Part shown: one piece after another, positions 1 to 64,000 of the stretch
Layout of the letters: the number at the start of each line of letters is the position of its first letter
Position numbering within the stretch: position 1 is the stretch's first letter
Source: a virus
Lineage: Duplodnaviria > Heunggongvirae > Uroviricota > Caudoviricetes
DNA length: 64,000 nt
Reading direction: 5' to 3' (one strand)
Virus record (IMG/VR): IMGVR_UViG_3300025898_000004
Location: 30,452-94,451 of that record
Position numbers and translations under genes: made by a program
The notes under the pieces: generated by a model
What the model saw: only the letters and a program-made list of their open reading frames with translations
Told to the model about the DNA's origin: nothing
The model's database searches: none

Positions 1-87
1 CATAGCAAAGCCACCCGCATGGTTCCCCCCGGATCCGCGTTCGTCGTCACGGAAATCACCCTCGGCGAGAAGTAGAAAGGCGCTCCA

Positions 88-270
88 ATGAGAGTAGATG
101 ACTTTGACATCGATGATGAGGTTCTGTACATCAACGGCGACCCTGGAATCAAAGGGAACATCGCCAACGTGATCGGATTCCCCGAGAACGGCGAAGAGGT
201 CACCATTCAGTTCCGCGACGGCGAGATCATGGACGTGGAACCCGGCGAGATCACCCACTACGAAGGGTGA
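88..270 (+). CDS. hypothetical small protein (60 aa)
   Basis: ORF track; ATG with upstream purine-rich 'gaaaggcg'; high GC3; small beta-rich-looking protein. Confidence 0.45.
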   Translation: MRVDDFDIDDEVLYINGDPGIKGNIANVIGFPENGEEVTIQFRDGEIMDVEPGEITHYEG

Positions 271-319
271 CCCGCGTGTGTCATCCTCCTTGTGACAGCA
301 ACACAGGGAGGATGACACC

Positions 320-499
320 GTGAACGAGTCGGATACCCCACGCATGTGGGACGTGGTGGCGTTCAACGACGGGGACGTGGAGAGGCGCGGCCGTGTCGTT
401 GGCAAATCGGATGATGGGACGTTGACCGTGATGGGATCAAGCAACCAGGGATTCCGGGTCAGCTCCGACGATGCGACCGTGATTGCCCGGCCAGCATGA
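320..499 (+). CDS. hypothetical small protein (59 aa, GTG start)
   Basis: Manual read. GTG preceded by 'cagggaggatgacacc'; same RBS style as 1914 and 2346 genes; below ORF-track size cutoff; G-D-rich pattern resembles the 88..270 product. Confidence 0.35.
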   Translation: MNESDTPRMWDVVAFNDGDVERRGRVVGKSDDGTLTVMGSSNQGFRVSSDDATVIARPA

Positions 500-580
500 G
501 CTAGGAGGGCCGAACGGTTCAGAGGGTTCGACTCCCTCACGGCCCACGCGGAAAGTCCGCCAAGGAGAAATGAGGCACGC

Positions 581-898
581 ATGTTCCATCCTCGCTGTGT
601 CGCGTGTGCGAGCGCGCGTAATGCCGGCTACGACGGATGCGCCACGCACAACAGGGCGCGGGTGCGCTATGTGCGCCCGACCACGACCGTTGTGGTGACG
701 GACTCACACCGCCATTGCGATTACGACGATCCGGCCGTTGGCGTGGATGTGGCCACGGGTGACGCGGTGCTGAACCTGGGGGGTGGCTTGGGCGTCGACA
801 TGCGCACGGGCGACCTGGAGATGAACGTGGGCGGTGGCGCGTACGTGGATGTGGACCCGTCGCCGTCGGGTGGTGACTGGGGCGATTCATCCTGGTGA
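581..898 (+). CDS. hypothetical protein (105 aa), Gly/Asp-rich C-terminus
   Basis: ORF track; AAGGAG 15 nt upstream of ATG; high GC3. Confidence 0.4.
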   Translation: MFHPRCVACASARNAGYDGCATHNRARVRYVRPTTTVVVTDSHRHCDYDDPAVGVDVATGDAVLNLGGGLGVDMRTGDLEMNVGGGAYVDVDPSPSGGDWGDSSW

Positions 899-1007
899 TC
901 TGATGGGTGGTGGTGTTGTGACCGGCACCGCCACCCAACAGTTTGACGAACCATGATTCCTTGGGTAATGTTATTGACACCAAGGGGAATCGACCGAATG
1001 GGGAAGC

Positions 1008-1184
1008 ATGGCCGATCAACGTTATCCAGCAAAACGGATGTGCTACGTTCGAGGGTGCAAAGGCTACGCCACCACATGGATTGAGCGAAGCGAATTCTAC
1101 CAAGGACAACACCGCTCCGTAGAGGCCAAGGTATGTGATACGCACGCCAAGACCTACACCAAGGCGGCCAATCAGAATGACTAA
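1008..1184 (+). CDS. hypothetical small Cys/His protein (58 aa, possible zinc ribbon: CxxxxC...CxxH)
   Basis: Manual read of frame. Stop overlaps ATG of next gene (ATGACTAA), suggesting translational coupling. Confidence 0.35.
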   Translation: MADQRYPAKRMCYVRGCKGYATTWIERSEFYQGQHRSVEAKVCDTHAKTYTKAANQND

Positions 1185-1410
1185 TTCCAGGGCCAGCGCA
1201 ACCGTCATTGTCCGAAACGGCAACTACATCGTCACCCAAAGGTATGGACGTCGGAAGTCCGTATTCGAGGTGACGCCAGGTGGCGTGATCAGCGACAAGT
1301 CCGGTGAGCCTGTGTTGAGTAGCGACGTCGTTGTGGTCAAGTCCGCGTTCATCCTGAACGGATTGTCTGAGATGGCCGGTCGCGTTCAGCGTTGGTGGGA
1401 TGGTCGCTAA
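1177..1410 (+). CDS. hypothetical protein; C-terminal motif AGRVQRWW shared with the 2608..2883 product
   Basis: ORF track frame 1135..1410; internal ATG at 1177 overlaps the upstream stop; paralogue motif. Confidence 0.45.
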   Translation: MTNSRASATVIVRNGNYIVTQRYGRRKSVFEVTPGGVISDKSGEPVLSSDVVVVKSAFILNGLSEMAGRVQRWWDGR

Positions 1411-1583
1411 TGGCTTTTCCTGATTTGGGGGACACGGTGACTGTGGTCACCGCTGCTGGTCAGAAGATCACGGGCACGATGACGATAATCCGGCTCACAA
1501 CGCAACAGGCGTGGTTGGCCACCAGCCCTAGTGAAGGTCACTGGGTGCCGCTGGAATTGATCCGGAAGAAGTACGGCAAGTGA
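1410..1583 (+). CDS. hypothetical protein
   Basis: ATG overlapping upstream stop (TAATG); ORF track frame 1392..1583. Confidence 0.4.
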   Translation: MAFPDLGDTVTVVTAAGQKITGTMTIIRLTTQQAWLATSPSEGHWVPLELIRKKYGK

Positions 1584-1633
1584 CAAAATACCCCCGGGCA
1601 GTCCGGGGGTATTCTTATACCAAGGGGATTGTG

Positions 1634-1837
1634 ATGACGTTTTTTGATTGTGATGGCACTTTGTTTTCGGTGGGTGACAAGGTGTCCGCCCGCGCGAATC
1701 ATTATGGCATTCCGGTAGGTATTCCGGGTGTGGTGAAGGCGGCGGCAAGTAGAGGTCGCGTGCGTGTGGAGTTCCTAGTGGACAGTGTGCCCTGGGTGCG
1801 TGTGGTGTCGCCGTCGATGTTGCGGAAGCAAGGCTAG
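1634..1837 (+). CDS. hypothetical protein
   Basis: Internal ATG of ORF 1580..1837 with upstream 'caaggggattgtg'. Confidence 0.4.
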   Translation: MTFFDCDGTLFSVGDKVSARANHYGIPVGIPGVVKAAASRGRVRVEFLVDSVPWVRVVSPSMLRKQG

Positions 1838-1845
1838 CAAACGAG

Positions 1846-1874
1846 TTGACATCCCGCGCATGACTGGCTAGAGT
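1846..1874 (+). promoter_or_regulatory. sigma70-like promoter (TTGACA-17-TAGAGT) inside the conserved 'GTTGACATCCCGCG' motif
   Basis: Seen directly: ttgaca at 1846-1851, 17-nt spacer, tagagt at 1869-1874; about 40 nt upstream of gene 1914. Confidence 0.55.
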
Positions 1875-1913
1875 GGTTCCTGTCAGTCAGGCACCAACGC
1901 CAGGGAGCACACC

Positions 1914-2252
1914 ATGACCACCATCACCGGCCGCATCCACCACCACCACGGCGCGTTCATGTCCGAGCTTCGCTCTCTGGGCTTCAAGACGCAGTCCCGC
2001 ACCGTGGCTGGCGGCTACCTCGCTCACGCGGCCGTGCTCAACCAGGGCACCCGACGCACCATCGTGCTCCCGCCGTCCGACGCGCACCCGGGCGCGATTC
2101 TGGACTACTACGGGGACCGCAAGGGCCTTGACGCCAAGTGGGCGATTCCGGCCGGGTGCTTCTCGGACACGGTGCGGGACGTGCTGTCTGGTGTCGAGGT
2201 GATGCGGATGCACGGTCCGGATTGCGTGTGCGTGCATCCGGACGCCTGGTAA
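1914..2252 (+). CDS. hypothetical protein (112 aa)
   Basis: ORF track; RBS 'cagggagcacacc' before ATG; follows promoter 1846..1874. Confidence 0.55.
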   Translation: MTTITGRIHHHHGAFMSELRSLGFKTQSRTVAGGYLAHAAVLNQGTRRTIVLPPSDAHPGAILDYYGDRKGLDAKWAIPAGCFSDTVRDVLSGVEVMRMHGPDCVCVHPDAW

Positions 2253-2260
2253 TGTCACCC

Positions 2261-2296
2261 GATCGGGGGATGTCAAACAGTTGACATCCCCCGATC
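2261..2296. repeat. perfect 16-bp inverted repeat gatcgggggatgtcaa/ttgacatcccccgatc with 4-bp spacer; each arm carries a TTGACA
   Basis: Seen directly; right arm is the -35 of promoter 2281..2309. Confidence 0.7.
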
Positions 2297-2309
2297 AGAA
2301 GGTTATTCT
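2281..2309 (+). promoter_or_regulatory. sigma70-like promoter (TTGACA-17-TATTCT)
   Basis: ttgaca 2281-2286, 17-nt spacer, tattct 2304-2309; 37 nt upstream of GTG 2346. Confidence 0.5.
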
Positions 2310-2345
2310 TTAACCACAACAGCACGACACACCAGGGAGCACGCC

Positions 2346-2627
2346 GTGGACCTCTACACCCGCACCGAAGCCGCCCGCATCCTCGACTCCGTCATCCCGA
2401 ACGACGCCATCGAGATCAACGACCCGACCGATGAGAACCGCCTCATCGGCTACGTCTGGACCGACACCAGCGGCGAGAGCGTCCACCCCATCCGCCTTTA
2501 CACCCCGTACCACCCGGCCACGATCAGCGTCCGCGACAGCGTGGAGGAGGCCACCCGCTACGTGGTCCGCGTGTTCAACACCTTCGGCGGCAACCGGACC
2601 CACCTGGATGACCCGACGCTTCTCTGA
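2346..2627 (+). CDS. hypothetical protein (93 aa)
   Basis: ORF track; RBS 'accagggagcacgcc' then GTG. Confidence 0.55.
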   Translation: MDLYTRTEAARILDSVIPNDAIEINDPTDENRLIGYVWTDTSGESVHPIRLYTPYHPATISVRDSVEEATRYVVRVFNTFGGNRTHLDDPTLL

Positions 2628-2883
2628 CAAGCGCCCGGAAGACGGCCTCTACCCAATCGGGTGGAAGCCGTTCTACGTTGCCGGCATGGCGGATGTGACG
2701 ATTCGGATTCAGGGTCACCGGGCCGGTGTGCTCACCGTGGCCCGGTCAGGTGCGCTTACCCGAGACACCGGGCCGGTGGATGAGCAGGACGTGACGTCCG
2801 CTGTGCGTGCCTTGACCGACACCGGCCGGCACGAGCTTGCTGGGCGCGTTCAAGGCTGGTGGTGGACGTTCGGCGCGGCGTGA
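2608..2883 (+). CDS. hypothetical protein; C-terminus ...AGRVQGWWW is paralogous to the 1177..1410 product
   Basis: In-frame ATG within ORF 2431..2883; shared C-terminal motif; start uncertain (alternative ATG 2686). Confidence 0.4.
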   Translation: MTRRFSDKRPEDGLYPIGWKPFYVAGMADVTIRIQGHRAGVLTVARSGALTRDTGPVDEQDVTSAVRALTDTGRHELAGRVQGWWWTFGAA

Positions 2884-2945
2884 TCGCTGTTTCGGTGCCG
2901 CCGAACAGCGAATGGCCCCCAGGATGATCCTGAGGGCCGTTCTGG

Positions 2946-3122
2946 TCACCGGTCGCGGAGCTGGGCGGCAATGTCCGCCTTGGCCTCGCGCCGTTCGCGA
3001 CGGTGGGTTGTCACCTTCACCTTGTGAACCTTGCCGGCGCGCTGGTAGGGGCACATGATGTGACGCCACTTGCTGTAGGCGTCTTTTTCGTCAGCGGTGA
3101 CGGTACGGCGACGTTCGATCAT
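2946..3122 (-). CDS. hypothetical small basic protein (58 aa)
   Basis: Manual read of minus strand (below ORF-track cutoff); ATG at 3122 preceded by 'aaggac'; downstream of 3223..3411 in the same transcription direction. Confidence 0.35.
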   Translation of the reverse strand: MIERRRTVTADEKDAYSKWRHIMCPYQRAGKVHKVKVTTHRRERREAKADIAAQLRDR

Positions 3123-3222
3123 GGAATTTGTCCTTACCTAGTCCGATGGGGCTAGGTGTGAGGCTTGCGCCCCATTCGCGTCACCCCCATGGGTTCGTTC
3201 GGAGTCGCGGGAAGTGTACTGC

Positions 3223-3411
3223 CTACAGCTTGCGGATGATGTCGGCAATGGGAACGGTGATGGCTCCGACTCCCTTGACTTCGATGACGGCTTTTTGGGA
3301 TTTGAATTGGAAGCCGATGATGTTGCCTTCGAGGGTGGATGGCTTGGTGTTGCCGGGGGCGGTGTAGATGAAGCGGACCTTGTCGTCCTTTTCGATCTTG
3401 GGTGCCGGCAT
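3223..3411 (-). CDS. hypothetical protein (62 aa)
   Basis: ORF track; strong RBS 'caccaaggaggacacaacaca' before ATG; promoter 3448..3476 upstream. Confidence 0.55.
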   Translation of the reverse strand: MPAPKIEKDDKVRFIYTAPGNTKPSTLEGNIIGFQFKSQKAVIEVKGVGAITVPIADIIRKL

Positions 3412-3447
3412 TGTGTTGTGTCCTCCTTGGTGTTCCTGACATGAACT

Positions 3448-3476
3448 ACATTAGTCGGCTAGGCATGGGATGTCAA
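3448..3476 (-). promoter_or_regulatory. sigma70-like promoter (TTGACA-17-TAATGT) within 'gggatgtcaac' motif
   Basis: Reverse complement of 3448-3476 reads ttgaca + 17 nt + taatgt. Confidence 0.5.
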
Positions 3477-3525
3477 CACCTTGAACAAAGTTGAGCCGAG
3501 CGAGATTCACCCGCCCGGCTCAACT

Positions 3526-3717
3526 TCAGTACGGATATCCGTCAATCTGGACGTAAATCCAATCGGAACTCTTACGCCGAATCACGTTCCGCGCCCACGT
3601 CTCCCGCTGCTCTGGCGTCATCCAGTCCCATCCGACCGGCACTGTAATGGTGTAGACGCGCGACACCTCGGAACCAGTGGCTAGGTAGACGATGTCCACC
3701 TTCTCAGCGTCGCTCAC
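3526..3717 (-). CDS. hypothetical protein (63 aa)
   Basis: ORF track; overlaps stop of upstream gene. Confidence 0.45.
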   Translation of the reverse strand: MSDAEKVDIVYLATGSEVSRVYTITVPVGWDWMTPEQRETWARNVIRRKSSDWIYVQIDGYPY

Positions 3718-3905
3718 CCGCGCCCCAGAAGTTTCACCTCAGTTGCCCCGGCGTGGTGCTTGTTCGCCGTGCATGCCAACCACGCGTCCCGCTCGCCCGC
3801 GCCCATCCGGTCCCAGTCCTCCGGCGCGGTCGCCCAGAACTCCGCCGCCTTGCCGTCCTTCTTGGTGAAACCGATCTGGATCTTGACGCCGTTCTTTCCT
3901 GCCAT
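3714..3905 (-). CDS. hypothetical protein (63 aa)
   Basis: ORF 3714..3971; internal ATG at 3905 avoids overlap with 3913..4083; start uncertain. Confidence 0.35.
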   Translation of the reverse strand: MAGKNGVKIQIGFTKKDGKAAEFWATAPEDWDRMGAGERDAWLACTANKHHAGATEVKLLGRG

Positions 3906-3912
3906 TTCAGAC

Positions 3913-4083
3913 TCACTTCTTAGTGTTGGCCGGGTGTTCCTTGACGGTGAGAATGTGCTTTTTGTAGTCAACCGACTTGACCAGGTAGCACACTTTGTTG
4001 CACCATTGCGGCATTCCGACAGTCAGGGTGACGTGATCCGCCTGACCGATTTCCTGGCCGTTGAGAACGATTTTCCACTTCAT
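3913..4083 (-). CDS. hypothetical protein (56 aa)
   Basis: Manual read; ATGA start/stop overlap with the 4080..4289 gene; below ORF-track cutoff. Confidence 0.35.
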   Translation of the reverse strand: MKWKIVLNGQEIGQADHVTLTVGMPQWCNKVCYLVKSVDYKKHILTVKEHPANTKK

Positions 4084-4289
4084 GATGGCAGCCTCACCAG
4101 TGCGATCGAGTCGGACGGATACACCGTCAATTCAACATCCTTTTCCCCGTCGTCCCGGAACGTCTTCACGCGAAAGGCGTTCAAGGTTTCCCCGTCACCT
4201 ACCTTGGTGTACATGACGTTATTCACTCGAAATCGAGTGCCCACCGGCCAGTCCGCGATGGCGCGGGCGGCGCGGCATGAGGTTTTCAT
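4080..4289 (-). CDS. hypothetical protein (69 aa)
   Basis: ORF track; in a minus-strand string of coupled small genes. Confidence 0.45.
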   Translation of the reverse strand: MKTSCRAARAIADWPVGTRFRVNNVMYTKVGDGETLNAFRVKTFRDDGEKDVELTVYPSDSIALVRLPS

Positions 4290-4298
4290 TCGGGCCTC

Positions 4299-4730
4299 CT
4301 ACAGGCAGTAGTCATCGTGGTCGACTTCGATTCCGTCGGACCACACAAGTCGGGCCTGTTCGCTGACCAGCTTCCCGTCATAGACGCTGTACCGTTCCAC
4401 GTCGCCTTGCTCCTCACCGTGCCGCACCAGGTAGCCGGTGAACGTGTGCGTGCCGCTGAGCGCTTCCACGAACGCGGGAACCGCCGTTTCCAGGGTCTCC
4501 ACGAGCCCGTAGGCGTCGCCGTGCGGATGGAGCGCGACGGCGACGAATTCGGGGCCGCCGTGCGCCGGGGGCTTGGGGGCTCCCGGTACCGGAACGGCGC
4601 GTTCCATGCGGAGTGCGACCGGGTACGGGTAGGATCCGTCGCCCCTGTGCAGCGTGGTCGATTTGTATTCGTCCCACGTGACCGGCGGATCGATGAGGAT
4701 TTCTCCACGCAACTTCTGTTCGTAGGACAT
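4299..4730 (-). CDS. hypothetical protein (143 aa)
   Basis: ORF track; ATGA overlap with upstream gene. Confidence 0.5.
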   Translation of the reverse strand: MSYEQKLRGEILIDPPVTWDEYKSTTLHRGDGSYPYPVALRMERAVPVPGAPKPPAHGGPEFVAVALHPHGDAYGLVETLETAVPAFVEALSGTHTFTGYLVRHGEEQGDVERYSVYDGKLVSEQARLVWSDGIEVDHDDYCL

Positions 4731-4933
4731 CAGTTACCGCCTGCCAACAGGAATTCGTCGCGGAGAAGTTCGGGCTTCCACACTCCGCCGTCGGTGGTGA
4801 AGTGGCATTTGTAGTACCGGGTTTCGGGGTTGTATCCCATGACGCGGCCTACGGGTTGGTTGGTGCCGTATTGGCTGCCCTTGAACTTGATCTTGGTCCC
4901 GTCCGGGACGATCGGTTCAGACTTCTTGCCCAT
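4730..4933 (-). CDS. hypothetical protein (about 67 aa)
   Basis: ORF 4730..4975; ATG at 4933 has RBS 'cacggaggcccg' and lies downstream of the predicted transcription start of promoter 4972..5000. Confidence 0.45.
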   Translation of the reverse strand: MGKKSEPIVPDGTKIKFKGSQYGTNQPVGRVMGYNPETRYYKCHFTTDGGVWKPELLRDEFLLAGGN

Positions 4934-4971
4934 CGGGCCTCCGTGGTGTTCGTTCTGTGCTGACAAGGAGA

Positions 4972-5000
4972 ACACTACCCGACCACACCCGGGGTGTCAA
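4972..5000 (-). promoter_or_regulatory. conserved promoter class (TTGACA-CCCCGGGTGTGGTCGGG-TAGTGT)
   Basis: Reverse complement reads ttgaca, 17-nt spacer ccccgggtgtggtcggg, tagtgt; same architecture at 7391, 5906, 56156, 58113. Confidence 0.55.
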
Positions 5001-5066
5001 CTCCTTTGCTCTGCGCTGTTTGGGGCCTCTGTGTACACTCCGAACACCTGATCAAGGAGGGGACAC

Positions 5067-5336
5067 ATGAGCGACCCATTCGAGCCCGCGCCGGAGCACG
5101 ACGACACCACGGCACCGGAAGCCGCGCCCGCGCCCGCCCCGGAGTCGCCGGCACCGGACACCACGTCAGAGCAGCCAGAGGCACCGGACGCTGAGGCCGC
5201 TAACGAGCCGGAAGGCGACTCCGCGCCAGAAGAAGTGACCTACGCGCCTACCGTCGTCAATTCTCAGGCGCATGAGAAGATCCAGGATGGGGAACGGGCG
5301 CAGGTCGGGCAGACCGTGGATGTTTCTCAGCGCTGA
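5067..5336 (+). CDS. acidic low-complexity protein (89 aa; Pro/Glu/Ala-rich)
   Basis: ORF track; RBS 'caaggaggggacac' before ATG; hairpin terminator follows. Confidence 0.55.
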   Translation: MSDPFEPAPEHDDTTAPEAAPAPAPESPAPDTTSEQPEAPDAEAANEPEGDSAPEEVTYAPTVVNSQAHEKIQDGERAQVGQTVDVSQR

Positions 5337-5340
5337 CCGT

Positions 5341-5395
5341 GACGCATACGAACGGCCCCGGAGCATTCCCCGCTCCGGGGCCGTTCGTATGCGTC
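5341..5395. terminator. 24-bp perfect hairpin (bidirectional terminator) between convergent genes
   Basis: gacgcatacgaacggccccggagc / attcccc / gctccggggccgttcgtatgcgtc seen directly. Confidence 0.7.
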
Positions 5396-5660
5396 ACTCC
5401 GGTTGCTGAAAGCCACGGATGATGTCCTCTGGACGCTCCGGGCCGTCCCACAGTTGGCACGTGCACAGAACCCCGGTCTGGTGGAGTCCTGTGCGGCCTT
5501 GACACTTCCCGGTGCCTCCGGCGTGCATTCCCCGGTAGTGGCCGCAGGTGCACGCGCTGGGGTCGCGCTGGGGGGTGCGTTGGATTTTGGACAGGCGGCC
5601 GGCGGTGAATCCAGCGATGAGTCCAGCGAGAGCAAGGATGATGTCGGTTATTGCGATCAT
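5394..5660 (-). CDS. hypothetical membrane-anchored Cys-rich protein (88 aa)
   Basis: ORF track; N-terminal hydrophobic helix; ATGA coupling with upstream gene. Confidence 0.45.
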   Translation of the reverse strand: MIAITDIILALAGLIAGFTAGRLSKIQRTPQRDPSACTCGHYRGMHAGGTGKCQGRTGLHQTGVLCTCQLWDGPERPEDIIRGFQQPE

Positions 5661-5899
5661 CAGTTGAGTTGTCCTTTGTTGTACGAGTTTTGGGCGTGGT
5701 GCGCCATGGTGCTGGCGATTCTTTTCAGCGTGGCGGAATCGCCCGTGATGCTGGTTCCTCCCTCTTTGACTTGATTGGCGAATTGTAGTGCGATGAAATA
5801 GCTAGCACACTTTTTCACGCTGACGCCATCGATAAAGAATTCGATGGTTTTGTTGGGAACGTCTGTTTCGCTGGTGACTGCCATCCGTTTCCGTGCCAC
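5660..5899 (-). CDS. hypothetical protein (79 aa); start may be GTG 5899 (leaderless) or ATG 5884
   Basis: ORF track; promoter 5906..5935 puts the transcription start at or near the start codon. Confidence 0.45.
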   Translation of the reverse strand: MARKRMAVTSETDVPNKTIEFFIDGVSVKKCASYFIALQFANQVKEGGTSITGDSATLKRIASTMAHHAQNSYNKGQLN

Positions 5900-5905
5900 G
5901 GAAGC

Positions 5906-5935
5906 ACCCTACCCCATACAACCCGGGGATGTCAA
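5906..5935 (-). promoter_or_regulatory. conserved promoter class (TTGACA-TCCCCGGGTTGTATGGGG-TAGGGT)
   Basis: Reverse complement reads ttgaca, 18-nt spacer, tagggt. Confidence 0.5.
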
Positions 5936-5997
5936 ACTTTTGTGAATGTGTCAGATGACGCAGACACCCCAACCCCGGCTTTAGCACGATAGACACC

Positions 5998-6423
5998 ATG
6001 AACAACGACCTCGGAACCCTCTACGCGGCCCTGTACGTCTCTCACCAGCTTGCCGATCACTGGGTGCAGACCAGCTGTCAGGCTGTCGGCAAAGGCGCAG
6101 AAGGCTGGCCCGGCCGCATCGCGTGCGCCAAACACGTAGCCGGCCACATGGTCACCTCCGTCGTGTGCCTGACCATGCTGAACCTGATCGGCGTGCACAT
6201 CTCGCCCGGCGCGATGGCCGCCGGCCTGGCCGTGGTCGCCGTGACGCACTACTGGGCTGATCGGCGCGCACCGCTCAAGAAGTTGGCGACCCGGTTGGGC
6301 AAGAAGCGGTTTTACGAACTGGGCGACCCGACCCAGAGTCTCGGAACGGGCGCGTATGCGCTCGACCAGTCGTTTCATTTCTGGTGGCTGTTCGTCGCCG
6401 CGATTGTGATGCTGATGGTGTGA
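5998..6423 (+). CDS. DUF3307-like membrane protein (motif ADHWVQT; several TM helices)
   Basis: ORF track; 'LADHWVQT' motif recalled as characteristic of DUF3307; hydrophobic segments. Confidence 0.55.
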   Translation: MNNDLGTLYAALYVSHQLADHWVQTSCQAVGKGAEGWPGRIACAKHVAGHMVTSVVCLTMLNLIGVHISPGAMAAGLAVVAVTHYWADRRAPLKKLATRLGKKRFYELGDPTQSLGTGAYALDQSFHFWWLFVAAIVMLMV

Positions 6424-6429
6424 CAATGC

Positions 6430-6464
6430 GACAATCCCCCTGGTGGCACGCCAGGGGGATTGTC
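6430..6464. terminator. 14-bp perfect hairpin terminator (gacaatccccctgg/ccagggggattgtc) followed by gtttgg
   Basis: Seen directly; between convergent genes 5998..6423 and 6498..6728. Confidence 0.65.
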
Positions 6465-6497
6465 GTTTGGGTCTCCCGAAACCCGGGGTGGAGTGTA

Positions 6498-6728
6498 TCA
6501 GCGGCGCTTGCGCTTGCCGTGCGGGGGCCATTCGGCGACGATCCGGCTTCGGACACGGCTGAGTGTGTCGTTGATGAGGGTGACGGATACGCATGAGTTG
6601 GATTCGACAAGCTTTTTCCAGTCATGTCGCGCCATTCCTTCGGACGCGTATTCCTGGTGCCTTTTCTTTCTGCCTTTGTCATCGGGTTCACGGAGACGCC
6701 AACTCAGTACCCATGGTCTTGCGCTCAC
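6498..6728 (-). CDS. hypothetical protein (76 aa, basic C-terminus), GTG start
   Basis: ORF track; RBS 'ggagat' 6 nt before GTG; high GC3 on minus strand. Confidence 0.4.
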   Translation of the reverse strand: MSARPWVLSWRLREPDDKGRKKRHQEYASEGMARHDWKKLVESNSCVSVTLINDTLSRVRSRIVAEWPPHGKRKRR

Positions 6729-6939
6729 TTGATTATCTCCAGAATCTCAACATCTTTTCGACAATTCGGGAGACAAATTCCGCACAAGTCGAGCAGAACA
6801 CCGGGAGGGAATTTGACTCGGGCTATTGCCCGGTTTCCACAGTTTTCTACAACACATACGTTATGCGCATTGAATTTACGCGGCAGGGCGCGGACGCCCT
6901 TCTTGGGGATTTTTACCATATCTCCTCATTGAGATGGAA

Positions 6940-6978
6940 AACCGCGCCCGGGGTTAACCGGGCGCGGTTGGGGTTTTT
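6940..6978. terminator. hairpin aaccgcgcccgg/ccgggcgcggtt followed by GGGGTTTTT
   Basis: Seen directly; 12-bp stem plus T-run; located 3' of minus gene 6992..7357 and at the end of an AT-rich noncoding stretch. Confidence 0.6.
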
Positions 6979-6991
6979 CCGGGGCCGGGAA

Positions 6992-7357
6992 TCAGTCACC
7001 CAGCTTCCAGCTCCTGACCTTGGCCGGTGGAACCCATCCTTCGCTCCTGCGCCGGAGCTTGCTCTTCTGGACGAACTTCTCCTGCTCCTCCGGGTGCATG
7101 GACTCCCATTCCTTGCCCATGGCCCGGATGCACGCTGGCTTCTTGCAGGTGATCGCGTCGTCGGCGATCTTGGCGTTGCAGTTGCCGCACCGGTTTTTCT
7201 TGCTGCCGAACTTCGCGCGTACGGCGTCGGCGCTCTTGCCCCGGAGCGTTTGGCTTTCCGAGGTGGTGGTGGCCCGGTTGACCTTGTCCACCACGTTGGC
7301 GACCTTGTCCATGCCATTGTTGATTTTGTTGATGGCTGCCTTGGTCCTGTTGAACAT
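6992..7357 (-). CDS. hypothetical protein with Cys4 cluster (CGNC...CKKPAC), 121 aa
   Basis: ORF track; RBS 'ggaaagg' 5 nt before ATG; promoter 7391..7419 upstream. Confidence 0.55.
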   Translation of the reverse strand: MFNRTKAAINKINNGMDKVANVVDKVNRATTTSESQTLRGKSADAVRAKFGSKKNRCGNCNAKIADDAITCKKPACIRAMGKEWESMHPEEQEKFVQKSKLRRRSEGWVPPAKVRSWKLGD

Positions 7358-7390
7358 GTCAACCTTTCCGGTTAGGGTCTGATGGAGAGG

Positions 7391-7419
7391 ACTCTACCCG
7401 ACCCCGCCCGGGGTGTCAA
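7391..7419 (-). promoter_or_regulatory. conserved promoter class (TTGACA-CCCCGGGCGGGGTCGGG-TAGAGT)
   Basis: Reverse complement reads ttgaca + 17 + tagagt. Confidence 0.55.
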
Positions 7420-7428
7420 CTCCTTGAA

Positions 7429-7650
7429 TCAGGGCACGAACGGCGGGGGGACCTCGCTCAGCTCCCGGCGCAGGCCACGGGGTGGCTCAGTCGACAACAA
7501 CGACCGGTCGAACAGTCCCAGCATGTCCAGGACCATGCCCGCGTCCGGCCCCTTGCCACAGTGCCGGACGACGGACTTGGCCGCCGCGCGCCGTTTGCCG
7601 TGCTCGTGTTCCGCCATGGATCCGACGGGATCGCGAGGGTCGTAGGTCAT
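7429..7650 (-). CDS. hypothetical protein (73 aa)
   Basis: ORF track; RBS 'aaagga' before ATG; promoter 7675..7701 upstream. Confidence 0.4.
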   Translation of the reverse strand: MTYDPRDPVGSMAEHEHGKRRAAAKSVVRHCGKGPDAGMVLDMLGLFDRSLLSTEPPRGLRRELSEVPPPFVP

Positions 7651-7674
7651 GAGTTTCCTTTCGTCGAAAGGGGC

Positions 7675-7701
7675 AGTCTAACCGAAGATGTATGATTGAT
7701 C
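7675..7701 (-). promoter_or_regulatory. leftward promoter (TTGATC-17-TAGACT) of a divergent pair
   Basis: Reverse complement reads ttgatc + 17 + tagact; mirrors the rightward promoter 7729..7757. Confidence 0.5.
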
Positions 7702-7728
7702 AACTCTTGGTTACGGATCGGCTGATAG

Positions 7729-7757
7729 TTGACTAATCAAACCTTGGCGGTTAGACT
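7729..7757 (+). promoter_or_regulatory. rightward promoter (TTGACT-17-TAGACT); predicted transcription start coincides with ATG 7764
   Basis: ttgact 7729-7734, 17-nt spacer, tagact 7752-7757; the two -10 regions (agtctaaccg / cggttagact) are inverted copies. Confidence 0.55.
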
Positions 7758-7763
7758 CCTTCT

Positions 7764-8429
7764 ATGACGATGATCATGGAAGAGAGGGATCGAATGACCG
7801 AACCCACCACACCATCACACTGGACAACCGACGTGGTCGAACGCCTGGACCTCATCCGCGCCGGCCACTACACACTGCCACAAGCCGCCGAGTACATCGG
7901 CCTGTCCGAAGCCACCGTACGGGACCTGCTGTCCCGCCCGGTGATCACCGCCACACACAACATGCTGGCTCCGATCAGCCGCCCGGCCATGCGCCTCGGT
8001 GGCGAACCCATCTACACCCGCCGCCAGCTGGACGAAGTCAACACCCGACGTGCGGCCACCCGGCGCTTGCGCTCCAGTGAGCTGGACAAACTGACGTTCG
8101 AGGAAGCCGAACGGCAACACCTCAGGTCGTACGCGGAGATGGCGGAACTGTTCAAGTTCCATGAGAACACGCTCCGGAAGTGGGGTGGCGCGCACGATGA
8201 CTTCCCCGTGGCCACGGCCAGTCGGGAACATCCGGGCGGCTACCCCGGTACCCCGACAGTCGTGTTTGACGCCGTGGAAGTGCTCCGGTGGCTGATCATT
8301 CACGACAAGGTCAAGGCGGAGGATTTCGAGGTGAACGGCCGGGTGGTCGTGTGCCTCATTCCGGACGACTCCGAAGAGGACGAAGACGGGGAACTCGAAG
8401 AGATCGAACAGGAAACCCTGGTTCCCTGA
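7764..8429 (+). CDS. helix-turn-helix DNA-binding protein (MerR/excisionase-like HTH 'LPQAAEYIGLSEATVRDLLS'), acidic C-terminal tail; possible switch regulator
   Basis: ORF track; HTH pattern; ATG 7764 would be leaderless, alternative ATG 7794 has RBS 'gagaggga'. Confidence 0.6.
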   Translation: MTMIMEERDRMTEPTTPSHWTTDVVERLDLIRAGHYTLPQAAEYIGLSEATVRDLLSRPVITATHNMLAPISRPAMRLGGEPIYTRRQLDEVNTRRAATRRLRSSELDKLTFEEAERQHLRSYAEMAELFKFHENTLRKWGGAHDDFPVATASREHPGGYPGTPTVVFDAVEVLRWLIIHDKVKAEDFEVNGRVVVCLIPDDSEEDEDGELEEIEQETLVP

Positions 8430-8517
8430 TACCCCTTCCCCTTGCGGGACAAGGAGATCACAATTCGGTGTGGACGGTCGCCCAACACGGGGCGGCCCCT
8501 CCACAGTGGAGACGATC

Positions 8518-8694
8518 ATGGAAAACCCCGTCAAGGGAACCGTCACCGAGTACCACCACGCACAGGTGATGATCCAAGGTGTACACATCTACATCGGCGA
8601 AAACATGTCCCTGGTTGGACGTGACCAAATCGACATGCTTTACTTGGATGGTCCACACCAGGGTGAACATGTCACTACCTACCGGGTTCGCTGA
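8518..8694 (+). CDS. hypothetical small protein (58 aa)
   Basis: Internal ATG of ORF 8470..8694 with 'ggagacg' RBS; moderate GC3; weak. Confidence 0.3.
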   Translation: MENPVKGTVTEYHHAQVMIQGVHIYIGENMSLVGRDQIDMLYLDGPHQGEHVTTYRVR

Positions 8695-8706
8695 CCCGAT
8701 ACGAAG

Positions 8707-8735
8707 AAAGCCCCGCGCCAGCAACGCGGGGCTTT
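8707..8735. terminator. hairpin aaagccccgcg/cgcggggcttt + T-rich tail (bidirectional)
   Basis: Seen directly between convergent genes. Confidence 0.7.
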
Positions 8736-8747
8736 CTGCTGTTCACA

Positions 8748-9527
8748 CTACCGCATGAGTGTGAACACAAACGCGCCAGCCACCACCGCCCCTGTGCCCA
8801 GCGACAAGCGACCCAGCACCAATTCCGCGCGGCTGTTCGCCTCCGTGTCGAACCGCAGGAACCTCGGCGTGCCCACCATCCGCCACACCTGGCCCCGGAT
8901 CGGCACCGGGAACCACACCGGGCATCCCTGGGTGGTCATGCAGTCCCCGATCATGTGCGTGACGCACCCGGCGGCCACGGCGACGCCGAACCACCGCGCG
9001 GTCAGCTCCGGCGGGGATCCGGCCCACAGGAACAGCGTGAGCACCCCGGCGCACCAGCCAGCCGTGAACAGTGTCAGGAACGGGTGCCGGTAGGCCCATT
9101 TGCCGGCCAGGGCGCGTACGGCGTAGGTGCCGAACACGAACAGCATGCCGCCGACGGCCCAGAGCCAGAACAGGTGGATCAGCCACCAGGTGAGCACGCC
9201 CGTGCCGGCCGCGAACAGGGCGGTGTGGGTGATGCCCCGGTGGCCGCCGTCGCGGTCGCGGTCCCGTTTCGCACGGGTGAGGGAGTAGAGCGTGCCGGAT
9301 AGGCCGTGAACGGCTTTGGACACGATGGTGGAGGCGCGGCCGAAGCTGTGTGCCACGGTGGCGTCCGGGTGATCGATGTCGGGGAACACGGCCGCGCCGA
9401 TGACGAGTCCGGTGACGGCGACGCCAAGGCTGAGCGGGAGGGGTGCGCCGGTCAGGGGTGCGCCGAAGGCGGCCAGGGTGATTCCGGCGGGTACGCCTTG
9501 GCGCGCGTGGGTTTTGCCCATGCACAT
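8748..9527 (-). CDS. membrane-bound metal-dependent hydrolase, YdjM/DUF457-like (His-rich motifs, several TM helices)
   Basis: ORF 8748..9605; ATG 9527 (MCMGK...) has RBS 'gaagaggag'; motifs 'GITHT', 'HMIGD' and TM segments resemble the LexA-regulon YdjM family (recalled). Confidence 0.55.
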   Translation of the reverse strand: MCMGKTHARQGVPAGITLAAFGAPLTGAPLPLSLGVAVTGLVIGAAVFPDIDHPDATVAHSFGRASTIVSKAVHGLSGTLYSLTRAKRDRDRDGGHRGITHTALFAAGTGVLTWWLIHLFWLWAVGGMLFVFGTYAVRALAGKWAYRHPFLTLFTAGWCAGVLTLFLWAGSPPELTARWFGVAVAAGCVTHMIGDCMTTQGCPVWFPVPIRGQVWRMVGTPRFLRFDTEANSRAELVLGRLSLGTGAVVAGAFVFTLMR

Positions 9528-9558
9528 GGTGTTGACTCCTCTTCGTGGTTGCATGACT

Positions 9559-9588
9559 ACTCTACCAAACAGTTGACCAACCAAGCAA
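9559..9588 (-). promoter_or_regulatory. promoter (TTGCTT-18-TAGAGT) for the hydrolase gene
   Basis: Reverse complement reading. Confidence 0.4.
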
Positions 9589-9601
9589 GTTAGGTTAAGG
9601 T
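9574..9601 (+). promoter_or_regulatory. promoter (TTGACC-16-TAAGGT) giving a leaderless transcript starting at ATG 9608
   Basis: Seen directly; -10 ends 7 nt before the ATG. Confidence 0.45.
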
Positions 9602-9607
9602 TCAACC

Positions 9608-9805
9608 ATGGACACCAAACACAAAGACCTCAAGAAGGGAATGGTCATCCTCACCGAAAAGGGATGGCGCACCGTGAAAGAAGTCCCGGTCGCGTGGCTC
9701 GCCGGCACCTTGCTGGTTACTTTCACCGACGGCACATCATCCATCCAGAGGCCCAGTTACCGGTGGGTTCGTCGCATGAACTTCCCGCCTCCCGTGAGGA
9801 GTTGA
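9608..9805 (+). CDS. hypothetical protein (65 aa), probably leaderless
   Basis: ORF track; no SD; promoter immediately upstream. Confidence 0.45.
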   Translation: MDTKHKDLKKGMVILTEKGWRTVKEVPVAWLAGTLLVTFTDGTSSIQRPSYRWVRRMNFPPPVRS

Positions 9806-9807
9806 GC

Positions 9808-10032
9808 ATGGCCAAGAAAGCCGAGGAGAGACACGACCCCGACCGGTATCGGGTGTTTCCTCGCCCGGCCGTCAAGAACAAGTTCCAGGGAGCCGTGGTC
9901 CGCGACGCGGACGCGGAACACACTCCGATCGTGACGTGCGGCCACGTCACGCACACCACACAGAAGGAAGCGACCGACTGTATACGTACGGTGGTCGCGC
10001 GCCGTTTCCCGTCGTTCAACATCGTCAACTAG
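9808..10032 (+). CDS. hypothetical protein (74 aa)
   Basis: ATG 9808 with RBS 'gaggag' 6 nt upstream inside ORF 9664..10032; overlaps upstream stop. Confidence 0.5.
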   Translation: MAKKAEERHDPDRYRVFPRPAVKNKFQGAVVRDADAEHTPIVTCGHVTHTTQKEATDCIRTVVARRFPSFNIVN

Positions 10033-10038
10033 GCGTGA

Positions 10039-10061
10039 GGGATGCCCGGTTCGGGCATCCC
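10039..10061 (+). terminator. hairpin gggatgcccg/cgggcatccc followed by ttgccgctcgttt
   Basis: Seen directly, 7 nt after stop of 9808..10032. Confidence 0.55.
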
Positions 10062-10097
10062 TTGCCGCTCGTTTCGTCACCACGGAAGGTGGGCAAG

Positions 10098-10472
10098 GTG
10101 AACAGCTCGGACCCGGGACATCTCGACCCGGACAGTGACATCTACGGCCGGCACGCGGCCGGACCGGACCGGCCGGTGGGGCTTCCTGTTCGACTGAACG
10201 GTCCCGCCGTATGGGCTGATCAAACTGTGGTGCTCCCGTGGTCGTTGGTGGCCATGGTCGCCGGATGGAGCACGGGCGGTCGACACGCGGTCCGGCCGGG
10301 GCATCCGGCGGGCATGTACTTCGAGCGGGCTGGGGTTGTGCATCACGAGCCGTTCTCCGCGTTGCAGAGCTACCCGCCAGAGCGTGTGGAGGGGATCCTT
10401 CCGTGGTCGCGGGTGGGCACGTTGCTTCGGCATGGAGAAAAGCCGCTCAAGAAGTTGACATCCCGCGACTGA
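10098..10472 (+). CDS. hypothetical protein (124 aa, GTG start)
   Basis: GTG with RBS 'ggaaggtggg' inside ORF 9936..10472; high GC3; 3' end contains the -35 of the next promoter. Confidence 0.4.
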   Translation: MNSSDPGHLDPDSDIYGRHAAGPDRPVGLPVRLNGPAVWADQTVVLPWSLVAMVAGWSTGGRHAVRPGHPAGMYFERAGVVHHEPFSALQSYPPERVEGILPWSRVGTLLRHGEKPLKKLTSRD

Positions 10473-10483
10473 GCGGTTAGGGT
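10455..10483 (+). promoter_or_regulatory. sigma70-like promoter (TTGACA-17-TAGGGT) in 'AGTTGACATCCCGCGAC' motif
   Basis: Seen directly. Confidence 0.55.
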
Positions 10484-10514
10484 TGTAGACACGGCAACCA
10501 AGGAGGACACCGAC

Positions 10515-10724
10515 ATGAACGGCAAGGACCACTACAACACGGGAATCCGGTGCCTCAACCAGGTCTCCGAACTGGTTGAGAAGGCCGGCGAGACCGGACA
10601 CATCACCGAGGCGGACAAAGGCACCCTGGACGTGCTGGCCACCCTCGGCAACATGCACTTCGCCGCCGCCACCGCCTACGCCCTCAACTTCGACCGCATT
10701 CCTGTCCGGAGCGTGACCGGATGA
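10515..10724 (+). CDS. hypothetical protein (69 aa)
   Basis: ORF track; strong RBS 'aaccaaggaggacaccgac' before ATG. Confidence 0.6.
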   Translation: MNGKDHYNTGIRCLNQVSELVEKAGETGHITEADKGTLDVLATLGNMHFAAATAYALNFDRIPVRSVTG

Positions 10725-11251
10725 CCACGACCATGGACCCGATCGCCGCTCACGTCGACTACGTACAGCGACTCTTGGCGCTCACGTCGAAGCCGGAGAC
10801 CGCCCGCGCCGTCCAGGCCGTGTTCACACACGGTCAGGACACGGCGGCCCCGGCCGCCGGTCGGCTGGCCCTGATCGGCTCCGCCGCCGCCCCGCGCGTC
10901 GCGCTGATCACCAAGGTAACCCCCACTCGCGTGCAGGTGTCCTACCTGACCGAAAGCGGCATCCGGCACGGCCGCACCATGGCCGCCTACAACTCCCACC
11001 CGATCCACCTGGACAGCTGGCCCGAAACCTACCGGGACAACGCCCGCACCGGATGGCACAAGAACCCCGAACGTCAGCTCTGGTCCACTGAAGATGACTA
11101 CGCGAACTACCACTACGAATGGGCGCTCAAGACGCAGGCCGTCTATCGCGCCGTGACACACTGCCCGTGGGTGGCGTTCGCGCCCATTCGCCACGCGTGG
11201 ATCCGCCGTCACCACCTGGCGATGATTCCCGAGAACGGAGAAACCAAGTGA
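10721..11251 (+). CDS. hypothetical protein (176 aa)
   Basis: ORF track; ATGA overlap with upstream gene. Confidence 0.55.
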   Translation: MTTTMDPIAAHVDYVQRLLALTSKPETARAVQAVFTHGQDTAAPAAGRLALIGSAAAPRVALITKVTPTRVQVSYLTESGIRHGRTMAAYNSHPIHLDSWPETYRDNARTGWHKNPERQLWSTEDDYANYHYEWALKTQAVYRAVTHCPWVAFAPIRHAWIRRHHLAMIPENGETK

Positions 11252-11631
11252 AGTTCACCGCGAATTATCAGAACGGCGGCCACGCCGAATTCGAATGGGA
11301 GGGCGACTCGGCCGACCCGGAACAGATGGACGACCTGTTGGAATCCGCGTACCGGGCGGCCCCGGGCGGTCTGTGCCATCAGTGCGCCGGGAAGTACTCC
11401 ATTTCGGAGGACACGGAGGTGTACGAGATCCGGGAAACCGACACCGGAAACAAGGTGTTCAGCGAACCGACCTGGGACGATCAGATTCGTGAATCCGCCA
11501 TTAATGCTACCAAGTTGAACGCCGAATTGGTGGCGAAGCTGGCCACGGTCGAACAGCAACGGTTCATGTTGGCGAACCGCCTTCGCAAGGCCGGGTTCAT
11601 GGTGGACCCGGACACCTGGGCCGTGTCCTGA
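11248..11631 (+). CDS. hypothetical protein (127 aa, GTG start)
   Basis: GTG with RBS 'ggagaaacc' in ORF 11119..11631; GTGA overlap with upstream stop. Confidence 0.5.
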   Translation: MKFTANYQNGGHAEFEWEGDSADPEQMDDLLESAYRAAPGGLCHQCAGKYSISEDTEVYEIRETDTGNKVFSEPTWDDQIRESAINATKLNAELVAKLATVEQQRFMLANRLRKAGFMVDPDTWAVS

Positions 11632-11990
11632 TGTCCCGCTGTCCCGGACGGCCGGGACACGGCGGGACACCGGACATCCCCGGGACACTAGACGTCGCAC
11701 CGGGACACCGTGTCCGGTGTCCCGGTCCTGTCCCGGGACACTCGGCGGGACATGTCCCGGCCGTTGTCCCGGCGAGCCCGGGACAAGGTGTCCCGCTGTC
11801 CCGGGACGTGTCCCGCCCGGCCCGGGACACTCGGCGGGACAACCCGGGACAGTGTCCCGGGACGTGTCCCGCCCGGCCCGGGACACTGTGTCCCGAGTGT
11901 CCCGGGCTCTTCACTGGGACAGTTGTCCCAGCTCGTCCCGCTATCGTGTCCCGCGTGTCCGGTCGCGCGGCCCCGGCGGAGCGCCGTCCA
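11632..11990. repeat. dense array (about 30 copies, both orientations) of the 7-8 bp motif TGTCCCGG/CCGGGACA, with longer direct repeats (e.g. cccgggacgtgtcccgcccggcccgggacact at 11797 and 11857)
   Basis: Seen directly; immediately 3' of the FtsK/TraB-like gene; candidate clt/TRS-like, parS-like or iteron array. Confidence 0.7.
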
Positions 11991-12054
11991 GTTCGGGAAG
12001 AACCCCGCCAGACACAGCACGGCCCCACCGATCCATGCCGGTGGGGCCGTGTCG

Positions 12055-12140
12055 TTTGTCCACTGGACGTGTGATCGTCCAGTGAGGGGGCTGGGGGAGT
12101 GTAACTACAGGTCAGAGCCTTGGAATCGTCCAGTGGACAA
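12055..12140. repeat. 13-bp inverted repeat tgtccactggacg ... cgtccagtggaca plus direct repeats of atcgtccagtg
   Basis: Seen directly between the repeat array and the stop of the translocase gene. Confidence 0.55.
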
Positions 12141-12151
12141 GGAATGGACGA

Positions 12152-14185
12152 TTACCCAGCGTTGACAAGCTCCTCGTTTGGCAACGTCCAGTTACCGCGC
12201 TTGGTGGCCCGTGCTCCCATCTCCGTCAACTTCGCGTACGTCCACGATCGTGCCCGCGTGGCCGATTTCGCCAGGTCCCGGACATGCGCCCCGTCCGGCC
12301 CGGCCGCCCGCAGGGCGGACACCAGCGCCTCAATCGCGTCCGACTCGGACAGCTTCGGCGGATCCAACTCCGCCATCAGCGCGTCCCGGGCCGCCTGCGC
12401 CATGTCCTGCTGTCCCGCCGTCAATGACTCCTGGTGCCGGCGCACCAGCTCCGCCAGCGGGACATCCGGCCCGTCCATCCACGTCGGTTCCGGGACATCC
12501 TGTCCCGCCTGTCCCACGTCATCCTGTCCCACGTTGTCCCGCCCTTGTCCCGCGTTGTCCCGGCTGTCCCGGGACATGTCCCGGGTGTCCGGGACAGTGT
12601 CCTGGTGTCCCGGGACAGGGTTGCCGTCATCGTCGAGCGGGACAACATGCGGCCGGTCCGCGTACAGCTGGGACACCGCTGTGGCCGCCGCCGACGACGT
12701 CTCGTCCAGTTCGCACGTGCGCCCTTGACGCAATTTGACGAGAGTGGACACGGTGGAGTCCGACACGTATTGAATACGAATCGGCATCCGATCGATCGTT
12801 TCGGCGTCCTGGTAGTAGCACGTTCCCGGCCGCGATTGCGGAATGAGGTTCGCGCCCACCTTCCCGTCCCGGCGTGTGCCGAACACGAAGTACTCCCCGT
12901 CTTCGCCTTGCATCCGGAAACAGAACCGCTGATCCAATTGTTCACGAACAAGGTTCGAGCCGTACGCCAACAGCGTCGGATACTGGGTGGCCTCCACGAT
13001 CTCGACACCGAGGGCGCGGCCCTTCTGAATGATCCGCTCCAACATTTCTAGTTGCTTGCGGTTCATCGCGCCGTTGAACGAGTGGCACTCGTCCACGACA
13101 ACCGTCAACACCGGGAATTCCGGTGTCATCGGCCAGCGGCGAACTTTCAGGACTTCCGCACAATACTTCGCGCGGGCGTCCACCACCGCTTCGAGCGCTT
13201 CGAGCATTTCCAGCGATTCGTCAAAGGTGGTGACGCACCAGTCCATGGCGTTGCGCCACGGTCCCAGTTCCATTCCGCCTTTGAGGTCGATTCCCCACAC
13301 CACGGCATTGCGGCAACACACCCGCGTGCCCACGATGATGTTGACCAGACCAGACTTGCCGGAGCCCTTCGCGCCGGCGAGCATCACGGACCGGGAGCCG
13401 TACTCCTTACTGTCTGTGAGGGTCATGGTCTTCAGAACCCCGTCCTCCCGGTAACCGAGAGTGATCGGGTCGCAGGCGTCCAGCTCCCGGACGTACCACT
13501 CCCCGTTGATCTCCTCGGCGGGAATCTCCCAGTTGATCCCTTTCTCATGCGGGTCCGTCACGAACGCCTTGAACGTGACCGAATTCGAGTCCCGGCCGTT
13601 CCTTTCCATGCGGAGCGTGCCAGTCGGCAACGCCAATGCGCCTTCGATACGCTCCCGCTTCTCCAGGATCTCCGCCACTGTGTAGTCCCCGGCGGGCCAC
13701 ACCAGACGGCCCTCGAAATTGCCGCCACCGTGCGCCCGAATAGCGACCGTGCGCACGGTGTCTATGCGCAACTTCCGTGCCAGCGCCGGCCACCGCTCCA
13801 CCGTTTCCGTGAGGGTGACCCGTGTCCGTCGCCGATTGTTCCGCCACCACGGGATACCCATGGCCAGGCCAGCGCCGGCCGTGATTGGCGCGGTCCACGA
13901 AAAGTGCGACCAGCCAAGTTCATGCAACGTGAGCACGACCGAACTGGACGCGGCCAACACGCTGAACAGGTACAGCTTGTTCCGGTCGTCGCCGCCGTAC
14001 GCGGAGATCCACGACCCGGCCGCCGTCGCGGCCCCGGCGACCCCGAGGGCCACCGGGGCAAACGGCGCGTACTGCGAGATCTCACCCAGTGCGACAGTGC
14101 CGGCGGTGACGAACATAGGCGTCAACTCCGACCGGCGACGGCGCATGGTGCCGAACACTGCTCCCGTCACCTTTGTGACGCTCAT
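12152..14185 (-). CDS. FtsK/SpoIIIE/TraB-like membrane DNA translocase (N-terminal TM helices, Walker A GAKGSGKS, Walker B VVVDECH, C-terminal winged-helix-like domain; repetitive RD/GQ-rich linker encoded by the TGTCCCG repeats)
   Basis: ORF track (677 aa); motif inspection; RBS 'aaggaaagggg' before ATG. Confidence 0.75.
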   Translation of the reverse strand: MSVTKVTGAVFGTMRRRRSELTPMFVTAGTVALGEISQYAPFAPVALGVAGAATAAGSWISAYGGDDRNKLYLFSVLAASSSVVLTLHELGWSHFSWTAPITAGAGLAMGIPWWRNNRRRTRVTLTETVERWPALARKLRIDTVRTVAIRAHGGGNFEGRLVWPAGDYTVAEILEKRERIEGALALPTGTLRMERNGRDSNSVTFKAFVTDPHEKGINWEIPAEEINGEWYVRELDACDPITLGYREDGVLKTMTLTDSKEYGSRSVMLAGAKGSGKSGLVNIIVGTRVCCRNAVVWGIDLKGGMELGPWRNAMDWCVTTFDESLEMLEALEAVVDARAKYCAEVLKVRRWPMTPEFPVLTVVVDECHSFNGAMNRKQLEMLERIIQKGRALGVEIVEATQYPTLLAYGSNLVREQLDQRFCFRMQGEDGEYFVFGTRRDGKVGANLIPQSRPGTCYYQDAETIDRMPIRIQYVSDSTVSTLVKLRQGRTCELDETSSAAATAVSQLYADRPHVVPLDDDGNPVPGHQDTVPDTRDMSRDSRDNAGQGRDNVGQDDVGQAGQDVPEPTWMDGPDVPLAELVRRHQESLTAGQQDMAQAARDALMAELDPPKLSESDAIEALVSALRAAGPDGAHVRDLAKSATRARSWTYAKLTEMGARATKRGNWTLPNEELVNAG

Positions 14186-14200
14186 GTCCGTCCCCTTTCC

Positions 14201-15148
14201 TTACGCGTTCGGTACGGCAATTCCGCTGCGGTACAGCGACAGCAACGGCCCATACACGGTTTCGATGGTGTTCACAATCGCGGTCCACTGGGAGGCTTCC
14301 GCGTCGGCCAAATCAACCAACGGCTTCAGCCCGTGAACCACCAGCGGATCCATGTTCAGGCGACCAATCAAGGTCTTCTGAAGCTCGTGCAACGCGTCCG
14401 CCTTGTCGCTGGCCGCCGCCGCCAGTCCGGCGACGAGATCCAGAATTTCCTGCGTGCTTCGGGGGATCGCTTCGCCTACCCCGGTCCATGCTCGTGCGAC
14501 GGCGTGCGCCGTGCTTGTGCTGTCGGACATGACTGCACGTCCCCTTTCTTCGATCCTGCGTCGGTGGCGTTCCACGTAGGTGGATGCCTTGTGGTGCCCG
14601 GCGGTGGTTGGTGTGGCCCGGTGCCGGCCGGCGGGTGCGCCGGGTGTGGGCCGGACCTTCACCTTCCCCCTGTGGCGGGATTTGTAGCTGTGGTGCAACG
14701 TGGCTGGAGTGTGCGGTTTCGGTTCCCGTTTCTCCCCGTTGTGTTTCTCGATGTAATGCAAATTCAGGGCCATGGTGCTGGTGAACGTCTCGCCGCAAAT
14801 GCAGTGAACGGCGTGTTTGACGCGCCATTCGCCGCGTTTACGTTCTATCTTCGGCACCTTGTGGGGTGCCCATTTTGGCGCGCGGCTTTTCTGGACGTGT
14901 CGGCGTACATGGGGTGCGACGGCGCGGGTTCCTTCGATCGCGCCGACGGTGGCCCCGGCCGCCGCGTAGCCGGCGATTTTCACTGCGCCCAACGTGATGT
15001 GCAGCACTGGCCGCAACAGCTTGTGTTTGCGGGGAACACGGTCCGCCAGTCCGGACCGGTACCACTTGGTTTTTCGGACGTGACTGGCGAACCGCTTTCC
15101 CATGGTGGTTGACGTGTCGGTGGTGCGTTGCGCCTTGCCTTTCGACAT
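14201..15148 (-). CDS. basic protein with C2H2-like zinc finger (CICGETFTSTMALNLHYIEKH), 315 aa
   Basis: ORF track; RBS 'ggagaggag' before ATG; operonic with the translocase. Confidence 0.55.
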   Translation of the reverse strand: MSKGKAQRTTDTSTTMGKRFASHVRKTKWYRSGLADRVPRKHKLLRPVLHITLGAVKIAGYAAAGATVGAIEGTRAVAPHVRRHVQKSRAPKWAPHKVPKIERKRGEWRVKHAVHCICGETFTSTMALNLHYIEKHNGEKREPKPHTPATLHHSYKSRHRGKVKVRPTPGAPAGRHRATPTTAGHHKASTYVERHRRRIEERGRAVMSDSTSTAHAVARAWTGVGEAIPRSTQEILDLVAGLAAAASDKADALHELQKTLIGRLNMDPLVVHGLKPLVDLADAEASQWTAIVNTIETVYGPLLSLYRSGIAVPNA

Positions 15149-15151
15149 CGC

Positions 15152-15931
15152 TTACTCCTCTCCGACGGCTCGCTGTTCGAGTCCGGCGCGGATGCGGCCC
15201 AGCGTCTTGCGGGTGGTGTCTTTCTTGGCGTCCAGGTGAACGCCAACGTGGGTGTGCACCGTGGCCGGCGTGGCGTCCGGGTTGTCGTCCAGGTACCGGG
15301 TGATGGCGGCCCGGAGGTCCATGTCCGGGGTGAGCCAGTCCGGCGCGGGCGCGGTCATCTCGGTGACGCTGGCCAACGGTTCCGGGGCGGCCGGCGACTC
15401 TGGTGCCGGCACGGGGGCTGGAATCTGAGCCGGAGTGGCCTTCGGCTTCGGCGCTGGTGTGGCGGTCGCGGTCTTCGTGGCGCGTGCCTTGCGGATGGTG
15501 GTGAGGCCACGGCGCATGACCAGCATGTGAATGACGGCCGCCAGCGTTGCCGGCGGAATCGCGCCGACCAGCAGCACGACACCCCAGACGGGGGCGAGTT
15601 TCTCGACGTTGAGGAACAGGTCCAGTCCGTTGGCTCCCAGGGACAGGCTGATGGCGGTGAGTGCCAGTCGCCGGGAGTAGCGGCGGGTGTCGTTGTCGGT
15701 CGTGCGGGACAGCCAGATTCGGGTAGAGGTGTATGCCACCGCGTCCAAACAGACGGGCCATACCCAGGACAGCCATCCGTTGAATCCGCACATGTCAGCG
15801 AGGTCACGTGAGGAGTTGAACGACAGCACGGCCGCGCCCCCCACGATGAGGCTGGACATGGCGTGAATGTCCAGCTCAGAGAACCAGCGTGAGCCTTTTT
15901 CGGGCAGGCTGGTTCGACCTTCCGCGTTCAC
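15152..15931 (-). CDS. DUF2637-like membrane protein (Spd-like, as found beside TraB in actinomycete conjugative elements), C-terminal Pro/Ala-rich linker
   Basis: ORF track; GTG 15931 with AAGGAG 6 nt upstream; hydrophobic N-terminal half with 'WLSWVWPVCLDAVAY'. Confidence 0.5.
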   Translation of the reverse strand: MNAEGRTSLPEKGSRWFSELDIHAMSSLIVGGAAVLSFNSSRDLADMCGFNGWLSWVWPVCLDAVAYTSTRIWLSRTTDNDTRRYSRRLALTAISLSLGANGLDLFLNVEKLAPVWGVVLLVGAIPPATLAAVIHMLVMRRGLTTIRKARATKTATATPAPKPKATPAQIPAPVPAPESPAAPEPLASVTEMTAPAPDWLTPDMDLRAAITRYLDDNPDATPATVHTHVGVHLDAKKDTTRKTLGRIRAGLEQRAVGEE

Positions 15932-16041
15932 TGTCAACTCCTTTGCTCCGTTTGCGGGTAGACAACCTCCTTGGTTATGGGAGAGGATATGCCCGCGCGG
16001 GGGAGTCCCGCAAGACAGGTTGGATTTACCAGGGAGTGGAA

Positions 16042-16242
16042 ATGAAGGCCGACCAGCTGGCCGCCCTGTTGAAGAGGGCTATTAGCGAAGGCAAATATTC
16101 TTCGGGGGACAAGTTGCCCAGCGAATCCCAGCTCAGCCGCACACATGGGATGTCCGTACACACCGTGCGGGAGGCCCTGTCTCAGCTGGTGGGCCAGAAT
16201 CTCGTGGTGAAGCGCAAGGCGTTCGGCACGTACGTTAAGTGA
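16042..16242 (+). CDS. GntR-family winged-HTH domain protein (67 aa; 'LPSESQLSRTHGMSVHTVREALSQL'), divergent from the translocase operon
   Basis: HTH signature read from ORF 15889..16242; ATG 16042 with 'agggag' RBS. Confidence 0.55.
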   Translation: MKADQLAALLKRAISEGKYSSGDKLPSESQLSRTHGMSVHTVREALSQLVGQNLVVKRKAFGTYVK

Positions 16243-16254
16243 CCGTTGGCGCGA

Positions 16255-16294
16255 CAATACCCCCGACCGGGTGAACTTCGGTCGGGGGTATTGT
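16255..16294. terminator. 15-bp hairpin acaataccccgaccg/cggtcgggggtattgt (bidirectional)
   Basis: Seen directly between convergent genes. Confidence 0.65.
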
Positions 16295-16302
16295 CATCGC
16301 AG

Positions 16303-16506
16303 TCACTCGACGAAGAGGCGACCCTTCTTGGCGTCGTAGCCGACGACCTTCTTTTTGAGAAGGCACGTGTTGATCTTGATCTTCGTTCCCAGGTTGGGCC
16401 GCGCGTGCGGCCACTCGCCCAGCCACTTGCCATTCTCGCCGTTCTGCCACACGCTCCAATATTCGCGTTCGTTGGCGTCGGCTCCGGCGGTCGGGAAGTT
16501 GGACAT
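16303..16506 (-). CDS. hypothetical protein (67 aa)
   Basis: ORF track; 'aaccaaggagg' RBS. Confidence 0.5.
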   Translation of the reverse strand: MSNFPTAGADANEREYWSVWQNGENGKWLGEWPHARPNLGTKIKINTCLLKKKVVGYDAKKGRLFVE

Positions 16507-16543
16507 TCATCCTCCTTGGTTGACGACACCGATACTACAGGAG

Positions 16544-16578
16544 TTGACATCCCGTGGCAAGTCGAGTCCGATACACTT
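16544..16578 (+). promoter_or_regulatory. promoter with TTGACA in 'GGAGTTGACATCCCGTG' motif
   Basis: ttgaca 16544-16549; -10 candidates tccgat or tacact. Confidence 0.4.
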
Positions 16579-16585
16579 AGTGATC

Positions 16586-16765
16586 ATGCGCGGACACTAC
16601 GAAATCACCCTCGAAGAGGGAACCGACGGCCTGTGGCGGGCCTACCGCCTCATTGCCTCACCGCCGTTCACCACCGGAACCGGCACGACGCTCCGTGACG
16701 CCTTGGACGAGTTGGCCATCCAGCTCGAACGGGAACGCCAGGAACACGACAACGCCCCCCACTGA
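16586..16765 (+). CDS. small protein (59 aa), possibly HicB-like antitoxin fold
   Basis: ATG 16586 in ORF 16355..16765; 'YEITLEEGTDGLWRAYRL...TGTTLRDALDEL' pattern; weak. Confidence 0.35.
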   Translation: MRGHYEITLEEGTDGLWRAYRLIASPPFTTGTGTTLRDALDELAIQLERERQEHDNAPH

Positions 16766-16854
16766 CGTGAGGGGCGTTGTCCACCAAGGAGTCCCGTCTA
16801 CCAGAAACCGGAAGGCTGGGAGTACCCACAACTGTAGGTGATCGGTAACCGTTT

Positions 16855-17805
16855 GTGCAACATGCACGGATCGTGATGCGAAACGGTCGCAGAACGGGCA
16901 ATCATCAGTGCAGACTGGCAACTGTGAACACCGTACACCTGTGCGCGGCCGGATGTGGTCGCCAAGCATCCGATGCTGAACTGTGCGGCGCATTCCACGG
17001 TGGTGTCTGGACTGGGTGCCTGGGTGACATCCTCACCGACCTGCGCACCGTGTGTGAACAGGCTGTCGACGAGCATGGAATGCCCGTCCGAAACCTCGCG
17101 GACGAACTGACCGTCACCTTCACCCGCTCGAACCGCACCACGGCCGCCCGTGTCGGCGGCCGTTCCGCCGGCACTCCGTTGCCGTGGCATGAGGCCGCCG
17201 CTGATGCCACGTTCCGTCTGCGTTCAGCGCTAGGAACGTGGGCTTCGCGTCTTCACCTGGCGTATTCGCCGCGCCTTCCGGACCCGACCGACCCGACTGG
17301 TTACTTTCAGCCACCGCCCGATTACACCGCTGATGTGCGGTCGCTGGCCGCGTGGCTTCTGCGCCATCCGCTGTGGATCGCACAACACCCAGAAGCCGGG
17401 GACCTCCACGCCACCGTGACCGGTGCCGTGCGGGACGCGTGGCGTGTTGTCGACCGCGCTCCCGACCGTTGGTACGCCGGCCCGTGCTCCGTGAAGGACT
17501 GCGCCGGACACGTGTTCGGGGATCCCGACGCGCCAGCCGGCTCGTGCACCGTGTGCCGCGCCACATACGACATGGCGGCCCGGCGCGCGTTCCTGTTCGA
17601 ACGCGCCAGGGACTACGTGCTCAGCGCGGCGGAGTTGTCCCGGGCGCTCCCTGTGCTGTTCGGCGTGACCGTGAACCGGAAAACGGTTTCCACGTGGGCG
17701 AACCGGGGCCTGTTGCCGGTGGCGGACGTGGACGACCGGACCGGGACACGCTTGTACCGGCTAGGTGACGTGGAGAACCTTGTCCTGCTGAAGATTGGCG
17801 CGTAG
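16855..17805 (+). CDS. hypothetical protein (316 aa), Cys-rich N-terminus, C-terminal HTH-like segment
   Basis: ORF track; start uncertain. Confidence 0.45.
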   Translation: MQHARIVMRNGRRTGNHQCRLATVNTVHLCAAGCGRQASDAELCGAFHGGVWTGCLGDILTDLRTVCEQAVDEHGMPVRNLADELTVTFTRSNRTTAARVGGRSAGTPLPWHEAAADATFRLRSALGTWASRLHLAYSPRLPDPTDPTGYFQPPPDYTADVRSLAAWLLRHPLWIAQHPEAGDLHATVTGAVRDAWRVVDRAPDRWYAGPCSVKDCAGHVFGDPDAPAGSCTVCRATYDMAARRAFLFERARDYVLSAAELSRALPVLFGVTVNRKTVSTWANRGLLPVADVDDRTGTRLYRLGDVENLVLLKIGA

Positions 17806-17864
17806 TCGCGGTCATATGGTTGAATCCATGTCAGTTGCGGCAGAGCTGTGTCTTGGGGGTGATC

Positions 17865-18212
17865 ATGCCCCCTGAGATCCCGCATCCCAGACACTTTCTC
17901 CCTCCGTCCAAGTGGGACGACTGGGTGGCTGATCGACTCGTGACCGTGTTCGGCTCCACCTGGACCACGGCCGTGTTCGTCGCCGTTCCGCTTCTCGCGC
18001 TTTTGCTGCCGACCGAAACGCAACAGGTCGTGTTCTTCCTCGCGTCCGGCTGGATTCAACTGTGGGCGCTGCCCCTGTTGAACTACGCGCAGAACAAAGC
18101 TGATGTGATGCGGTCCGCGAAAGCCGATGCCGACCACCAGTCGCTTGTCTCGTTGCACACCGCACTTCAGGAACTCAGCACCAAACTCGACGATCTTATT
18201 GCGGGTCGCTAA
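17865..18212 (+). CDS. membrane protein (about 115 aa, two TM helices)
   Basis: ATG 17865 with 'gggggtga' RBS in ORF 17820..18212. Confidence 0.45.
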   Translation: MPPEIPHPRHFLPPSKWDDWVADRLVTVFGSTWTTAVFVAVPLLALLLPTETQQVVFFLASGWIQLWALPLLNYAQNKADVMRSAKADADHQSLVSLHTALQELSTKLDDLIAGR

Positions 18213-18271
18213 CCATTTTCTCCCGTTCGGTTCTCGGCGCAGGATCGGACGGGCCCAAGGAGGAGAACATC

Positions 18272-18850
18272 ATGGCCGGTGAATTGTGCGGCGGTGAACT
18301 CCGGGGCAAAGACGACGACGGTAACCGTCGAATCGGCACTTGCCGCCGGCCCGCCGGATGGGGAACCAATCACGTTGGTGTCGGCCGGTGCAAACTCCAC
18401 TTCGGTAACACCCGCGAATCGAACAACAAGGCCGTTGAGGTCAAGTTTGAACGCGCGGTAAAAACCGCTATCGGCAAACTCGAAATCACGCCGATTATGG
18501 ATCCGCTCACCGAAATGGCAAACCTGGCCGGTGAAGTCGTCGCCTGGAAAGACGCCATCGCCAACCACGTGTCGTTCCTCGAAGACATCCGCTACGACGG
18601 CGAGAAGTCCGGGGAACAGATCCGAGGCGAAATCGTCGTGTTCGAACGCGCCCTTGACCGGTGCAACACGGTGCTAGCCACAATGGCAAAACTGAACATC
18701 GACGAACGCCTTGCCCAGGTGTCGGAAATGCAGGCCACAATGGTGGCGGACGCCCTGTCGGCCGTGCTCCGCGAGATGGGCTTGGACCTGACTCAACAGC
18801 GGGAGGCGAAGACCCGTGTTGCGGAAAAGCTTCGCCTTGTCGCTGGCTGA
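18272..18850 (+). CDS. terminase small subunit candidate (N-terminal Cys cluster, helical C-terminus)
   Basis: Position immediately upstream of and overlapping TerL; RBS 'cccaaggaggagaacatc'. Confidence 0.55.
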   Translation: MAGELCGGELRGKDDDGNRRIGTCRRPAGWGTNHVGVGRCKLHFGNTRESNNKAVEVKFERAVKTAIGKLEITPIMDPLTEMANLAGEVVAWKDAIANHVSFLEDIRYDGEKSGEQIRGEIVVFERALDRCNTVLATMAKLNIDERLAQVSEMQATMVADALSAVLREMGLDLTQQREAKTRVAEKLRLVAG

Positions 18851-20360
18851 AAGGCTTGATCCGCCCGACCCGGAAGTGTTCCAGAAACTCGGATACGTTC
18901 CGACACCGCGACAGCAAGAATTCCACGAGGCAACAGAATTCGCGGTGCTTTACGGCGGGGCAGTCGGTGGGGGAAAAACCAAAGCGCTTGTGGCTGAGGG
19001 GATCAAGCAATGCGTTTTGCATCCCGGTTTGCGCGTGGGCGCTTTCCGACGCTCCTACCCCGAACTCAAGGAATCCATGCTGGCCGAATTGGCGCAAATG
19101 GATTTCGCCAAGGCTGTTGGTGCGTCGTGGAACGGCACGGAATACGACCTGAAGTTTCCCAACGGGTCGATCATCATGTTCCGGTATGCCGAAAACGTGC
19201 AGGACGCCACGAAACGCCAGGGTGGACAGTACCAACTCCTGTTGTTCGATGAGCGCACTCTCACCCCACCCGAAGTGTGCGTGTTCCTGGAATCCCGGCT
19301 CCGGTCCGGTCGCGCCGACGTTCCCGTGATCGGGGTCCGCTCCGGAACGAACCCGGGCGGAGTCGGACACGGCGACGTCAAAATGAAATACATCGACGCC
19401 ACCGACAACGGGAAGAAAATCGTTCTCGACGCCCGTAGGCGCACCGTGCGGTTCATTCCGTCGAAGCTGTCGGACAACCCGCACGTCAACGCCGAGTACG
19501 CCGACGACCTTCGGGGCCTCCCCGAACACCTTCGCCGCGCCTTCCTGGACGGCGACTGGAACATGTTTGCCGGTCAGGTGTTCTCAGAGTGGGGCACCGG
19601 GGAGCGATTCACCGTGCGCCCGATGTCGATCCCGGACACATGGAAGCGCTACACGGGCGTCGACTGGGGCTACACCGCGCCGTGGGCCGTGGTGTGGGGC
19701 GCGGTGGACGAAGACGGCCGTGTGTGGATCTACCGGGAGCTGTACGCCCGCCAGGTTGGCGAAGCCGAACAGGCCCGCCAGATCCTTGCTGCCGAAGCCG
19801 GAGAGCCCATCTGCGAGCGGTTCGCCGACGACGCCATGTGGGCGACGCGGGGCGACGCGAAGCCGATCGCGGACGTGTACGCGGACAACGGTGTGTACCT
19901 GTCCAAGGCCGGCAAGGGCGGGGGGTCCCGCGTCAACGGGTGGCAGCGCATCCACAGCTACCTCACCGACGCCCCAGCGTGCCCGCACCACCGCGCGATG
20001 GGCTGGAAGACCTGCCCGAACCTGCACGTGTTCGACACGTGCGCGAACTTTCTGCGCACTATTCCGGCGCTGCCGCACGCTAAGACCGGTGACCCGGAAG
20101 ATGTCGACACCAACGCGGATGACCACATTGCGGACGCGTTGCGCTACATGCTGGTAAACATGGGTTCCGGACCGGAATTCATGATGGTGGACTCCGCTGT
20201 GAGTGCCGTGGTCGACTCGATCCCGGCCGCTCAACCAATCGGGCCGTTCGCTTACATCCCGCGTGATGATGACAATCCGTACACATACGATGATTACGGC
20301 GGGGAGGTGAACATGCCATGGGGTTTTGGGAGCGGGTTTTCGGCCGGGAATCGATGGTAA
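18816..20360 (+). CDS. terminase large subunit (Walker A 'GGAVGGGKT', nuclease C-terminus)
   Basis: ORF track 514 aa; GTG start with RBS 'gggagg'; TerL motifs. Confidence 0.85.
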   Translation: MLRKSFALSLAERLDPPDPEVFQKLGYVPTPRQQEFHEATEFAVLYGGAVGGGKTKALVAEGIKQCVLHPGLRVGAFRRSYPELKESMLAELAQMDFAKAVGASWNGTEYDLKFPNGSIIMFRYAENVQDATKRQGGQYQLLLFDERTLTPPEVCVFLESRLRSGRADVPVIGVRSGTNPGGVGHGDVKMKYIDATDNGKKIVLDARRRTVRFIPSKLSDNPHVNAEYADDLRGLPEHLRRAFLDGDWNMFAGQVFSEWGTGERFTVRPMSIPDTWKRYTGVDWGYTAPWAVVWGAVDEDGRVWIYRELYARQVGEAEQARQILAAEAGEPICERFADDAMWATRGDAKPIADVYADNGVYLSKAGKGGGSRVNGWQRIHSYLTDAPACPHHRAMGWKTCPNLHVFDTCANFLRTIPALPHAKTGDPEDVDTNADDHIADALRYMLVNMGSGPEFMMVDSAVSAVVDSIPAAQPIGPFAYIPRDDDNPYTYDDYGGEVNMPWGFGSGFSAGNRW

Positions 20361-21916
20361 TCGAGGAAGCGGCCAAGAGTAGCGATAATTTTGATCCCAC
20401 GAAGACGCCAACTCGCGCCGGATACGAATACGGTATTCCGTCCGGTGGTATCAACGAATACACCCAGGGCATCGGATCCGCCACCCAAACTGACCGCCGG
20501 TCCATGCTTCAACAGCTCTATGAGGCGTACCTGGCGTGTCCGTGGAGTTGGGCGTGTGTGAACGCCGTCGCGCGCACCATCACCGCCGGTGGTCTGATGA
20601 CGGACTGGGACACCGACACTGGGGAAGGCGACCAGGAAGCCCCTGACAAGCCGGACAACGTGTTGGCCCTGGAACGGCTGCTCAAGTACTGCAACCCGCA
20701 AGAGGACATGCGTCAGCTGTTGCGGGGCATCATCTGTGACTTGTTGGTGTTCGGTGACGCCTACATTGAAGTCGTGTGGGTCGCCGGGATCCCGGTGTCC
20801 ATGTACAGCCTGGACGCCCCATCCGTGTTTCCCATCGCGAACGAGCATGGTGAAGTCAGCAAGTATATTCAGCTCACCGATTTCGGCCAGCGCGCCGAAT
20901 TCAAGCCAAACGAGATCATTCATATCTCTTTGGACTCGCCGCGTTCCGGCGTGTTCGGCGTGTCTCCGACGCAAGCCGGTTTGTTGCCGATCACGGCGTG
21001 GCTGTTCACGGCCGCCACGCTCAAGGAGACGTTCCGCAAGGGCAATCCGGCGAACATTCATGTGGACATGCCGCAGGGCATGAGCCAGCCGGAAATGAAC
21101 CGGTGGGTCGGGCAATACATGCAACGCAATGTCGGCCCTCGCAACATCGGTTTCCCGCTGACGACCAAGGGTGGCGCGGCGGTCAAGGAGTTGCAGCAGA
21201 ACAAGGTGGAAGAGTATTTGCACACGCTCGACCAGAAGCGTGATGAAATCCTCGCCACCTATGGTGTGCCGCCAGCCGAAGCGGGTGTTATCGAATCGGG
21301 GAACCTGGGTGGCGGTACGGGTGAATCTCAGAGGAAAACGTTCCTTGTCAACACCTGTCAGCCTATCGCGGAACTGGTTCTGGAGAAGCTTAACTTCTAT
21401 ATCGTTCAGCGTGGCTTCGGTATCGAGGGCTGGCACCTGAAGTTCGGCGAAATCGACATGCGTGACTCCAAGACGATCGAGGACATCCGGGACACGCGCC
21501 TCCGGAACGGATCCTGGACGCTGGACCGTTACCGCGCCGACATCGGAGAACCATCCGTGGACGGTGGAGACACCGCCATCCTGGTCGATCGCCAAAACCT
21601 GGTGTTGTGGCGGGACATGGTCGCCTACTCCCGTGCCGGAGTCGCCGCGAAGCTCAAGGGCTCCGCGCTCGAACCGATGGAGCCGGGCGAGGATGACGAG
21701 CCGTTGGCGTTGGAGAAGCCGGAGAAGGAGCCACCGCCGATGCTGCCGCCGATCCCGAACGGGGTCGGAATGCCGGCACCGCCGGGCGCACCACCAGCCG
21801 GCCCGGCCGGGCGCACACCACCTGGTCAACGTCCACCGCGCGAGACGTGGCAACAGCGTTACCGGACGCGGTTGCGGGAAGCGCTGAAAGAACTCCCCGA
21901 TGACTTCGCCGAGTGA
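20318..21916 (+). CDS. portal protein
   Basis: 532-aa ORF directly after TerL; typical size and position. Confidence 0.8.
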   Translation: MGFWERVFGRESMVIEEAAKSSDNFDPTKTPTRAGYEYGIPSGGINEYTQGIGSATQTDRRSMLQQLYEAYLACPWSWACVNAVARTITAGGLMTDWDTDTGEGDQEAPDKPDNVLALERLLKYCNPQEDMRQLLRGIICDLLVFGDAYIEVVWVAGIPVSMYSLDAPSVFPIANEHGEVSKYIQLTDFGQRAEFKPNEIIHISLDSPRSGVFGVSPTQAGLLPITAWLFTAATLKETFRKGNPANIHVDMPQGMSQPEMNRWVGQYMQRNVGPRNIGFPLTTKGGAAVKELQQNKVEEYLHTLDQKRDEILATYGVPPAEAGVIESGNLGGGTGESQRKTFLVNTCQPIAELVLEKLNFYIVQRGFGIEGWHLKFGEIDMRDSKTIEDIRDTRLRNGSWTLDRYRADIGEPSVDGGDTAILVDRQNLVLWRDMVAYSRAGVAAKLKGSALEPMEPGEDDEPLALEKPEKEPPPMLPPIPNGVGMPAPPGAPPAGPAGRTPPGQRPPRETWQQRYRTRLREALKELPDDFAE

Positions 21917-22079
21917 ACCGGAGCCGTCGGAACACCCAGCCTCGGGCGTTCCGACGGCCCCAGAACCTGACGACATCCCCGATGGGCCGCTGACTGCCGA
22001 CAAGGTGAAGGCGCTCATTCCGAAGGTCGTGGACTAGGGGGCTGGTGATCGTGAACAGCACTCAGAACGGATAACCACG

Positions 22080-23501
22080 ATGCCACTTCCCAACGATGTT
22101 CCCTTGGTGACTATCAACGGTGATATCCGCAATCCCGTGACCGGCAACCCGGCCGTGGGAGCCGTGACGTTCTCGAACCCGTCCATGTTGCGTGACTCCG
22201 TGAGCAATGTGTTGCTGGGTACCACCGTGTACCGGGTGCCTTTGGTGAGCGGCCTGTTTACCGTGGCGTTGCCAGCGACCGATTACAGCGGAATCAGCCC
22301 TCAGAACTGGGTGTGGACCGCTGAGGTAGCCACGGACGCCGGAAGCGATCTGTTCCAGTTCAGTTTGCCGTCCACTCCCGCGACGGTGAGTTTCAGCAGT
22401 CTGGTTCCGGTCACCACGCCACCCACGGTGCTTCAGTACATTCCGATCACCCAGAAGGGTGTGGCGAATGGGATTGCCACGCTGGGATCCGACGGGATCC
22501 TGAGCGTGGCTCAGCGGCCGGCGGCCGGAGCGGGAACCGTCACCTCAGTGTCTAATGTGGACGGCACGATCGTTGTCACTGGAACCCCCACGGTCGCCCC
22601 AGTCGTGTCGGTCGGAACCATCGCCGAATCTCAGGTTGCCAACCTGTCAACTGATCTCGCCGCGAAGGTGCCAATCACGCGCACCATCACCGCCGGAACC
22701 GGACTGACCGGCGGTGGAGACCTCACGGCGAACCGTACGCTGACCGTGTCCTACGGCACCACCGCTGGAACCTCCGCACAGGGCAATGATTCCCGCGTCA
22801 CAGGCGCTGTGCAGGCGTCCACCGCAACCGCCAAGGGTGATCTCCTGGTGGCCACGGCCGCATCCACGGTTACCCGGGAAGGAGTCGGCACAGACGGACA
22901 GATCCTGATGGCCGACTCCACGCAAACCACGGGTGTCAAGTGGGGAAGTATCAACGCTGGCACAGTGTTTCCGCTGTCCGGCTACGGTTTGCTTACGGCG
23001 TCCGACGAGCCCGCGTTCTTCCAGAACCCTAGTCCGTTGTCCAACGGCACGGTGTTCGGCGCGCGGTGCTGGGTGCCGGCGAACACCGCCCTGTCCACAC
23101 TCACGGCCGCCGTCCGAACCGGTGGCACGTACTCCGCGTCCGCTGTGCCTAACCAGTTGGGCATCTACGACGACACCGGGGCACAGCTACAGGTCACAGT
23201 CAACGACAACACGTTGTGGACCACCGCCGGATGGGCTTCTCGCTCCATCACCACGGTTGCGGCGCAGACTGCCGGCCGGTTCGTGTACATCCTCTATATT
23301 TTGGGAGGGTTCACGGGGGTTGTGGTGCCGTATGCGTTGGGGGCCAACGATTCCGACGCGCCATGGCTGGCGTTTGGCGTGTCCAACGCGGGCAACAAAC
23401 GGTGTTTTTACCTGAACGGTCAGACCGCGTTGCCGGCGTCGTTCAATCCGGCCACCGTGGGAACGTCAACAGGATTCATTCCCTTGGTGGGCGCGTACTG
23501 A
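22080..23501 (+). CDS. tail-fiber-like / minor-tail-like protein (repeat motif 'ITAGTGLTGGGDLTANRTLTV')
   Basis: ORF track 473 aa; fiber-type repeat motif; unusual position between portal and MuF genes. Confidence 0.5.
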   Translation: MPLPNDVPLVTINGDIRNPVTGNPAVGAVTFSNPSMLRDSVSNVLLGTTVYRVPLVSGLFTVALPATDYSGISPQNWVWTAEVATDAGSDLFQFSLPSTPATVSFSSLVPVTTPPTVLQYIPITQKGVANGIATLGSDGILSVAQRPAAGAGTVTSVSNVDGTIVVTGTPTVAPVVSVGTIAESQVANLSTDLAAKVPITRTITAGTGLTGGGDLTANRTLTVSYGTTAGTSAQGNDSRVTGAVQASTATAKGDLLVATAASTVTREGVGTDGQILMADSTQTTGVKWGSINAGTVFPLSGYGLLTASDEPAFFQNPSPLSNGTVFGARCWVPANTALSTLTAAVRTGGTYSASAVPNQLGIYDDTGAQLQVTVNDNTLWTTAGWASRSITTVAAQTAGRFVYILYILGGFTGVVVPYALGANDSDAPWLAFGVSNAGNKRCFYLNGQTALPASFNPATVGTSTGFIPLVGAY

Positions 23502-23510
23502 GGGGGTCTC

Positions 23511-24515
23511 ATGAACGGGATTGCCGCCGCGTTGCGTGAGACGTTCGCCCACGGGTGGGCGGCCAGCGGTGGCCCGATGACTCCTCGTGTGCGGGAAGCG
23601 TGCCGGGTCGCGGTCGCCATGGGGTGCGAGCATCCCGATGGGGACGTTTTTGAGGTGACCCTGAAACTGGGAAGCCTCGAAGGCACTTGGGCCAAGGTGT
23701 ACGACCGGCGGGAAGTGTTGTACGTCAAGCACATTGAGGCCGTGACGGACGCATGGCGGCCGATCGTCGATGATCTTCCGATCGTTGACGCGGTCACCCG
23801 CTTCCGCCACGCGTCCAGCATCGGCGAGCCATCCGAGTCCATTAAGGACTGGCTGGCCGCCGCCGCCGCACAGGGGCGCTGGCTACTCCACCGCATCACC
23901 GAAAGTTTCACCAACAGCAAAGTGGCGAAACTGGTTGCCGCGTTGGTTGCCGCGCTCAAGGACGGCATGGCCGAAGGTGAAGCCGGGGCAATTGCTCTTG
24001 CCGCACAAGAGATCCACATCCTTGGTATCGACTTCGACATCGCCTTCAAAGACGCGTGGAACGCGCTGGAAAAGCTGGGCGAGTTCGAAGGCGACGCACG
24101 CGGGTGGCTCAGCCGGATCCTGGACGGCATGGCATCAGACGTGGGTCGCACCCTGGCACGACTGGCCGAACAGGGAGCAACCGCGCAAGAGATGGTGTCG
24201 GCAGTCCAGGAACTGTTGACAGACAAGGACATTCGCGCCATCGAAACCCTGGTCGACATGGCTATGGGGCAGAGTTTCGCACGCGGAACGCTCGCCCTGT
24301 ACGCCCGCCAAGGCGTGCGGCAAGTCGACTTTTTCACCGCCGGTGACACCCGCGTGTGCGTCGTCTGCGACACGTTCGAGAAGCACTCGCCGTACGCGTT
24401 GGTGGAAGCACCACACCCAAGCATCCACCCGTTTTGTCGGTGCACTCTTGTTGCCACACAACCACTTCAGGCGTTGGACTTCACGCCCTACCTTCCAAAG
24501 GAGGTCACGCCGTGA
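23511..24515 (+). CDS. MuF-like head morphogenesis / minor capsid protein
   Basis: Position after portal; 334 aa; RBS 'gaggggg'. Confidence 0.6.
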   Translation: MNGIAAALRETFAHGWAASGGPMTPRVREACRVAVAMGCEHPDGDVFEVTLKLGSLEGTWAKVYDRREVLYVKHIEAVTDAWRPIVDDLPIVDAVTRFRHASSIGEPSESIKDWLAAAAAQGRWLLHRITESFTNSKVAKLVAALVAALKDGMAEGEAGAIALAAQEIHILGIDFDIAFKDAWNALEKLGEFEGDARGWLSRILDGMASDVGRTLARLAEQGATAQEMVSAVQELLTDKDIRAIETLVDMAMGQSFARGTLALYARQGVRQVDFFTAGDTRVCVVCDTFEKHSPYALVEAPHPSIHPFCRCTLVATQPLQALDFTPYLPKEVTP

Positions 24516-24940
24516 CGCTCAACCCTGTGATCACACTGGTTGATCAGAACGGATTGCCCACCCAGTCGGCCGCGACCACGTTGCTTGTGGTTCCGTCGGC
24601 CGCGTACACGACAGCGAACACGGGAACAGCGTTCTCCACCAGCAACATCACCTATCTTGCGGTGGACATGAATGTCACCGCGTTGACCGGCGGCACCAGT
24701 CCGGCCGTCAACTTCTTCGTCCAACGGCTGGGAGCCGATGGAGTGTGGTACCTGGTTTCCAGCCTGCCGGCCATCTCGACCGTGTCCACCGTGACGTTCG
24801 ACATGGGACCGGGATTCGCGTCCACCGGGCTCCCCAACGGAACGCAGCACGCGGTGTTCACCACACAGGCGCGGTTCGGGTGGACCTTCACCGGCTCACC
24901 CACGTCGGTCACGTTCTCCGCGTCGGTGGTGGGCCGGTGA
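24513..24940 (+). CDS. hypothetical structural-region protein (142 aa, GTG start)
   Basis: RBS 'aaggagg' before GTG; in frame of ORF 24356..24940. Confidence 0.45.
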
Positions 24941-25120
24941 CCCGCGTCGCCGGACACCCGGCCGATCAACATGCGGACGCGGACGGGTTCGTGGCCGCGT
25001 TGCTCGAAGCGCTCGAAGTGCCAGAGGTGAAGATGGCCGTCTTGCGGATCGTGGGGCGGGCGCAACAGTCCAGCACAACCACACTGGCACGCGGCCAGCG
25101 CGTCAGGAAGTGAGGATGCC

Positions 25121-26977
25121 GTGGCCCGACGTATCGCGACCGTAAGCGGCATCGCGCTCCGCCCTGGCGTCAGCCGCAACGGGCGACTGTACACAAAGGA
25201 CATGATCGCGCGGGCCGTGGCCGAAGCTCAGGCGCGGATCGCGTCCGGTGACGCGAAGTTCCGCAACATGGACGACGACATGGAAGAGTCCGACAACTAC
25301 ATGTCGCAACGCACCCACCACGCGGCTGAAGACGACTCGACCCGCATCGTGGGCCGCGTGACCTCCCTGACCCTGAACCGGGACGGGGAAGCGGAGTTCA
25401 CCGCCGACGTGGCGGACACCCCGCACGCACGAACCATTGACAGTCTCATCCGACCCAAGCAAGACCCCAACGACCCGGACGACGTGGAACCCTTCCTCAA
25501 GGGGGTCTCCATCCGTGGCGCTTGGTCCGGCAAGGTGCAAACCGTTATGCACAATGGGACTCCGGTCGAGAAAGGCGAAGACCTTCACATCTACGGCCTG
25601 GACTACACGGGAACACCCGGTGTGCCCGGAGCCGAGATCACCGGATACCGCCGCGCCGGCAACCAGGCACGAGAAGCGGACGACCGTGTCCTGATCTACG
25701 AATCCATTATGGAGGGACACGTGGAGACTGCGGAAACCACGGAGAACGCCGCCGATCACCGAGTGTCCGGGTGTGACGGCGAGTGCTGCGCTGACTGCGG
25801 AGTCAACGCGGCCAACGAATCGGTGACAGAGAAGGGCGCTCCCGCTCTGAAGTCCGGGAAGCCGGCAGCGGCACCTACCAAGGCCCCGAGTGGTTCGTAC
25901 GCGGACCCGGGATACCAGGACGACAAGGCGAAGCGATACCCGATCGACACGAAGGCGCACGCGAAAGCCGCGTGGGGCTACATCAATCAGGCCAAGCAGG
26001 CGAAGAACTACACCGCCGCACAGCTCAAGCGGATCAAGGGCCGTATCAAGGCCGCCCTGAAGAAGTTCGGGGTTGACGTCACAGACGAATCGTGGCTGAT
26101 CGACCGCTGGCAGCTGACGGAGTCCGTCACCGAGAACATGGCCTACGCCATGTTGGACGGCAACCAGGCCAGTTTTCACGTGAGCCTGGACAACGGCATG
26201 GTGTGCGTCACCGTCTCGTCCTGCTGTGTGGACCCCCATGATCTCGACGCGTTGGGTCACGCCGCGATGGAAGCCGCGTGCGCGGCACTGGAGAAGATCG
26301 ACCCGGACATGGACGGAGACATGGACGTTCCTGGCGCACCCGCCGAAGACCCGGACATGGACACCGAATCCAAGCCGGACGACGACGCCATGGAGTCCAT
26401 TGCGGACCCCAAGGTGAAGGAAACCGAAGCGGCACCGGAACCGGTTGCCGACGACAACAAGGAGGAGGCCGCAGTGAGCGAGCCAACCGCCCCGGCGTCG
26501 GAAAAGCCGGCCGCCGCGACCGAAACAACCGAGAACAGCGGCCTGGACGCCCTGTCCGCGAAGTTCGACAAGCTGACCGATGCCATCGCTGGCCTGGTGA
26601 CCAAGATGGCCGCGCCGGCCCCGGTTGCCGCGACGGAGAGCGTTGTGGAGGCCCCAGCTGCTCCGGTCGTGACGGAGACCGAAGACCAGCGTGTGGCGCG
26701 TCTGGTCGCGGAGCAGGTGGCCGCACAGCGGACCGCCATGATTCAGGAGCTGGTGGAATCGGGCTACGCGCCATCCCGCAAGGGACTGGTTGCCCCGGCC
26801 GTGCAGGAAGCGGCTTTGGGTGCCGGCGCTGGTGACGAGTACCCGGCGAACTGGCCAACCGAGAACGGTCAGCCTGTCGCGCCGCACAAGCTGACGGAGG
26901 AGCAGTTCCGTAGCATCACGCGCCCAATGCTCGAACAGGCCGTGCTGGGCAACCGTTCCATCTTCCGCCAGCAGTGA
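25121..26977 (+). CDS. capsid maturation protease fused to scaffold-like coiled-coil/acidic C-terminus
   Basis: 618 aa, GTG start with RBS 'ggaagtgagga'; N-terminal prohead protease-like region; C-terminal Ala/Glu/Asp-rich repeats; just upstream of capsid gene. Confidence 0.65.
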   Translation: MARRIATVSGIALRPGVSRNGRLYTKDMIARAVAEAQARIASGDAKFRNMDDDMEESDNYMSQRTHHAAEDDSTRIVGRVTSLTLNRDGEAEFTADVADTPHARTIDSLIRPKQDPNDPDDVEPFLKGVSIRGAWSGKVQTVMHNGTPVEKGEDLHIYGLDYTGTPGVPGAEITGYRRAGNQAREADDRVLIYESIMEGHVETAETTENAADHRVSGCDGECCADCGVNAANESVTEKGAPALKSGKPAAAPTKAPSGSYADPGYQDDKAKRYPIDTKAHAKAAWGYINQAKQAKNYTAAQLKRIKGRIKAALKKFGVDVTDESWLIDRWQLTESVTENMAYAMLDGNQASFHVSLDNGMVCVTVSSCCVDPHDLDALGHAAMEAACAALEKIDPDMDGDMDVPGAPAEDPDMDTESKPDDDAMESIADPKVKETEAAPEPVADDNKEEAAVSEPTAPASEKPAAATETTENSGLDALSAKFDKLTDAIAGLVTKMAAPAPVAATESVVEAPAAPVVTETEDQRVARLVAEQVAAQRTAMIQELVESGYAPSRKGLVAPAVQEAALGAGAGDEYPANWPTENGQPVAPHKLTEEQFRSITRPMLEQAVLGNRSIFRQQ

Positions 26978-27150
26978 GACCCACCCGCCCCGGCACTTCC
27001 CCGCCGGGGCGGGCCTTCGGGGGATCGATCCGACCGCCGCGCACGCGGTGCCGTTTCGGCAGTGATGGTCACCAACCAACCGTCCCTTGTGGACGGTTTT
27101 TTCATGCCCCCACCCCGTAATGACCATCAACTATCGAAAGTGAGGCCCCC

Positions 27151-28515
27151 GTGCCTTCTGAGCTTCGGGAGGCGTTGACCGCTGCCGGCGCGTCAGCCCT
27201 TATCCCCAAGATCATCGACCCGATGCTGTTGGAGTACCAGCGGCGCTACTCCCCTCTGGTGCGGTCGATTCCGTCCCAGAAGTGGAACAGCGACACCTAT
27301 TACTTCAACCAGCGCACCGTGAACCCGAACGGCGGGTTCGTTGTCGACGGTGGCGCGCGGGTCGTGTCGAACTCGACCTACGTACAGAACTCGTTTGGCA
27401 TCAAGCACCTTCAGGTAGTCGGCGCAATCACCGGCTACGCCCAGGAAGTGACTCGCCAGGTAATCGGGGACTTGCGAGCACGTGAAATCGAGGGGTCCAT
27501 CCGTGGCCTCTACTGGGACATTGAGACCGCTCTCCTGTGGGGAAACGCGGGCTCCACTCAGTTCGGACCGTACCCACAGTTCGATGGCCTGGACTCGCTG
27601 ATCAACACCTACAGCGGCGGAAACCAGAACGCCCAGGACAAGGCCGGCGCGACGCTGACCCTGGCACATTTGGACGAACTGATCGACATGGTGGAAACCA
27701 ACGCCGCGATGTCGGTGTTCGACTCCACATGGCAGCTGGTCATGAGCAACACCGCCGTGTCGAAGATCGCTCAGCTTCTGACCAACCAGCAGCGGTTCAT
27801 GGACCGTGTTGAGGTCGCGGCCGGTCTGATCGTGCCGACCTACCGTGACATTCCGCTGATCAAGTCGTCGTTCATGAGCACTCGTTCCATTCAGATGGGC
27901 ACGGTGACATCGGCAACGGCGACAACAGGCGGAACGCTCGCGGCGGCCACCTACTCCTACAAGGTGTCGGCGGTTGTCGCCCGCCAGGGTGAAATCGCGG
28001 CCTCGGCGGAGGTTTCCCAGGCCACCACGGGATCCACGTCGACGGTGACGCTGTCGTTCTCCACGCCTACGGGCCTGGACGGGCTTCAGCCAATCCTCTA
28101 CAAGGTGTACCGCTCGACTTCGACGGGCACGGAAACCCTTCTGGGGTACGTGGACGCGAACGTTGGTTTCCAGGCCGACGGCATCACGCCACTCCTCACA
28201 ACGTCCATTGTGGACACTGGGGCAACCCTGATCCCACAGAACGGTTCGACCCAGCCGGCCACGTTCCCAGCGACCTACCAGGGAACGAACACGAACAAGT
28301 TCCCGGCGGCCGTAGGAAACGAGAACGTCTACCTGATGTCTCGCGACTACGACAACATCTGCCGGCCGTACGTTCGCGAGCTGACACCGTTGGACGTCTA
28401 CCCGACGACAACCAGCCCAGACAGCCTGCCCTACGCCATTATTTCGGACACCGTGCTCGCCGTGCGTGGTCCGAAGTTCCTGGGTGGTCTGTACCGCGTC
28501 AACACGGCTGTGTGA
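27151..28515 (+). CDS. major capsid protein (HK97 fold)
   Basis: 454 aa; position after protease/scaffold; GTG start after 'gaaagtgagg'. Confidence 0.8.
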   Translation: MPSELREALTAAGASALIPKIIDPMLLEYQRRYSPLVRSIPSQKWNSDTYYFNQRTVNPNGGFVVDGGARVVSNSTYVQNSFGIKHLQVVGAITGYAQEVTRQVIGDLRAREIEGSIRGLYWDIETALLWGNAGSTQFGPYPQFDGLDSLINTYSGGNQNAQDKAGATLTLAHLDELIDMVETNAAMSVFDSTWQLVMSNTAVSKIAQLLTNQQRFMDRVEVAAGLIVPTYRDIPLIKSSFMSTRSIQMGTVTSATATTGGTLAAATYSYKVSAVVARQGEIAASAEVSQATTGSTSTVTLSFSTPTGLDGLQPILYKVYRSTSTGTETLLGYVDANVGFQADGITPLLTTSIVDTGATLIPQNGSTQPATFPATYQGTNTNKFPAAVGNENVYLMSRDYDNICRPYVRELTPLDVYPTTTSPDSLPYAIISDTVLAVRGPKFLGGLYRVNTAV

Positions 28516-28624
28516 TGACCCGGTGCCGGGTGGCCACCAGCAAGCCGCCCGGCACCGTGCACCCCGCCGACTATGGACTGACCTCCCCGTGTCGGCGGGG
28601 TGCGTCCACAATGGAGGTTCAAAG

Positions 28625-28888
28625 ATGTTGCTACGCAAGGAACATGCCGGTTCCGACACGTTCGGGAACGTGTGGGAGACCGACGGTGCGGTTGTCGACG
28701 TGCCAGAGGAACAGGCCCGTCAGCTGTTGCGGATCCAGGACGCTGGGTTCAGCGAAGTGGCGGAAGTCCCTGTGACGCCAAGGGTTCCGAAGGGACCGGC
28801 GCAGAAGCTGATCAGCGAGTCGCCGAAGCCACTTAAAGCCAAGAGCGTTGCCAACAAGGGAATCGACGTCTCCACCTTCACGGAGTGA
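28625..28888 (+). CDS. hypothetical protein (87 aa)
   Basis: ATG with RBS 'aatggaggttcaaag' in ORF 28466..28888. Confidence 0.45.
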   Translation: MLLRKEHAGSDTFGNVWETDGAVVDVPEEQARQLLRIQDAGFSEVAEVPVTPRVPKGPAQKLISESPKPLKAKSVANKGIDVSTFTE

Positions 28889-28891
28889 GCC

Positions 28892-29563
28892 ATGGCACTG
28901 GATTCGCCCACGCCGCTTGCCACGGCAGCGCAGATGAAACAAGGGGCGTTCGCGGACCTGGTGCGAAGCTTCACCGACGACGCCCTGAACGAGATCATGG
29001 TTGAGGCCACCCGGGCGTGCGAAACCGAGTGTCAGCGCCGCCTGGCCCCGTTCGTTGGTCACTTCGAAACCCATCGGTGCCAAGGGATCGACCCAGATGA
29101 GTACACCGACACGGCGAACTTGCCTCTGGACCTTCAGGGCGCGCTGGGCCGGTCATACGCGTACGCCATGGGCGCGTCCACGCTCGTGCGCCACTTGTGG
29201 CTGAACGAGTACGCGCCTCTCTACCCCGAGTACTGGACCTATTCGGACATCTCCCTGATGATCGTGCGGTCTTACGGCGGGTCAGAAAACCTTGTGGCCA
29301 CACAGTTTCAAGGACCCGAGGTTGACTCAGGTCATGTGTGGTTCAACCTGGGCAAGTTCATTCCTATTGGCTCCCTGGCCCGGGTGACGTACTCCGCCGG
29401 CTACAGCACGGTTCCGGCTGACCTGGTCCGCGCGTGCAAGTACATGGCCGCCTCCGTCGCGTGCCGTGAACTGGACCCGATGTTGCAATCCCAGCACGGA
29501 CACGACCCGGACAAGCTTGAGGCATTGGCCGTGTCGTGGCTGTCGCCGTACATGCGGAGCTGA
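28892..29563 (+). CDS. head-tail connector / adaptor protein
   Basis: 223 aa, position after capsid. Confidence 0.55.
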   Translation: MALDSPTPLATAAQMKQGAFADLVRSFTDDALNEIMVEATRACETECQRRLAPFVGHFETHRCQGIDPDEYTDTANLPLDLQGALGRSYAYAMGASTLVRHLWLNEYAPLYPEYWTYSDISLMIVRSYGGSENLVATQFQGPEVDSGHVWFNLGKFIPIGSLARVTYSAGYSTVPADLVRACKYMAASVACRELDPMLQSQHGHDPDKLEALAVSWLSPYMRS

Positions 29564-29565
29564 CC

Positions 29566-30096
29566 ATGGCGCGCGGTTACCCTATGTCGCCCACTGCCCG
29601 CGCCAAGCTGTCCGCCCGCATGAAAGGCCACGGGTGGGGCGGCAAGCGCCATGTCGGCGGCCACAAGGGGCACCGGATGTCCGCCGCGCAAAAAGCGAAG
29701 ATTTCCAAGGCGCTCAAGGGTAAGAAGCATCCGCACAAGGGGCACTCCCCAACCGCCGCGACCCGCGCGAAGATCGGGGCCGCGCTCCGCAAGCGCGACG
29801 CGGCACGCGGCACCCGCCGTCCGCGCGCCACAACCGGCACCCGACACCTGTCGGCAAAGTCCCTGGGCAACTTGCGCCGTCCGGCCAAGGGAGCGTTTCA
29901 CCGCTATGTCATGGCTCGTGGTCTGCGCACGCACAAGTTCCACAGTGGCACGCACAGGCTGATTTCCTCGACCACCTATCGCAGCCGAAAGTCTTTGCTG
30001 CACACCAAGGTTCGCCGCCGCCGCACGCGCATCATCATCCATCGCTACGTCCGTCATCACCGTGTGTGGCATCGCAAGAAGCGGAAGCGGAGGTGA
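29566..30096 (+). CDS. small basic protein with three NUMOD3-like motifs (xAKxSAxxKG), 176 aa
   Basis: Repeats 'SPTARAKLSARMKGHGWGGK', 'SAAQKAKISKALKGKKH', 'AATRAKIGAALRKR' read directly; NUMOD3 is the DNA-binding module of homing endonucleases (recalled). Confidence 0.5.
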   Translation: MARGYPMSPTARAKLSARMKGHGWGGKRHVGGHKGHRMSAAQKAKISKALKGKKHPHKGHSPTAATRAKIGAALRKRDAARGTRRPRATTGTRHLSAKSLGNLRRPAKGAFHRYVMARGLRTHKFHSGTHRLISSTTYRSRKSLLHTKVRRRRTRIIIHRYVRHHRVWHRKKRKRR

Positions 30097-30102
30097 GGGC
30101 GA

Positions 30103-30603
30103 ATGTCCACATCGGACGCCGTGCAACGTGAAGCGGACTGGCTGTCTTCATTCGGTGACGGACTGCCCGCGTTGCTCAAGACGAACGGCGGCCCATGGGA
30201 CCTGGTTCAGGCGTACTGGCCTCGGACGCCGAACTACAACCTGAACGGCATCTACGTCACGCGGACCAGGATCACCGATATTCGATGGTCCAACCAACGG
30301 AAGCTGCCGCGATACACGTTCCGCCTGAAGCTGTTCTGGCGTATTGGTTCCACCACAACGGGAACGATGATCGCCGAGACGGAGCAGGCCAATTTCGACG
30401 CGGCCGTGGACCTTCTGATCGATCGACTTCGGGGCACGTTGGGCGACAAGACCCACGGTGGACGGTTCCTGTCCGCCACCGAGGCACCCGGCCGGAACCC
30501 CGAGATCAACATCGATTTTGACCCGCCAGAGACCACGATGGACCGTGGTTTCCTGTCCGGCACCGCCAACTATGAGGCGGACGACTTGGAAGTCGTTATC
30601 TAA
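30103..30603 (+). CDS. head-tail joining / tail terminator-like protein
   Basis: 166 aa, position between connector and major tail genes. Confidence 0.45.
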   Translation: MSTSDAVQREADWLSSFGDGLPALLKTNGGPWDLVQAYWPRTPNYNLNGIYVTRTRITDIRWSNQRKLPRYTFRLKLFWRIGSTTTGTMIAETEQANFDAAVDLLIDRLRGTLGDKTHGGRFLSATEAPGRNPEINIDFDPPETTMDRGFLSGTANYEADDLEVVI

Positions 30604-30626
30604 CAAGGAAAAACCGGAGGCACGCG

Positions 30627-30853
30627 TGTTGCAGCGCAACGTGTCGGGCAGTCCTCTCGTCCTGCCAACGCTCGATCCGCCCGCCGAGGTGCTTCCGGGC
30701 GACACGATCGAACATCCCGAACTGTTGGCCGGGTTTGAAGAGGTCACCGACGAACAGTCCACTGAGGACGAACCGGCTCAGCCGGCGCAGGAAGACGAAG
30801 TAGAGCGGGCCGCCCCGTCGGCCACGACCGATGAGGAGGTGGACGACAAGTGA
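30627..30853 (+). CDS. small acidic protein (75 aa)
   Basis: GTG with RBS 'aaggaaaaaccggagg' in ORF 30458..30853; stop overlaps major tail start. Confidence 0.35.
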
Positions 30854-32022
30854 CCCAGCTTTCCCGCCTTGCGATTTTGGGCCTGGCAAAGGAAACCGTA
30901 GCCGGAACGTATGTGGCCCCTACTGTGTACATTCCGTTCACCAAGGCTGATTTCGAGGATGTCTACACCGAGCTTAAGGACGAGTCGTACCGCGCCAACG
31001 ACACCATGCTTCAGGGCATGTACCAAGGTCCGGTGCACGCGACGTGGGATATCTCCGTCCTGGCGTATCCGGACCTGTTGGGCCACTTCCTTCGGGGCAT
31101 CATCGGCCCGGACACGGTGACGGCCGGTGTGTCCACGACGGTCGCCACCGGTGGTTCCGCCATCGGCGCGACCACGCTGCCGTCCACCGCGTCCATTGCC
31201 GCCTTGACCTACATCCAGGTGGGCACGGGCGCGACGCTCGAATACGCGTACGTGACCGCCGTGACCGGCACTGGCCCGTACAACCTGACGGTGACCACGG
31301 TCGTCGGTCAGACAGTGGGCCTGACGAAGGCGCACAGTGCGACGGAACCGATCGTGGCCCAGTCCACGCACACGTTCAACCAGTCGGCCAACCCGTCCAC
31401 GAAGGCCACGTACTCGCTGACCGTGTACGACACGACCCAGACGGTTTCGTACTCGGGCGCGGCAATGTCGGATCTTGCCGTGAAGATCGACCCGAAGGCG
31501 TCGGTCACCCTGGACCTCAAGTACACGACGTTTCCTCAGGTTGTTCAGTCGTCCATGACTCCGACCTACACGGCGCTTCCGCCGATGCTGGGTTGGGAAT
31601 GGAACATGACCAACGCGGGAGGCGCGTCCACCCGGGGTCTTACCTACGATCTGACGGTGAAACGTGCCGTGGAACCCGTTCACTCCTCGGACGGCATCCA
31701 AGCGCCACGCGAAATCTTCCAGGGCGCGTTGGAAGTCGACGGCACGTACAAAGCGATCTTCGAGAACCAGACGGACCTGAACCTGTATCTGAACTACACC
31801 CAGACTGTCACCACCGCGTTGCTTCAGCAGCCGGCGTCCGGCACCGACGGATCGGGCGCGTCGCTCGCGCTGACCATGTCGAAGTCCGGATACTTCAAGG
31901 GAAAGCGTGATTTGGCGTCCAACTACGTCCAGGCTGATTTCAGCCTGTCGGGTATCTACAACTCGACCGACACCGGAGCCGTCGCGGTCGTGCTGAAGAA
32001 CTTCCAGTCCACCGCTTACTGA
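30850..32022 (+). CDS. major tail protein
   Basis: 390 aa Thr/Ala/Gly-rich protein preceding the chaperone pair and tape measure. Confidence 0.7.
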   Translation: MTQLSRLAILGLAKETVAGTYVAPTVYIPFTKADFEDVYTELKDESYRANDTMLQGMYQGPVHATWDISVLAYPDLLGHFLRGIIGPDTVTAGVSTTVATGGSAIGATTLPSTASIAALTYIQVGTGATLEYAYVTAVTGTGPYNLTVTTVVGQTVGLTKAHSATEPIVAQSTHTFNQSANPSTKATYSLTVYDTTQTVSYSGAAMSDLAVKIDPKASVTLDLKYTTFPQVVQSSMTPTYTALPPMLGWEWNMTNAGGASTRGLTYDLTVKRAVEPVHSSDGIQAPREIFQGALEVDGTYKAIFENQTDLNLYLNYTQTVTTALLQQPASGTDGSGASLALTMSKSGYFKGKRDLASNYVQADFSLSGIYNSTDTGAVAVVLKNFQSTAY

Positions 32023-32095
32023 TCAACAACAACCAGCGCGCATGACCGTCCACAATGGATGGTCATGCGCGCTGATGCCTTCAGGAGGTCACATA

Positions 32096-32476
32096 ATGGG
32101 ATACGCAAACCGTCTGGTGCACCTGGACTTCACCGAAGAACTGGCCGAACCCGGCGACCAGGTTTGGATCACCATCCGCAACCCGAAGCTGTTGGCGGCC
32201 GGCGAACTCCGCCCCCGCGACGTCGCCATGATGCCCGACGGGGTCACACCCGTGAACCTTGGCGATGCCGAATCGGCCATGTATGAAATGCTGGCCAAGC
32301 TGATCGTCGGCTGGCACGTGTACGACGCCTCCGATATCGCGTTGGACGAGGCCGGAAACCCTATGGAGCAAGACATTCTGCCACTCCCGGCCACTCCGGA
32401 CACCGTGGCGAAGCTCCCGGCCATCATCGTCAAGAAGATTTCCGAGGAGATCACCAACGCCGTAAACCCCCAGTAG
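32096..32476 (+). CDS. tail assembly chaperone (G)
   Basis: ATG with RBS 'ggaggtcacata'; position; followed by a -1 frame extension. Confidence 0.65.
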   Translation: MGYANRLVHLDFTEELAEPGDQVWITIRNPKLLAAGELRPRDVAMMPDGVTPVNLGDAESAMYEMLAKLIVGWHVYDASDIALDEAGNPMEQDILPLPATPDTVAKLPAIIVKKISEEITNAVNPQ

Positions 32477-32724
32477 GGCCGGGGCATCCCTACACGGAAG
32501 ACGTGCTCTGGCCCGCCGAGTCCATCTATGAGGGCACATGGGGCTCCGGGGCTCCGCCACAGGAAATGGCGGATTTCGAACTCATGTACCACATGCACTG
32601 GTCGTGGCCTGATCTGTGCGCAACCCCGCTGTACGTGAAGCGATACACGTGGGACCTGTTGCAGGCCAGGCTTTCCGCCGAACGGGAAGCCCAGGAACGG
32701 GAGACACGCAAGCATGGCCACTGA
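32096..32724 (+). CDS. tail assembly chaperone G-T fusion via programmed -1 frameshift near 32464-32470 (AAACCCC)
   Basis: Downstream ORF 32503..32724 is in the -1 frame and open back to the slip site; canonical position between major tail and tape measure. Confidence 0.55.
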
Positions 32725-33202
32725 ACTTCGATCCGGCGTGTTCTCCGCCCTGTTCGCTCGCATTGCTGTTGAGGCGCAAGGAAAAGCAGCCGCCGCGCTG
32801 GCCGTGGTCGGCACGGCGGTGGAGCGGCAAGCGAAGATCAACGCCTCCACCGGGTCACACCCGTACGGCACGCCCACACCAGCGTCACCGGGGACCGGTC
32901 CGGCCCGGATCTCCGGGACGCTGGTCCGGTCCATCACGCACACCGATCCGGCTATGGACTTCGCTGGCTGGTCCATGAAAGTCGGAACCGCAACCGGCCT
33001 GTACCCGCGCTATCGCACCATGTACGGCCGCACGTTCACCAGCAAGACACCAGCGAACAAGTACGGGCTGTACCTGGAAAAGGGAATGCTGCGCAACGGT
33101 GCCGCGTACCCGTTCATGGGTCCTGCGGTCACGTTCGCCACGCGGCACATTGCCGCGTTGGCGTACGAGAAGATTTTCGGCGCTCCGTGGAACGTGAGCT
33201 GA
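32714..33202 (+). CDS. hypothetical tail-associated protein (162 aa), possibly HK97 gp10-like
   Basis: ORF track; extra gene between chaperone and tape measure; weak similarity by recall. Confidence 0.4.
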   Translation: MATELRSGVFSALFARIAVEAQGKAAAALAVVGTAVERQAKINASTGSHPYGTPTPASPGTGPARISGTLVRSITHTDPAMDFAGWSMKVGTATGLYPRYRTMYGRTFTSKTPANKYGLYLEKGMLRNGAAYPFMGPAVTFATRHIAALAYEKIFGAPWNVS

Positions 33203-33219
33203 ACTCATAGGGGTGCGCA

Positions 33220-36200
33220 GTGGCCGAACAGATCAGCGATCTCTATGTGCTGCTCCGCGCCGACACCGGACAATTGATCGGCGGCTTCACCGAAGCGTCC
33301 GTATCCGGCGAAGAGATGGCCGCCAAGGTCGCCGCTGTCACCGCCGACGTTGAAGCCGAAATCGCACGCATGAACGCGTCGCTGATCTCGGTTGGCGCGG
33401 CATCCGACGAAATGGCGTTGCAGACCACCGCCGACTTCGAAGCCATGTCGGTCAAGACGAAGACACTGGCCCTGGACTTCGAGGCCATGGCAGCCAAGGC
33501 CGAAGCGTCCACAGTGGCCATCGGCACGGCGACCGCGAAAGCCGAAGAGGACGCCGCGAAAACGGCCGCCTCGAACGCGGCGACCATGGCGAAGGTCAGC
33601 GCGTTGGTCGGCGCGGCCGGCGCGCTGGTCATCGCCGGCACAGCGAAGATGTCAGGCGATTTCGAGTCCGCCACCCAACGCCTGGTCAGCTCCGCCGGAG
33701 AGTCCGCAGACAAGCTCCAGATGGTCCGTGACGGGCTTCTCCAGATGGCCGGACAGGTTGGAGACAGCTCCCTGGACCTCGCGCACGCCGGCTACTTCAT
33801 CGAGTCCATGGGCTACCACGCTCAGGCTGGCCTGGACGCGCTGAAGGCCGCCGCCGAGGGCGCGAAGCTGGAAAACGCGGACTTGAACACCGTGGCTAAA
33901 GGCCTGACAGCCACGATGAACGACTACGGCCCGAAAGTCGGGGACGCGGCCACGGTCATGTCCAAGCTGGTGACGGCCGTCGGTGACGCCGGCACCACGT
34001 TCGAGGACTTCACGGGCGCACTGCACAACGTGCTTCCGCTGGCGTCAGCCATGAATGTCCCGTTCAACGACATTGCAGGCGCGTTGGCGGAGATGACCGC
34101 GCATGGCATGAGTGCCGACCAGGCGTCTCAGAATCTGTCGAACGCGTTGCGGGAGATGCAAAAGCCGTCATCGGACATGACGAGTTACTTGGCGCAGATT
34201 GGAATCACAGCGTCCGATCTGACGGACAAGCTTGCCACGCGAGGGCTCACAGGCACGCTGAACGACATCAGCCAAGCGATCATGAACAAGATGGGGCCGT
34301 CCGGGAAGGTCCTGATCTCCGCGTTCAATGAGTCCAAGCAAGCCTCGCAAGACTTGCAAGTGATGCTGCAAAACATGCCGAAGTCGTTGCAGGCAACGGC
34401 AACAGCGTTCCTCAATGGACAGATCACGGTCAACGACTGGCGGCAGGCGATTAAGGCGTTGCCGACCGACCAGCAAGGCATGGCAACCCAGTTCGCCGCG
34501 CTGGCGAACAAGGCCGACGGCTTCAACAACATTTTGAAGCAAGGTGGCCCAGCCGCCCAGTCCTACAGCCAGGCCATGCAACGCGCCACGGGCAACGCCA
34601 CGTCGCTGAACGTCGCCCTGATGCTGACGGGCCAGAACACGGCGGCCACGAACAAGGCCGTTAACGACATTGCCGCATCCACAAAAGACGCGGATGGAAG
34701 CGTCAAGGGATGGGCTGACATCCAGTCTACGTTCAACCAGAAGCTGGATGAGGCGAAAGCCGCTCTCGGTGCGGTCGCGATTCAGCTGGGCGCGGTGTTC
34801 CTGCCAATTCTGTCGAAGGTTCTCGGAGCGTTGGCGGACTCGGCACATTGGCTGTCGGAGCACCCGACGTTGATCAAGGCCGTGGCTATTGCGATCGGTA
34901 TTCTCACGGTGGCCGCCTTGGCGTTCGCCGCCGCCATGGTGATTGTGAATATCGCCATGTTGCCAGAGATTGGCGTCATGCTGGCGGTCACGGCGGTGAT
35001 TCTCGCTGTTATCGCGGTGATCACCATCCTGACTATCATCGTGGTTGAGATCGTCAATCACTGGCAGCAGATTTCCGATTTCTTCGTGGATTTGTGGAAC
35101 ACGGTCAAGAATGCGTTCGAAACGGCGATCGACTGGATCGGCGACAAGATCGGCGAATTCATTGACTGGGTGAAGCAGATTCCTCAGAAGGTATGGGACG
35201 GAATCAAGGCGCTGGGAAGCAAACTGGCTGACATCGCCAAAAGCGCCTGGGACGGTTTCACCAAGTTCATTTCTGACGGAATCAACAACACTATCACGCT
35301 GCTCACCCATTTTCCCGAAAAGGCCGGATTTGCGATCGGCTACCTGATCGGAACATTGGCGAAAAAGGGCAAAGAAGCGTGGGACGCGTTCACCGGCGCT
35401 ATCGCCAACGCCTGGAACAGCACCGTGCAATGGTTCAACGACCTACCCAACAACGTGTCCAACCTGATGTCCGACGCGAAAAACTGGCTGACCGGCCCCG
35501 GAAAAAACATGGTCCTGGGCTGGCTGGACGCCATTGGCCAAAAAGCCGAGGACGTGTGGACATGGATGAAATCGGTGCCACACAAGGTCGTCAGCTTCTT
35601 TGACGACGCCGGAGATTGGCTTGTCCAAAAGGGCAAGGACATCCTCCACGGCGCGGAAGACGGCATCAACAACGGATGGGAATCCGTCAAAGCGTGGTGG
35701 AGCGCGACGTTCCCCGACGGGATCATGCGATTTTTCCGCAATGCCGGAAACTGGCTGTACCAAACCGGCCGCGACATCCTGACCGGCTTGGTGAATGGTA
35801 TCAGCTCCGCTATCGGCTGGGTCTGGGACACCGTGACCGGGTTCATCTCCAACCTGATTGCCGGCGTCAAAGCGGGATTCGACTCACACTCGCCATCCCG
35901 CGTGTTCCACGCTATCGGTGAAGACCTGATGCACGGACTCGGAAACGGAATCAGCGCCAAAGCCGGAACCGTGATCGACCTCGCCAAGAAGACGACCAGC
36001 CAAATCGTCGGCGCGGCCAACATCGGTGACATGACCATGACCGGTAACTTCACCGGCCCCAGCGGGCTCGCTACCGGAATCAACCGGGGCGGGGCCGGTG
36101 CGCAACAAGTCACCATCATCGGCCCTATCACCGTGCAAGGAAACATCCGCACCACACAGCAGTTCGTTCGCGAACTCCAACAGGAACTGCTCCGATACGG

Positions 36201-36252
36201 AATCCGCAATATCAACAACGCCACCAGTTACACCGGGTTCGGATCGGGGTGA
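33220..36252 (+). CDS. tape measure protein
   Basis: 1010 aa, Ala-rich coiled-coil N-terminus, central TM segments, canonical position. Confidence 0.9.
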   Translation: MAEQISDLYVLLRADTGQLIGGFTEASVSGEEMAAKVAAVTADVEAEIARMNASLISVGAASDEMALQTTADFEAMSVKTKTLALDFEAMAAKAEASTVAIGTATAKAEEDAAKTAASNAATMAKVSALVGAAGALVIAGTAKMSGDFESATQRLVSSAGESADKLQMVRDGLLQMAGQVGDSSLDLAHAGYFIESMGYHAQAGLDALKAAAEGAKLENADLNTVAKGLTATMNDYGPKVGDAATVMSKLVTAVGDAGTTFEDFTGALHNVLPLASAMNVPFNDIAGALAEMTAHGMSADQASQNLSNALREMQKPSSDMTSYLAQIGITASDLTDKLATRGLTGTLNDISQAIMNKMGPSGKVLISAFNESKQASQDLQVMLQNMPKSLQATATAFLNGQITVNDWRQAIKALPTDQQGMATQFAALANKADGFNNILKQGGPAAQSYSQAMQRATGNATSLNVALMLTGQNTAATNKAVNDIAASTKDADGSVKGWADIQSTFNQKLDEAKAALGAVAIQLGAVFLPILSKVLGALADSAHWLSEHPTLIKAVAIAIGILTVAALAFAAAMVIVNIAMLPEIGVMLAVTAVILAVIAVITILTIIVVEIVNHWQQISDFFVDLWNTVKNAFETAIDWIGDKIGEFIDWVKQIPQKVWDGIKALGSKLADIAKSAWDGFTKFISDGINNTITLLTHFPEKAGFAIGYLIGTLAKKGKEAWDAFTGAIANAWNSTVQWFNDLPNNVSNLMSDAKNWLTGPGKNMVLGWLDAIGQKAEDVWTWMKSVPHKVVSFFDDAGDWLVQKGKDILHGAEDGINNGWESVKAWWSATFPDGIMRFFRNAGNWLYQTGRDILTGLVNGISSAIGWVWDTVTGFISNLIAGVKAGFDSHSPSRVFHAIGEDLMHGLGNGISAKAGTVIDLAKKTTSQIVGAANIGDMTMTGNFTGPSGLATGINRGGAGAQQVTIIGPITVQGNIRTTQQFVRELQQELLRYGIRNINNATSYTGFGSG

Positions 36253-36255
36253 GTC

Positions 36256-38706
36256 ATGGCCAACGCGAACAAGAATTTTGCTTTGACCATGTGGGAAGTC
36301 GATTTCACCGGCGGGCCGCCTGGTCTGGCGGCAACTCGGTACAGCATCAACGCCCCGTATCGTCGCCTGGCGGTACGGGGCGCGGACATCGTGCACGGCC
36401 GCCAGTACGAGTTGGACCAGGTGCAGGCTGGTCAGGCCACCGTGTCCATCACGGACCCGTTGGAACTGCTCACCCCGGCCAACACCGGCTCCGTGTTCAA
36501 CACCGGCTCCAACAAGGTATTGCCGTACCGCCGGTTCCGGGCCGCCGCGATGTGGCCCAACCAACCCGGCTCCGGAAACATCAACAACCCCAACGTGAAC
36601 GGCAACTACGATCCGTCATTCGAATTGGAAACCGTCGGATCCACGTTCCCCGGCGTCTGGGCCCCGGCCGGCGGCACCACCACCTGTGTGGTGAGCAACG
36701 CTCAGCACTTCGTGGGGTCGCAGTCCATGCTGGTCACCCAGTCCGCCGCCGGAGCCGGTTTCGGATCGGTCAACGGATTCCGCACCGCGCCCGGCGTGGA
36801 CTACACCATCAGCCTGTACGTGTACCCCACCAACGGGCCCGTGCTGTTCCAGGTCGTTGACGGCAACGGCGTCACGCACAACTCCGCCACCGCGTCCACA
36901 CTGAACACGTGGACACGGTTGTCCGTGTCGTGGACGTGCGTGGAGGCCCTGGAAAACATCACCGTGTACGGCACCACCGCCAGCACGCCCATGTTCTACG
37001 TGGACGCGGTGATGCTGGAATTCGGGCTGGTATCGCCGTCCGCGTTCACCACCACCGGGCCGACGCTGTATATGCTCCACAACGGCTACGTCGAACGCTG
37101 GCCCACCGCGTACGACAACGCTGGCAAGCGCGCGAACCACCCGCTTCAGGCGGTGGATGGGTTGGCCATCATGTCGCGGACCGCCATTGCCCAGTCCTAT
37201 TTGGCGACGATCACCGCCGATAATCCGCAGTTGTACCTTCCGTTGTCGGACACAGCCGCGCCGGGCCGGTTCACCATCGGCGGCAACAACTTCCTGTCCA
37301 CGCCGTCACCGACTCCCACCGGCTCGTTCAACTGGGCGGGGGACCAGTTCCTGGACGGCACCAACGCGCTGGTGATGACCCAAAAGAACCAGTTCACCCC
37401 GCCGACCAATGGCGGTCTTCAGCAGGACACCGAATGGAACATCACGGCTGGAACATTCAGCGTGAACACGGTGGCCGCCACGTTTGAGGTGTGGTTCAAA
37501 TACAATTCGGGTTTGATCGCTCCGCTTCAGGCGGCCGTCATCACCGACGGCAAAACGGTTCTTCCTGATCAGCAGTATGTTCAAACCAACAGCGCGTTTT
37601 CAGGCAGGCTGGCCGCTTCCGTGGCGGACAATCTGACAAGCACGAACGCGGTTGTCGCGTTCCCGACCGGCACGGGATTCGCCGACGGACAATGGCATTA
37701 CCACGCTGTTACGCTATACACGTCCGGCGGCATGGCGTCCACAGTGGACGGAGTTGAACAGGACTTCGTCATCACCGCCCCCACGGCAATCTGGGGGGTG
37801 AACAATATTCACTTCGGCGTCAGCACAGGATTCGGAAACCCGGACGCGCAAATGTCCGTGTGCAACTGGGCCTACTACCCCCGGGATATCGGGTCGACTG
37901 CGCGCCACAATCACTACCTTCGCGGATCCGGATACATCGGCGAATTGTCCGGCGCGCGCGTGCAACGCCTGATCAACCAGTACTGGAATTCAACGAACTC
38001 CATCGCGGGCGGACAACTAGCGCTGGCACCCGATTTCAGTTACAACGGCCGCACTCTCCTGGATGTGATCCAAGAAATCCAGGAGTCAGAGCGCGGGCTG
38101 GCCTACATGAATGCGGCCGGAACATTCGTGTTCGAAGACCGCACAAGCCGGTACCTGAATCAGACGGCGCTGTGGACGTTCGGGGAGAACGCGGCCGGCG
38201 GAGAGTTCCCGTACACCGATATCCAGTTTGACTACGACCCGACGTACACGTTCAGCCAGGCAAATCTGTCGCGACCGGCGAACAGCAATTTCGCGCCGAT
38301 GGTGAACAGCGCGGCGCAGGCGAACTACGGCCAGCGGATCCTGACGCAAACCGTGCAATGCAACACCGATTTTGACCTGACACAGGCCGGGATCTTCTAT
38401 CTCGCACGTTACGCGGCACCCATCACACGTGTCTCCAAACTGACGTTGGATCCGTCGTCAAACCCGGCCCTGTGGCCGGTCGTGCTGTCGCTGGAAATTT
38501 CCCAGCGGGTCACGGTCAAACGCCGGTCGGACTATCTGACAACCAGCGGCGACTACTACATCGAACAAATCGAACACCACATCGACGCCGAACAGGGCAC
38601 GTGGACGACGGATCTTCAATTGTCGCCCGTGTTCGTGGCGCAGGCGTGGGTGTTGGGGGATGCCACATACGGCGTGCTGGGAACGACAACCGTGCCCGTC
38701 TACTGA
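36256..38706 (+). CDS. minor tail protein (816 aa)
   Basis: Large ORF immediately after tape measure. Confidence 0.7.
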   Translation: MANANKNFALTMWEVDFTGGPPGLAATRYSINAPYRRLAVRGADIVHGRQYELDQVQAGQATVSITDPLELLTPANTGSVFNTGSNKVLPYRRFRAAAMWPNQPGSGNINNPNVNGNYDPSFELETVGSTFPGVWAPAGGTTTCVVSNAQHFVGSQSMLVTQSAAGAGFGSVNGFRTAPGVDYTISLYVYPTNGPVLFQVVDGNGVTHNSATASTLNTWTRLSVSWTCVEALENITVYGTTASTPMFYVDAVMLEFGLVSPSAFTTTGPTLYMLHNGYVERWPTAYDNAGKRANHPLQAVDGLAIMSRTAIAQSYLATITADNPQLYLPLSDTAAPGRFTIGGNNFLSTPSPTPTGSFNWAGDQFLDGTNALVMTQKNQFTPPTNGGLQQDTEWNITAGTFSVNTVAATFEVWFKYNSGLIAPLQAAVITDGKTVLPDQQYVQTNSAFSGRLAASVADNLTSTNAVVAFPTGTGFADGQWHYHAVTLYTSGGMASTVDGVEQDFVITAPTAIWGVNNIHFGVSTGFGNPDAQMSVCNWAYYPRDIGSTARHNHYLRGSGYIGELSGARVQRLINQYWNSTNSIAGGQLALAPDFSYNGRTLLDVIQEIQESERGLAYMNAAGTFVFEDRTSRYLNQTALWTFGENAAGGEFPYTDIQFDYDPTYTFSQANLSRPANSNFAPMVNSAAQANYGQRILTQTVQCNTDFDLTQAGIFYLARYAAPITRVSKLTLDPSSNPALWPVVLSLEISQRVTVKRRSDYLTTSGDYYIEQIEHHIDAEQGTWTTDLQLSPVFVAQAWVLGDATYGVLGTTTVPVY

Positions 38707-38716
38707 GGAGGTTTTC

Positions 38717-38989
38717 ATGGCAGTAGCCAATTATCTCGTGCGACCCATCAAGTATTCGGCGGTGGTGTGGGACGGGACGAACGTCACTGACGTGAATACG
38801 GTGTGCCAGTTGTCGCATTGGTCTTTCACCGCAGACAACGGGGGCACCGCGCACACGCCATTTGGGAACTCTTTTACGGTTGCGACTGGAATGTGGGCTG
38901 TCGCCGGAGACGGCACTGTTCAATTCCTGGGCGACACGGATTTCCAAAATCAGTTCATCGCCGGGTCGTCCTGGATCGTTTCCGCCTGA
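38717..38989 (+). CDS. hypothetical tail-region protein (90 aa)
   Basis: ATG with RBS 'gaggagg' in ORF 38660..38989. Confidence 0.45.
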   Translation: MAVANYLVRPIKYSAVVWDGTNVTDVNTVCQLSHWSFTADNGGTAHTPFGNSFTVATGMWAVAGDGTVQFLGDTDFQNQFIAGSSWIVSA

Positions 38990-39023
38990 AGTCGCGTAGC
39001 GCACATAGGGAGGTCGTCGCGCT

Positions 39024-39590
39024 GTGACAATGCCCACTTTCACCGATGGCAACGTGGTTCACCAAGCATCACTGAACGCGCTGTCCACCGGTATCAACAA
39101 TATTAACACCACCGTCACCGGGGCTGCTGCGCCGCGCTCCTATGTACCCACCGTACGGTTGCGGCGAGTAGCCGGACAGAACATCACCAACAATACGAAC
39201 ACCACGATCAGTTGGGACACCATCGACGTCAACAATGACAACATGTTCACGCTGGTGTCGCCCACTCAGATCACTATCCAGACGGCCGGCAGCTACGCGT
39301 TTGACTGCGAATTCGGCTTCACGCTTAACGGCTCCGGTCACCGTGTCATCTGGGGCACGAAAAACGGAACCAGCACAACGGCCAACAGCGTGGCTACAGA
39401 CGAACAAACGGCCATGAGCGGGGCAACCGGCCGGGGCAACACTATGCACATGGCGACCGTAATGCCGAACTGTGTAGTCGGTGATACATTCTTTGTGATT
39501 GTGTTCCAAGATTCCGGCGTCACTCTCACTAGCATCACCAGTGGTTTTCAGCCGGTTTCCAGTTTGTCTATGTGGCGCATCGGCCAGTGA
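39024..39590 (+). CDS. minor tail protein (188 aa)
   Basis: ORF track; Asn/Thr-rich; RBS 'gggagg'. Confidence 0.5.
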   Translation: MTMPTFTDGNVVHQASLNALSTGINNINTTVTGAAAPRSYVPTVRLRRVAGQNITNNTNTTISWDTIDVNNDNMFTLVSPTQITIQTAGSYAFDCEFGFTLNGSGHRVIWGTKNGTSTTANSVATDEQTAMSGATGRGNTMHMATVMPNCVVGDTFFVIVFQDSGVTLTSITSGFQPVSSLSMWRIGQ

Positions 39591-39602
39591 CGGAGGTCCC
39601 CG

Positions 39603-40631
39603 ATGACTGAATATGGAATCGACGTGTCCGGTTGGAACAGCGTGTCCGATTGGGGCGCGGTGCGCGGCAACGGCATCACGTTCGCGTCCATCAAAGTCAC
39701 CGAATCCGCCGGCTACGTGTCCCCAGACGCGTCGGGGCAGACCAACGGGGCACGGAACGCGGGCATCGCACCGGGCGGCTACCACTTCGCGCGTAGCGAC
39801 ACCACCCCGGAGGCGCAGGCCCAGTTCTTCGCGTCGGAATGCCGGGCGCGGGCGCTGTTGCTGAACGGCTCGTTCGTGCCGATGCTCGATCTTGAAGCGG
39901 CGGAGTTGCGGGCGACCGCGAACGACTTCACTCGCCGGTTCATCCACGCGTTCCGCATTTACAGTGGACAGCCGAAAATCGCGGTGTACAGCAACACCGA
40001 CTGGTTCCGCAACGTCCTAGACATGTCGTGGGCCGACGACAACGTGTTTCTGTGGATCGCAGCGTGGAACGGCGACCCCGGCAATCCAGGTTGGTCACAT
40101 CCGCGTCTGGCGTTGCATCAGCACACCGACGCCGGAACCGTGCCAGGTGTGGCCGGGACGGTGGACCGGGACGCCACTGTGGCCCCGTTCACCCTCGCGT
40201 CCATGCTCGTGGGGGACACACAACTCATTTCCGACGGAGTGGCATCAACCCCAGGAGACATCATGTTTCAATTCGTGTGCAATATCGACACCTTCGAGCC
40301 CGCCACCGGCAACCTGAGCGACAAGGCCACCACCAACGCGAATGTGCTGCTGTTGCTGGGTGGCGGATACGCCCAGCCGGCCACGTGGGCTGACGTGCAG
40401 GCCAAGGACAAGACATACAACGGCGACGGGACCGGCTCCGTGCTGGGACTGCCCGGGGCCGCCTACGCCGGCTATGTGGCCCTGGACGCGGCGGTACGCG
40501 CCCGGGATACCGCATTGGCCGGGCTCGGTTCGGCCGGCGCGGCGGGCGCGACCCCAGCGGAGGTGACGTCTATTGTGGACGCCGCGTTTGCCGGCCACAC
40601 TGGGACGCTGACCTACCACGTCAACGGGTGA
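39603..40631 (+). CDS. endolysin, GH25 muramidase domain (motif 'YGIDVSGWN') with C-terminal domain
   Basis: GH25 signature read directly; followed by small membrane proteins. Confidence 0.75.
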   Translation: MTEYGIDVSGWNSVSDWGAVRGNGITFASIKVTESAGYVSPDASGQTNGARNAGIAPGGYHFARSDTTPEAQAQFFASECRARALLLNGSFVPMLDLEAAELRATANDFTRRFIHAFRIYSGQPKIAVYSNTDWFRNVLDMSWADDNVFLWIAAWNGDPGNPGWSHPRLALHQHTDAGTVPGVAGTVDRDATVAPFTLASMLVGDTQLISDGVASTPGDIMFQFVCNIDTFEPATGNLSDKATTNANVLLLLGGGYAQPATWADVQAKDKTYNGDGTGSVLGLPGAAYAGYVALDAAVRARDTALAGLGSAGAAGATPAEVTSIVDAAFAGHTGTLTYHVNG

Positions 40632-41086
40632 CCCGGGTGATCATGGCGCGCGGCGGTGTGCCGGTTCTGGTGCGGTCTGGCCGCAACCCGTTCGAGGTGC
40701 TGATGCTGTGCGCGTGCGCTTTCGCTGGAGCTATCGGTCTTCTCGCGCCGAACGCGTCGGCAAATGCGGTCACCAACACGTTGCCGCATTGGGAAGTGCT
40801 GTGCTGGTATAGCGGTTTACTCGCGGGGGGCGTCATCAGTTTGGTCGGCGTAGCCAGGGGAGGAGTGATGTCACTTCTCGTGGAACGTGTCGGCATCATT
40901 CTTCTTGGCTGCCTCATGCTGGCATACGCTCTTGCGCTTTTTGCGCAAGTCGGTGTCCGGGGGACACTTCCGGCTTTGGTTACAGGATTGTTCGCCGTGG
41001 CGTGCGTCGTTCGTTTCGTGTACATCACGGTGGACCTGAAACGCATGGAGGACGTTGCCACCAAGCAATTGGACGGTGACGAATGA
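40628..41086 (+). CDS. holin-like membrane protein (4 predicted TM helices)
   Basis: Hydrophobic segments; GTGA overlap with lysin stop (alternative ATG 40643). Confidence 0.5.
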   Translation: MTRVIMARGGVPVLVRSGRNPFEVLMLCACAFAGAIGLLAPNASANAVTNTLPHWEVLCWYSGLLAGGVISLVGVARGGVMSLLVERVGIILLGCLMLAYALALFAQVGVRGTLPALVTGLFAVACVVRFVYITVDLKRMEDVATKQLDGDE

Positions 41087-41463
41087 ATTGGGCAGACATC
41101 ACCGCTCTCATCGGCGCTCTTGGAGGTGCCGGTGGTGTGCTCGCCTTTATCGACGGATACAGGAAGCGGAAGCGTATTCCTATCGATCAGTCTACCGCTA
41201 TCGCAAACAACGCGGTCGCTTTGATTGAACGGCTGCAAACACAAGCCGACACCCTGCAACGGCAGTTGTATAATGCGAACAGCCGTGCGGATGACTTGGC
41301 GGAAAAGCTGAAAGCGGCCAACGCGCGGGCGGATGATTTGCAGGACAAGCACGACACGCTATTGCTTCAGTTGTCCGACGCGCAGTTTCAGATGCGGAGT
41401 ATGCGGACCACGATCAACACACTATCCGCGACTCTGAACCGACACGGAATCACTGAAACATAG
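41083..41463 (+). CDS. membrane-anchored coiled-coil protein (lysis cassette)
   Basis: N-terminal TM plus heptad-like repeats. Confidence 0.45.
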   Translation: MNWADITALIGALGGAGGVLAFIDGYRKRKRIPIDQSTAIANNAVALIERLQTQADTLQRQLYNANSRADDLAEKLKAANARADDLQDKHDTLLLQLSDAQFQMRSMRTTINTLSATLNRHGITET

Positions 41464-41473
41464 GAGGTCGCAC

Positions 41474-41890
41474 GTGATTGCCATTGGACGCACAGTCCAT
41501 TACGTGAGCTACGGCACCCGCAACGGCGAATACACGCCGGAGTGCCGGGCCGCGATCATCACGGAAGTGGGCCAGTGGGTGACGGTTTTGCAACAAGAAT
41601 TTCCGGCCGATCCGGAGCCGCTGGGACCTAGCATTACCCAGGCAGACGGGACTGTTATCCATTTTGTTGACGGAAACGGGAACCCGTTGACGTTCCCGGG
41701 AACGGATAAGCGGACCCGCGTCCTTGTCCAGGAATTTCACCCTGAGGCGTGCTCCATGTCGGTGCATAACCCGACCGGCGTGTTCTTCAACTCCGGCGGA
41801 GTGCCGATCGAGCACGACGAGACCAAGAAGCCGGGAACCTGGCACTGGCCGGAGGGATCCCCGGCCGCGCAGGAGGCGATGGCATCGTGA
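41474..41890 (+). CDS. hypothetical protein (138 aa, GTG start)
   Basis: RBS 'taggaggtcgcac' before GTG. Confidence 0.5.
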   Translation: MIAIGRTVHYVSYGTRNGEYTPECRAAIITEVGQWVTVLQQEFPADPEPLGPSITQADGTVIHFVDGNGNPLTFPGTDKRTRVLVQEFHPEACSMSVHNPTGVFFNSGGVPIEHDETKKPGTWHWPEGSPAAQEAMAS

Positions 41891-42036
41891 CCGTGTTGCG
41901 GGCGGTTCTGGTGCCGCTGGCTGGCCTGTTGCTGGCGCTGGCGTTCCTGATCGGCGGCCGGGCCGCCACGGTGCTGGCCGCTGTCTCGGTCGCCCTGTTC
42001 GGTGTGGCGACATTTCTTGGCCTGATGGGAGAGTGA
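41887..42036 (+). CDS. small hydrophobic protein (49 aa, 2 TM)
   Basis: Manual read, GTGA overlap with upstream gene; below ORF-track cutoff. Confidence 0.3.
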   Translation: MTVLRAVLVPLAGLLLALAFLIGGRAATVLAAVSVALFGVATFLGLMGE

Positions 42037-42040
42037 CCCG

Positions 42041-42343
42041 ATGTCGGACAAGGTGATCGCATGGTTGCGCACCGTGGTTCCCGCGTTGTGGGGGCTGGCC
42101 GTGGCGTGGCTGGTGACCCGCATCCCGGCCCTCGCGGCGGTTGCTGACGGCCTCAACGGTATCGGCTTGGCCGTTCTGGTGCCGGCGGCCATCGCACTGT
42201 GGAAGTGGGCGTTCACGGCCGCTGAGGGCGCGTTGCCGCCGTGGCTGACGGCAGTTCTGTTGGGCCACCCGGCCGCGCCGACCTACACACAACCGACACC
42301 ACCCACGCCCGTGGTGCCGACGGTGACACCGATCAGTGAGTGA
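42041..42343 (+). CDS. membrane protein (2 TM) with Pro/Thr-rich tail
   Basis: ORF track; TGATG coupling. Confidence 0.45.
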   Translation: MSDKVIAWLRTVVPALWGLAVAWLVTRIPALAAVADGLNGIGLAVLVPAAIALWKWAFTAAEGALPPWLTAVLLGHPAAPTYTQPTPPTPVVPTVTPISE

Positions 42344-42346
42344 ACG

Positions 42347-42387
42347 AAAAGCCCCCGCCTGGGAACTTCCCGGGCGGGGGCTTTTCT
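42347..42387. terminator. bidirectional hairpin aaagcccccgcc/ggcgggggcttt at the junction of the + and - gene blocks
   Basis: Seen directly; T-run on + side. Confidence 0.7.
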
Positions 42388-42402
42388 GCGTTCTGGGGAA
42401 GT

Positions 42403-42795
42403 TCAGACGGTCGCCAGTTCCGGTTCCGGCGCGTGCGCTTCCTGGAACCGGGCCAGCAGCTCCGCCGGGATCCGGCCACGCTCGCTGACCTTCTCGCCCT
42501 GGCTGCGCGCCCACTCGCGGACGGCCTGGTTCTGCTCCCGGCTGAGGTTCGTGCCGGTTGCGCGCTTCTCGCCGGACCGGGTGGCCCGCGCGGTTCCGGT
42601 GCTCTTTGGAGTCCTCGGGGTCTTCACGCGCTGTGCGCTCTCCACGAACGCTTCCAGCCGTCCGCGCAGTTCGGCTGCGTTGGCCTTCGTCAGGTCGATC
42701 GTGTACTCGATCCCGTCCAGACCGAAGTAAACCGATTCGTCGGCCGGCTCTCCGGTGATGTCGTCGACCAGTTCCACGACTGTCTTGCTCGCCAT
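42403..42795 (-). CDS. lsr2: Lsr2-like nucleoid-associated protein (N-terminal 'TVVELVDDITGEPADESVYFGLDGIEYTIDL', C-terminal 'RGRIPAELLARFQEA' DNA-binding motif)
   Basis: Recalled close similarity to mycobacterial Lsr2 in both domains; ATG 42795 (MASKTV) in ORF 42403..42831. Confidence 0.8.
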   Translation of the reverse strand: MASKTVVELVDDITGEPADESVYFGLDGIEYTIDLTKANAAELRGRLEAFVESAQRVKTPRTPKSTGTARATRSGEKRATGTNLSREQNQAVREWARSQGEKVSERGRIPAELLARFQEAHAPEPELATV

Positions 42796-42834
42796 CTTCC
42801 TTGACCTCCTTGAGTCGTTATTACGGAGCATATC

Positions 42835-43269
42835 CTACGCGGGAATGTTTTGATGCCGGGGGCAGGAACATCCCGGATAGGTCACGTTAACCACGAAGTC
42901 GGTGTGCGGGTCGTTCACGTGGTCCAGGATCTCAATCACGTGATCGAGGCTGGTGAACCAGCCGGTGAGCGCCCCGGCCTTCGCCCATCGTTTCATCGCG
43001 CCGACCTGAACCGGGGTGGGCTTGCCGCCGTCGGGGGCCTTGCACTCCAGCTTCACGGACCGGCCGCGCATCACGGCGTCCACGTCGGGTTCTCCGGCGT
43101 TGCCGAACTGGGAGCCGTGGACCTTCCGGGCGTACCCACATTCAAACGATCGAATGTAGCTGATGGCCACGTTCACGATCTCCTTTTCGGGCACACGCCG
43201 GGGCCGTTCAGCCTTGCGTGCCGCGAGCTTCCGGAGCGGTTCCGGGTCGAACGGCGCGTCCTCGATCAT
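42835..43269 (-). CDS. VRR-NUC domain nuclease (PD-(D/E)XK: 'GEPDVD...LECKAPDGKPTPVQ')
   Basis: Motif pattern read directly. Confidence 0.6.
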   Translation of the reverse strand: MIEDAPFDPEPLRKLAARKAERPRRVPEKEIVNVAISYIRSFECGYARKVHGSQFGNAGEPDVDAVMRGRSVKLECKAPDGGKPTPVQVGAMKRWAKAGALTGWFTSLDHVIEILDHVNDPHTDFVVNVTYPGCSCPRHQNIPA

Positions 43270-43475
43270 CGCTTTACCTCCCTGATGCGGTCGTGGCGTA
43301 CGGTCACCTGGTTGCCCTTGGAGTTGGTGAACACGTACCGCTGAACGTCGTCACCGAACATGTTGACAGCGCCCATCATGCTGCCCTTGTTCACCACGTG
43401 CGTGATACCGTCGTTCATCTCCACGTAAGTGATTTCATCGATTGGGATCCCGTCGATTTTGCGAGTCAGAGTCAC
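43266..43475 (-). CDS. hypothetical protein (69 aa)
   Basis: ORF track, coupled. Confidence 0.45.
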   Translation of the reverse strand: MTLTRKIDGIPIDEITYVEMNDGITHVVNKGSMMGAVNMFGDDVQRYVFTNSKGNQVTVRHDRIREVKR

Positions 43476-45172
43476 AGCGCTTCCAATCGAGTCGGAATCA
43501 ACCCGTTCATGTACATATTGCCGTTTGGGGCGAGCACGCGAAGCGATTCCTTCGCGCGAGTCATGCCCACATAGAACTGGCGGATCACTTCGTCCTTGCT
43601 GTCCCGCTGCTGCTGCATGGACACACGAGTGGCGTTCGAAATATCGGGGGCCAGGTACACGACGTCCGCGCCCGCGCCCTTGACACTGTGAATCGTGCCC
43701 ACCACCACGCGCGGCTGCTCATTCAATGCCGCGTGCCCGCGCTGCCGAGCTACCTCAAGCGGATACGTCGCGTAATCCGCTTTTGCCTTCAACAGGCACG
43801 ACGCCAACCAATCCGGGTCCGGTTGCGTCGCCCAGTCCAACGCCTCCTCCGTCTTGAACAAGGTCACGATGTCCTCATACGGAACCGGATCACGGCCCCA
43901 CGCCGCCGCAATCCGCTTCGCGTTCGACACCAGGCCGGCGTCCTTGATCTTCACCAATTCCATCCACGACTGAACATCCTCACCAGTCCAATCCCGGTCA
44001 GCCAGAACCAAGTAACGGTAGACACGCTCCGCCGTGGACTGCACGTCATCCCGGCCGCCGCCAAACGGGTTCCACCGCATTTCCGCCGGCCGGTACGGAT
44101 TGTGGAACGGCACACCTTCCGCCCGCAAGTTGCTAATCACCGGCTCCAACATGTAATTACACGACGCAACCACCATGACGTCCTTGCCGGCGTCCAGATC
44201 CTGGTTGATTCGAACCACCAGATCCGGGTTCCCCAGGCTTTCCGGCACAGTGAACGCGGTACCGCCGATGATCTCGCCCGTGTCCGTGTCACCGTTCAGC
44301 CGGGTCCGCGCCGTGTACGCCTTGTCCTTCCGGAACGACACGTGACGAATCCAGTCCTCCGCGATCAGCCGCACGTTCTCCGGCACCCGGTGCGACTTCG
44401 TCAGCATGTGGTCGGACACGTTGTCGCCGTGCAACATCAGCATCGGATCCGGGCTGCCGCCACGCCATCCGTTGATCGCTTGGTCGTCGTCGCCGGCCAG
44501 CACGGTTCGAGTCGCGTGTTGGCCCCATGCCAGCACGAGCGCTGTTTCCAGCGGAGTCATGTCCTGCGACTCGTCGGAGATGATGAACTGCGGATTCCCG
44601 GGCGCGTGCTCTCCGTCTCGGGCGCGTTCCAACGCGCTTTCGATCATGTCGGAGAAGTCGACCGCGACGACATCCCGCTTCCATGAATTCCAACGGGTGG
44701 CGAAGTCGAGGATGTTACGCGGCCACTCCTCGATCGGAACCATTTTGGCGCGCAACAGATCCAGGCACCCGAGGTGATCGTCTCCGGTGACAGCCTTCGT
44801 CGGATCGGTGACGAACTTTCCGGTGTCGCCGCCGCCGTCGCGCCGTGAGGCTGTGATCCGTAACGTGGACTGGTTGTTCCAGTCCTCGATCACCTTCGGG
44901 TCCAGGGCCACGCTGCTGTGCCCAGTGGCGCGGTAGGCGTGGCTGTGCAAAGTGCCGACCATCTTCTTGTTGGGCCGATACACCGCGTTGTTTTCGGTGA
45001 ACTTCTGCACGATGGCGTGGGCCGCCGTTGTGGAAAATGAACAGATCAGCGTGGAGTCCGCTCCGTTGTCGCGGATCAGTTTGTAAATCTCCCGGGCGAG
45101 ATAGGTGGTCTTGCCTGTGCCGGGCGGCCCGAACACGCGCAACGCCTCACCGGTGAACGCGGTGCCTTCCAT
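43472..45172 (-). CDS. SF1 UvrD/PcrA/RecD-like DNA helicase (Walker A 'GPPGTGKTT', C-terminal 'TIHSVKGAGADVV')
   Basis: ORF track; ATG 45172 with RBS 'caccaaggagtgcacacc'. Confidence 0.75.
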   Translation of the reverse strand: MEGTAFTGEALRVFGPPGTGKTTYLAREIYKLIRDNGADSTLICSFSTTAAHAIVQKFTENNAVYRPNKKMVGTLHSHAYRATGHSSVALDPKVIEDWNNQSTLRITASRRDGGGDTGKFVTDPTKAVTGDDHLGCLDLLRAKMVPIEEWPRNILDFATRWNSWKRDVVAVDFSDMIESALERARDGEHAPGNPQFIISDESQDMTPLETALVLAWGQHATRTVLAGDDDQAINGWRGGSPDPMLMLHGDNVSDHMLTKSHRVPENVRLIAEDWIRHVSFRKDKAYTARTRLNGDTDTGEIIGGTAFTVPESLGNPDLVVRINQDLDAGKDVMVVASCNYMLEPVISNLRAEGVPFHNPYRPAEMRWNPFGGGRDDVQSTAERVYRYLVLADRDWTGEDVQSWMELVKIKDAGLVSNAKRIAAAWGRDPVPYEDIVTLFKTEEALDWATQPDPDWLASCLLKAKADYATYPLEVARQRGHAALNEQPRVVVGTIHSVKGAGADVVYLAPDISNATRVSMQQQRDSKDEVIRQFYVGMTRAKESLRVLAPNGNMYMNGLIPTRLEAL

Positions 45173-45202
45173 GGTGTGCACTCCTTGGTGTGTAACGGAT
45201 TC

Positions 45203-46096
45203 TCAGCGAAGCAACGCGGCCAGTCGAGCGCGTTCCCCCTTGACGTCGACACCATCTACGACTGGTGACTTCATCCGCTCCGTGACCGGGCAGTAGGACC
45301 GGAACCGACAGCCGCCGCAGTGCTCGCCCTTCGTCGGCTCCACCCACTTGCGTTCGGCCCGCAACCGGGCCGTTTCCGCGTCATAGGCCAGTTCCTTCGC
45401 CGCGTGCTCGATCGAGTCCGAATGCAGTTCCGTGCTGATCTCGCGGCGCTCCCGGATCGAGTACAGGCCGACCGTGATCCGTTTGACCCACGGCCAGCGG
45501 TGCACGGCCGCCGCCGCGTACGTGCACAGTTGCGTGTTGCGCTGTAGCTCCGTCTCGTTCGTCGGCACCGGCCCCAACTTCCAGTCCCGAATGTGAATGG
45601 ACCTCTTGTCCGCCACGCTGGTGTTGAACACCAGGTCCATCACACCGTGCACGGTGGCCGGCGGCATGTCGTCCTGAGGGAGCAAGCGGAGACTGAACCT
45701 CTCCTCCACCCCGAGGATTTCCCAGGCGCGGGGAACGGTCAGCACGTCCAGCAGTTCCAGCAATAGCCGTTCCGCGTCTTCGCGTTCGTACTCGCGAACA
45801 CCGGTCCCGTTGGCGTCCCAGTAGGCGTTGAACGCCGCCAGGGCCGCCAGTCCGTACGTGTCGGCCATGGTGCGCCCGGTCCACGACGTGTTGGCCTTCG
45901 CCGCCCGGTACGCGGCTTCCAGGCCGGCATGGATGGCGGAGCCGATGAGTTGCTTCACCGGGCGCGCCTGTGCCGGCGTCGCGGCGGCCACGTACCGGAA
46001 CCACCAGGCGCGTGGGCATTCCGCCATGGCGTGCGATTGGGACACCGACCACGACCGGGCCGGAACCCGGCCGTGGTCTGCGCTGACATCAGTCAT
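45203..46096 (-). CDS. Cas4/RecB-family PD-(D/E)XK exonuclease with C-terminal Cys cluster (CGGCRFRSYC)
   Basis: Motifs read directly. Confidence 0.65.
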   Translation of the reverse strand: MTDVSADHGRVPARSWSVSQSHAMAECPRAWWFRYVAAATPAQARPVKQLIGSAIHAGLEAAYRAAKANTSWTGRTMADTYGLAALAAFNAYWDANGTGVREYEREDAERLLLELLDVLTVPRAWEILGVEERFSLRLLPQDDMPPATVHGVMDLVFNTSVADKRSIHIRDWKLGPVPTNETELQRNTQLCTYAAAAVHRWPWVKRITVGLYSIRERREISTELHSDSIEHAAKELAYDAETARLRAERKWVEPTKGEHCGGCRFRSYCPVTERMKSPVVDGVDVKGERARLAALLR

Positions 46097-46619
46097 GCTC
46101 GTAGAACTCCACGTTAAATCCGTCGCGGGTCGCGGTGACGATGGCGTGGTCCCCGAAGCTCTCCCGGATTACGGATTCGAAGTGTCCGGAGTTGCGGTTC
46201 AGCTCCCGGAGCGGTTCCGCGCCGGGGTGTGGGTTCGGGAGGTCCACGTACTTGCACGTGGCGTCGTCCCAGGCGCGGGACAGGTTGTTCGCGTCGCGGA
46301 ACCCGTCGCCATATTCGGTGTCGTCGTCGTCGTAGATGTCTTCGTCCGCGTCGTCTTCCGGGTCGTCCGGGTCCGCCGTGGCGTCCGGCAGACTGGCCGG
46401 CTTGAGGTAGAACTCACCCATGGTGAACTCGCACGGGTCACCGTCGTTGAACGACGGGACCCACTGACGCCACCGGACGGCCGCCACGTCGGGCGCGGTG
46501 AGCACGGCGTCCAGCAGTTCCAGGAACCGGGTACGGTCCCACTGTTCCACGGCGGTGTAGTCGCGGTAACTGAGATCCCCGGTGATGGGACGCCCTTCGA
46601 ACGTGTCCGACTTGGTCAC
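46089..46619 (-). CDS. acidic hypothetical protein (176 aa)
   Basis: ORF track, GTG start. Confidence 0.45.
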   Translation of the reverse strand: MTKSDTFEGRPITGDLSYRDYTAVEQWDRTRFLELLDAVLTAPDVAAVRWRQWVPSFNDGDPCEFTMGEFYLKPASLPDATADPDDPEDDADEDIYDDDDTEYGDGFRDANNLSRAWDDATCKYVDLPNPHPGAEPLRELNRNSGHFESVIRESFGDHAIVTATRDGFNVEFYEHD

Positions 46620-47011
46620 TTCTTGCCTTCCTGAATGGTGACGGTGAGGAAGTCCTCACGGCCGACGTAGCGGGACAGTCGGCCGCCCATCCACGGCTGA
46701 ACGTCCATGCGGGTCAGCCAGTCGGACGGGGACGGAATGTAGCCCAGGTCTTCCACGATGTGCCGTTCCGCGATTTCGCGGGTGGGCACTTCGTAGGTTC
46801 CGGTGCCGTTGCGCTTGACGATGGTGATGGTGGGTCCGAAGATCCTTTCCACCAGGAACACGCCGGCCGTGTGATGGTAGAGGGCACGGTGCCGGACGTC
46901 GCCCATCGCGGCTTTGCTGCCGTCGATGAACTCTTCGATTTTCAGATAGTCATGCGGAGTGCCGCCCCACTTGTGTGAGGCGGACACCGCGTGATGCCAG
47001 CTGTTGCTCAC
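46616..47011 (-). CDS. hypothetical protein (131 aa)
   Basis: ORF track; RBS 'aaggaaaacc'. Confidence 0.45.
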   Translation of the reverse strand: MSNSWHHAVSASHKWGGTPHDYLKIEEFIDGSKAAMGDVRHRALYHHTAGVFLVERIFGPTITIVKRNGTGTYEVPTREIAERHIVEDLGYIPSPSDWLTRMDVQPWMGGRLSRYVGREDFLTVTIQEGKK

Positions 47012-47019
47012 GGTTTTCC

Positions 47020-47403
47020 TTACTGGTTGTAGTCCGGCTGTGCTCGAACGAATGTGGCGTATTCGCGGGTGAGTCCGGCTTCAACCACGATGTCGTCGAA
47101 TTCCAGCCGTGCCACTGCCAGATCCCATACTTCATTTGAGGTGACGGGATCCGGGAGAACGGCGGGGCTGATCCGGTTCTCCCTTTCGTAAAGGCGGTTG
47201 AACAGTTCGAGCCGAATTGGGATCATCCGGTGCCCGCGCTGGTGCCATTCTTCCGTGAGGAGTCGGCCCAGGACCTTCACTGCCGGACCCGTCAGGTCGG
47301 TCTCCGCGTAGTCCATGAATTCCGCGTTCAGGATGTCGTCCACCCGGTAACGGAAAACGAACTCGGGGGAGTCGATGACGGTTTCGACGGTGGCGGTCAT
47401 CGG
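47020..47403 (-). CDS. hypothetical protein (127 aa)
   Basis: ATG 47403 with RBS 'caccaaaggaggcacccg'. Confidence 0.5.
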   Translation of the reverse strand, partial: PMTATVETVIDSPEFVFRYRVDDILNAEFMDYAETDLTGPAVKVLGRLLTEEWHQRGHRMIPIRLELFNRLYERENRISPAVLPDPVTSNEVWDLAVARLEFDDIVVEAGLTREYATFVRAQPDYNQ

Positions 47404-47460
47404 GTGCCTCCTTTGGTGCGTTCCTGACAACAAGAAGATTACCCGACTCACTTCGGCTTG

Positions 47461-47712
47461 TCAACCCTTTGAACTGACGAGTTGACGATACCGCGCCACC
47501 ATCACCACCGTACGAATGTCCCGCGCCTGCTCCCGGCCGGCACGCTCCAATGCGTCCAGCCACACCATGAACTCCGCGTGCGTGATCCTGTCCTCAGCGT
47601 GACGACGCTCCCGCACGTACCAACGCACGTACGGGAGCGTCACCAGCATCACGCCCAAGACGGACAGCGTGATGTCCGTCGTCACTTCTCGCCCTTCTCC
47701 TTCGGAGTCCAC
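47461..47712 (-). CDS. small membrane protein (83 aa)
   Basis: ORF track. Confidence 0.35.
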   Translation of the reverse strand: MDSEGEGREVTTDITLSVLGVMLVTLPYVRWYVRERRHAEDRITHAEFMVWLDALERAGREQARDIRTVVMVARYRQLVSSKG

Positions 47713-48657
47713 ACGAAACGCTCACCCTCGCCCGGCTTCTCCAGGAGAATCCGGGGAGACAGCGCGATCACACTGCCGGCCTTGATCGGCGTGCGCGGAA
47801 GCTGAAGCTTCAGGTTCGCCTTGCGCTCCACCCACAGGTTCCACGCGTTCGACACGTGGTACAGCTGATCGTCCGCCTTCTCCCGGATCGATTCCCGCTT
47901 CTGCCGCACGAGCTTGTTGCGCAGCGACAGAATCGGGTTGCCGGCACTCATGTCCTCCCCCGTGCGGAGGTAGAACAGGAACTTGTCTGCCCAGTGCACG
48001 TCAATCCGCGCGGCCCGGAAGTGGACGGCCGCCGCCACCGATGGCTTGACGCCCGACGCGTTGAACACGGCGAACGCCAGGCCGGCGGAACGCTCAATCG
48101 CGTCCTTGTGCGCCCGGCACCAGCGAGTGACCTCCGGGCGGGCCGGGGCGTACAGGTCTGACGCCAGCGCCCACGTCTCCATGTTGGGATCGTCGCTGTA
48201 GCCCCACCGCATGAGCAGACGCGCCGCTGGGGCCGCCGCCACGGCGTGCTTGATATCCGCCATGGCAACCTGCTGGGTGGCCTTGCGGGTGGAGTTGGTG
48301 TCCATCACGTCCTGGGTCTCAGGCTCCAAACCCAGGATGATGTCCACCACAAGCGGCACACCGCACAACTCAACAGCCCTCAGGCGATGCTGGCCGTCCA
48401 GAAGACGGCCGTTCTTGTCGACCCGGATCGGGTCACCGACGTAGGGCCAGCCGCCTTCGGTCTCCATCATGCGGGCATAGGACACGGCCAACGTCTGACT
48501 CAGCCGCCGGTTGTTCTCGTTGGCGTTGAGGAGCCGTGTGGCTGTTTCCGCGTCGATGGTGACGGTGTAGCGCTCCACTCCCGGCGGCAGGGAAGCGAAC
48601 TTGAGCCCGAACTCCCCAAGCATGTCGGTTGCGGTCCGGTTGGCAATCATGGTCACT
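47682..48657 (-). CDS. ParB/Srx-like N-terminal domain protein ('DGQHRLRAV')
   Basis: Motif read directly; start GTG 48657 or ATG 48651 after 'caccaaggag'. Confidence 0.65.
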
Positions 48658-48678
48658 GACGATACTCCTTGGTGTGTT

Positions 48679-49035
48679 TCACTGAACGATATCCAGAATC
48701 CCGTTCTCATTGGTGATCCGTGGATCACCCAACTCGATGGCGCGACGCAGGTTCATCGCGAGTGTGGTCCGTTGGATTCCCAGCGTCTGGGCGATGTCCT
48801 CTTGGCTGATCTGCGGATCCGCTGTGCGTGCGGCCACGAACGCGGCCACGATCTCCTCCCGGTTGTTCTGGAGGAGTGGGTAAATGCCCAGCTCACCCCG
48901 GTTGCGTACGCCGTAGTAGCAGCCGGAGCACAGGCCCCGGGAAACGTGCTTCCGTTCGCCGGCCTCCGCGTTCCTGCTGCCCGTCATGGGCTTCCCGCAG
49001 CGCCGGCACAGCCTTGCGGCCTGGTTGTCGGCCAT
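48679..49035 (-). CDS. zinc-ribbon + HTH DNA-binding protein (118 aa)
   Basis: CxxC...CxxC N-terminus, HTH-like C-terminus. Confidence 0.45.
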   Translation of the reverse strand: MADNQAARLCRRCGKPMTGSRNAEAGERKHVSRGLCSGCYYGVRNRGELGIYPLLQNNREEIVAAFVAARTADPQISQEDIAQTLGIQRTTLAMNLRRAIELGDPRITNENGILDIVQ

Positions 49036-49139
49036 CGCGCTTAACTCCTTTCGTCAGCAACGCTAGTCAGCGTTGCTTGGTTTGTCAAGTGTTGGGCTGG
49101 AAGGTGAGAGAGAAGCCGCCACGCGGGCGGCTTCACACA

Positions 49140-49298
49140 TCACCGACTAGACGGCGACGTCGTCACGCACTGTGGGGCCGTCACCGCTGGGGCGTTCGCG
49201 CCCAGGCCCAACAGGTATGCCACCGCCAGCGCCACGGCGACACCCCCGATCCACCGAAGCGGATGAAACGCGGTTGTGTTGTTAATCATGCTCGGCAC
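49140..49298 (-). CDS. small membrane protein (about 52 aa)
   Basis: GTG after 'ccccaaggag'; hydrophobic. Confidence 0.3.
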   Translation of the reverse strand: MPSMINNTTAFHPLRWIGGVAVALAVAYLLGLGANAPAVTAPQCVTTSPSSR

Positions 49299-50022
49299 GG
49301 CTGAACTCCTTGGGGACTCGTTTCGTACGCCCCTTCGGGACGTCATCCCTCATATCATCAGGGACAAACTCCCCTCCCGGGAAGTCCGGTTCATCCGGCC
49401 ACACCCTTCCATCAGCGTCCCCCACGCACAGCCGACACCTTTTGTCGCTGCTCACCCACCGGCCAGGCCACACATACATCCCACAGCCAGCGCACAAACA
49501 CCACTCCGTCACCTGGTCCAACGTGGTAAACCAGGGCCGCCCGGGCTCCACACCCCACCCCCACGACATCGTCACCATGCCATCTGGGTCGAACAGCGCC
49601 GCGCCAACCGCCCGCGCGCCGGCCGTGGTGATCGGCAACCCCACCGCCGTCAACAACTCCCACCGCCGCACCACTGCTGTACCGTGCCCCGCGTTGCCGC
49701 CACACGGCACCGCCACCTGACCCACATAGGTGTCCGCCAACGCCAACCACGCGTCATGCCGGATGTAGCCTGGGAATCGAGCCGGCACAAACAGCGGGGC
49801 GGTTACCGATCCGCCGGCTCGTCGGGCGTACGCCCCGCGTCGAACCGAGCTAGTTTCCACAACCGCCGGTGCCCGGCCGATCAAGGCCGGGCACCTCTTC
49901 GCCAGGGCGGCCGCGCATTCCGCGTGTACGCACGCGTAGAAATCCGTACCACACCACCATGTGTCTGTACGCAGAGAGCACATGGCGCACGTGCCCGCGT
50001 AACCATTCACAACCGTGATCAC
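49282..50022 (-). CDS. Cys-rich hypothetical protein (246 aa)
   Basis: ORF track. Confidence 0.45.
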   Translation of the reverse strand: MITVVNGYAGTCAMCSLRTDTWWCGTDFYACVHAECAAALAKRCPALIGRAPAVVETSSVRRGAYARRAGGSVTAPLFVPARFPGYIRHDAWLALADTYVGQVAVPCGGNAGHGTAVVRRWELLTAVGLPITTAGARAVGAALFDPDGMVTMSWGWGVEPGRPWFTTLDQVTEWCLCAGCGMYVWPGRWVSSDKRCRLCVGDADGRVWPDEPDFPGGEFVPDDMRDDVPKGRTKRVPKEFSRAEHD

Positions 50023-52172
50023 GCCATGCCTCCCTTGATCGCACGGAGCCGCCGTTCCTCGCTGGACGTCATGCGGTCCTGTGCCGCTTCCAGCACCGCG
50101 CCCCAGTCATCCATCGTGAACTGGGACTCCTCGATTTCGAACCAGTTCGTCCGGCGACGAACCACGCCGTCCGGCCCGGCCAGTCGGGGCCGGACCTCTT
50201 TCATGTGCAAATAGTCGACCAGGTTGCGGGCCGCGCGGCCCGCGTACTGCCGGCCGCCTGGCTGTGCGGACACGTACTCCGCGAACGAGCTGAACAGGAT
50301 CAACACGCGGGGGGTCGCGCCGTTGGCTCCCCAGTTCCCGGTGTCGATCATGTAGGCGCGTTTCAGCTCCACAGCCTCCGCCTCGATCGTGGTCGCCGCG
50401 TGCACGATCAGATAATCTCGAAGCCATTCCTTGACCGCCGTCGCCAAGTCCGATCCGCTGGAATCCCGCTCCCAGTGGCTCGTCAACTCGGAAATAACGG
50501 CTTCCCACTCCTCCTTGTTCTTTCCCACGGTTCGCGATGGAATCATCGCGTCCCGTTCAAGAGTGGTGCGGAATCCCTTTGGAATCTCGAAAATGTCCTT
50601 GCGGTACCATTCGGCTTTCAACGGCTTGCCCGGTCGATACAGCGCCGGACCCGAACCAGCCCAGCGGAAACCGTCCGGAATCTGGAAGATCAGCCGTCCT
50701 TTCTGGTTCTCGCCGTAGTCGCGGTGCTCCATTCCGATCGTGGACACTCCCGCTTCCCGGAACTTCTTGGGAATCAGAAGCTGATTCAGCACGTCCAGCA
50801 CGGGCGAGCCTTGCGCGATAGTCTCAGGTTCCCCCGGCTCCGGCGTGGTGTCGGCGGCCGGGGGCCCTGGCTCCCGGACGACGGTCAACGCGGCTGGTGT
50901 CGCCGGTTCGGGAACGTTCACGGGTGTGGCTGGCTCCGGCGTCGACTCGACCACCACAGGCATGTCCCGGATGGCCTGCATCTTGCCGGCCAGCTCGTTC
51001 CGCTCCGCGTTCGCGGCCTTCGCCATCGCGGTCACGTTCAGCACGGTCCGCACCACGTAGTCAGTCCGCTTGGCCGGGTCCACCTTGTCGGTGTCCCGGT
51101 TGAGCAGCCGCCGGCACATGATCGCTTCGGCCAGCACCTCCGGCGACGCCCCGCCGTCGCACAACAGGCGCGTCAACGCGGCGTCGTACGCGGACTGATC
51201 ACCGCCCAGGTCCGGCCGCCGCCCGTGCCAGGTGTCCTCTACCTTGTCGAACCCCGATTCGATCATCAGCGCGACCAGGGGCGGCATGTAGCCACGTTCC
51301 CGGGACGCGGCCGACGACGCCCGCCGCCACACCGCCGCGAGGTCCACGCCCGCCAGACTGCCGGCGTCCGCACCGCTGACCGCCTTCACGGCCGTGAGCG
51401 TCTTCAGCGCCTCATCGGAGGCCAGGAACTCCCGGAAGTCATCCGGGTCGTAGGCCCATCCGTTCCACTCCAACACGGTGACAGGTCGGTGCCCGTCAGC
51501 CGGGCCGCCGTGCTGGCCGTCTGGTCCCTTGGTGTTGATCGAACCGGGTGCGCGCATGAGGCGGGTCAGGTCGTGCACGGAATCCACGCCCGCGTCCCAG
51601 CCGCCCGTCTCGCGGGCGCGGAGCTTGAGCGTGAGGTTCCAGTCCCGGGCGAGTTGAGCGATGCTCGTTTTCTCGTCCTCGGATTCGAAGATGATCGGTT
51701 CCGAGAACGCCCACCACGCCTGAACGCCGTTGCCGGTGTGCACGATCAGCGTGGGCGGCACGCCGCAGGCTTCAAGAATCCTCTTGGCGGATTCCAGATC
51801 CGGCGGCAAACCGTTCTTCTTGTGACCGTGCCCCGCAATGTCGATATCGGCCCAGAGGCCCGGGATACCAGCAATATCCCGCGCTTCCGCGCGCTGCCCC
51901 TTGTTGGCTTCCTCCTTGCGCTTCGCGATTTCGTTAGGCACGAAACCGAGTCCGATATACACCGCGTGCACGGCGCTTGGTTGGCGGCTAGTCAGCTCGT
52001 AGACAGCTGACGCGATGGCTTCCGGGACCTCCGCCGGAATCCATCGCGTCACCTTGTCAGGAAGAGAGAAGACGGATACCGAGTATCCCGCCAACCGGTC
52101 ATCCCCGGTTCCGTCTCCACCGCCGAGAAGCGCCGAGCAGAACGCGTTAATGTCCTGCCCGGCATTGCTCAC
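50019..52172 (-). CDS. bifunctional primase-polymerase (AEP/PrimPol N-terminal domain: 'GLWADIDIAGHGHK', 'HTGNGVQAWW') with large C-terminal domain
   Basis: Motifs read directly; 717 aa. Confidence 0.75.
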   Translation of the reverse strand: MSNAGQDINAFCSALLGGGDGTGDDRLAGYSVSVFSLPDKVTRWIPAEVPEAIASAVYELTSRQPSAVHAVYIGLGFVPNEIAKRKEEANKGQRAEARDIAGIPGLWADIDIAGHGHKKNGLPPDLESAKRILEACGVPPTLIVHTGNGVQAWWAFSEPIIFESEDEKTSIAQLARDWNLTLKLRARETGGWDAGVDSVHDLTRLMRAPGSINTKGPDGQHGGPADGHRPVTVLEWNGWAYDPDDFREFLASDEALKTLTAVKAVSGADAGSLAGVDLAAVWRRASSAASRERGYMPPLVALMIESGFDKVEDTWHGRRPDLGGDQSAYDAALTRLLCDGGASPEVLAEAIMCRRLLNRDTDKVDPAKRTDYVVRTVLNVTAMAKAANAERNELAGKMQAIRDMPVVVESTPEPATPVNVPEPATPAALTVVREPGPPAADTTPEPGEPETIAQGSPVLDVLNQLLIPKKFREAGVSTIGMEHRDYGENQKGRLIFQIPDGFRWAGSGPALYRPGKPLKAEWYRKDIFEIPKGFRTTLERDAMIPSRTVGKNKEEWEAVISELTSHWERDSSGSDLATAVKEWLRDYLIVHAATTIEAEAVELKRAYMIDTGNWGANGATPRVLILFSSFAEYVSAQPGGRQYAGRAARNLVDYLHMKEVRPRLAGPDGVVRRRTNWFEIEESQFTMDDWGAVLEAAQDRMTSSEERRLRAIKGGMA

Positions 52173-52981
52173 AGGTCCATGTCCTCCAGGCTCACGCCCC
52201 CGCTGTCAGCGGGGCTTTCGACGAACATGGTCGCCGGGGTGGCGGCCACCCATTCCTTGACCATTTCCTTGTACTGCTTGGCCGCTTCGGTCTCCGCGTC
52301 GGACAGAGTGCGGATGACGCGGAGCTTCAATTCCGCGTACGCCTGGCCGTCCTTGGACTTGGCCTCAACCAGGCCCAAGCCGACCTCAACGCCCCAGTAG
52401 CCGACCATATCGGTCATGAGACCCACGGCCCATTCCTTGAACGCCTTGAGCGACGCCGGAGGCACGGTGACCACGACGGGCAGCATCGCGCCTTCGGTGA
52501 GCAGGAACAGCAGCTTCCGTTCCTTGCACGCCTGGCCCGCGCGACCCTTGAGGTCGGATCCCCACTGCGCCATCGGGCAGTTGCGGCACGTGCCGGTGGG
52601 GTTGTCCTCCGCGCGTGCCCCGCCGGGGGCGTACAGGCCTCCGGGAAGCGGCTTCTTGCCGTCCATGCTCATGCACTCAGGCGCGTTGTTCTTCGGCTCC
52701 GGGTCCGTCCAGAACACCCGCTGAGGGTTCTGGAGAACGAGGATGCCGGTCAGCTCGTTGACCAGGGTCTTGTTGCCGCCCTTGGTGACGATCCAGGACG
52801 TTTCGCCGCCGGTCGGGAACTTGATATGAACCAGGTCCCGGATGCCGGGTTCGGCGTCGTCGAAAGTTTCGGCCATCAGCTCGGACATGGTGTCGTCCGG
52901 CACGAGCGCCCGATACTTCTTGCGGAACTCGTCGGAGACGTCCAGCTCTCCGGTGCCCTTCTTCACGATCTCAGTGGCCAT
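52169..52981 (-). CDS. hypothetical protein with CxxC...C zinc motif (270 aa), replication-module associated
   Basis: ORF track. Confidence 0.5.
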   Translation of the reverse strand: MATEIVKKGTGELDVSDEFRKKYRALVPDDTMSELMAETFDDAEPGIRDLVHIKFPTGGETSWIVTKGGNKTLVNELTGILVLQNPQRVFWTDPEPKNNAPECMSMDGKKPLPGGLYAPGGARAEDNPTGTCRNCPMAQWGSDLKGRAGQACKERKLLFLLTEGAMLPVVVTVPPASLKAFKEWAVGLMTDMVGYWGVEVGLGLVEAKSKDGQAYAELKLRVIRTLSDAETEAAKQYKEMVKEWVAATPATMFVESPADSGGVSLEDMDL

Positions 52982-53117
52982 GTGGGTCTTGTTCCTTGTC
53001 TCATGATGGGTGATGGAAATCCCGTTACAGAACGGGATGTTTGAGCGCTGTCCCGCGAGGGTACAGCCGCCCGCCGGGACTGTTGAGCGTTACCGCCGAG
53101 TACCCGGGGAACTGTGA

Positions 53118-53753
53118 TCAGGAGCTGACTGTGATCACCCGTGAGCCGGAGTCGCGGAGCCGGATTTCCGTGCTGGGAACCAGCTTCACGACGGCTGCCA
53201 GGGCGGCCGGTGGTTCGTCTCCGTGTTCGCGCAACTCCTTCAGGTACGCGGTCAGTGACGATCCGGAATAGGTCGGCTTCACCATGTAGTCAAGTCCGGA
53301 GGCTTCCATGGCCGCGCGGATGTCGTCTGTGGTGACGCCGTCCAGCTTCTCGACGTGGTAGACGGGATACAGGTACGCCGTCTTGCCGTCGATGCCGGCG
53401 GAGTTGATGTTGTCTTCCGCCCATTCCAGCCGGATCCGCTCGTCCAGTTCCTTGATCTCCGCCTTGTATGTCTTGATGTCAGCCTCAGCTGTCTTGAGCA
53501 TGGACTTCAGGAAGATTAGACGGCGGAGCATTCCGTTCACGGACTCGTCGTCCGGGGAGGGGATCGAGGACTGTGCGCGGTAGGGCGACGTGAAAGGCGG
53601 TTGCGGGGTTGTCGGGGGCTGCCCTGTCGCTTCCGCGTGCCACTCCTCTTCGTGAGTGGGGTCCATCGTGGCCGCGCTGAGGGTTTTCCAGCCGCTGTCA
53701 GGCCGGTAGCTGTACCGACCGTTGCCTTGGTCAACCCAGCTAGCTTCTCCCAT
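53118..53753 (-). CDS. hypothetical protein with Pro-rich segment and coiled coil (211 aa)
   Basis: ATG 53753 with RBS 'caccaaggaggacaccct'. Confidence 0.5.
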   Translation of the reverse strand: MGEASWVDQGNGRYSYRPDSGWKTLSAATMDPTHEEEWHAEATGQPPTTPQPPFTSPYRAQSSIPSPDDESVNGMLRRLIFLKSMLKTAEADIKTYKAEIKELDERIRLEWAEDNINSAGIDGKTAYLYPVYHVEKLDGVTTDDIRAAMEASGLDYMVKPTYSGSSLTAYLKELREHGDEPPAALAAVVKLVPSTEIRLRDSGSRVITVSS

Positions 53754-53784
53754 AGGGTGTCCTCCTTGGTGATCAACTATGGTC

Positions 53785-53813
53785 AAGACTAGTCGACTCT
53801 TCTCGGGTTGTCA
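53785..53813 (-). promoter_or_regulatory. promoter (TTGACA-17-TAGTCT) flanked by a 10-bp inverted repeat tcaagactag/ctagtcttga (53782-53791 / 53819-53828)
   Basis: Seen directly. Confidence 0.5.
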
Positions 53814-53895
53814 ACTCTTCTAGTCTTGAGTTTTCCTCAGAAACACGCGTGGCCCGTGCCCCTCGGGGTAGGGCACGGGCCACGCAACAGCGACG

Positions 53896-54789
53896 CTACT
53901 TGTTCGAGCCGGACACACTCAAGAGCATGTTCGACCCCGAACCGGTGCACGAAAAGCCCACCGTCTTGATATCCTGCGCCACCTTCAAACAATCCTCAAA
54001 CATGATCCCAGCCGACAACGACGCGTTCAGCGCGTTGTTCGCCGCCGCCAGAGCCTGGTTCTTCGCCAAGGTCTGTTGCGCCACCTGCGTTTCCACCTGG
54101 GCGTTGCGGAGCTTGTCCAGGTTCGCCTGCGCGCTGTCGGACAGGTGAATCTGGCCAGGCGCGACCGACACCACTTCCAGGCCGGACGCGTTGATCTTGG
54201 CCTTCAGCGACGCCGTGATGCCGTCGGTGATGGCCGCCTGCCTGGATCCGTTGATCACGTCCAAGGACGTGAACTCCCCGTACACCTCACGGGCCGCGTT
54301 GTCCGTCAACGGCCGCAACAGGTTGTCCCGGGCGGCATCCAACGAGGTGTAGTTGCGCCACAGCTTCACCGCGTTCTCCGACGACACCCGGTAGGACACC
54401 GTGATGTCGGCACAGGCGGACGCGTTGTCCTTGAAGTTGACCTTCACACAGTCCGCGCCGGGCGTGTCGCCCTTGTCGCCGGCCAGCCGGGACGTGGTCT
54501 GAACCTTCGTGTCGATCACGGACGCGGTCGCCCATGGCGCGGTCCAGTTCCAGCCCGGGCCGGCCGGGTCGCCCACCGGCTTCCCGAACTCCTGAATGAT
54601 GGCCACCGTGTTGGCGTCCACACTGACGTGGGAATCCAGCACGATAGCGGCGGTACCCAGAAGGCCCGCGACCACGGCGACGATGATGCCGCCGCCCAAA
54701 CGGTCTTCGTTCCCGCCACTGGTCGCCGCGACCAAGACACCAATAACAGCGACCAGCCCCAACAGGCAGCCGACAATAAAAACGCCCAT
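53896..54789 (-). CDS. SPFH/band-7 (stomatin/prohibitin-like) membrane protein
   Basis: N-terminal TM helices plus Ala/Gln-rich coiled C-terminus typical of the family; ATG 54789 with RBS 'aaccaaggagtgtggttt'. Confidence 0.55.
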   Translation of the reverse strand: MGVFIVGCLLGLVAVIGVLVAATSGGNEDRLGGGIIVAVVAGLLGTAAIVLDSHVSVDANTVAIIQEFGKPVGDPAGPGWNWTAPWATASVIDTKVQTTSRLAGDKGDTPGADCVKVNFKDNASACADITVSYRVSSENAVKLWRNYTSLDAARDNLLRPLTDNAAREVYGEFTSLDVINGSRQAAITDGITASLKAKINASGLEVVSVAPGQIHLSDSAQANLDKLRNAQVETQVAQQTLAKNQALAAANNALNASLSAGIMFEDCLKVAQDIKTVGFSCTGSGSNMLLSVSGSNK

Positions 54790-54816
54790 AAACCACACTC
54801 CTTGGTGTATTCGATT

Positions 54817-55557
54817 TCACTGCGCCGGGATCATGGGCCAGTTCTTCGCATTGACCTTCAGATTCCCGATCATCCCCAGCACCTTCTCTTCCTCCTCCGC
54901 GCTCAACTCGTGCGCGGATTTAGCAAGGTACGTGGCGAAATTCATGGACCAGTTGTGATACCAGGTCTTTTCGTGCTGGTGAAGCTTGTCCAGTGACGCA
55001 TTACCAATCACCGGATATTTCTTCGCGATCACCCGGAGAACCATCAGGGTCGCCCGCACGTCCGCTTCGGACGCGTGCGCCTCCGTCAAGTCCATTCCGC
55101 AGTAGTGCCGGAACAGGTCCGTCAGCGTGCGCTTGCCGCGCCGGTACCTGTCCACCGCCCGGTCGATTGTCAGGGGGCACAGCACGGGCCCGCGAATCTC
55201 CAGACCCCCGAACCCGTGCCGGGCCAATTCCCTGTCCAACATGGTGAGGTCGAACGGGGCGTTATAGATCACGAGCGGGACGTTCGGCCCCCAGTGCGCC
55301 GCGATCGTGTCCCAGATGTCCCACACGGCCACGGTGGGCCGTTGCCCGTGCTCGCGCACGTGCTCTGTGGTGACGCCGTGGATCCGGGACGCGGATTCGG
55401 GGATCTCGATCCCTGGGTCGATCGTCCAGTTGGACACCCGCAGGTCGAAACCTGGCATGTCCACGATCACGGTTCCGGTCACAATCCGATCGTTTTCGGG
55501 GTCGACACCGGTTGTTTCGACGTCGAAACCAATCAGCGGGCCGTCGGTCCAGCTCAC
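54817..55557 (-). CDS. DnaQ-like DEDDh 3'-5' exonuclease (Exo I motif 'IGFDVETTG')
   Basis: Motif read directly. Confidence 0.8.
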   Translation of the reverse strand: MSWTDGPLIGFDVETTGVDPENDRIVTGTVIVDMPGFDLRVSNWTIDPGIEIPESASRIHGVTTEHVREHGQRPTVAVWDIWDTIAAHWGPNVPLVIYNAPFDLTMLDRELARHGFGGLEIRGPVLCPLTIDRAVDRYRRGKRTLTDLFRHYCGMDLTEAHASEADVRATLMVLRVIAKKYPVIGNASLDKLHQHEKTWYHNWSMNFATYLAKSAHELSAEEEEKVLGMIGNLKVNAKNWPMIPAQ

Positions 55558-55558
55558 A

Positions 55559-56128
55559 TCACACCTCTTCGTACGTCTTCGCCATCACTGCGGCATTGAC
55601 GGGGTAGCTTTCACCCACGGGTCCGATCATGATGTGGTCGCCCACGTAGAACGGAATCCATGCCTTGTGGAGACGATCGTACACGGCAATACCGCCGTAA
55701 AACGGCGCTGCCGACTCCGGCTTTGGCGCGTCACCGAATTGGTTGCCGTTGCCGGTCTCGTCTAGGGCCAACAGGCCCCATACGTTGCCCTGACACCGGG
55801 TCTTGATGAAATTGGTCATATCGAACAGGTTGCGGCCGGTCCACTGGAGTGCTTCCGGCTCGAACTTCTTACGGTACGTCCGGGGCTCCGGGTTCGCCCG
55901 CGCTTCCGGACTCACCCACGGGTGCCGCTTGTCGTGCGGGTCCTTGGCGGACAGGATGTGCGAGAACCGGTCGTAATACTCGGAATCCTGTTCGGTGTCC
56001 CAGTCTCCATCCCAGAGAACACGGGCCACACTGTAGGCGACCACATCCATATCCATCGGATTGTGGATGTGGTCAATGGTTGCGCGAATGACTTCGTCGA
56101 AGATGTCGACCGCGCTGCCCCATCCCAT
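55559..56128 (-). CDS. hypothetical protein (189 aa)
   Basis: ORF track; RBS 'aaccaaggaggtactga'. Confidence 0.5.
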   Translation of the reverse strand: MGWGSAVDIFDEVIRATIDHIHNPMDMDVVAYSVARVLWDGDWDTEQDSEYYDRFSHILSAKDPHDKRHPWVSPEARANPEPRTYRKKFEPEALQWTGRNLFDMTNFIKTRCQGNVWGLLALDETGNGNQFGDAPKPESAAPFYGGIAVYDRLHKAWIPFYVGDHIMIGPVGESYPVNAAVMAKTYEEV

Positions 56129-56155
56129 TCAGTACCTCCTTGGTTCGGTAGGGTA

Positions 56156-56184
56156 ATCCTACCCTACCGAACCCGGGATGTCAA
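56156..56184 (-). promoter_or_regulatory. conserved promoter class (TTGACA-TCCCGGGTTCGGTAGGG-TAGGAT) overlapped by the 10-bp inverted repeat ttcggtaggg/ccctaccgaa (56144..56171)
   Basis: Seen directly. Confidence 0.5.
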
Positions 56185-58085
56185 CTAATTGGATACTTGT
56201 TCCACGGAATATCCAACAAGTGCACGTCCAACACCGACTCATACCGCCGGACACGCGCCAACAAGTCCCAGAACCGGCAGTCCGACACCAGCACCTCACC
56301 CCGATCGTCCTGGGTACGGATCAGACGACCGATGGACTGCACCACCCGCGTGTGCCGCTGCTCCTCCACGAAGCCCCGGTACCGCCGGTTCATCTGCTCC
56401 ATGACGTGATCGGTCATGCCGTAGAACGACCACAGCACGAGCCGGGTCAGCAACTCACCCGGCAAGTCCAGACCAGTTGCGAAACTGGCCGTACCAATTA
56501 GCGTCGCCGGCCGCCCAGCCTCAACGGCCGCACGATACTTATCCGCTTCCTCATTGGCCTTAAGGGATCCCCCTTCCCGGGGTTGTGTAAAAACGTGAGG
56601 ATGGGTCTTCCAAGAAAGGATATTGGCAATCATCTTCACATCCGCGTGCGACGTGCACAGGATCAGCGACGGCCGCCCGGCCGTGAACGCCGCCACCTCC
56701 GCCAGCCGCGCCCGCACGGTGTCAGAGTCGTCCGCGTTGGATTTCACCCCGGAGTGCTGGGAAATCCAGCCCCGAACCTGACGGGCGTACTGGAACGGGT
56801 GGCCCACGTCAGCGACTTTCACCGTCTTGTCGTACACGCCGCACCGCCGGGGAAGCGTGTCCCCAGCCGTGCCGGTCACCAGCGCGCCGGAACCGATCAT
56901 CCGCGCGATGAACCCCTCATGCGCGGTGATGGGAATCAGCCGGATCTCTCCGGAATTCTCCTCCCCGTGCACGGCGGTCCACTTCTGCACCTGGCTTGAC
57001 CCCTCGGCCAGTTCCGCGATGGTCGCCAACGTATTGAGCGTGTCGACGCCCCGCGCTTCGGGGCCACTCGCGATCAGCTTTTCGCTGATCTCGGTCAATA
57101 CCTGCCGGTACTTCCGGAAATAGGCGACCTCCTGAGACGCGCGCGCCGTGTTGATCGGGCGTTCGCTATCCCACTTGCCCCACGGCTTCCGAACCTCCGT
57201 CGCGAACTCCAGGATCTTCGTCGTCGCTTTCATCAGCTTCTCCCCGCGTTCCGGGGTGATGACCGTGGCGACATCGGAATCGGGGTCCGGCAAGAAAATC
57301 TGACTGCCGGTCCCTTCGGTGAGGGTTCGGGTCTGAAGGTCCCGAATGGTGTCGGGAAGGTGATGCGCCTCATCGATCAAAAGGTCAGCCCAGGCGGGCA
57401 ACAGTTCGGTGATTTGCTTTTCCAACAGGTAGTGATGGAAGTAGAGGAAATGAAAGTTCGTCAAGACGATGTGGACCTGGTGAGCGCGTTCGCGGGCACG
57501 CTTCGAGGCGCACCCGCCGTAGGGGTCGTCACTGCGATACGCGCCGGCACAGTCACAGTAGTCGTCACAGCCTTCGGGGCAGATCCACGGCCGCATCCCG
57601 CCGATGCACGCGCCCGTGCCGGGGCACCGGTATGACTCGTCCAGCCCCTCGGCCCTCAGTTCGCCCTGGGTGGCCCAGTTCGCGGAGTTGCTGTGTTGGG
57701 CCAGCCACGCCTCACGCTGCGCCGGGTCGCGCTGATCGAACCCGGCGAACTGGGCGGCTTTCGAGTCGGCACAAGCATAGTTGTTACTGCCCAGGACACG
57801 GACGAACGTGATACCGGTGGCTTCCGCGATGCGCGGGAGGTCCTTGTTCACGTACTGGTCCAACAGGCTGTTGGTGACCGATGCGATGACGGCCGGGCGG
57901 CCGGGAGTGCCGACGTCGGCCGCGCGGGAGCCCAGCGCGAACGACTTGCCGACGCCGGTTCCGGCCTGGACGAAGATGGGGTTCGCGCGGTCGGCGCACA
58001 GGGCGGAGATCAGGGCGTCCTGTTGGGGTCGCCGGCTGAAACCGGTGTAGGCCAACAGCTTTTCGAACGATGGTGAGGTGTACAC
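56181..58085 (-). CDS. DinG/Rad3-family Fe-S DNA helicase (Walker A 'AGTGVGKS', DEAH box 'LIDEAHHLPD', Cys cluster 'CPGTGACIGG...CPEGC')
   Basis: Motifs read directly; GTG start with RBS 'aaaggagg'. Confidence 0.8.
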   Translation of the reverse strand: MYTSPSFEKLLAYTGFSRRPQQDALISALCADRANPIFVQAGTGVGKSFALGSRAADVGTPGRPAVIASVTNSLLDQYVNKDLPRIAEATGITFVRVLGSNNYACADSKAAQFAGFDQRDPAQREAWLAQHSNSANWATQGELRAEGLDESYRCPGTGACIGGMRPWICPEGCDDYCDCAGAYRSDDPYGGCASKRARERAHQVHIVLTNFHFLYFHHYLLEKQITELLPAWADLLIDEAHHLPDTIRDLQTRTLTEGTGSQIFLPDPDSDVATVITPERGEKLMKATTKILEFATEVRKPWGKWDSERPINTARASQEVAYFRKYRQVLTEISEKLIASGPEARGVDTLNTLATIAELAEGSSQVQKWTAVHGEENSGEIRLIPITAHEGFIARMIGSGALVTGTAGDTLPRRCGVYDKTVKVADVGHPFQYARQVRGWISQHSGVKSNADDSDTVRARLAEVAAFTAGRPSLILCTSHADVKMIANILSWKTHPHVFTQPREGGSLKANEEADKYRAAVEAGRPATLIGTASFATGLDLPGELLTRLVLWSFYGMTDHVMEQMNRRYRGFVEEQRHTRVVQSIGRLIRTQDDRGEVLVSDCRFWDLLARVRRYESVLDVHLLDIPWNKYPIS

Positions 58086-58112
58086 CTCCGGGCCTCCTTT
58101 GGTCTGGCATTG

Positions 58113-58141
58113 ACCCTACCCGACCAGTGTCGGGGTGTCAA
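58113..58141 (-). promoter_or_regulatory. conserved promoter class (TTGACA-CCCCGACACTGGTCGGG-TAGGGT)
   Basis: Seen directly; spacer holds the inverted repeat cccgac/gtcggg. Confidence 0.55.
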
Positions 58142-58196
58142 CTCTTTGGGCGGTGATACAAGAAAGGGGGCAGTGAACTGCCCCCTTTCTTGCGAG

Positions 58197-58724
58197 CTAA
58201 CACTTCCATGAATGATCGTTTACTACCCTTGAAACAGTTGTACGATCAACTCCGTATAGTACGGCGATGTCTTTAACTTTCATTCCCGACTGACGCTTGG
58301 ATTTTATATCCTGAACTATTTCGTTTGAAAGTTTAGATCGTCCGTTTCCTTCTCCGCGAAGCTTAGAGGAATCTTGCCGCATGAAATGTTGATCCCCATA
58401 AGCGTGGCGATTACGCTCAATAGAATCTCTCTTGTTATCTTTGGAACTACCCCACTCCAGATGGTCAGGATTCATACAAGGAGGGGTGTCACGCTTGTGT
58501 CGCGCGTTAGATCCTAGCCTGCCTGTAACGGCCTTCAGTACAGCCCGATTGCCGCGCCAGTTTTTGCCGTCAATGAACAGCTTCGGATACCCGTCCTTAT
58601 CTTTACCTTTTTGCCAAATCCAACAGCCTGTAGACGGATCAATGGAGCACTCTTGTCGAACATCATCGACAAGAGTGCTCCATTGCCACCTAGGCGGTCG
58701 CGGTCTCCCACGGCCAAACGCCAC
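58197..58724 (-). CDS. HNH homing endonuclease (motifs 'DGYPKL', 'CMNPDHLEWG') with C-terminal HTH; lies in a low-GC islet
   Basis: Motifs read directly; local GC clearly lower (58200-58450). Confidence 0.75.
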   Translation of the reverse strand: MAFGRGRPRPPRWQWSTLVDDVRQECSIDPSTGCWIWQKGKDKDGYPKLFIDGKNWRGNRAVLKAVTGRLGSNARHKRDTPPCMNPDHLEWGSSKDNKRDSIERNRHAYGDQHFMRQDSSKLRGEGNGRSKLSNEIVQDIKSKRQSGMKVKDIAVLYGVDRTTVSRVVNDHSWKC

Positions 58725-60456
58725 GCTGCCCCATTTCGATCAACGGAACCAACTTGAAAGTAGAATCTCCCAATCCGCCCAGCTCGTGACGGTTCGTGCC
58801 GGCCGTCATCGCACCCGCGTACCCAGCCAGGTTGAACGAGTACACCGGCACCTCCGCCGGAACGTAGCGGTTCACCGCGTCCGTCCCGCCGTTCCAGCCG
58901 TTCCCCATCAGTTGCATGTCGGAGAACACGAACACCCGCGTGTGCTCCCCGCGCCGGAACGTCTTGGCCAGAGCCTGCGCCAAATCCGTCCCGTGCCCCA
59001 CCGAACCGGCCCGGTTCGTGAACCGCGCAACCTGTTCGATCAGCGCCGCACCGGTCTTGATCTCGTGCGTGAATGTGCCCGTAGCCCACCCGGCCAGGTC
59101 CACGCGACCCCGGTTCCGGAACGCCAACGCCACACCGAACAGAGCCGCCGCGTCCACACACGACACCTGGGACTTCCCAGACATCGGCGCGGACATCGAC
59201 GCCGACGTGTCGACCAGGATCAGCGTGCGCCCGTCCAGCTCCGGAATGTTCTGCGTCGACAGGGTCAGCGCCGTGTTCAGCGCCGAACCCCACCGCAACG
59301 ACCCGGCCGCCATGCGGTACGCGGACAGGAACCGGAACGGGAACTGCTTGCACCGGGCAACCTGGTCCGGGTCCGCCAGCTTTGCCGCGATCACGGCCGC
59401 AACCTTGTCTGACACGCCGGCCTTGTCGAAGTTCGCCAAGTTCCGCAGAAGCGCCATGTAGCCCATGGACGGGATCACGGCCTCCCACGCCTGCGCCGTC
59501 ATGCCCTGGCCGTCCGACAGCCACCCGGACAGCCACTCCCACGTCGCGCCGGCCGCGTCCAAGCGGGGCGTGAGCACGCCAGCCGACAAGGCGTTACGCA
59601 GCCAGGTGCGCCGCTCTGGCACCGGAACAGCCTCCAGCGACGCGCGGTAGCGCACCATCGGGAGGGGAGCGCCCTGTCCGTCGTTCGGCACCGCGTCCGC
59701 CCGGCCGTGCCGGCGGTCCAACAGCCACCGGTAGAGCGCGTTACGGTTGCCCGTGTTCGCGTCGTCCGGGTGGACGATGTCAACGACGTCCCCGAACCGG
59801 ACGCCGTACGCGTTGGTGTCGTACTTCAGGGCGGAGAACTCCGTGTACAGGCGCGGTAGGGTGTCCCCGATGGCGCGCTTCATGCACATGGGGAGCGCCC
59901 GGCCGAACCGCGACCGCCAGTAGGCGATCATCTCGCCCGGTTCGTCGGCGCGCAGCAGCGCCGCCCGCAACAGGTCCCGGTTGCCGCCCTCGATGCCGGC
60001 CTTCAGGCGCGCGTGCACGGCCTCGCAGGCGATGACGATCGGCGCGGTACGCATGTTGCCCTTGCGCCGCAACCAGTCCACGAACGGCAACAGCCACTCC
60101 AAACCGGTGTCCGGATTCGCGGCGTGCTCGCGGCTGGCCACGGTGTGCGCCGCCGTCGCCATGAACGCCGTCGCCACGGCCTTGGACAGGGTCCGGCTTG
60201 CGCTGTCGGTCGCGATGGCGGCCGCCAGGTCCCGCACACGCTGTACGGTCGCGTCGCCAGTCTCGTAGAACTTGTTCTCCGCGATGAACCCGGCCGTGGC
60301 TGTCAGGAACAGCTGGCCCTGGTCCGTGCGGGCAAACGACGGCGCACCCTCGAACGTGCGCGCTGACGCGCGCCGGTCCACGACAATCGGCGACAATCCG
60401 CCTGCGCCGACACCGACACGACCGAACGTGTCCGGCAACTTGTTGAACTTGGACAT
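58690..60456 (-). CDS. rsr: Ro60 orthologue (Rsr): TROVE domain plus vWA domain with MIDAS motif 'DTSASM'
   Basis: Domain pattern read from ORF 58690..60594; ATG 60456 (MSKFNKLPDTFG) has RBS 'aaccaaggagtgtggagt'. Confidence 0.75.
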   Translation of the reverse strand: MSKFNKLPDTFGRVGVGAGGLSPIVVDRRASARTFEGAPSFARTDQGQLFLTATAGFIAENKFYETGDATVQRVRDLAAAIATDSASRTLSKAVATAFMATAAHTVASREHAANPDTGLEWLLPFVDWLRRKGNMRTAPIVIACEAVHARLKAGIEGGNRDLLRAALLRADEPGEMIAYWRSRFGRALPMCMKRAIGDTLPRLYTEFSALKYDTNAYGVRFGDVVDIVHPDDANTGNRNALYRWLLDRRHGRADAVPNDGQGAPLPMVRYRASLEAVPVPERRTWLRNALSAGVLTPRLDAAGATWEWLSGWLSDGQGMTAQAWEAVIPSMGYMALLRNLANFDKAGVSDKVAAVIAAKLADPDQVARCKQFPFRFLSAYRMAAGSLRWGSALNTALTLSTQNIPELDGRTLILVDTSASMSAPMSGKSQVSCVDAAALFGVALAFRNRGRVDLAGWATGTFTHEIKTGAALIEQVARFTNRAGSVGHGTDLAQALAKTFRRGEHTRVFVFSDMQLMGNGWNGGTDAVNRYVPAEVPVYSFNLAGYAGAMTAGTNRHELGGLGDSTFKLVPLIEMGQRGVWPWETATA

Positions 60457-60480
60457 ACTCCACACTCCTTGGTTTGAGCA

Positions 60481-60525
60481 ACAAAAAAGGAGATGCCCAC
60501 ATGCCGGCTGATACTCGGCATGTGA
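60481..60525 (-). terminator. hairpin cacatgccg/cggcatgtg followed on the minus strand by CTCCTTTTTTGTTG, immediately upstream of the rsr RBS
   Basis: Seen directly. Confidence 0.55.
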
Positions 60526-60700
60526 ACACCTCCCGTGTGTGAACGTTTCCCCCGCAGGGGACCGACGCGCCGGGTGCGGACATCTTCCGGACAACGTAGC
60601 TCACTCGGTTACGCGCGCCGCGCCCAGGAATCGAACCTGATCTAGTGGGTTTGGAATCCACTGTCCGCACACAGCGGCCGCGACTTAAGTTGGCTCCCAC
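60481..60700 (-). ncRNA. candidate Y RNA (YrlA-like): tRNA-like domain (60616..60684; canonical T-arm tcagg-TTCGATT-cctgg, Trp-like anticodon loop TTCCAAA, imperfect acceptor and D arm) followed by about 90 nt and a terminator
   Basis: Element does not fold as a canonical tRNA; adjacent to Ro60 gene; bacterial Y RNAs with tRNA-like modules beside rsr are established (recalled). Confidence 0.45.
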
Positions 60701-60830
60701 TTCGTTGGTGTCCTTACGCACGAACCGGCAGGAAGCCTACATCCATCCGCGTGCGTAAAGTGACGGCTTCGGGGACTTGATCCCGTCACGTGCTACTAGA
60801 GGCGATGCCCCGGAGTCCCAGCACCTTCCG

Positions 60831-60901
60831 AAGCGGACACGGGATTCGAACCCGTATGGACAGCTTTGCAGGCTGCTACCTAGCCATTCGGTCAGTCCGC
60901 C
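60831..60901 (-). tRNA. tRNA-Cys (GCA)
   Basis: Manual cloverleaf fold: acceptor ggcggac/gtccgct, anticodon arm gcagc-ctGCAaa-gctgt, T-arm acggg-TTCGAAT-cccgt; 71 nt, no CCA. Confidence 0.75.
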
Positions 60902-61019
60902 ATGACGGCCGTGCCCTATGCTGCGGGACACGGACGCCAACTCCCTCACCGTGGATGGTGAGAATGGAGAGCACAACTTTTCAGGAACCTGCACCGGTGT
61001 CCGTAGGTGCTGTGCTCAG

Positions 61020-61094
61020 TAGTCCTACCCGGATTCGAACCGGGAACCTCCACCACCTCAAGGTGACGCCTCTGCCATGTTGGGCTATAGGACC
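61020..61094 (-). tRNA. tRNA-Leu (GAG), atypical class-I-like form with 5-nt variable loop, A73
   Basis: Manual fold: ggtccta|ta|gccc-aacatggcag-aggc|g|tcacc-ttGAGgt-ggtgg|aggtt|cccgg-TTCGAAT-ccggg|taggact|a. Confidence 0.65.
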
Positions 61095-61104
61095 AGGGGA
61101 CCGC

Positions 61105-61344
61105 TCACGCGGCCGTGTCGACTGTGGCGCGGGTACGCCACCGCCGGTAGTTCAGTACTCCCACCGCGACCATACCGAGGTTCATCACAAATCCCCAGTA
61201 TCCGGTTGCGATGCCGAACGCCACCATGCCCAGTTGCACGGCGACCAGCACAACCCACCCGCTGATCTTCCCGCGCCCCACGAGCCACGCGGACAAGATG
61301 TTGAACGGGCCGAACAAGAACGTGGACGCTAACGCTACGTTCAT
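61105..61344 (-). CDS. small hydrophobic protein (79 aa, 2 TM) embedded in the tRNA array
   Basis: ORF track; strong RBS 'caccaaggagatggt' before ATG. Confidence 0.5.
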   Translation of the reverse strand: MNVALASTFLFGPFNILSAWLVGRGKISGWVVLVAVQLGMVAFGIATGYWGFVMNLGMVAVGVLNYRRWRTRATVDTAA

Positions 61345-61364
61345 ACCATCTCCTTGGTGAGGAG

Positions 61365-61440
61365 TAGTCCTACTGGGATTCGAACCCAGAACCTCCCGGA
61401 CCTGAACCGGACGCCTCTGCCAAAGTTGGGCTATAGGACC
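61365..61440 (-). tRNA. tRNA-Leu (CAG), atypical class-I-like form with 5-nt variable loop, A73
   Basis: Manual fold: same architecture as 61020..61094; anticodon arm tccgg-ttCAGgt-ccggg. Confidence 0.65.
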
Positions 61441-61540
61441 GTGACGTGAGCGCTACCACAACGCTCACGTTTCATACACAACACCGTTCCGTGCTGTCAT
61501 CGCGAACCGTCAGAGGCACCCTGATTAACCCCGACAGTCG

Positions 61541-61611
61541 TACCGCACGAGGGATTCGAACCCCCACGGGAGTGGTTTACAGCCACGCCGGCACAACCAA
61601 CGCTGTACGGT
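61541..61611 (-). tRNA. tRNA-Tyr (GTA) candidate with short D loop and 5-nt variable loop
   Basis: T-arm ggggg-TTCGAAT-ccctc, acceptor accgtac/gtgcggt, anticodon arm cgtgg-ctGTAaa-ccact; D arm fold poor. Confidence 0.5.
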
Positions 61612-61746
61612 ATGAAAGCGGCCTCATCCCTAGCCGCCACGGTGGACCCACAACAGCAGATTCACGAATGAACCCACTTTCCTCGCTTCCCACTTCCGGT
61701 CTGCCGCAACACCTCGGAAAGGCTCGGCCTTTTACAACGACAAACG

Positions 61747-61820
61747 TAGCCCCTACGGGATTCGAACCCGCGATATCCTGGATGAAAGCCAGGCGGCTTA
61801 GGCCACTTGCCTAAGGGGCT
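61747..61820 (-). tRNA. tRNA-Glu (TTC)
   Basis: Manual fold: agcccct|ta|ggca-agtggccta-agcc|g|cctgg-ctTTCat-ccagg|atatc|gcggg-TTCGAAT-cccgt|aggggct|a. Confidence 0.75.
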
Positions 61821-61832
61821 TTAATTACTGCG

Positions 61833-61906
61833 TAGCCGCGCCGGGATTCGAACCCGGAACCTTCCCCTTTTGAGGGGGACGCCTCTGCCTATTGGGCTAA
61901 GCGGCC
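61833..61906 (-). tRNA. tRNA-Leu (CAA), atypical class-I-like form with 5-nt variable loop, A73
   Basis: Manual fold: ggccgct|ta|gccc-aataggcag-aggc|g|tcccc-ctCAAaa-gggga|aggtt|ccggg-TTCGAAT-cccgg|cgcggct|a (7:66 mismatch). Confidence 0.65.
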
Positions 61907-62046
61907 CAGATGGTGACTTTCTGTCGTAGGGGTTTCACAGCACTCGGACGGTTACGACAGTAAACCGCTACCCTTGCGTTGCCTGCGTCCCTTTGCGTCT
62001 AGCGTCCAGGCGATCAAGCTGGACGGTCACCCACTAGCCGATAACG

Positions 62047-62119
62047 TAGCGCATACGGGGCTCGAACCCGTGACCTCCCGGCTGAGAACCGGGTGTTCCG
62101 CCAATTGAACTAATGCGCC
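62047..62119 (-). tRNA. tRNA-Glu (CTC)
   Basis: Manual fold: ggcgcat|ta|gttc-aattggcg-gaac|a|cccgg-ttCTCag-ccggg|aggtc|acggg-TTCGAGC-cccgt|atgcgct|a. Confidence 0.7.
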
Positions 62120-62120
62120 A

Positions 62121-62197
62121 TGGCACCCTTAGAGAGATTCGAACTCCCGACAACCCGGATCCGTAATCCGGTGCTCTATCCACTGAGCTATAAGGGC
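62121..62197 (-). tRNA. tRNA-Arg (ACG) with encoded CCA
   Basis: Manual fold: gccctta|ta|gctc-agtggata-gagc|a|ccgga-ttACGga-tccgg|gttgtc|gggag-TTCGAAT-ctctc|taagggt|g|cca. Confidence 0.7.
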
Positions 62198-62198
62198 T

Positions 62199-62275
62199 TG
62201 GGTTGACCGACGGGACTCGAACCCGCATAAACCACACTCACAATGTGGGGCCTTGTCCATTAGGCTACAGTCAAC
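62199..62275 (-). tRNA. tRNA-His (GTG) with encoded G-1, C73 and CCA
   Basis: Manual fold: g|ttgactg|ta|gcct-aatggaca-aggc|c|ccaca-ttGTGag-tgtgg|tttat|gcggg-TTCGAGT-cccgt|cggtcaa|c|cca; 1-nt spacers to both neighbouring tRNAs. Confidence 0.75.
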
Positions 62276-62276
62276 G

Positions 62277-62350
62277 TCCCACCCCCGGGAATCGAACCCG
62301 GAACCTTCGGTTTCGGAAACCGATGCTCTGTCCTGTTGAGCTAAAGCGGG
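62277..62350 (-). tRNA. tRNA-Arg (CCG)
   Basis: Manual fold: cccgctt|ta|gctc-aacaggaca-gagc|a|tcggt-ttCCGaa-accga|aggtt|ccggg-TTCGATT-cccgg|gggtggg|a; three G-U pairs in acceptor. Confidence 0.6.
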
Positions 62351-62528
62351 TTACCGCTCATTGCGGTAATGTTCCTCGAACACAGGCTGCGATACCCGGG
62401 CAAGCTTCAAATACAACTCCCTGTGACCCGGATTCGCATTATCCCAATTCAAATCCACGTGATATCCGTGGATAATGCTAAACATTGCTCTCGCGGCTTC
62501 GATGATCAAAGGAGAATCTTCGGTCACG
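62351..62528. other. low-GC spacer inside the tRNA array carrying two perfect hairpins (ttaccgc/gcggtaa 62351-62369; atccacg/cgtggat 62451-62471); no tRNA fold
   Basis: Seen directly; minus-strand 44-codon ORF has low GC3 and no SD, so probably noncoding. Confidence 0.4.
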
Positions 62529-62600
62529 TCCCCCTCCGGGGAGTCGAACCCCGACCCTACCGTTTAGGAAACGGTCGCTCCTCCGTTGCGCTTGAGGGGG
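62529..62600 (-). tRNA. tRNA-Arg (CCT)
   Basis: Manual fold: ccccctc|aa|gcgc-aacggag-gagc|g|accgt-ttCCTaa-acggt|agggt|cgggg-TTCGACT-ccccg|gaggggg|a. Confidence 0.7.
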
Positions 62601-62682
62601 ATTAGGTGCCCCGTCCGGTGCGGCAAACACCGAAACGGGGCGATGTTCACGAATCCCTAGCCAGGGCTCTTTGATGTGAACG

Positions 62683-62767
62683 CGGAAGCTAAGGGATTCG
62701 AACCCTTGGGACACGAGGCCCACGTCATTAGCAGTGACGCCCAATCGGCCAGCTCTGGCAAGCTTCC
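62683..62767 (-). tRNA. tRNA-Ser (GCT), class II with 15-nt variable arm
   Basis: Manual fold: ggaagct|tg|cca-gagctggccgat-tgg|g|cgtca-ctGCTaa-tgacg|tgggcctcgtgtccc|aaggg-TTCGAAT-ccctt|agcttcc|g. Confidence 0.75.
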
Positions 62768-63056
62768 TCATCGCGTGTGGAGCCCGGGCGACCGGTTACT
62801 TTCCCGCCAGGCGCAGCGATAGCCACCGCCGCACCATTCCGCAAGTGTTGTATCCCCCTCTTTTGGGGACCCGGAACTCATTCACACGAAGCAAGATCGG
62901 GGCAGGCCCGTACGCGACCCGTTTCAGCTATCCCGTGGCCGTCTAGAACAGCCTTGGGAATCAACGCCTATCCGTGCTTATCATCCAGCCACATCGAAAC
63001 GGTCCCTTGGGTATCGCGGGACACTGGGCCTTGACGATTTATGACGGTCCCCAACG
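62768..63056 (-). other. 289-nt tRNA-free gap inside the tRNA array with internal repeats (gggaccgt x2) and stem-loops; candidate ncRNA or degenerate tRNA
   Basis: No TTCGA T-loop anywhere in the interval; no convincing ORF (ORF-track hits overlap tRNAs). Confidence 0.3.
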
Positions 63057-63137
63057 CAGAGGGTAAAGGAATCGAACCCTTAGGTGTCACCCTAGCCCGG
63101 ACTTCGAAACCGGTTTGCCGCCACGGCGCTACCCTCC
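63057..63137 (-). tRNA. tRNA-Ser (CGA), class II with 15-nt variable arm
   Basis: Manual fold: ggagggt|ag|...|ccggt-ttCGAag-tccgg|gctagggtgacacct|aaggg-TTCGATT-ccttt|accctct|g; D arm short. Confidence 0.65.
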
Positions 63138-63207
63138 GAGACGCGCCCCCTCTAGGTCGCCACCGAAGAGAGGGGACGCTCACCCGCCGACACGGCAACG
63201 GGTGTAG

Positions 63208-63278
63208 AGCGGATGACGGGAATCGAACCCGCGTCTTTAGTTTGGAAGACTATGACTCTGCCATTGAGCTACATCCGC
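63208..63278 (-). tRNA. tRNA-Gly (TCC), U73
   Basis: Manual fold: gcggatg|ta|gctc-aatggca-gagt|c|atagt-ctTCCaa-actaa|agac|gcggg-TTCGATT-cccgt|catccgc|t. Confidence 0.75.
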
Positions 63279-63284
63279 ATTGCG

Positions 63285-63527
63285 TTACTCTGGATATTCA
63301 ACAGCTCCCGGAATGAGACTGCCCAACAGGCGAAACTGATCTGGGTAGGCCCGCGCCGCCGCCTGCGACATGATCATTCGTTGGAGCACGTGAATGTGAT
63401 GACAGGACTCGGTCAGGTCATCCATTCGCGTCGGACCGTCCGCCACGATCCGGCACATGTTCATGTGCACCTGACCAAGCATCACGGCCGTTTCTTTTTC
63501 GAGTTGCGTCAACAGTTCCGAGTCCAC
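63285..63527 (-). CDS. hypothetical protein (80 aa, GTG start) embedded in the tRNA array
   Basis: ORF track; moderately high GC3; weak RBS. Confidence 0.3.
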   Translation of the reverse strand: MDSELLTQLEKETAVMLGQVHMNMCRIVADGPTRMDDLTESCHHIHVLQRMIMSQAAARAYPDQFRLLGSLIPGAVEYPE

Positions 63528-63573
63528 GCCACCCCGAATGCTAGTAGCAATATTGTCTTGCGGCGAAACAACG

Positions 63574-63646
63574 CTGACCTAACTGGACTCGAACCAGCAT
63601 CCCCCAACTTAACAGGATGGTGCTCTGCCAATTGAGCTATAGGTCA
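63574..63646 (-). tRNA. tRNA-Asn (GTT), G73
   Basis: Manual fold: tgaccta|ta|gctc-aattggca-gagc|a|ccatc-ctGTTaa-gttgg|gggat|gctgg-TTCGAGT-ccagt|taggtca|g (one T-T mismatch in anticodon stem). Confidence 0.65.
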
Positions 63647-63886
63647 TTAGGCCCGTCCCCCAGGTCTTTCACCCGGAATGCCACAGTCGCGAACCATGAG
63701 CATTGCTTTAATATGCTGGGACGGATGGAAGCCCGATAGGTGGATCTCCGCCACAGCCTCACCAGTGGTGAGCGGTATCGTGTTTCATCACCATTGTGGG
63801 TACCGCACTTGGGGTTGAACTCCGGCACTCGGGCCAACATGCCGGATGGTATAAACCCGGAACGCGAGGAACCGGGCGGGAAAACG

Positions 63887-63962
63887 TGGCAGCGGTGGGA
63901 TTTGAACCCACGATCTCCGACTTATGAGGACGGCGAGGACGACCGAACTCCTCTACGCTGCT
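63887..63962 (-). tRNA. tRNA with CAT anticodon (Met, or Ile2 if lysidinylated); 1:72 A-C mismatch
   Basis: Manual fold: agcagcg|ta|gagg-agttcggtcgt-cctc|g|ccgtc-ctCATaa-gtcgg|agatc|gtggg-TTCAAAT-cccac|cgctgcc|a. Confidence 0.6.
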
Positions 63963-64000
63963 CTAGATGGCACACGGGCAGTGGTGCTTGCGCCCCTAAA

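Follow-up and report, generated by a model that had tools for sequence, protein, structure and literature searches.

Known phage systems and the present locus

In phage lambda, the divergent promoters PRM and PR are associated with an HTH gene whose mRNA could begin at the AUG. The Cluster O mycobacteriophages (the Corndog group) carry divergent, SigA-like promoters, PL1 and PR2, in one intergenic region near the left genome end—with mRNAs predicted to be leaderless, the predicted +1 being the first base of the start codon, and with similar promoter copies elsewhere in the genome (PMC4351075). In Cluster A, a monomeric two-domain repressor (L5 gp71, TipsytheTRex) acts on oriented, asymmetric operator/stoperator sites (PMC9283540).

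We analysed a 64-kb stretch of DNA (hereafter the window) from an uncultured soil actinophage, probably virulent, of a lineage known only from soil metagenomes. As in Cluster O, two divergent SigA-like promoters, PL (leftward) and PR (rightward), share one intergenic region near the left genome end. The two systems differ in that the leaderless geometry is seen here in PR only, the PL leader being ~18 nt long and equipped with a Shine-Dalgarno sequence; in that, behind PR, a second in-frame start with a strong Shine-Dalgarno sequence follows 30 nt after the first ATG; and in that no isolated phage is detectably related to this one in sequence. Divergent, predicted-leaderless promoters have thus already been described, and what is new here is the uncultured lineage, together with two modest twists: a possible dual-mode initiation and an uncharacterised tandem winged-helix family. 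Although no new kind of genetic switch is revealed, the locus offers a clean, conserved and testable promoter architecture in a large soil actinophage lineage without a cultured member. We read it as an early-gene control module transcribed by the host polymerase, in which phage promoters are the most plausible targets of the HTH protein, within a temporal programme (a probability of roughly 0.6).

Genome context of the phage

The genome is ~92 kb long, and the contigs of relatives carrying the HTH gene span 90.9-94.5 kb. On the plus strand, the window encodes terminase, portal, a structural block and endolysin; on the minus strand, it encodes UvrD-like and DEAD-type helicases, a PD-(D/E)XK nuclease, polymerase/primase and RNase T, as well as SPFH, Lsr2 and TROVE/Ro proteins. 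Sixteen tRNA genes lie at the right end of the window, out of 30 in the full array, and an Rfam scan returned tRNAs only. The early region of this genome is mosaic, and the PL/PR module is one of its several divergent junctions.

Searches in several collections returned no relatives. In a megablast comparison with phages and plasmids, the region had no near match, and tblastn with four queries, the HTH protein and three remote members of its family, found no match among isolated phages. Neither the HTH family nor the portal had a relative in 185,579 species genomes—hence no prophage relatives there, the portal-based scan being sensitive to close relatives only. Integrase families had zero matches over the ~81 of ~92 kb covered by gene tables and family scans, the protein-family scan taking in ORFs outside the structural module (~23.5-38.7 kb); this bears out the remark in the initial annotation that no integrase is present in the window. 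Taken together, the tRNA array, the replication genes, the lack of an integrase match and the lack of species-genome relatives point to a virulent lifestyle.

Architecture and conservation of the divergent promoters

The promoter region comprises the following elements, PL being read from the sequence and PR from both the sequence and a consensus scan:

7675..7757, both strands: mirror-image element, with 31-nt arms (7675-7705 and 7727-7757) around a 21-nt variable centre
7675..7680, minus strand: PL -10 hexamer, TAGACT
7698..7703, minus strand: PL -35 hexamer, TTGATC, within the 8-bp palindrome TTGATCAA (7696-7703)
7729..7734, plus strand: PR -35 hexamer, TTGACT, followed by AATCA as in PL
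7752..7757, plus strand: PR -10 hexamer, TAGACT, whose TAG is an in-frame stop upstream of the ORF

Both PL and PR show the sigma-70/SigA (HrdB)-type pattern of a TTGACA-like -35, a 16-18-nt spacer and a TANNNT -10, with a spacer of 17 nt in each; the consensus scan detects PR, and PL falls one match under its threshold (8 of 12). If the spacing from -10 to start is exactly 7 nt, the PL start base is a pyrimidine. The inverted promoters with TAGACT -10 hexamers and 17-nt spacers that had been proposed for this locus can be read directly from the sequence and are kept in relatives, whereas the 27-bp core placed between them needs correcting, the actual distance between the -35 hexamers being 25 bp (7704-7728). 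The proposed mirror symmetry was right in its core and underestimated in its extent. The decamers agtctaaccg (7675-7684) and cggttagact (7748-7757) are exact inverted copies, found nowhere else in the window, and the arms extend to 31 nt, with 24/31 positions matched (77% complementary). When arms of 31 nt, 24 or more matches and loops no longer than 60 nt are required, the 64-kb window has two inverted-repeat loci and 20 Markov shuffles have none, so the symmetry lies beyond chance. A second mirrored pair (repeat I2, 7645-7665 and 7779-7799) spans the Shine-Dalgarno sequence, ATG and ACC of both divergent genes.

Three short sequences were considered as operators or as special features of the locus, and rejected. 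CGGTTAG has four copies against 4.5 expected and hence no enrichment, though three of them cluster at the PL/PR locus; GTTGANNAATCA shows no genome-wide enrichment; and GATC is over-represented across the whole window, leaving the PL/PR locus unexceptional in this respect.

Fifteen close homologues of the HTH protein were found, all in metagenome-derived assemblies. For footprinting we used six relatives with 74-87% identity in the HTH coding DNA, giving seven close sequences with the window. Across these relatives, both promoters are conserved above the coding DNA, with 26-28 of 29 positions identical in PL and 21-28 of 29 in PR. The PL -35 (GATCAA on the plus strand) is invariant in all seven close sequences; the PR -35 reads TTGAC(T/C) in 7/7, and TTGACG in the more distant L016, and the PR -10 of relatives is TAGACT, TAGAGT or TATGGT—always TANNNT. 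The centre between the promoters is, by contrast, variable in sequence and differs in length as well (25 bp here versus 16 bp in L018 and L021), which indicates that the promoters are under constraint and that the space between them contains no conserved operator. A small gene on the left and the HTH gene on the right stay paired in two clades, the distant one (L016 and L017) showing 48-51% identity in the HTH protein and 53-60% in the small protein; there the promoters overlap, the -35 of each lying inside the spacer of the other.

Proposed transcription units

The genes and signals on either side of the promoters are as follows:

7429..7650, minus strand: first PL gene, 73 aa, with an invariant MTYDP start and an RRELS..P.PFVP end
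7657..7671, no strand assigned: 15-bp palindrome CCTTTCGTCGAAAGG, between the PL -10 and the ATG of the 73-aa gene, overlapping that gene's Shine-Dalgarno sequence
7391..7419, minus strand: predicted class-1 promoter (see below), GTTGACACCCC-N-TAGAGT, a GGGRTGTCAAC site that feeds the 121-aa gene from within the PL unit
6992..7357, minus strand: 121-aa gene, second of the leftward unit, with weak zinc-ribbon-like matches
6940..6969, no strand assigned: predicted hairpin terminator closing the leftward unit
7764..8429, plus strand: gene for a predicted tandem MerR/Xis-type winged-helix DNA-binding protein of 221 or 211 aa (ORF, Pfam, PHROG, AF2)
8518..8694, plus strand: 58-aa ORF, presumably co-transcribed with the HTH gene and syntenic in all relatives
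8705..8737, both strands: bidirectional intrinsic-terminator hairpin with a 13-bp stem, closing the PR unit

In the scheme that we propose, host RNA polymerase with its primary sigma factor would recognise PL and PR back to back. PL would give a short-leader mRNA for the 73-aa protein, probably reading on into the 121-aa gene—in line with the small genes that had been expected leftward of PL—and would be terminated at the 6940-6969 hairpin. PR would give an mRNA of ~1 kb for the tandem winged-helix protein and the 58-aa ORF, between which neither a promoter nor a terminator was found, with termination at the 8705-8737 hairpin (-27 kcal/mol and z = -4.8 on the plus strand; -28.8 kcal/mol and z = -3.4 on the minus strand). 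The palindrome in the PL leader is not significant as an RNA hairpin (z = -1.9). The 73-aa protein has no Pfam, PHROG or HTH match and, judging by its invariant terminal motifs, looks more like a host-binding peptide than like Cro.

A tandem winged-helix protein encoded by the rightward gene

The initial annotation took 7764..8429 to encode a DNA-binding HTH product, and this assignment is supported by an HTH_17-type match and by two predicted winged helices. The window protein scores 26.5-26.7 bits against Pfam HTH_17 (PF12728), just below the gathering threshold of 27; 27 of 50 family members match the same profile at E <= 0.01 (best 5.4e-9), and the match is precomputed on most close homologues. 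PHROG 597 ('DNA binding protein') is matched by 41/50 family members, and PHROG 66 ('excisionase and transcriptional regulator') by 36/50. A PDB sequence search yielded noise or single-domain hints only. The AF2 model built from 21 sequences (pLDDT 79), which supersedes one from 16 sequences with a poor N-terminus (pLDDT 61), shows a beta-alpha-alpha-beta-beta-alpha fold twice, at residues 25-90 and 110-169, and it is on this repeated fold that the assignment as a tandem MerR/Xis-type winged-helix protein is based. Since BLASTP detects no similarity between the two domains, a domain duplication is not demonstrable by sequence. MerR regulators, BldC and the Xis/AlpA excisionases differ from this arrangement, in which two winged helices stand in tandem in one chain; the coiled-coil dimerisation helix and the effector domain of the MerR family are absent from the model, the second winged helix following the first. 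An exhaustive profile search gathered 64 family clusters at 50% identity, nearly all of 170-260 aa. As far as sequence comparison goes, this is an uncharacterised family confined to metagenomes in the collections searched, unmatched among the isolated phages and species genomes that these included.

Alternatively, the protein might share this fold without being a transcription factor and serve as a DNA-handling accessory, either as a small-terminase-like binder of a packaging site or as a recombination directionality factor. The matches to families of this kind are single-domain only, with scores about equal to those for MerR regulators and BldC; moreover, some 10 kb separate the gene from those for terminase and portal, and it lies within a block of small early-type genes and with a promoter and terminator of its own, and no integrase partner was found. 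We consider an accessory role improbable.

The locus had also been described as typical of an immunity or switch region. In a lysis-lysogeny switch, the HTH protein would be cI-like and made from a PRM-like leaderless transcript, and the leftward gene would be Cro-like or early lytic. Divergent promoters do adjoin the HTH gene, the overlapping promoters of L016 and L017 would exclude each other, and an integrase or partition system could sit in the remaining ~11 kb of the genome. The likeness to lambda consists in the divergent promoters and in an HTH gene with an mRNA possibly starting at AUG, and it weighs little because leaderless mRNAs are common in actinobacteria. The tripartite shared operator of lambda cI/Cro has no counterpart here, there being no repeated operator common to PL and PR beyond promoter grammar (their -35 palindromes differ in spacing) and the inter-promoter centre varying in sequence and length; nor is there an HTH-bearing equivalent of Cro, as the 73-aa product lacks an HTH match. 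The window protein has no Pfam match to HTH_3 or S24 and, with its two MerR/Xis-type winged helices, is not cI-like in fold or domains. Finally, the features of the genome are of the virulent type: a 30-tRNA array, a length of ~92 kb and replication genes of its own, with integrase families unmatched over ~81 kb and no prophage relatives among the 185,579 species genomes. On these grounds, we abandon the switch interpretation as very improbable. In the early-gene control module that we favour, the HTH protein would control phage promoters from early to later, instead of a lysis-lysogeny decision.

Two promoter classes and the candidate targets of the HTH protein

The motif GGGRTGTCAAC, which reads GTTGACAYCCC on the opposite strand, occurs in nine exact and three one-mismatch copies against 4.1 expected. 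At ten of these 12 sites, GTTGACAYCCC goes with a TANNNT -10 (TAGnnT in most cases) across a spacer of 17-18 nt and with a gene in the same orientation, and nine of the ten genes have a Shine-Dalgarno-like sequence (the canonical AAGGAGG in six), the one at the 5926 site being without it. On this evidence, the GGGRTGTCAAC sites are the predicted extended -35 of a first promoter class (class 1), made up of about ten strong early promoters. The motif persists even in relatives with only 48% protein identity, and it resembles the L5 consensus, CTTGACAKCCACC. A good -10 is missing at the 16543 copy, which sits within the spacer of an opposing promoter. A second class comprises PL, PR and P9608 (promoter 9573-9601), which have GTTGAnnAAyCA in common and are without the YCCC flank; with this distinct element, class 2 is probably regulated differently. 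The locus thus brings out two promoter classes within one phage, and with them promoters, compact and strong, of use in actinobacterial genetics.

The spacers of these promoters show dyad symmetry above that of shuffles, modestly so in the window phage (3.5 of 8 pairs versus 2.2) and to a larger extent in L027 (GCCGAGTTAACTCGGC) and L028 (AGCCTAGATAGCTAGGC), with 5.75-6.0 of 8 pairs versus 2.2. Such dyads hint at phage-specific regulators that bind the spacer.

A specific form of promoter control can be formulated from these observations. The HTH protein, acting as a single-chain pseudo-dimer, would read the class-1 element—GTTGACAYCCC plus a partial CCCG-N8-CGGG dyad—and thereby shut off or activate the ~10 early promoters, its own class being exempt. 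MerR-family winged helices bind promoter spacers. The enrichment of the 11-mer (12 copies versus 4.1 expected, 10/12 at promoters), its conservation down to 48% protein identity, the spacer dyads (very strong in distant relatives) and the absence of the class-1 element from PL, PR and P9608 all speak for such a role, and a monomeric two-domain repressor acting on asymmetric sites has a precedent in the Cluster A phages (PMC9283540). The likeness to Cluster A extends to many short asymmetric sites that point in the direction of transcription and overlap a TTGACA -35, and to a ~200-aa protein with two DNA-binding domains as candidate monomeric reader; the differences are that 10/12 sites here are full promoters with a -10 of their own, not elongation blocks, that the window phage is probably not temperate, and that a gp71-homologous protein (N-terminal HTH plus stoperator domain) was not found for these sites. 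MerR targets, in turn, typically have 19-20-nt spacers, as opposed to 17-18 nt in the candidate target promoters here and 17 nt in PL and PR. However, conservation of the flank could stem from promoter strength or from copying, and the HTH gene of L027 has a promoter that itself bears the class element of that phage. The copy at 2267, which might have passed for a promoter-less operator, was rejected as such, being accounted for as one arm of a terminator-like palindrome with 16-bp arms, the other arm of which carries the -35 of P2280. Further DNA-binding proteins are, in addition, encoded nearby: a GntR protein in the window and a 71-aa HTH_17 protein just outside it, either of which could be the regulator instead of the HTH protein. 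We regard direct reading of the class-1 element by the HTH protein as a tentative and rather unlikely version of the control module.

In its most far-reaching form, which we put forward as speculation with the odds clearly against it, the 211/221-aa protein would be the first of a new class of MerR/Xis-type regulators that work as single-chain pseudo-dimers. By reading a phage-specific element over the -35 and spacer of at least ten early promoters (GTTGACAYCCC...CGGG in this phage and palindromes of 16 bp in the distant relatives), it would time early shut-off in a virulent actinophage, with class-2 promoters escaping and with dual initiation, considered below, yielding two isoforms.

Start codons of the rightward gene

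Two in-frame start sites are available to the rightward gene:

7764..7766, plus strand: ATG at the predicted PR +1, candidate leaderless start of a 221-aa isoform, in a TANNNT-N6-ATG arrangement present in 7/7 close sequences
7780..7796, plus strand: purine-rich Shine-Dalgarno sequence aagagagggatc with the in-frame ATG 7794, start of a 211-aa form (16S pairing, conservation)

ATG 7764 begins exactly 7 nt past the last T of the PR -10 and so coincides with +1 if that T is -7; it is also the most upstream start available, since the in-frame TAG of the PR -10 closes the frame. In all six relatives, the ATG is identical (3/3), while the 6-nt stretch separating it from the PR -10 matches at just 1-5 of 6 positions, which argues that the leaderless geometry is real, and L018 and L021 have an indel of 3 nt that leaves the frame from ATG 7764 intact. 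From this geometry, we infer that the PR transcript starts probably at or next to A7764. A start at A7764 itself would place an AUG at the 5' end of the mRNA and a Shine-Dalgarno-led AUG 30 nt downstream in the same frame, so that leaderless and Shine-Dalgarno initiation could coexist on one mRNA in a single reading frame.

The leaderless mRNA suggested in the initial annotation therefore holds in its geometry, which is exact and conserved, and is to be qualified in one respect, ATG 7794 offering a conserved, Shine-Dalgarno-led alternative start. Among 49 starts tested, ATG 7794 has the strongest predicted pairing with the 16S 3' end (-17.3 kcal/mol), and a Shine-Dalgarno sequence with ATG or GTG at this position is kept in every relative (-8.2 to -19.1 kcal/mol). 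Gene callers chose the 7794-type start in 13/15 homologues and the long form in two. In L016, L017, L027 and L028, the promoter and a canonical Shine-Dalgarno leader are present and the +1 ATG is absent. Apart from the Shine-Dalgarno purines and an ATGATC motif, nothing in the 10-codon extension from 7764 to 7794 points clearly to constraint on the protein. Judged from these patterns, the 211-aa form from ATG 7794 is likely the conserved product, the 221-aa leaderless isoform a possible clade-specific addition, and the leaderless start probably not ancestral.

Translation of the PR mRNA solely from its 5'-terminal AUG—giving 221 aa, with ATG 7794 as an internal methionine—would agree with the exact and conserved TANNNT-N6-ATG arrangement, with the preserved frame and with the two homologues called in the long form; moreover, transcripts beginning with AUG are translated in mycobacteria, as established work has demonstrated. 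This exclusive use of the first AUG appears unlikely in view of the Shine-Dalgarno pairing at ATG 7794, the best of the 49 starts, and of its conservation, with ATG or GTG, even in clades that are without a +1 ATG. For uncultured actinophages, the practical use of these observations lies in start-codon choice and in promoter models during annotation. The only other full TANNNT-N6-ATG site in the window is at ATG 9608, where the gene is without a Shine-Dalgarno sequence and the arrangement is conserved in relatives; in L027 and L028, TAGNCT-N6-ATGACC is found at many promoters.

A family of early promoters across the window

We found about ten near-identical early promoters in the window (class 1), which share the form (a)aRgaGTTGACAYCCC...gtcgggTAGnnT. 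Every one of them is oriented as its next gene is, a Shine-Dalgarno-like sequence lies downstream of nine of the ten, and none falls within the structural block at 17.8-42.3 kb of the window. A palindrome between two co-directional genes could be a terminator-like hairpin; its right arm contains the -35 element of the class-1 promoter that follows.

1845, 2280, 3467, 4991, 5926, 7410, 10454, 53805, 56175 and 58132: starts of the class-1 motif
2256-2291: palindrome with 16-bp arms, GATCGGGGGATGTCAA-ACAG-TTGACATCCCCCGATC

A second promoter with leaderless geometry

Window 9556-9610 holds a second promoter with the exact leaderless geometry (TANNNT-N6-ATG, placing the predicted transcription start on the A of the start codon). 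The ATG at 9608 opens a 65-aa gene without a Shine-Dalgarno sequence, and the arrangement is kept in the related metagenomic loci L018, L021 and L022. Overlapping this promoter, we read by eye a possible leftward one, which might serve the YdjM-like gene at 8748-9527.

9573-9601: -35 TTGACC (9573-9578), 17 nt, -10 TAAGGT (9596-9601), then 6 nt to ATG 9608
Overlapping the 9608 promoter: possible leftward promoter, TTGCTT-18-TAGAGT

Surroundings of PL and promoters in related loci

The heptamer CGGTTAG is common to PL and PR (the divergent promoters of the 73-aa and HTH genes, respectively) and to a weak promoter-like site that points rightward, antisense to the 73-aa gene, and may be a chance occurrence. 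In the 73-aa product of PL, an N-terminal MTYDP and a C-terminal RRELS..P.PFVP are invariant across two clades, and the latter resembles a short peptide that would dock onto a host protein.

7350-7378, plus strand: weak promoter-like site, TTGAAC-17-TAGGGT
7429-7650, minus strand: 73-aa PL product

In the clade with 48-51% identity, the divergent promoters (L016, 2751-2790; L017, 2867-2905) overlap around the palindrome GTTGACT-N7-AGTCAAC, and therefore only one polymerase at a time could sit there. An additional PR-like promoter adjoins the HTH gene in L016. The distant relatives L027 and L028 (IMG/VR; 101.7 and 128.2 kb, respectively) each carry their own set of near-identical promoters, the 17-nt spacer of which is a 16-bp palindrome—either GCCGAGTTAACTCGGC or AGCCTAGATAGCTAGGC—and many of these promoters are followed by N6-ATGACC, i.e., the leaderless geometry.

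Other genes of the window

A phage-borne trio at 12152-16242 recalls actinomycete plasmid-transfer loci, and the Lsr2-family protein has both its dimerisation and its DNA-binding domains.

12152-14185: FtsK/SpoIIIE-like ATPase
15152-15937: DUF2637 protein
16042-16242: 66-aa GntR-type HTH protein
42403-42831, minus strand: Lsr2-family nucleoid-associated protein
58690-60594, minus strand: TROVE/Ro60-like protein with a VWA domain
60830-63962, minus strand: 16 tRNA genes

The Ro60-like gene adjoins the tRNA array, and no Y RNA was found by Rfam at the gathering threshold. The array extends past the window; in the sister contig L031 (4571-10515), the full array comprises 30 tRNAs.

Follow-up and report, generated by a model that had tools for sequence, protein, structure and literature searches.

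The 64,000-nucleotide stretch of DNA that we analysed (the window) belongs to the genome of a large tailed phage, with terminase, portal and tape measure genes and 16 tRNAs, and the replicon as a whole measures ~94 kb. A DUF2637 membrane protein, a basic C2H2 zinc-finger protein and a 677-amino-acid translocase are the products of a minus-strand operon at 12152-15937, with a divergent GntR-family gene at one end and an intergenic repeat array at the other. The cassette adjoins the portal gene, and the terminase and portal genes are found a few kb away. The earlier note had described these parts, in a tailed-phage setting, as a conjugation-like DNA-transfer module; the setting is borne out, and all the parts were found at or close to where it had placed them, confirming the observation. 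Judging by its 16 tRNAs, a lysin and the lack of an integrase or ParAB among the window ORFs examined, the phage looks lytic. No Rep gene, RepSA-type replication gene or excisionase pair was found among these ORFs either, and family searches identified no ParA/ParB or Rep gene near the array. A cultured relative of the phage was looked for and none was found; the nearest relatives in bacterial genomes occur in filamentous, sporulating actinomycetes, e.g. Actinophytocola, Pseudonocardiales, Actinoplanes and Frankia.

The first gene of the operon encodes the DUF2637 protein (15152..15937, minus strand, 261 aa; Pfam E 5e-13), of a family that Streptomyces traB plasmids also have in their spd operons. 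Its family had been correctly recognised, but the start, previously placed at 15931, is a TTG at 15937. The zinc-finger protein (14201..15148, minus strand, 315 aa), whose ORF had been rightly delimited, is a conserved member of the operon with a net charge of about +30 and a C2H2-type finger, C-x1-2-C-x12-H-x4-H, the Cys and His residues of which are invariant in seven homologues; in family searches it matches no named family. The short divergent gene (16042..16242, plus strand) indeed encodes a GntR-type regulator (Pfam E 3.6e-17), reduced to an HTH-only stub of 66 aa, in place of which relatives whose translocase is 44-47% identical carry a GntR+UTRA protein of full length. The divergent promoter/operator region between this gene and the operon (15938..16041) contains at most one core of the array motif, and in relatives the GntR/DUF2637 promoter region has its own palindromes, unlike the array motif. 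In one related locus (L139) a small NUDIX gene is found downstream of the GntR gene, like Pif of actinomycete conjugative elements (AICEs).

The translocase gene (12152..14185, minus strand) codes for a TraB-like member of the FtsK/SpoIIIE family of dsDNA translocases, as assigned from profile matches, hhalign and Foldseek. The NCBIfam plasmid_TraB profile matches nearly the full length of the protein (residues 39-657; E 1.3e-29), with a score of 103 bits that lies far under the equivalog cut-off of 800, and further matches were obtained to the PHROG FtsK/SpoIIIE-like family (E 2e-21) and to FtsK in the PDB (E 1.5e-4), but the Pfam search gave no match to PF01580 (FtsK_SpoIIIE), the profile suggested earlier, at E <= 0.01. 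A profile of 26 homologues aligned by hhalign with annotated Streptomyces plasmid TraB (99.6%, E 9e-25, 594 columns), and the alignment is collinear from the N-terminal hydrophobic helices through the C-terminal 'R..SW' helix. The AlphaFold model has FtsK motor domains as its best Foldseek hits in the PDB (E 1e-17, TM 0.70). The similarity to TraB/FtsK motors on which the earlier proposal depended is thus upheld by the plasmid_TraB match, by hhalign and by Foldseek.

The protein begins with moderately hydrophobic helices (about residues 24-113), whose Kyte-Doolittle values are modest (0.9-1.4), so that membrane insertion is not secure. A beta-rich domain separates these from the motor (residues about 265-510), which carries the Walker boxes reported before (Walker A GAKGSGKS and Walker B VVVDE), invariant in the 26 homologues. 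The motor is followed by a disordered linker (residues 525-576, pLDDT < 50) and by a C-terminal domain (residues about 610-670) that is modelled as a winged helix, in agreement with the original description, and whose 'R..SW' helix aligns with that of plasmid TraB. Structural searches with this domain returned generic winged helices only (E 0.03-0.3), the FtsK gamma domain not being among the top 50 matches.

The repeat array, a proposed clt/TRS-like loading site, occupies 321 bp (11632..11952) and contains 27 GGGACA cores, 25 of which read CGGGACA, with the consensus C(C/G)GGGACA. The cores are spaced 6-23 bp apart, in mixed orientations (15 and 13, counting the 5-nt core CGGGA in 11620-11960), and a 56-bp higher-order duplication is present. 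The density of the motif in the array is ~82 per kb, versus 4.6 per kb in the remaining locus. The window contains 32 copies of the exact 8-mer TGTCCCGG, a number reached in none of 100 shuffles (5.6 +/- 2.2), with 16 copies in 11640-11905 and eight in 12490-12617. The earlier count of about 30 copies in ~360 bp therefore holds for the 6-7-nt core, but not for the exact 8-mer (16 copies), and the span is ~321 bp. Together with a second group of 17 cores in 12411-12675, the array accounts for 44 of the 85 GGGACA cores of the whole 64 kb, in two clusters of ~300 bp; outside this one locus the motif is not over-represented in the window.

On one side the array is bounded by a convergent plus-strand gene, whose stop is at 11631, and on the other by a strong GC-rich hairpin with a 14-bp stem (12018..12051, minus strand), found by folding between the translocase stop and the array (11990-12151: MFE -70.8 kcal/mol, z -3.8). 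This hairpin, conserved in a related locus (L001), probably serves, with no U-tail, as a terminator in both directions. In addition, a perfect 14-nt inverted repeat, TTGTCCACTGGACG / CGTCCAGTGGACAA (12056..12140, arms 57 nt apart), is found immediately downstream of the translocase stop and is conserved in L001 and in a further locus, L002.

The second cluster (12411..12675, 17 cores) lies within the DNA coding for the disordered linker of the translocase, in keeping with the claim that the motif is woven into the linker coding sequence (12434..12620), and the two clusters flank the DNA that codes for the winged-helix domain. Copies of the motif here run in either direction and fall in 2-3 codon phases; a single repeated peptide would not leave such a pattern, which points to selection at the DNA level.

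The synteny survey suggested earlier bore fruit: in 14 phage loci at 32-100% protein identity, the relatives spanning 32-89%, the GntR gene is followed by the divergent DUF2637, zinc-finger and translocase genes and the array, beside the portal gene. In every locus, motif copies gather both in the linker, between -560 and -230 relative to the stop, and in an array further downstream, the latter conserved in 13 related loci, at 10-20 times the background motif density. The motif variant is lineage-specific (CGGGACA, CGGGAAC, CGAGAC and others) yet identical in both clusters of a genome, as with CGGGACA in the window (14 copies in the linker, 25 in the array), CGGGAAC in L008 (6 and 16) and CGAGACG in L004 (4 and 8). 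The recognition helix (T or G) correlates with the motif (C or A/G), a correlation confounded by phylogeny. Motif orientation is mixed in the clade of the window, whereas in distant relatives the two clusters point in opposite directions. In L001 the translocase gene and the array are separated by an inserted HNH homing endonuclease, which carries a fused winged helix with 38% identity to that of the translocase (E 5e-13).

The closest parallel is found in the Streptomyces TraB/clt plasmids (pSVH1, pJV1, pIJ101, pWTY27), in which TraB also starts with hydrophobic helices and continues with a motor, a linker and a winged helix at the C-terminus, with the 'R..(S/P)W' helix conserved between it and the window translocase, although identity is only 22-26%. 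TraB binds 8-bp TRS repeats in clt (PMC4170104, PMC4447253), and these plasmids have short 6-9 bp repeats at or after the 3' end of the gene (PMC3583192, PMC4170104). As a positive control, eight CCGCACA or eight CTGACA repeats were recovered directly after the traB stop, at the same position as the phage array, as the comparison with clt had predicted; the CCGCACA repeats match the published pJV1 clt repeat (PMC3583192). The GntR and DUF2637 companions had also been rightly compared with those of conjugative elements: on Streptomyces plasmids both flank traB, the divergent GntR repressor gene in all the plasmids examined and a DUF2637 gene in the same region in two. The two systems differ in replicon (a plasmid versus a ~94-kb tailed phage) and in gene order, the DUF2637 and zinc-finger genes preceding rather than following the translocase gene here. 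In the phage the motif is found 27 + 17 times, in one intergenic and one coding cluster, against about 8 in 130 bp in plasmid clt; phage arrays are three to four times larger than clt loci and carry the motif in both orientations, and the linker cluster was absent from two Streptomyces plasmids checked. No traA or spdA/spdB homologue was identified in the phage module, and pIJ101 SpdB has no similarity to the window DUF2637 protein.

AICEs such as pSAM2 likewise combine an FtsK-family Tra translocase and clt with GntR (KorSA) and Spd proteins (PMC3429521, PMC3218068). In contrast to these elements, the window ORFs examined include no integrase, excisionase pair or RepSA-type gene, and the module has a fixed place beside the portal and terminase genes. 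The absence of an integrase or Rep gene and the fixed position in 14 diverged phage genomes disfavour the suggestion that the module is an acquired AICE. Virion genes and a conjugal transfer locus also share one replicon in the Streptomyces plasmid-phages pZL12 (phage ZL12) and pFP4, which were shown by experiment to conjugate and to form infective particles (PMC4170104, PMC3583192). However, a search of the ZL12 record with the window translocase gave no match at E <= 1e-5; ZL12 encodes ParAB and an integrase/recombinase, neither seen in the window phage, and the cited papers report no clt-like array for it. Cultured actinophages such as the Streptomyces phage Gilgamesh and the Thermobifida phage P1312 encode an 'FtsK-like DNA translocase' with an FtsK-family motor and a function that is not known (PMC11536984, bioRxiv 10.1101/2024.02.16.580700, PMC10117723). 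These cultured-actinophage proteins show 26% identity to the window translocase over 47% of the query, and in Gilgamesh the gene is flanked by neither DUF2637 nor GntR genes and a comparable repeat array is lacking.

Homology, repeats, conservation and the plasmid controls overall support a TraB-like transfer module. We lean, at somewhat better than even odds, towards a TraB/clt-type dsDNA translocation module native to a clade of large actinophages, so that a phage of filamentous soil bacteria likely carries, by its sequence, a DNA pump of the plasmid-conjugation type together with a dense array of likely recognition sites. From the homology and domain architecture, the repeat anatomy, the conservation and the lineage-specific co-variation of the two clusters, we infer binding of the motif by the winged helix, a membrane location, the direction of transport and the biological purpose, as follows. 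By analogy with TraR/KorA, the GntR-family repressor would control the divergent DUF2637/zinc-finger/translocase operon. The translocase, probably a membrane-associated FtsK-like hexamer, would recognise C(C/G)GGGACA through its C-terminal winged helix, and the linker cluster and 3' array in which this motif is packed would form a clt-like loading site marking the phage genome as substrate. The motor would then pump phage dsDNA through a pore, which the DUF2637 protein probably helps to form, across a septal cross-wall or between hyphae.

A SpoIIIE-like role in segregation, in which phage DNA is pumped or held across closing sporulation or vegetative septa, appears rather improbable. It would suit a motor of the FtsK/SpoIIIE type and nearest bacterial-genome relatives in filamentous, sporulating actinomycetes, and would mean that genomes become enclosed in spores or in daughter compartments and so persist in a carrier state or are transmitted vertically. 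Chromosomal FtsK/KOPS and SpoIIIE/SRS share the motor fold and 8-bp recognition via a C-terminal winged helix, but KOPS and SRS are polar motifs scattered along the chromosome, whereas the window motif is concentrated at one locus, like clt. Moreover, the closest characterised homologue is conjugative TraB rather than chromosomal FtsK, and the divergent GntR gene and DUF2637 are companions typical of transfer and spread operons. Reviews do name phage ftsK, parB and ssgA as possible manipulators of host development (PMC10117723).

An equally modest chance attaches to a translocase that is not sequence-specific, with an array that is a centromere-like, origin-like or pac site for another binder. 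The basic zinc-finger protein would most likely be that binder, being conserved in the operon and strongly basic (+30). Dense short-repeat arrays are also found at partition sites, iteron origins and TerS-binding pac sites, and terminase and portal genes lie within a few kb of the cassette. However, the array always follows the translocase gene and not terminase, the second cluster is within that gene, with the winged-helix segment between the two, the HNH-winged helix fusion of L001 is located at the array site, and no ParA/ParB or Rep gene is nearby. Plasmid TraBs, with a C-terminal helix homologous to that of the window translocase, are known to bind such repeats (PMC4170104, PMC3583192).

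We regard as distinctly unlikely a role in genome uptake analogous to the two-step transfer of phage T5, with the cassette and array entering first and an early membrane translocase loading there and reeling in the rest of the ~94-kb genome. The fixed position close to the packaging genes means that the cassette may lie near a genome end, and the opposite polarity of the clusters in distant relatives suits directional loading, but motif orientation is mixed in the window clade, TraB relatives offer no precedent, and repressor control suggests conditional rather than immediate-early use.

Very improbable, finally, is that the repeats are Pro/Gly/Arg-rich coding sequence or serve the GntR repressor as its operator: the array can be read through in several frames (e.g. 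a 147-aa plus-strand ORF at 11631-12074) and the palindrome TGTCCCGGGACA shows the GT...AC pattern characteristic of GntR sites, but open frames are expected of a GC-rich repeat lacking stop codons, and we rejected coding, and with it the single conserved gene that the earlier note had considered, on the grounds of inconsistent frames between loci, array indels in the three closest genomes that are not multiples of three and the lack of a family match for the 147-aa ORF, and the operator because the GntR/DUF2637 promoter regions hold 0-1 motif copy, with different palindromes of their own in relatives.

Since the phage looks lytic, a transfer function needs a rationale beyond plasmid biology. 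A TraB/clt-type module would let phage genomes spread to neighbouring compartments of the filamentous host without virions. If this is true, the conservation of a DNA pump and its array of recognition sites implies that phages of this clade may move DNA between host cells without virus particles.

The translocase gene and the repeats around it form a real, non-random and conserved module, for which the best reading is a dsDNA translocation system of the TraB/clt type, native to a clade of large actinophages (clt being the TraB recognition locus of Streptomyces plasmids, made up of 8-bp TRS repeats). ORF calling recovered all the genes of the cassette where the earlier note had placed them: a GntR gene (16042-16242, plus strand) and, divergent from it, a minus-strand operon for a DUF2637 protein (15152-15937), a zinc-finger protein (14201-15148) and the translocase (12152-14185). 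The 8-mer TGTCCCGG occurs 32 times in the window, against 5.6 ± 2.2 times in shuffled sequences. The core GGGACA is found 85 times in the 64 kb, with 27 copies in an array at 11632-11952, 3' of the translocase gene and so in the TraB/clt-like position that had been noticed from the sequence, and 17 copies at 12411-12675, within the DNA coding for the translocase linker, where the motif had also been reported. The array occupies the gap that separates a convergent plus-strand gene, with its stop at 11631, from a hairpin with a 14-bp stem (12018-12051), which lies 3' of the translocase stop at 12152, and it contains a 56-bp higher-order duplication. The motif copies in the linker lie in either orientation and fall into two or three codon phases, which is not what one peptide repeat would leave behind; as a protein, the linker is poorly conserved, besides being disordered, and selection on this cluster appears to act at the DNA level. 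Palindromes TGTCCCGGGACA are frequent in the window clade. Directly 3' of the translocase stop there is also a perfect 14-nt inverted repeat (TTGTCCACTGGACG / CGTCCAGTGGACAA, 12056-12069 and 12127-12140, arms 57 nt apart), whose palindromic core GTCCACTGGAC has the GT...AC form and which is kept in the related phage loci L001 and L002. A scan for sigma-70 promoters across 11200-16400 gave none.

Fourteen loci with full-length translocase relatives at 32-100% identity were compared (the window, L001, L002, L130-L132, L004-L009, L059, L138 and L139). The order GntR, divergent DUF2637, zinc-finger and translocase is kept wherever the flank is available and similarity detectable, and in all five loci with gene calls, on contigs of 35-130 kb, a portal gene is found 0.2 to 3 kb past the cassette on its GntR side. 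All loci for which the sequence suffices have a short motif enriched 10-20-fold at two places, the linker-coding DNA, at about -560 to -230 from the translocase stop, and a downstream array, usually at +200 to +850 and more distant in L001, L009 and L007; a linker cluster with downstream repeats as in the window is present in 13 relatives. The motif varies by lineage, yet is identical in both clusters of any one genome: CGGGACA in the window (14 copies in the linker and 25 in the array), L001 (12 and 20) and L002 (18 and 32), CGGGAAC in L005, L008 and L138 (6 and 16 in L008), CGAGACG in L004 (4 and 8), CGAGAC in L139 (5 and 12), and, with copy numbers that differ by locus, CGGGAC(T/N) in L130-L132 and L059 and GCGGGA(A/G) in L006, L007 and L009. 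Judged from these sequences, the putative recognition array is unusually large, bipartite and lineage-specific. In the distant clade (L004, L005, L007, L009, L059 and L138) the linker copies are mostly sense and the array copies mostly antisense (7 of 9 and 12 of 13, respectively, in L138), so that the two clusters face each other across the segment coding for the C-terminal winged helix (wHTH); the orientation is mixed in the window clade.

The earlier note had described the translocase as related to TraB and FtsK, and this was borne out by the NCBIfam, PHROG and PDB profiles but not by the Pfam family that it had named. The protein matches NF041214 (Streptomyces-type plasmid transfer protein TraB) with an E-value of 1.3e-29, residues 39-657 aligning to positions 32-616 of the 639 in the profile, at a score of 103 bits that is below the curated equivalog cut-off of 800, and it is thus a distant homologue of plasmid TraB, not an equivalog. 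It also matches an FtsK/SpoIIIE-like PHROG (E 2e-21) and, in the PDB profile search, FtsK (E 1.5e-4), but has no match to PF01580 (FtsK_SpoIIIE) at E ≤ 0.01, a match that is precomputed for about half of the translocase homologues listed; Pfam gave nothing more than sub-threshold AAA_10 and Metal_resist matches. In an alignment of 26 homologues, the Walker A (GAKGSGKS) and Walker B (VVVDE) motifs are invariant, and the profile of this alignment matches the annotated TraB of a Streptomyces acidiscabies plasmid (hhalign 99.6%, E 9e-25, 594 columns) from the N-terminal hydrophobic helices through to the C-terminal helix 'R..SW', the BLASTP identity between the translocase and this TraB being 22%.

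In the AlphaFold2 model of the translocase (mean pLDDT 78), four helices at the N-terminus precede a beta-rich domain and a RecA-like motor, after which a disordered linker (525-576, pLDDT below 50) leads into a small, helical C-terminal domain with a beta hairpin. Its best Foldseek matches are FtsK motor structures (6t8o, E 1.2e-17, target TM 0.70), with TcpA, a conjugative coupling protein, and EccC/EssC ranking after them. The alignments and the model together indicate an end-to-end TraB architecture, with predicted N-terminal hydrophobic helices, motor, linker and C-terminal wHTH. As the N-terminal hydrophobicity is moderate, membrane insertion of the translocase is predicted from homology. 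When modelled alone (pLDDT 79), the C-terminal domain retrieved generic winged helices (MarR, MntR, ScpB and Z-alpha, E 0.03-0.3, rmsd 2.5-3.7 Å over about 60 residues), which support a winged-helix fold and not a specific kinship to the FtsK gamma domain; a PDB profile search gave one weak wHTH match. A metagenomic protein of 654 aa, from a 94,451-bp contig, is identical (100%) to the translocase from its second ATG, covering 97% of the query. The homologues are almost all metagenomic. In an exhaustive search of 1.84 billion cluster representatives, 83 clusters reached E ≤ 1e-30, and the closest matches in bacterial genomes come from Actinophytocola, Pseudonocardiales, Actinoplanes, Longispora and Frankia, all of them filamentous actinomycetes.

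As a positive control, the same k-mer procedure was applied to two Streptomyces plasmids with an annotated traB. In both, a GntR gene is transcribed divergently, and slightly downstream of traB there is a DUF2637 gene; a GntR gene is also present in pIJ101. The TRS of another such system, pSVH1, is reportedly GACCCGGA. In the first control plasmid the procedure returned eight copies of CCGCACA, the pJV1-type clt repeat as published (PMC3583192), located from +16 to +135 past the traB stop, and in the second eight copies of CTGACA, almost all of them in the roughly 130 bp that follow the traB stop. In contrast to the phage module, neither plasmid has repeats clustered within its linker-coding DNA, although clt can run into the 3' end of tra, as published for pWTY27 (PMC3583192). 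At clt, TraB assembles into hexamers, the C-terminal wHTH recognising the 8-bp TRS, and dsDNA is transferred (PMC4170104, PMC4447253, PMC3583192, PMC3429521). The mode of action of the phage module is best read as being closest to this system.

The companion genes proposed in the earlier note were confirmed by Pfam, for both the DUF2637 protein (E 5e-13) and the GntR-type HTH protein (E 3.6e-17, 66 aa). The latter is HTH-only in the window and in L001, without an effector domain; its counterparts in the clade at 44-47% identity are full-length proteins of 240-257 aa that include a UTRA domain (L130:5291-6013, L131:5117-5881 and L132:2475-3248); no UTRA remnant was detectable downstream of the window gene (16042-16242). 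By analogy with the plasmids, it is a putative repressor of the TraR/KorA kind, TraR being a GntR-type regulator (PMC4447253). The DUF2637 protein has no similarity to the SpdB of pIJ101, which itself has no DUF2637 match, so the label 'Spd-like' derives solely from gene neighbourhood, DUF2637 genes being located in the spd region of two traB plasmids. L139 has, downstream of its GntR gene and on the same strand, a gene for a small NUDIX protein (5446-5775, minus), an order that we take to recall the korSA-pif arrangement of the AICE pSAM2.

That the wHTH may recognise the repeats (with the duplex CCGGGACA standing for its putative motif) is suggested indirectly by the co-variation of the two clusters, by the way in which the helix tracks the motif, and by a gene fusion. 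The putative recognition helix reads A-T-R..SW (A-N-R in L131 and C-T-R in L139) in all genomes with a motif of the ...GAC type, and A-G-R..SW in all those with ...GA(A/G), a pairing that is only suggestive, since each of the two states probably marks one clade and phylogeny thereby confounds it. The fusion is found in L001 (89% identity), where a 167-aa gene (8140-8643, plus strand) is inserted after the translocase stop (8022) and ahead of both the hairpin and the array, the latter at 8749-9045. Its product joins an N-terminal HNH_3 homing endonuclease (E 1.7e-11) to a C-terminal stretch of 63 residues that shares 38% identity (E 5e-13) with the winged helix of the translocase itself. Its presence at the array site is a circumstantial sign, at the level of sequence, that the translocase wHTH recognises DNA here; the gene is absent from the window and from L002. 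The array could instead be bound by the zinc-finger protein and not by the winged helix: this protein of 315 aa, which was assigned to no named family, is strongly basic (net +30), and its Cys and His residues, in the pattern C-x1-2-C-x12-H-x4-H, do not vary among seven homologues.

The genes identified across the 64 kb show that the window is part of a large tailed-phage genome. They include the terminase large subunit (18816-20360), the portal (20318-21916), the tape measure protein (33220-36252) and a GH25 lysin; from 43 to 58 kb, the minus strand encodes helicases, a RecB-type exonuclease and a primase/polymerase-like protein. The replication-side arm also encodes an Lsr2-like nucleoid-associated protein with both domains (42403-42831, minus) and an SPFH/Band 7 membrane protein (53896-54798, minus). 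Sixteen tRNA genes (Cys, three Leu, Tyr, two Glu, three Arg, His, two Ser, Gly, Asn and Met) lie on the minus strand at 60830-63962, directly adjoined by the gene of a 634-aa protein with TROVE (Ro60-like) and VWA domains (58690-60594, minus). The usual partners of Ro60 proteins are Y-RNA-like small RNAs; an Rfam scan at the gathering threshold matched tRNAs and no other RNA family. A YdjM-family inner-membrane protein gene 1 to 3 kb past the array (8748-9605, minus) is kept in four relatives (L130:13073-13834, L131:10910-11692, L132:10598-11380 and L138:13238-14095) and may be part of the functional neighbourhood of the cassette. A DpdA-family gene (21197-22004; 7-deazaguanine DNA modification) in the flank of L138 raises the possibility of DNA modification in part of this phage clade.

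Searched at near-identity with the DNA of 11000-17000, INPHARED yielded no close phage. Conjugation and particle formation are combined in the plasmid-phages pZL12 and pFP4 (PMC4170104, PMC3583192). Virion genes and a tra-like locus are present in the window; no ParAB or RepA gene was seen in the 64 kb, and neither an integrase nor ParAB or a plasmid Rep was detected among the ORFs scanned within this part of the 94,451-bp contig. The translocase has no detectable similarity to phage ZL12. The FtsK-like gene of Streptomyces phage Gilgamesh differs from it in having no companion genes and no comparable array. FtsK-like genes of Streptomyces phages have been reported without a function (PMC11536984, bioRxiv 10.1101/2024.02.16.580700, PMC10117723), and in the literature searched no phage-encoded translocase was described as having a cognate repeat array.

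As to purpose, we favour the spread of phage DNA through the mycelium, segregation of phage DNA into spores and genome internalisation being the other options. Among the rejected readings, that of an acquired AICE, also raised in the earlier note, fails since no integrase, excisionase or RepSA-type genes were found in the ORFs scanned and the cassette, with phage genes as its neighbours, has a fixed place in diverged phage genomes. A dispersed KOPS-like motif for FtsK-type segregation was discarded, the 8-mer being at background outside the two clusters (8 copies versus about 5.6 expected). A GntR operator was likewise discarded, with 0-1 core in the divergent promoter regions, where relatives have their own palindromes (TTGTTCGAACAA twice in L130, and an inverted repeat with 9-bp arms in L131). 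A coding reading of the array was rejected as well, since the open frames differ between loci and their ORFs belong to no family, and since aligning the window array with those of L001 and L002 requires indels of 10, 14 and 34 nt, among others, which are not multiples of three.

For the spread of phage DNA, we tentatively propose, at rather less than even confidence, that these apparently lytic large actinophages drive their naked genomes across septal cross-walls or points of hyphal contact with a TraB/clt machine derived from conjugation, so that infection would spread virion-free, with the lineage-specific bipartite array serving as a self-recognition tag that excludes competitor DNA. If true, this would be a second, cell-to-cell transmission route for phage in the mycelium of a multicellular host. 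FtsK-like genes are common in actinophage annotations, and the roles suggested in the literature range from replication to the manipulation of host development; one such family is now linked to a lineage-variable, putatively cognate cis site and to the GntR and DUF2637 companions of conjugative Streptomyces plasmids, which turns a vague annotation into a testable mechanism, in terms of which DNA the pump recognises and where. The pairs of motif and winged helix from 14 lineages provide a natural series on how TraB/FtsK-type winged helices read a site of 7-8 bp. If the module moves DNA between hyphal compartments, the border between phages and conjugative elements would be blurred beyond the two known plasmid-phages.

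Follow-up and report, generated by a model that had tools for sequence, protein, structure and literature searches.

The stretch of DNA analysed here, 64,000 nucleotides long and hereafter called the window, is part of a roughly 92-kb tailed phage and carries genes for a tape-measure protein, tail proteins, a terminase, a portal and an endolysin together with 16 tRNA genes. No match was obtained when segments of the window were compared, at the level of near identity, with phage and plasmid DNA collections. The locus of interest (Table 1) contains a gene for a TraB-like translocase (traB), two further genes upstream of it on the same strand, a divergent GntR-type gene, a convergent gene for a protein of 127 aa, and a repeat-rich zone comprising two arrays of a short motif, a GC-rich hairpin and a box/core element.

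Table 1. Features of the traB locus, with positions given in window coordinates
Feature	Position	Strand or orientation	Description	Basis
127-aa gene	11248..11631	+	convergent; stop codon abuts array A	
Array A	11632..11962	both orientations	about 30 sCGGGACA 8-mers with an invariant GGACA core	motif counts
Island within array A	11689..11707	+	TAGACGTCGCACCGGGACA	
Exact 35-bp direct repeats in array A	11797-11831, 11853-11887	+	TGTCCCGGGACGTGTCCCGCCCGGCCCGGGACACT; 56 bp apart	
GC-rich hairpin	12018..12051		13-bp stem CACGGCCCCACCG / CGGTGGGGCCGTG, 8-nt loop; between convergent units	direct hairpin search
Box/core element	12057..12151		directly after traB stop	motif search and comparison of relatives
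Boxes	12057-12069, 12074-12084, 12125-12139, 12144-12151		CGTCCAsTGGACA type	
Core between boxes	12084-12115	minus-strand reading	CTGACCTGTAGTTACACTCCCCCAGCCCCCTC; conserved family-wide	
traB	12152..14185	-	TraB-like FtsK/SpoIIIE dsDNA translocase, 677 aa	profile, structure, plasmid matches
Array B	12403..12645 (dense 12490-12620)	both orientations	about 19 copies of the same sCGGGACA motif, inside traB	motif counts
315-aa protein gene	14201..15148	-	conserved module protein, no known family	
DUF2637 gene	15152..15937	-	membrane protein, first gene of traB operon	
GntR-type gene	16042..16242	+	66-aa winged-helix protein, divergent from DUF2637-traB operon	

The TraB-like protein, which the source annotation starts 23 codons later (654 aa), matched the NCBIfam model plasmid_TraB (NF041214) nearly end to end (residues 39-657, E 1.3e-29); its score was 103 bits against a curated cut-off of 800, so that it should be regarded as a distant relative of TraB and not as an equivalog. 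The closest plasmid matches are annotated as traB and are 22-28% identical. In the AlphaFold model (pLDDT 80), membrane helices at the N-terminus are followed by a beta domain and an FtsK-type motor, after which a disordered linker (aa 527-576) leads to the C-terminal helix-helix-helix-wing domain (aa 614-667); the top structural matches of the model were FtsK motor structures (E 4.9e-17). A profile search against PDB sequences matched FtsK and the conjugation coupling protein TcpA, and weak winged-helix matches were obtained with a profile of the C-terminal domain; the single-sequence model of this domain (pLDDT 60) was too poor for a fold search, and the full-length model and the profiles were used in its place. 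With membrane helices at the N-terminus, an FtsK motor whose Walker A motif (GxxGSGKS) is invariant, and a winged helix at the C-terminus, the protein has the architecture of plasmid TraB. A role as a defence system was considered and rejected, since PADLOC gave only weak motor-level matches (mad8, HerA).

Homologues of the DUF2637 protein occur on actinobacterial plasmids, and in every relative the gene for the 315-aa protein is placed between traB and the DUF2637 gene. The modules of actinomycete plasmids contain traR, which encodes a GntR regulator (TraR/KorA), and traB as a kil-kor pair (PMC4447253, PMC4170104, PMC3583192), and in the window a GntR-type gene likewise adjoins and diverges from the tra operon, in the position of TraR/KorA; relatives encode full-length GntR+UTRA proteins, with L007 and L025 as exceptions that have none. 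The gene order as a whole is that of actinomycete plasmid transfer modules, and we interpret the translocase as a member of a Streptomyces-plasmid-type transfer module made up of the GntR, DUF2637, 315-aa and TraB proteins.

Repeat arrays and the coding status of the block

The array of TGTCCCGG/CCGGGACA units that an earlier, sequence-only reading had described was borne out by motif counts. The results showed that, with both strands counted, the window contains 32 copies of CCGGGACA, in comparison to 5.4 +/- 2.3 in shuffles, and that 24 of these exact copies fall within 11640-12617, while the eight outside this 1-kb zone are at about the chance level. The hexamer GGGACA had 85 matches in the window, 44 of them within 11500-12700. 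When the commonest 7-mer was counted in sliding 1-kb windows, CGGGACA reached 29 here, while the median over the whole window was 4 and the 95th percentile was 7. The repeat block was the sole outlier of this kind in the window; the motif is about six-fold above chance and limited to about 1 kb.

The two arrays, about 330 bp (A) and about 240 bp (B) in size, together hold the 24 exact copies of CCGGGACA and about 21 copies with one mismatch, which amounts to about 45-50 sites in both orientations, and no polarity of motif orientation was observed in the clade of the window. Array A begins about 190 bp beyond the traB stop and sits between the stop codon of the convergent gene and the hairpin; its motif usually takes the form (C/G)CGGGACA and often forms the 12-bp palindrome TGTCCCGGGACA. 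The sequence-only reading had also reported exact direct repeats of 32 bp at 11797 and 11857, 60 bp apart. Such repeats are present, but they are 35 bp long, start at 11797 and 11853 and are the longest exact direct repeat of the block, and the two copies indicate a recent local duplication. The sequence AGACGTCGCACCGGGACA, part of the island in array A, is common to the window and the related loci L001, L002 and L108 (relatives are numbered with the prefix L), while the remaining array is rearranged.

The second array (about 12403-12645), which was overlooked in the sequence-only reading, lies inside the neighbouring gene, within the last quarter of traB. Its dense part encodes aa 523-566 and coincides with the predicted disordered linker. 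The hexamer occurs there in two or three phases and both orientations of a single ORF (two forward and two reverse in the window), and the linker peptide differs markedly among the window, L001 and L108 while the DNA motif is retained. Because the motif is read in several frames and in both orientations inside traB, selection is on the DNA; the repeated unit is DNA, and it is tolerated at the place where constraint on the protein is lowest.

Long ORFs in all six frames of the block had been pointed out before, and the ORF listing confirmed them. All six frames are open in the relatives as well, and this follows from a motif without a stop codon in any frame. It had been proposed that one of these frames, ORF 11631..12074, is coupled through TGATG to the gene before it and yields a repeat protein rich in Pro, Gly and Arg, which we consider highly improbable. 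TGATG is indeed present at 11629, the overlap recurs in L002 and L108, and the frame is open in all relatives; in addition, the downstream array of distant relatives (e.g. L004, L006, L007 and L023) overlaps the tails or starts of small convergent genes that look like real coding sequence on that strand, and the L004 homologue of the 127-aa gene encodes 232 aa and has a repeat-rich (…ERDNLS…) C-terminal part through which the motif runs in frame. However, an open frame carries little information where all six are open, and the comparison of relatives, which had been suggested as a means to settle the coding question, went against the protein: L001, with 89% TraB identity, lacks the overlap and the start, and indels of 1, 2, 10, 11 and 15 nt part the window from relatives with 81-89% TraB identity (L001 and L108), so that the frame is not kept. 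Moreover, the ORF crosses the hairpin, which is conserved in structure only. The third-position GC of its frame is 0.65-0.72, in comparison to values of 0.74-0.88 in its neighbours (10721..11251, 11119..11631 and traB) and of about 0.8 in most genes of the window. No family match was found for its product, and the gene callers of two independently annotated source assemblies placed nothing in this interval, with resulting gaps of 533 and 534 bp. In general, the analysis suggested that ORF 11631..12074 is very probably not a gene and that the repeat block is most likely non-coding cis-acting DNA.

Probable terminator hairpin and box/core element

The repeats at 11632..11990 and 12055..12140 had been taken as one nested region; they form two elements with the hairpin between them. 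A scan of the region for consensus promoters and terminators found nothing, and the hairpin was identified by a direct hairpin search. In most relatives a strong hairpin of unrelated sequence is located at the same place (100 to 190 bp past the stop). Conservation of position and stem strength but not of sequence is the signature of a terminator and not of a peptide, and the hairpin probably serves as a bidirectional terminator for the two transcription units that converge here.

The 13-bp inverted repeat of the sequence-only reading is real, with TGTCCACTGGACG at 12057 and CGTCCAGTGGACA at 12127, as are the direct copies of ATCGTCCAGTG at 12074 and 12125, and all of these belong to a conserved element that is separate from the 8-mer array. 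A box/core element was present in 19 of the 19 loci examined, 45-147 bp past the traB stop, with 3-8 boxes of 8-10 bp each and a core whose consensus across the whole family is CTGACCTGTA-N4-CTCCCCCAGCCCCCTC. The boxes differ by lineage, namely CGTCCAAT in L001, TGTCCGGCGG in L005 and L010, TTCCGCGCGGAA in L023 and L024, and GTTCCGGTG in L026, with types that include GTCCA, GTCCGG and TTCCGCG. The boxes of L007 and L011 are direct repeats about 11-12 bp apart, a spacing that suggests protein binding. An assignment of the boxes as the GntR operator was not supported, as exact boxes were found only at 12058 and 12128 and none in the GntR-DUF2637 promoter region, and some loci that bear boxes have no GntR. 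As RNA this region folds well (z = -4.2); in Rfam nothing came near the gathering score in the region, and only tRNAs were found window-wide. The element may act as a minimal loading site, a site for a partner protein, a promoter or a short RNA; in L001 and L028 additional genes are inserted just downstream of the box/core and ahead of the hairpin, which is compatible with a promoter role.

A replication origin, with the arrays and/or the boxes around the core as iterons, was also among the roles proposed for the region. Consistent with such a role, the repeats flank a short, relatively A+T-rich core (TGTAGTTACA), the boxes have helical spacing in some relatives, and the iterons of pWTY27 are repeats of 7-8 bp (PMC3583192). 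Nevertheless, we consider an origin very unlikely: the primase/polymerase and helicase genes are at 43-58 kb, which is 30-45 kb from the array, no turn of GC skew was seen here, the genes on either side converge on the site, which also contains a terminator, some of the array falls within coding sequence, and the core sequence is conserved even among very distant relatives, as an unwinding element usually is not.

Layout and motif across related loci

The TraB-like protein had 64 homologues, nearly all of them metagenomic and many on contigs of 80-130 kb near portal genes; the closest cellular relatives belong to Pseudonocardiaceae, Streptosporangiaceae, Frankia and Actinoplanes. About 20 loci, with TraB identity from 89% down to about 27%, were compared. 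They share a common order of linker array, winged-helix coding part, stop, boxes around the core, GC-rich hairpin and second array, and this layout persists despite differing downstream genes. In about 18 of the 20 loci, motif-rich zones flank a motif-free stretch of about 400 bp formed by the winged-helix coding part and the boxes, and few motif copies occur elsewhere in the roughly 20 loci. Dense arrays were not seen near the chromosomal and plasmid relatives of TraB or in the cultured Streptomyces phage Gilgamesh, so that the density is not a general feature of TraB. Genes for FtsK-like DNA translocases are annotated in cultured actinophages, an example being that of Gilgamesh gp10, an FtsK-family product about 26% identical over the motor; its gene differs from the phage traB studied here in gene context and in having no dense repeat array nearby. 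Since several related contigs stop soon after traB, a physical genome end at the array was considered, and it was rejected because the positions at which these contigs break off differ and are unrelated to one another.

The array motif changes with the TraB lineage among the loci compared. It is CGGGACA in the window, L001, L002, L004 and L108, CGGGAC[TC]C in L005, (G)CGAGAC(G/A) in L006, L010 and L022-L024, GCGGGAAC in L007, L011 and L014, GAGCGGGA in L012, L013 and L015, GCGGAAAC in L025, and ACGGGGAAC in L017. In parallel, a putative recognition helix of the form T-R-x-x-S/T-W-L/T/V pairs with motifs of the ..GAC kind and one of the form G/D-R-x-S-S-W-F with motifs of the ..GAA kind, and Lys or Arg at helix position 3 mostly pairs with CGAGAC; exceptions are L026, with K at position 3 and a GGGA-type motif, and L011, with K and CGGGAA. 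This parallel is what a co-evolving pair of protein and site would be expected to look like, with the reservation that covariation is confounded by shared descent and that any co-inherited protein of the module would show it.

In a different explanation, the arrays are a centromere-like or regulatory platform for another protein (the GntR, 315-aa or DUF2637 protein, or an unlinked partition protein) and TraB is a mere neighbour. Such arrays, with short repeats in either orientation, are a typical feature of plasmid centromeres, other proteins of the module may also bind DNA, and covariation cannot separate genes that are inherited together. We nonetheless judge this explanation to be quite unlikely, because, even where the neighbouring genes change, the arrays are always found on both sides of the traB end that codes for the winged helix, L007 and L025 bear arrays and have no GntR, and enrichment of the 8-mer was seen neither at the divergent GntR-DUF2637 promoter nor elsewhere in the window. 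A parS-like centromere had been proposed earlier on account of a ParB-like protein encoded at 47682..48657. The product of this gene (47682..48728) matched no ParB model in Pfam, NCBIfam, PADLOC and PDB sequence searches and had PHROG 5931, of unknown function, as its only match; a link to ParB had no support in these searches, and the arrays follow traB.

A candidate transfer site for the phage TraB

The clt loci of actinomycete plasmids consist of repeated 8-bp motifs to which the cognate TraB binds by means of helix alpha3 in its winged helix (PMC4447253, PMC3583192, PMC4170104), and in pWTY27 the final 16 bp of the tra gene lie within the clt (PMC3583192). The phage locus resembles the Streptomyces clt/TRS in having repeats of 7-9 bp (here the 8-mer sCGGGACA in many copies) that adjoin or overlap the 3' end of an FtsK-like tra gene, as they also do in about 18 of 20 relatives, in having a translocase with membrane anchor, motor and C-terminal winged helix and a GntR gene alongside, and in having a motif that differs between elements (PMC3583192, PMC4447253, PMC4170104). 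It differs from them in that characterised clt loci comprise 4-9 mostly direct repeats within 50-175 bp, while the phage has about 45-50 sites, divided between two blocks that together span about 1 kb and of which one lies within the disordered linker of the translocase itself, with sites in both orientations and as palindromic pairs; the carrier is a tailed phage, there is a separate box/core, and the TraB is only distantly similar in sequence. Owing to its size, copy number and orientation, the array is classified as a variant and not as a plain member of the clt group, and it is distinguished from characterised clt by its extreme density, its division around the winged-helix segment, its mixed orientation and its phage carrier.

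Of the candidate roles named earlier, a TraB clt is thus the one favoured, on the grounds of the TraB-like neighbour, the layout tied to the 3' end of traB in about 20 relatives and the motif that changes by lineage. The anatomy of the locus, the protein folds, the conservation of layout, the lineage-linked motif and the DNA-level nature of the repeat were directly established, and from these we infer, with moderate confidence, that the arrays form an over-sized, two-part clt/TRS-like site for a phage-borne TraB transfer module. The 8-mers sCGGGACA are accordingly interpreted as putative recognition sequences of the TraB C-terminal winged helix, and both TraB as their binder and DNA transfer as the outcome are meant in this conditional sense. 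TraB hexamers would assemble on the arrays that flank the traB segment coding for their own winged helix, and would drive the phage genome, as double-stranded DNA, across the membrane or septum and into an adjoining cell or hyphal compartment. The TRS of pSVH1 is reportedly GACCCGGA, with CCCGG in common with TGTCCCGG, a likeness to which we give no weight as evidence.

The main uncertainty is which repeat system TraB reads, the 8-mer arrays or the box/core. The latter fits a classical clt better than the arrays do in size, position and copy number, and it could be the real TraB loading site. Under this alternative the box/core at 12057-12151 would be a minimal clt, and the 8-mer arrays would be accessory, either as polar guides or a landing pad, comparable to KOPS around dif, or as sites for a partner protein. 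Its occurrence in every locus examined, the number and length of its boxes, a size and position resembling the clt of pWTY27 (PMC3583192) and the variation of box type by lineage are in line with this. Relative to traB, the prevailing orientation in many distant loci is moreover forward in array B and reverse in array A, an inversion of polarity about the box/core centre. We consider the alternative fairly unlikely, since the box sequence does not track the putative TraB helix: the box type CGTCCAsTGGAC accompanies differing helices and array motifs (window, L006, L013 and L014), and the window and L001 have identical recognition helices and different boxes. Besides, the polarity in distant loci may be no more than a reflection of the strand on which the convergent genes that overlap the arrays are coded, and no polarity was seen in the window clade.

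KOPS converge on dif, and arrays opposite in polarity about a central site, as in several relatives, recall this arrangement. Like FtsK gamma-KOPS and SpoIIIE-SRS, the favoured clt-like reading joins an 8-bp motif to the C-terminal winged helix of an FtsK-family pump, the pairing here being a proposed one. KOPS are scattered genome-wide with a skew between replichores, whereas the present motif is enriched only within about 1 kb and is without polarity in the window clade, so that the genome-wide, strand-skewed distribution of KOPS was not found.

TraB-type conjugation has so far been a matter of plasmids and integrative elements of mycelial actinomycetes. Precedents for phages with transfer or spreading functions are the Streptomyces plasmid-phages pZL12 and pSLE1 and the SpdB2 homologues on phiC31 and VWB, and one paper suggested that Spd homologues may help phage DNA to spread in the mycelium (PMC4170104, PMC4487206, PMC4447253); in the literature searched, this passing suggestion was the only one of its kind, and no clt-like array on a phage was found. 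A wider and more tentative proposal, which we regard as possible but doubtful, is that a whole clade of tRNA-rich actinophages of about 80-130 kb carries a complete, self-specific system for dsDNA conjugation or spreading, in which the genome would pass between cells or hyphal compartments as naked dsDNA without virions and a strongly expanded recognition array would bracket the specificity domain of the pump. If this is true, array and winged helix would constitute a portable, co-evolving specificity cassette.

The locus also has implications for annotation and for the study of DNA recognition. The six open frames in the region are an artefact of a stop-free repeat and should serve as a warning to annotators, and the putative DNA-binding array is written through the disordered linker of the protein itself. 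As the protein domain and the candidate 8-mers are both defined, with at least seven specificity classes, the family provides a natural data set on the change of DNA specificity in FtsK-family winged helices. The putative array together with the TraB encoded next to it suggests that this phage family can move DNA between host cells in the manner of Streptomyces plasmids, and a phage clade with a full module and a lineage-specific site array would make the idea of phage DNA spread directly testable.

Conserved core and repeat polarity around traB

The results showed that the core of the box/core element, which lies between the traB stop and the terminator, was kept in the window and in 19 related loci, down to ~32% TraB identity, while the flanking DNA was found to be far less conserved than the core when the window was compared with these loci. 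The core may represent a promoter, may give rise to a short RNA rich in C, or may serve as a site for a protein. In terms of the short-motif repeats, the array inside traB is mostly forward and the array downstream is mostly reverse relative to traB in L007, L010, L022, L023, L025 and other related loci, so that array polarity there is inverted about the winged-helix/box centre; array orientation is mixed in the window and its closest relatives.

Features of the window and of related loci carrying traB homologues
Feature	Location	Strand	Description
Core of box/core element	window 12084-12115		~32 nt; traB strand: CTGACCTGTA-N4-CTCCCCCAGCCCCCTC
315-aa module protein	window 14201..15148	-	conserved; Cys/His stretch HCICGETFTSTMALNLHYIEKH
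Homologue of window gene 11248..11631	L004 7226..7924	-	232 aa
HNH-endonuclease-like ORF (by eye)	L001 ~8130-8640		between box/core element and terminator
TROVE (Ro60-like) + VWA protein	window 58690..60594	-	adjoins tRNA cluster 60830-63962

Inserted genes and neighbouring proteins

By eye, the ORF inserted in L001 has the look of an HNH endonuclease. Over the last ~60 aa at its C-terminus it is similar to the winged helix of TraB, and the TraB tblastn match in this locus extends into it, to 8640. A different small ORF is inserted at the equivalent spot in L028.

No family match was found for the 315-aa protein, of which the Cys/His stretch looks zinc-finger-like. In the L004 homologue of window gene 11248..11631, the array DNA motif was found in frame within the repeat-rich C-terminal part, as repeated ...ERDNLS... 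segments. The protein at window 47682..48728 (minus strand), which the sequence-only reading had called ParB-like, did not bear out that name, having no match in Pfam, NCBIfam, PADLOC or PDB; its sole match was PHROG 5931, a family of unknown function.

tRNA cluster and host range

The array of 16 tRNAs stands directly beside the TROVE/VWA gene, and no Y-RNA family scored above threshold in an Rfam search of the whole window. L028 (NZ_DASTBH010000562.1), a phage-like contig of 105 kb from the same clade, was binned in an Actinophytocola (Pseudonocardiaceae) MAG, which gives a hint of the host range.
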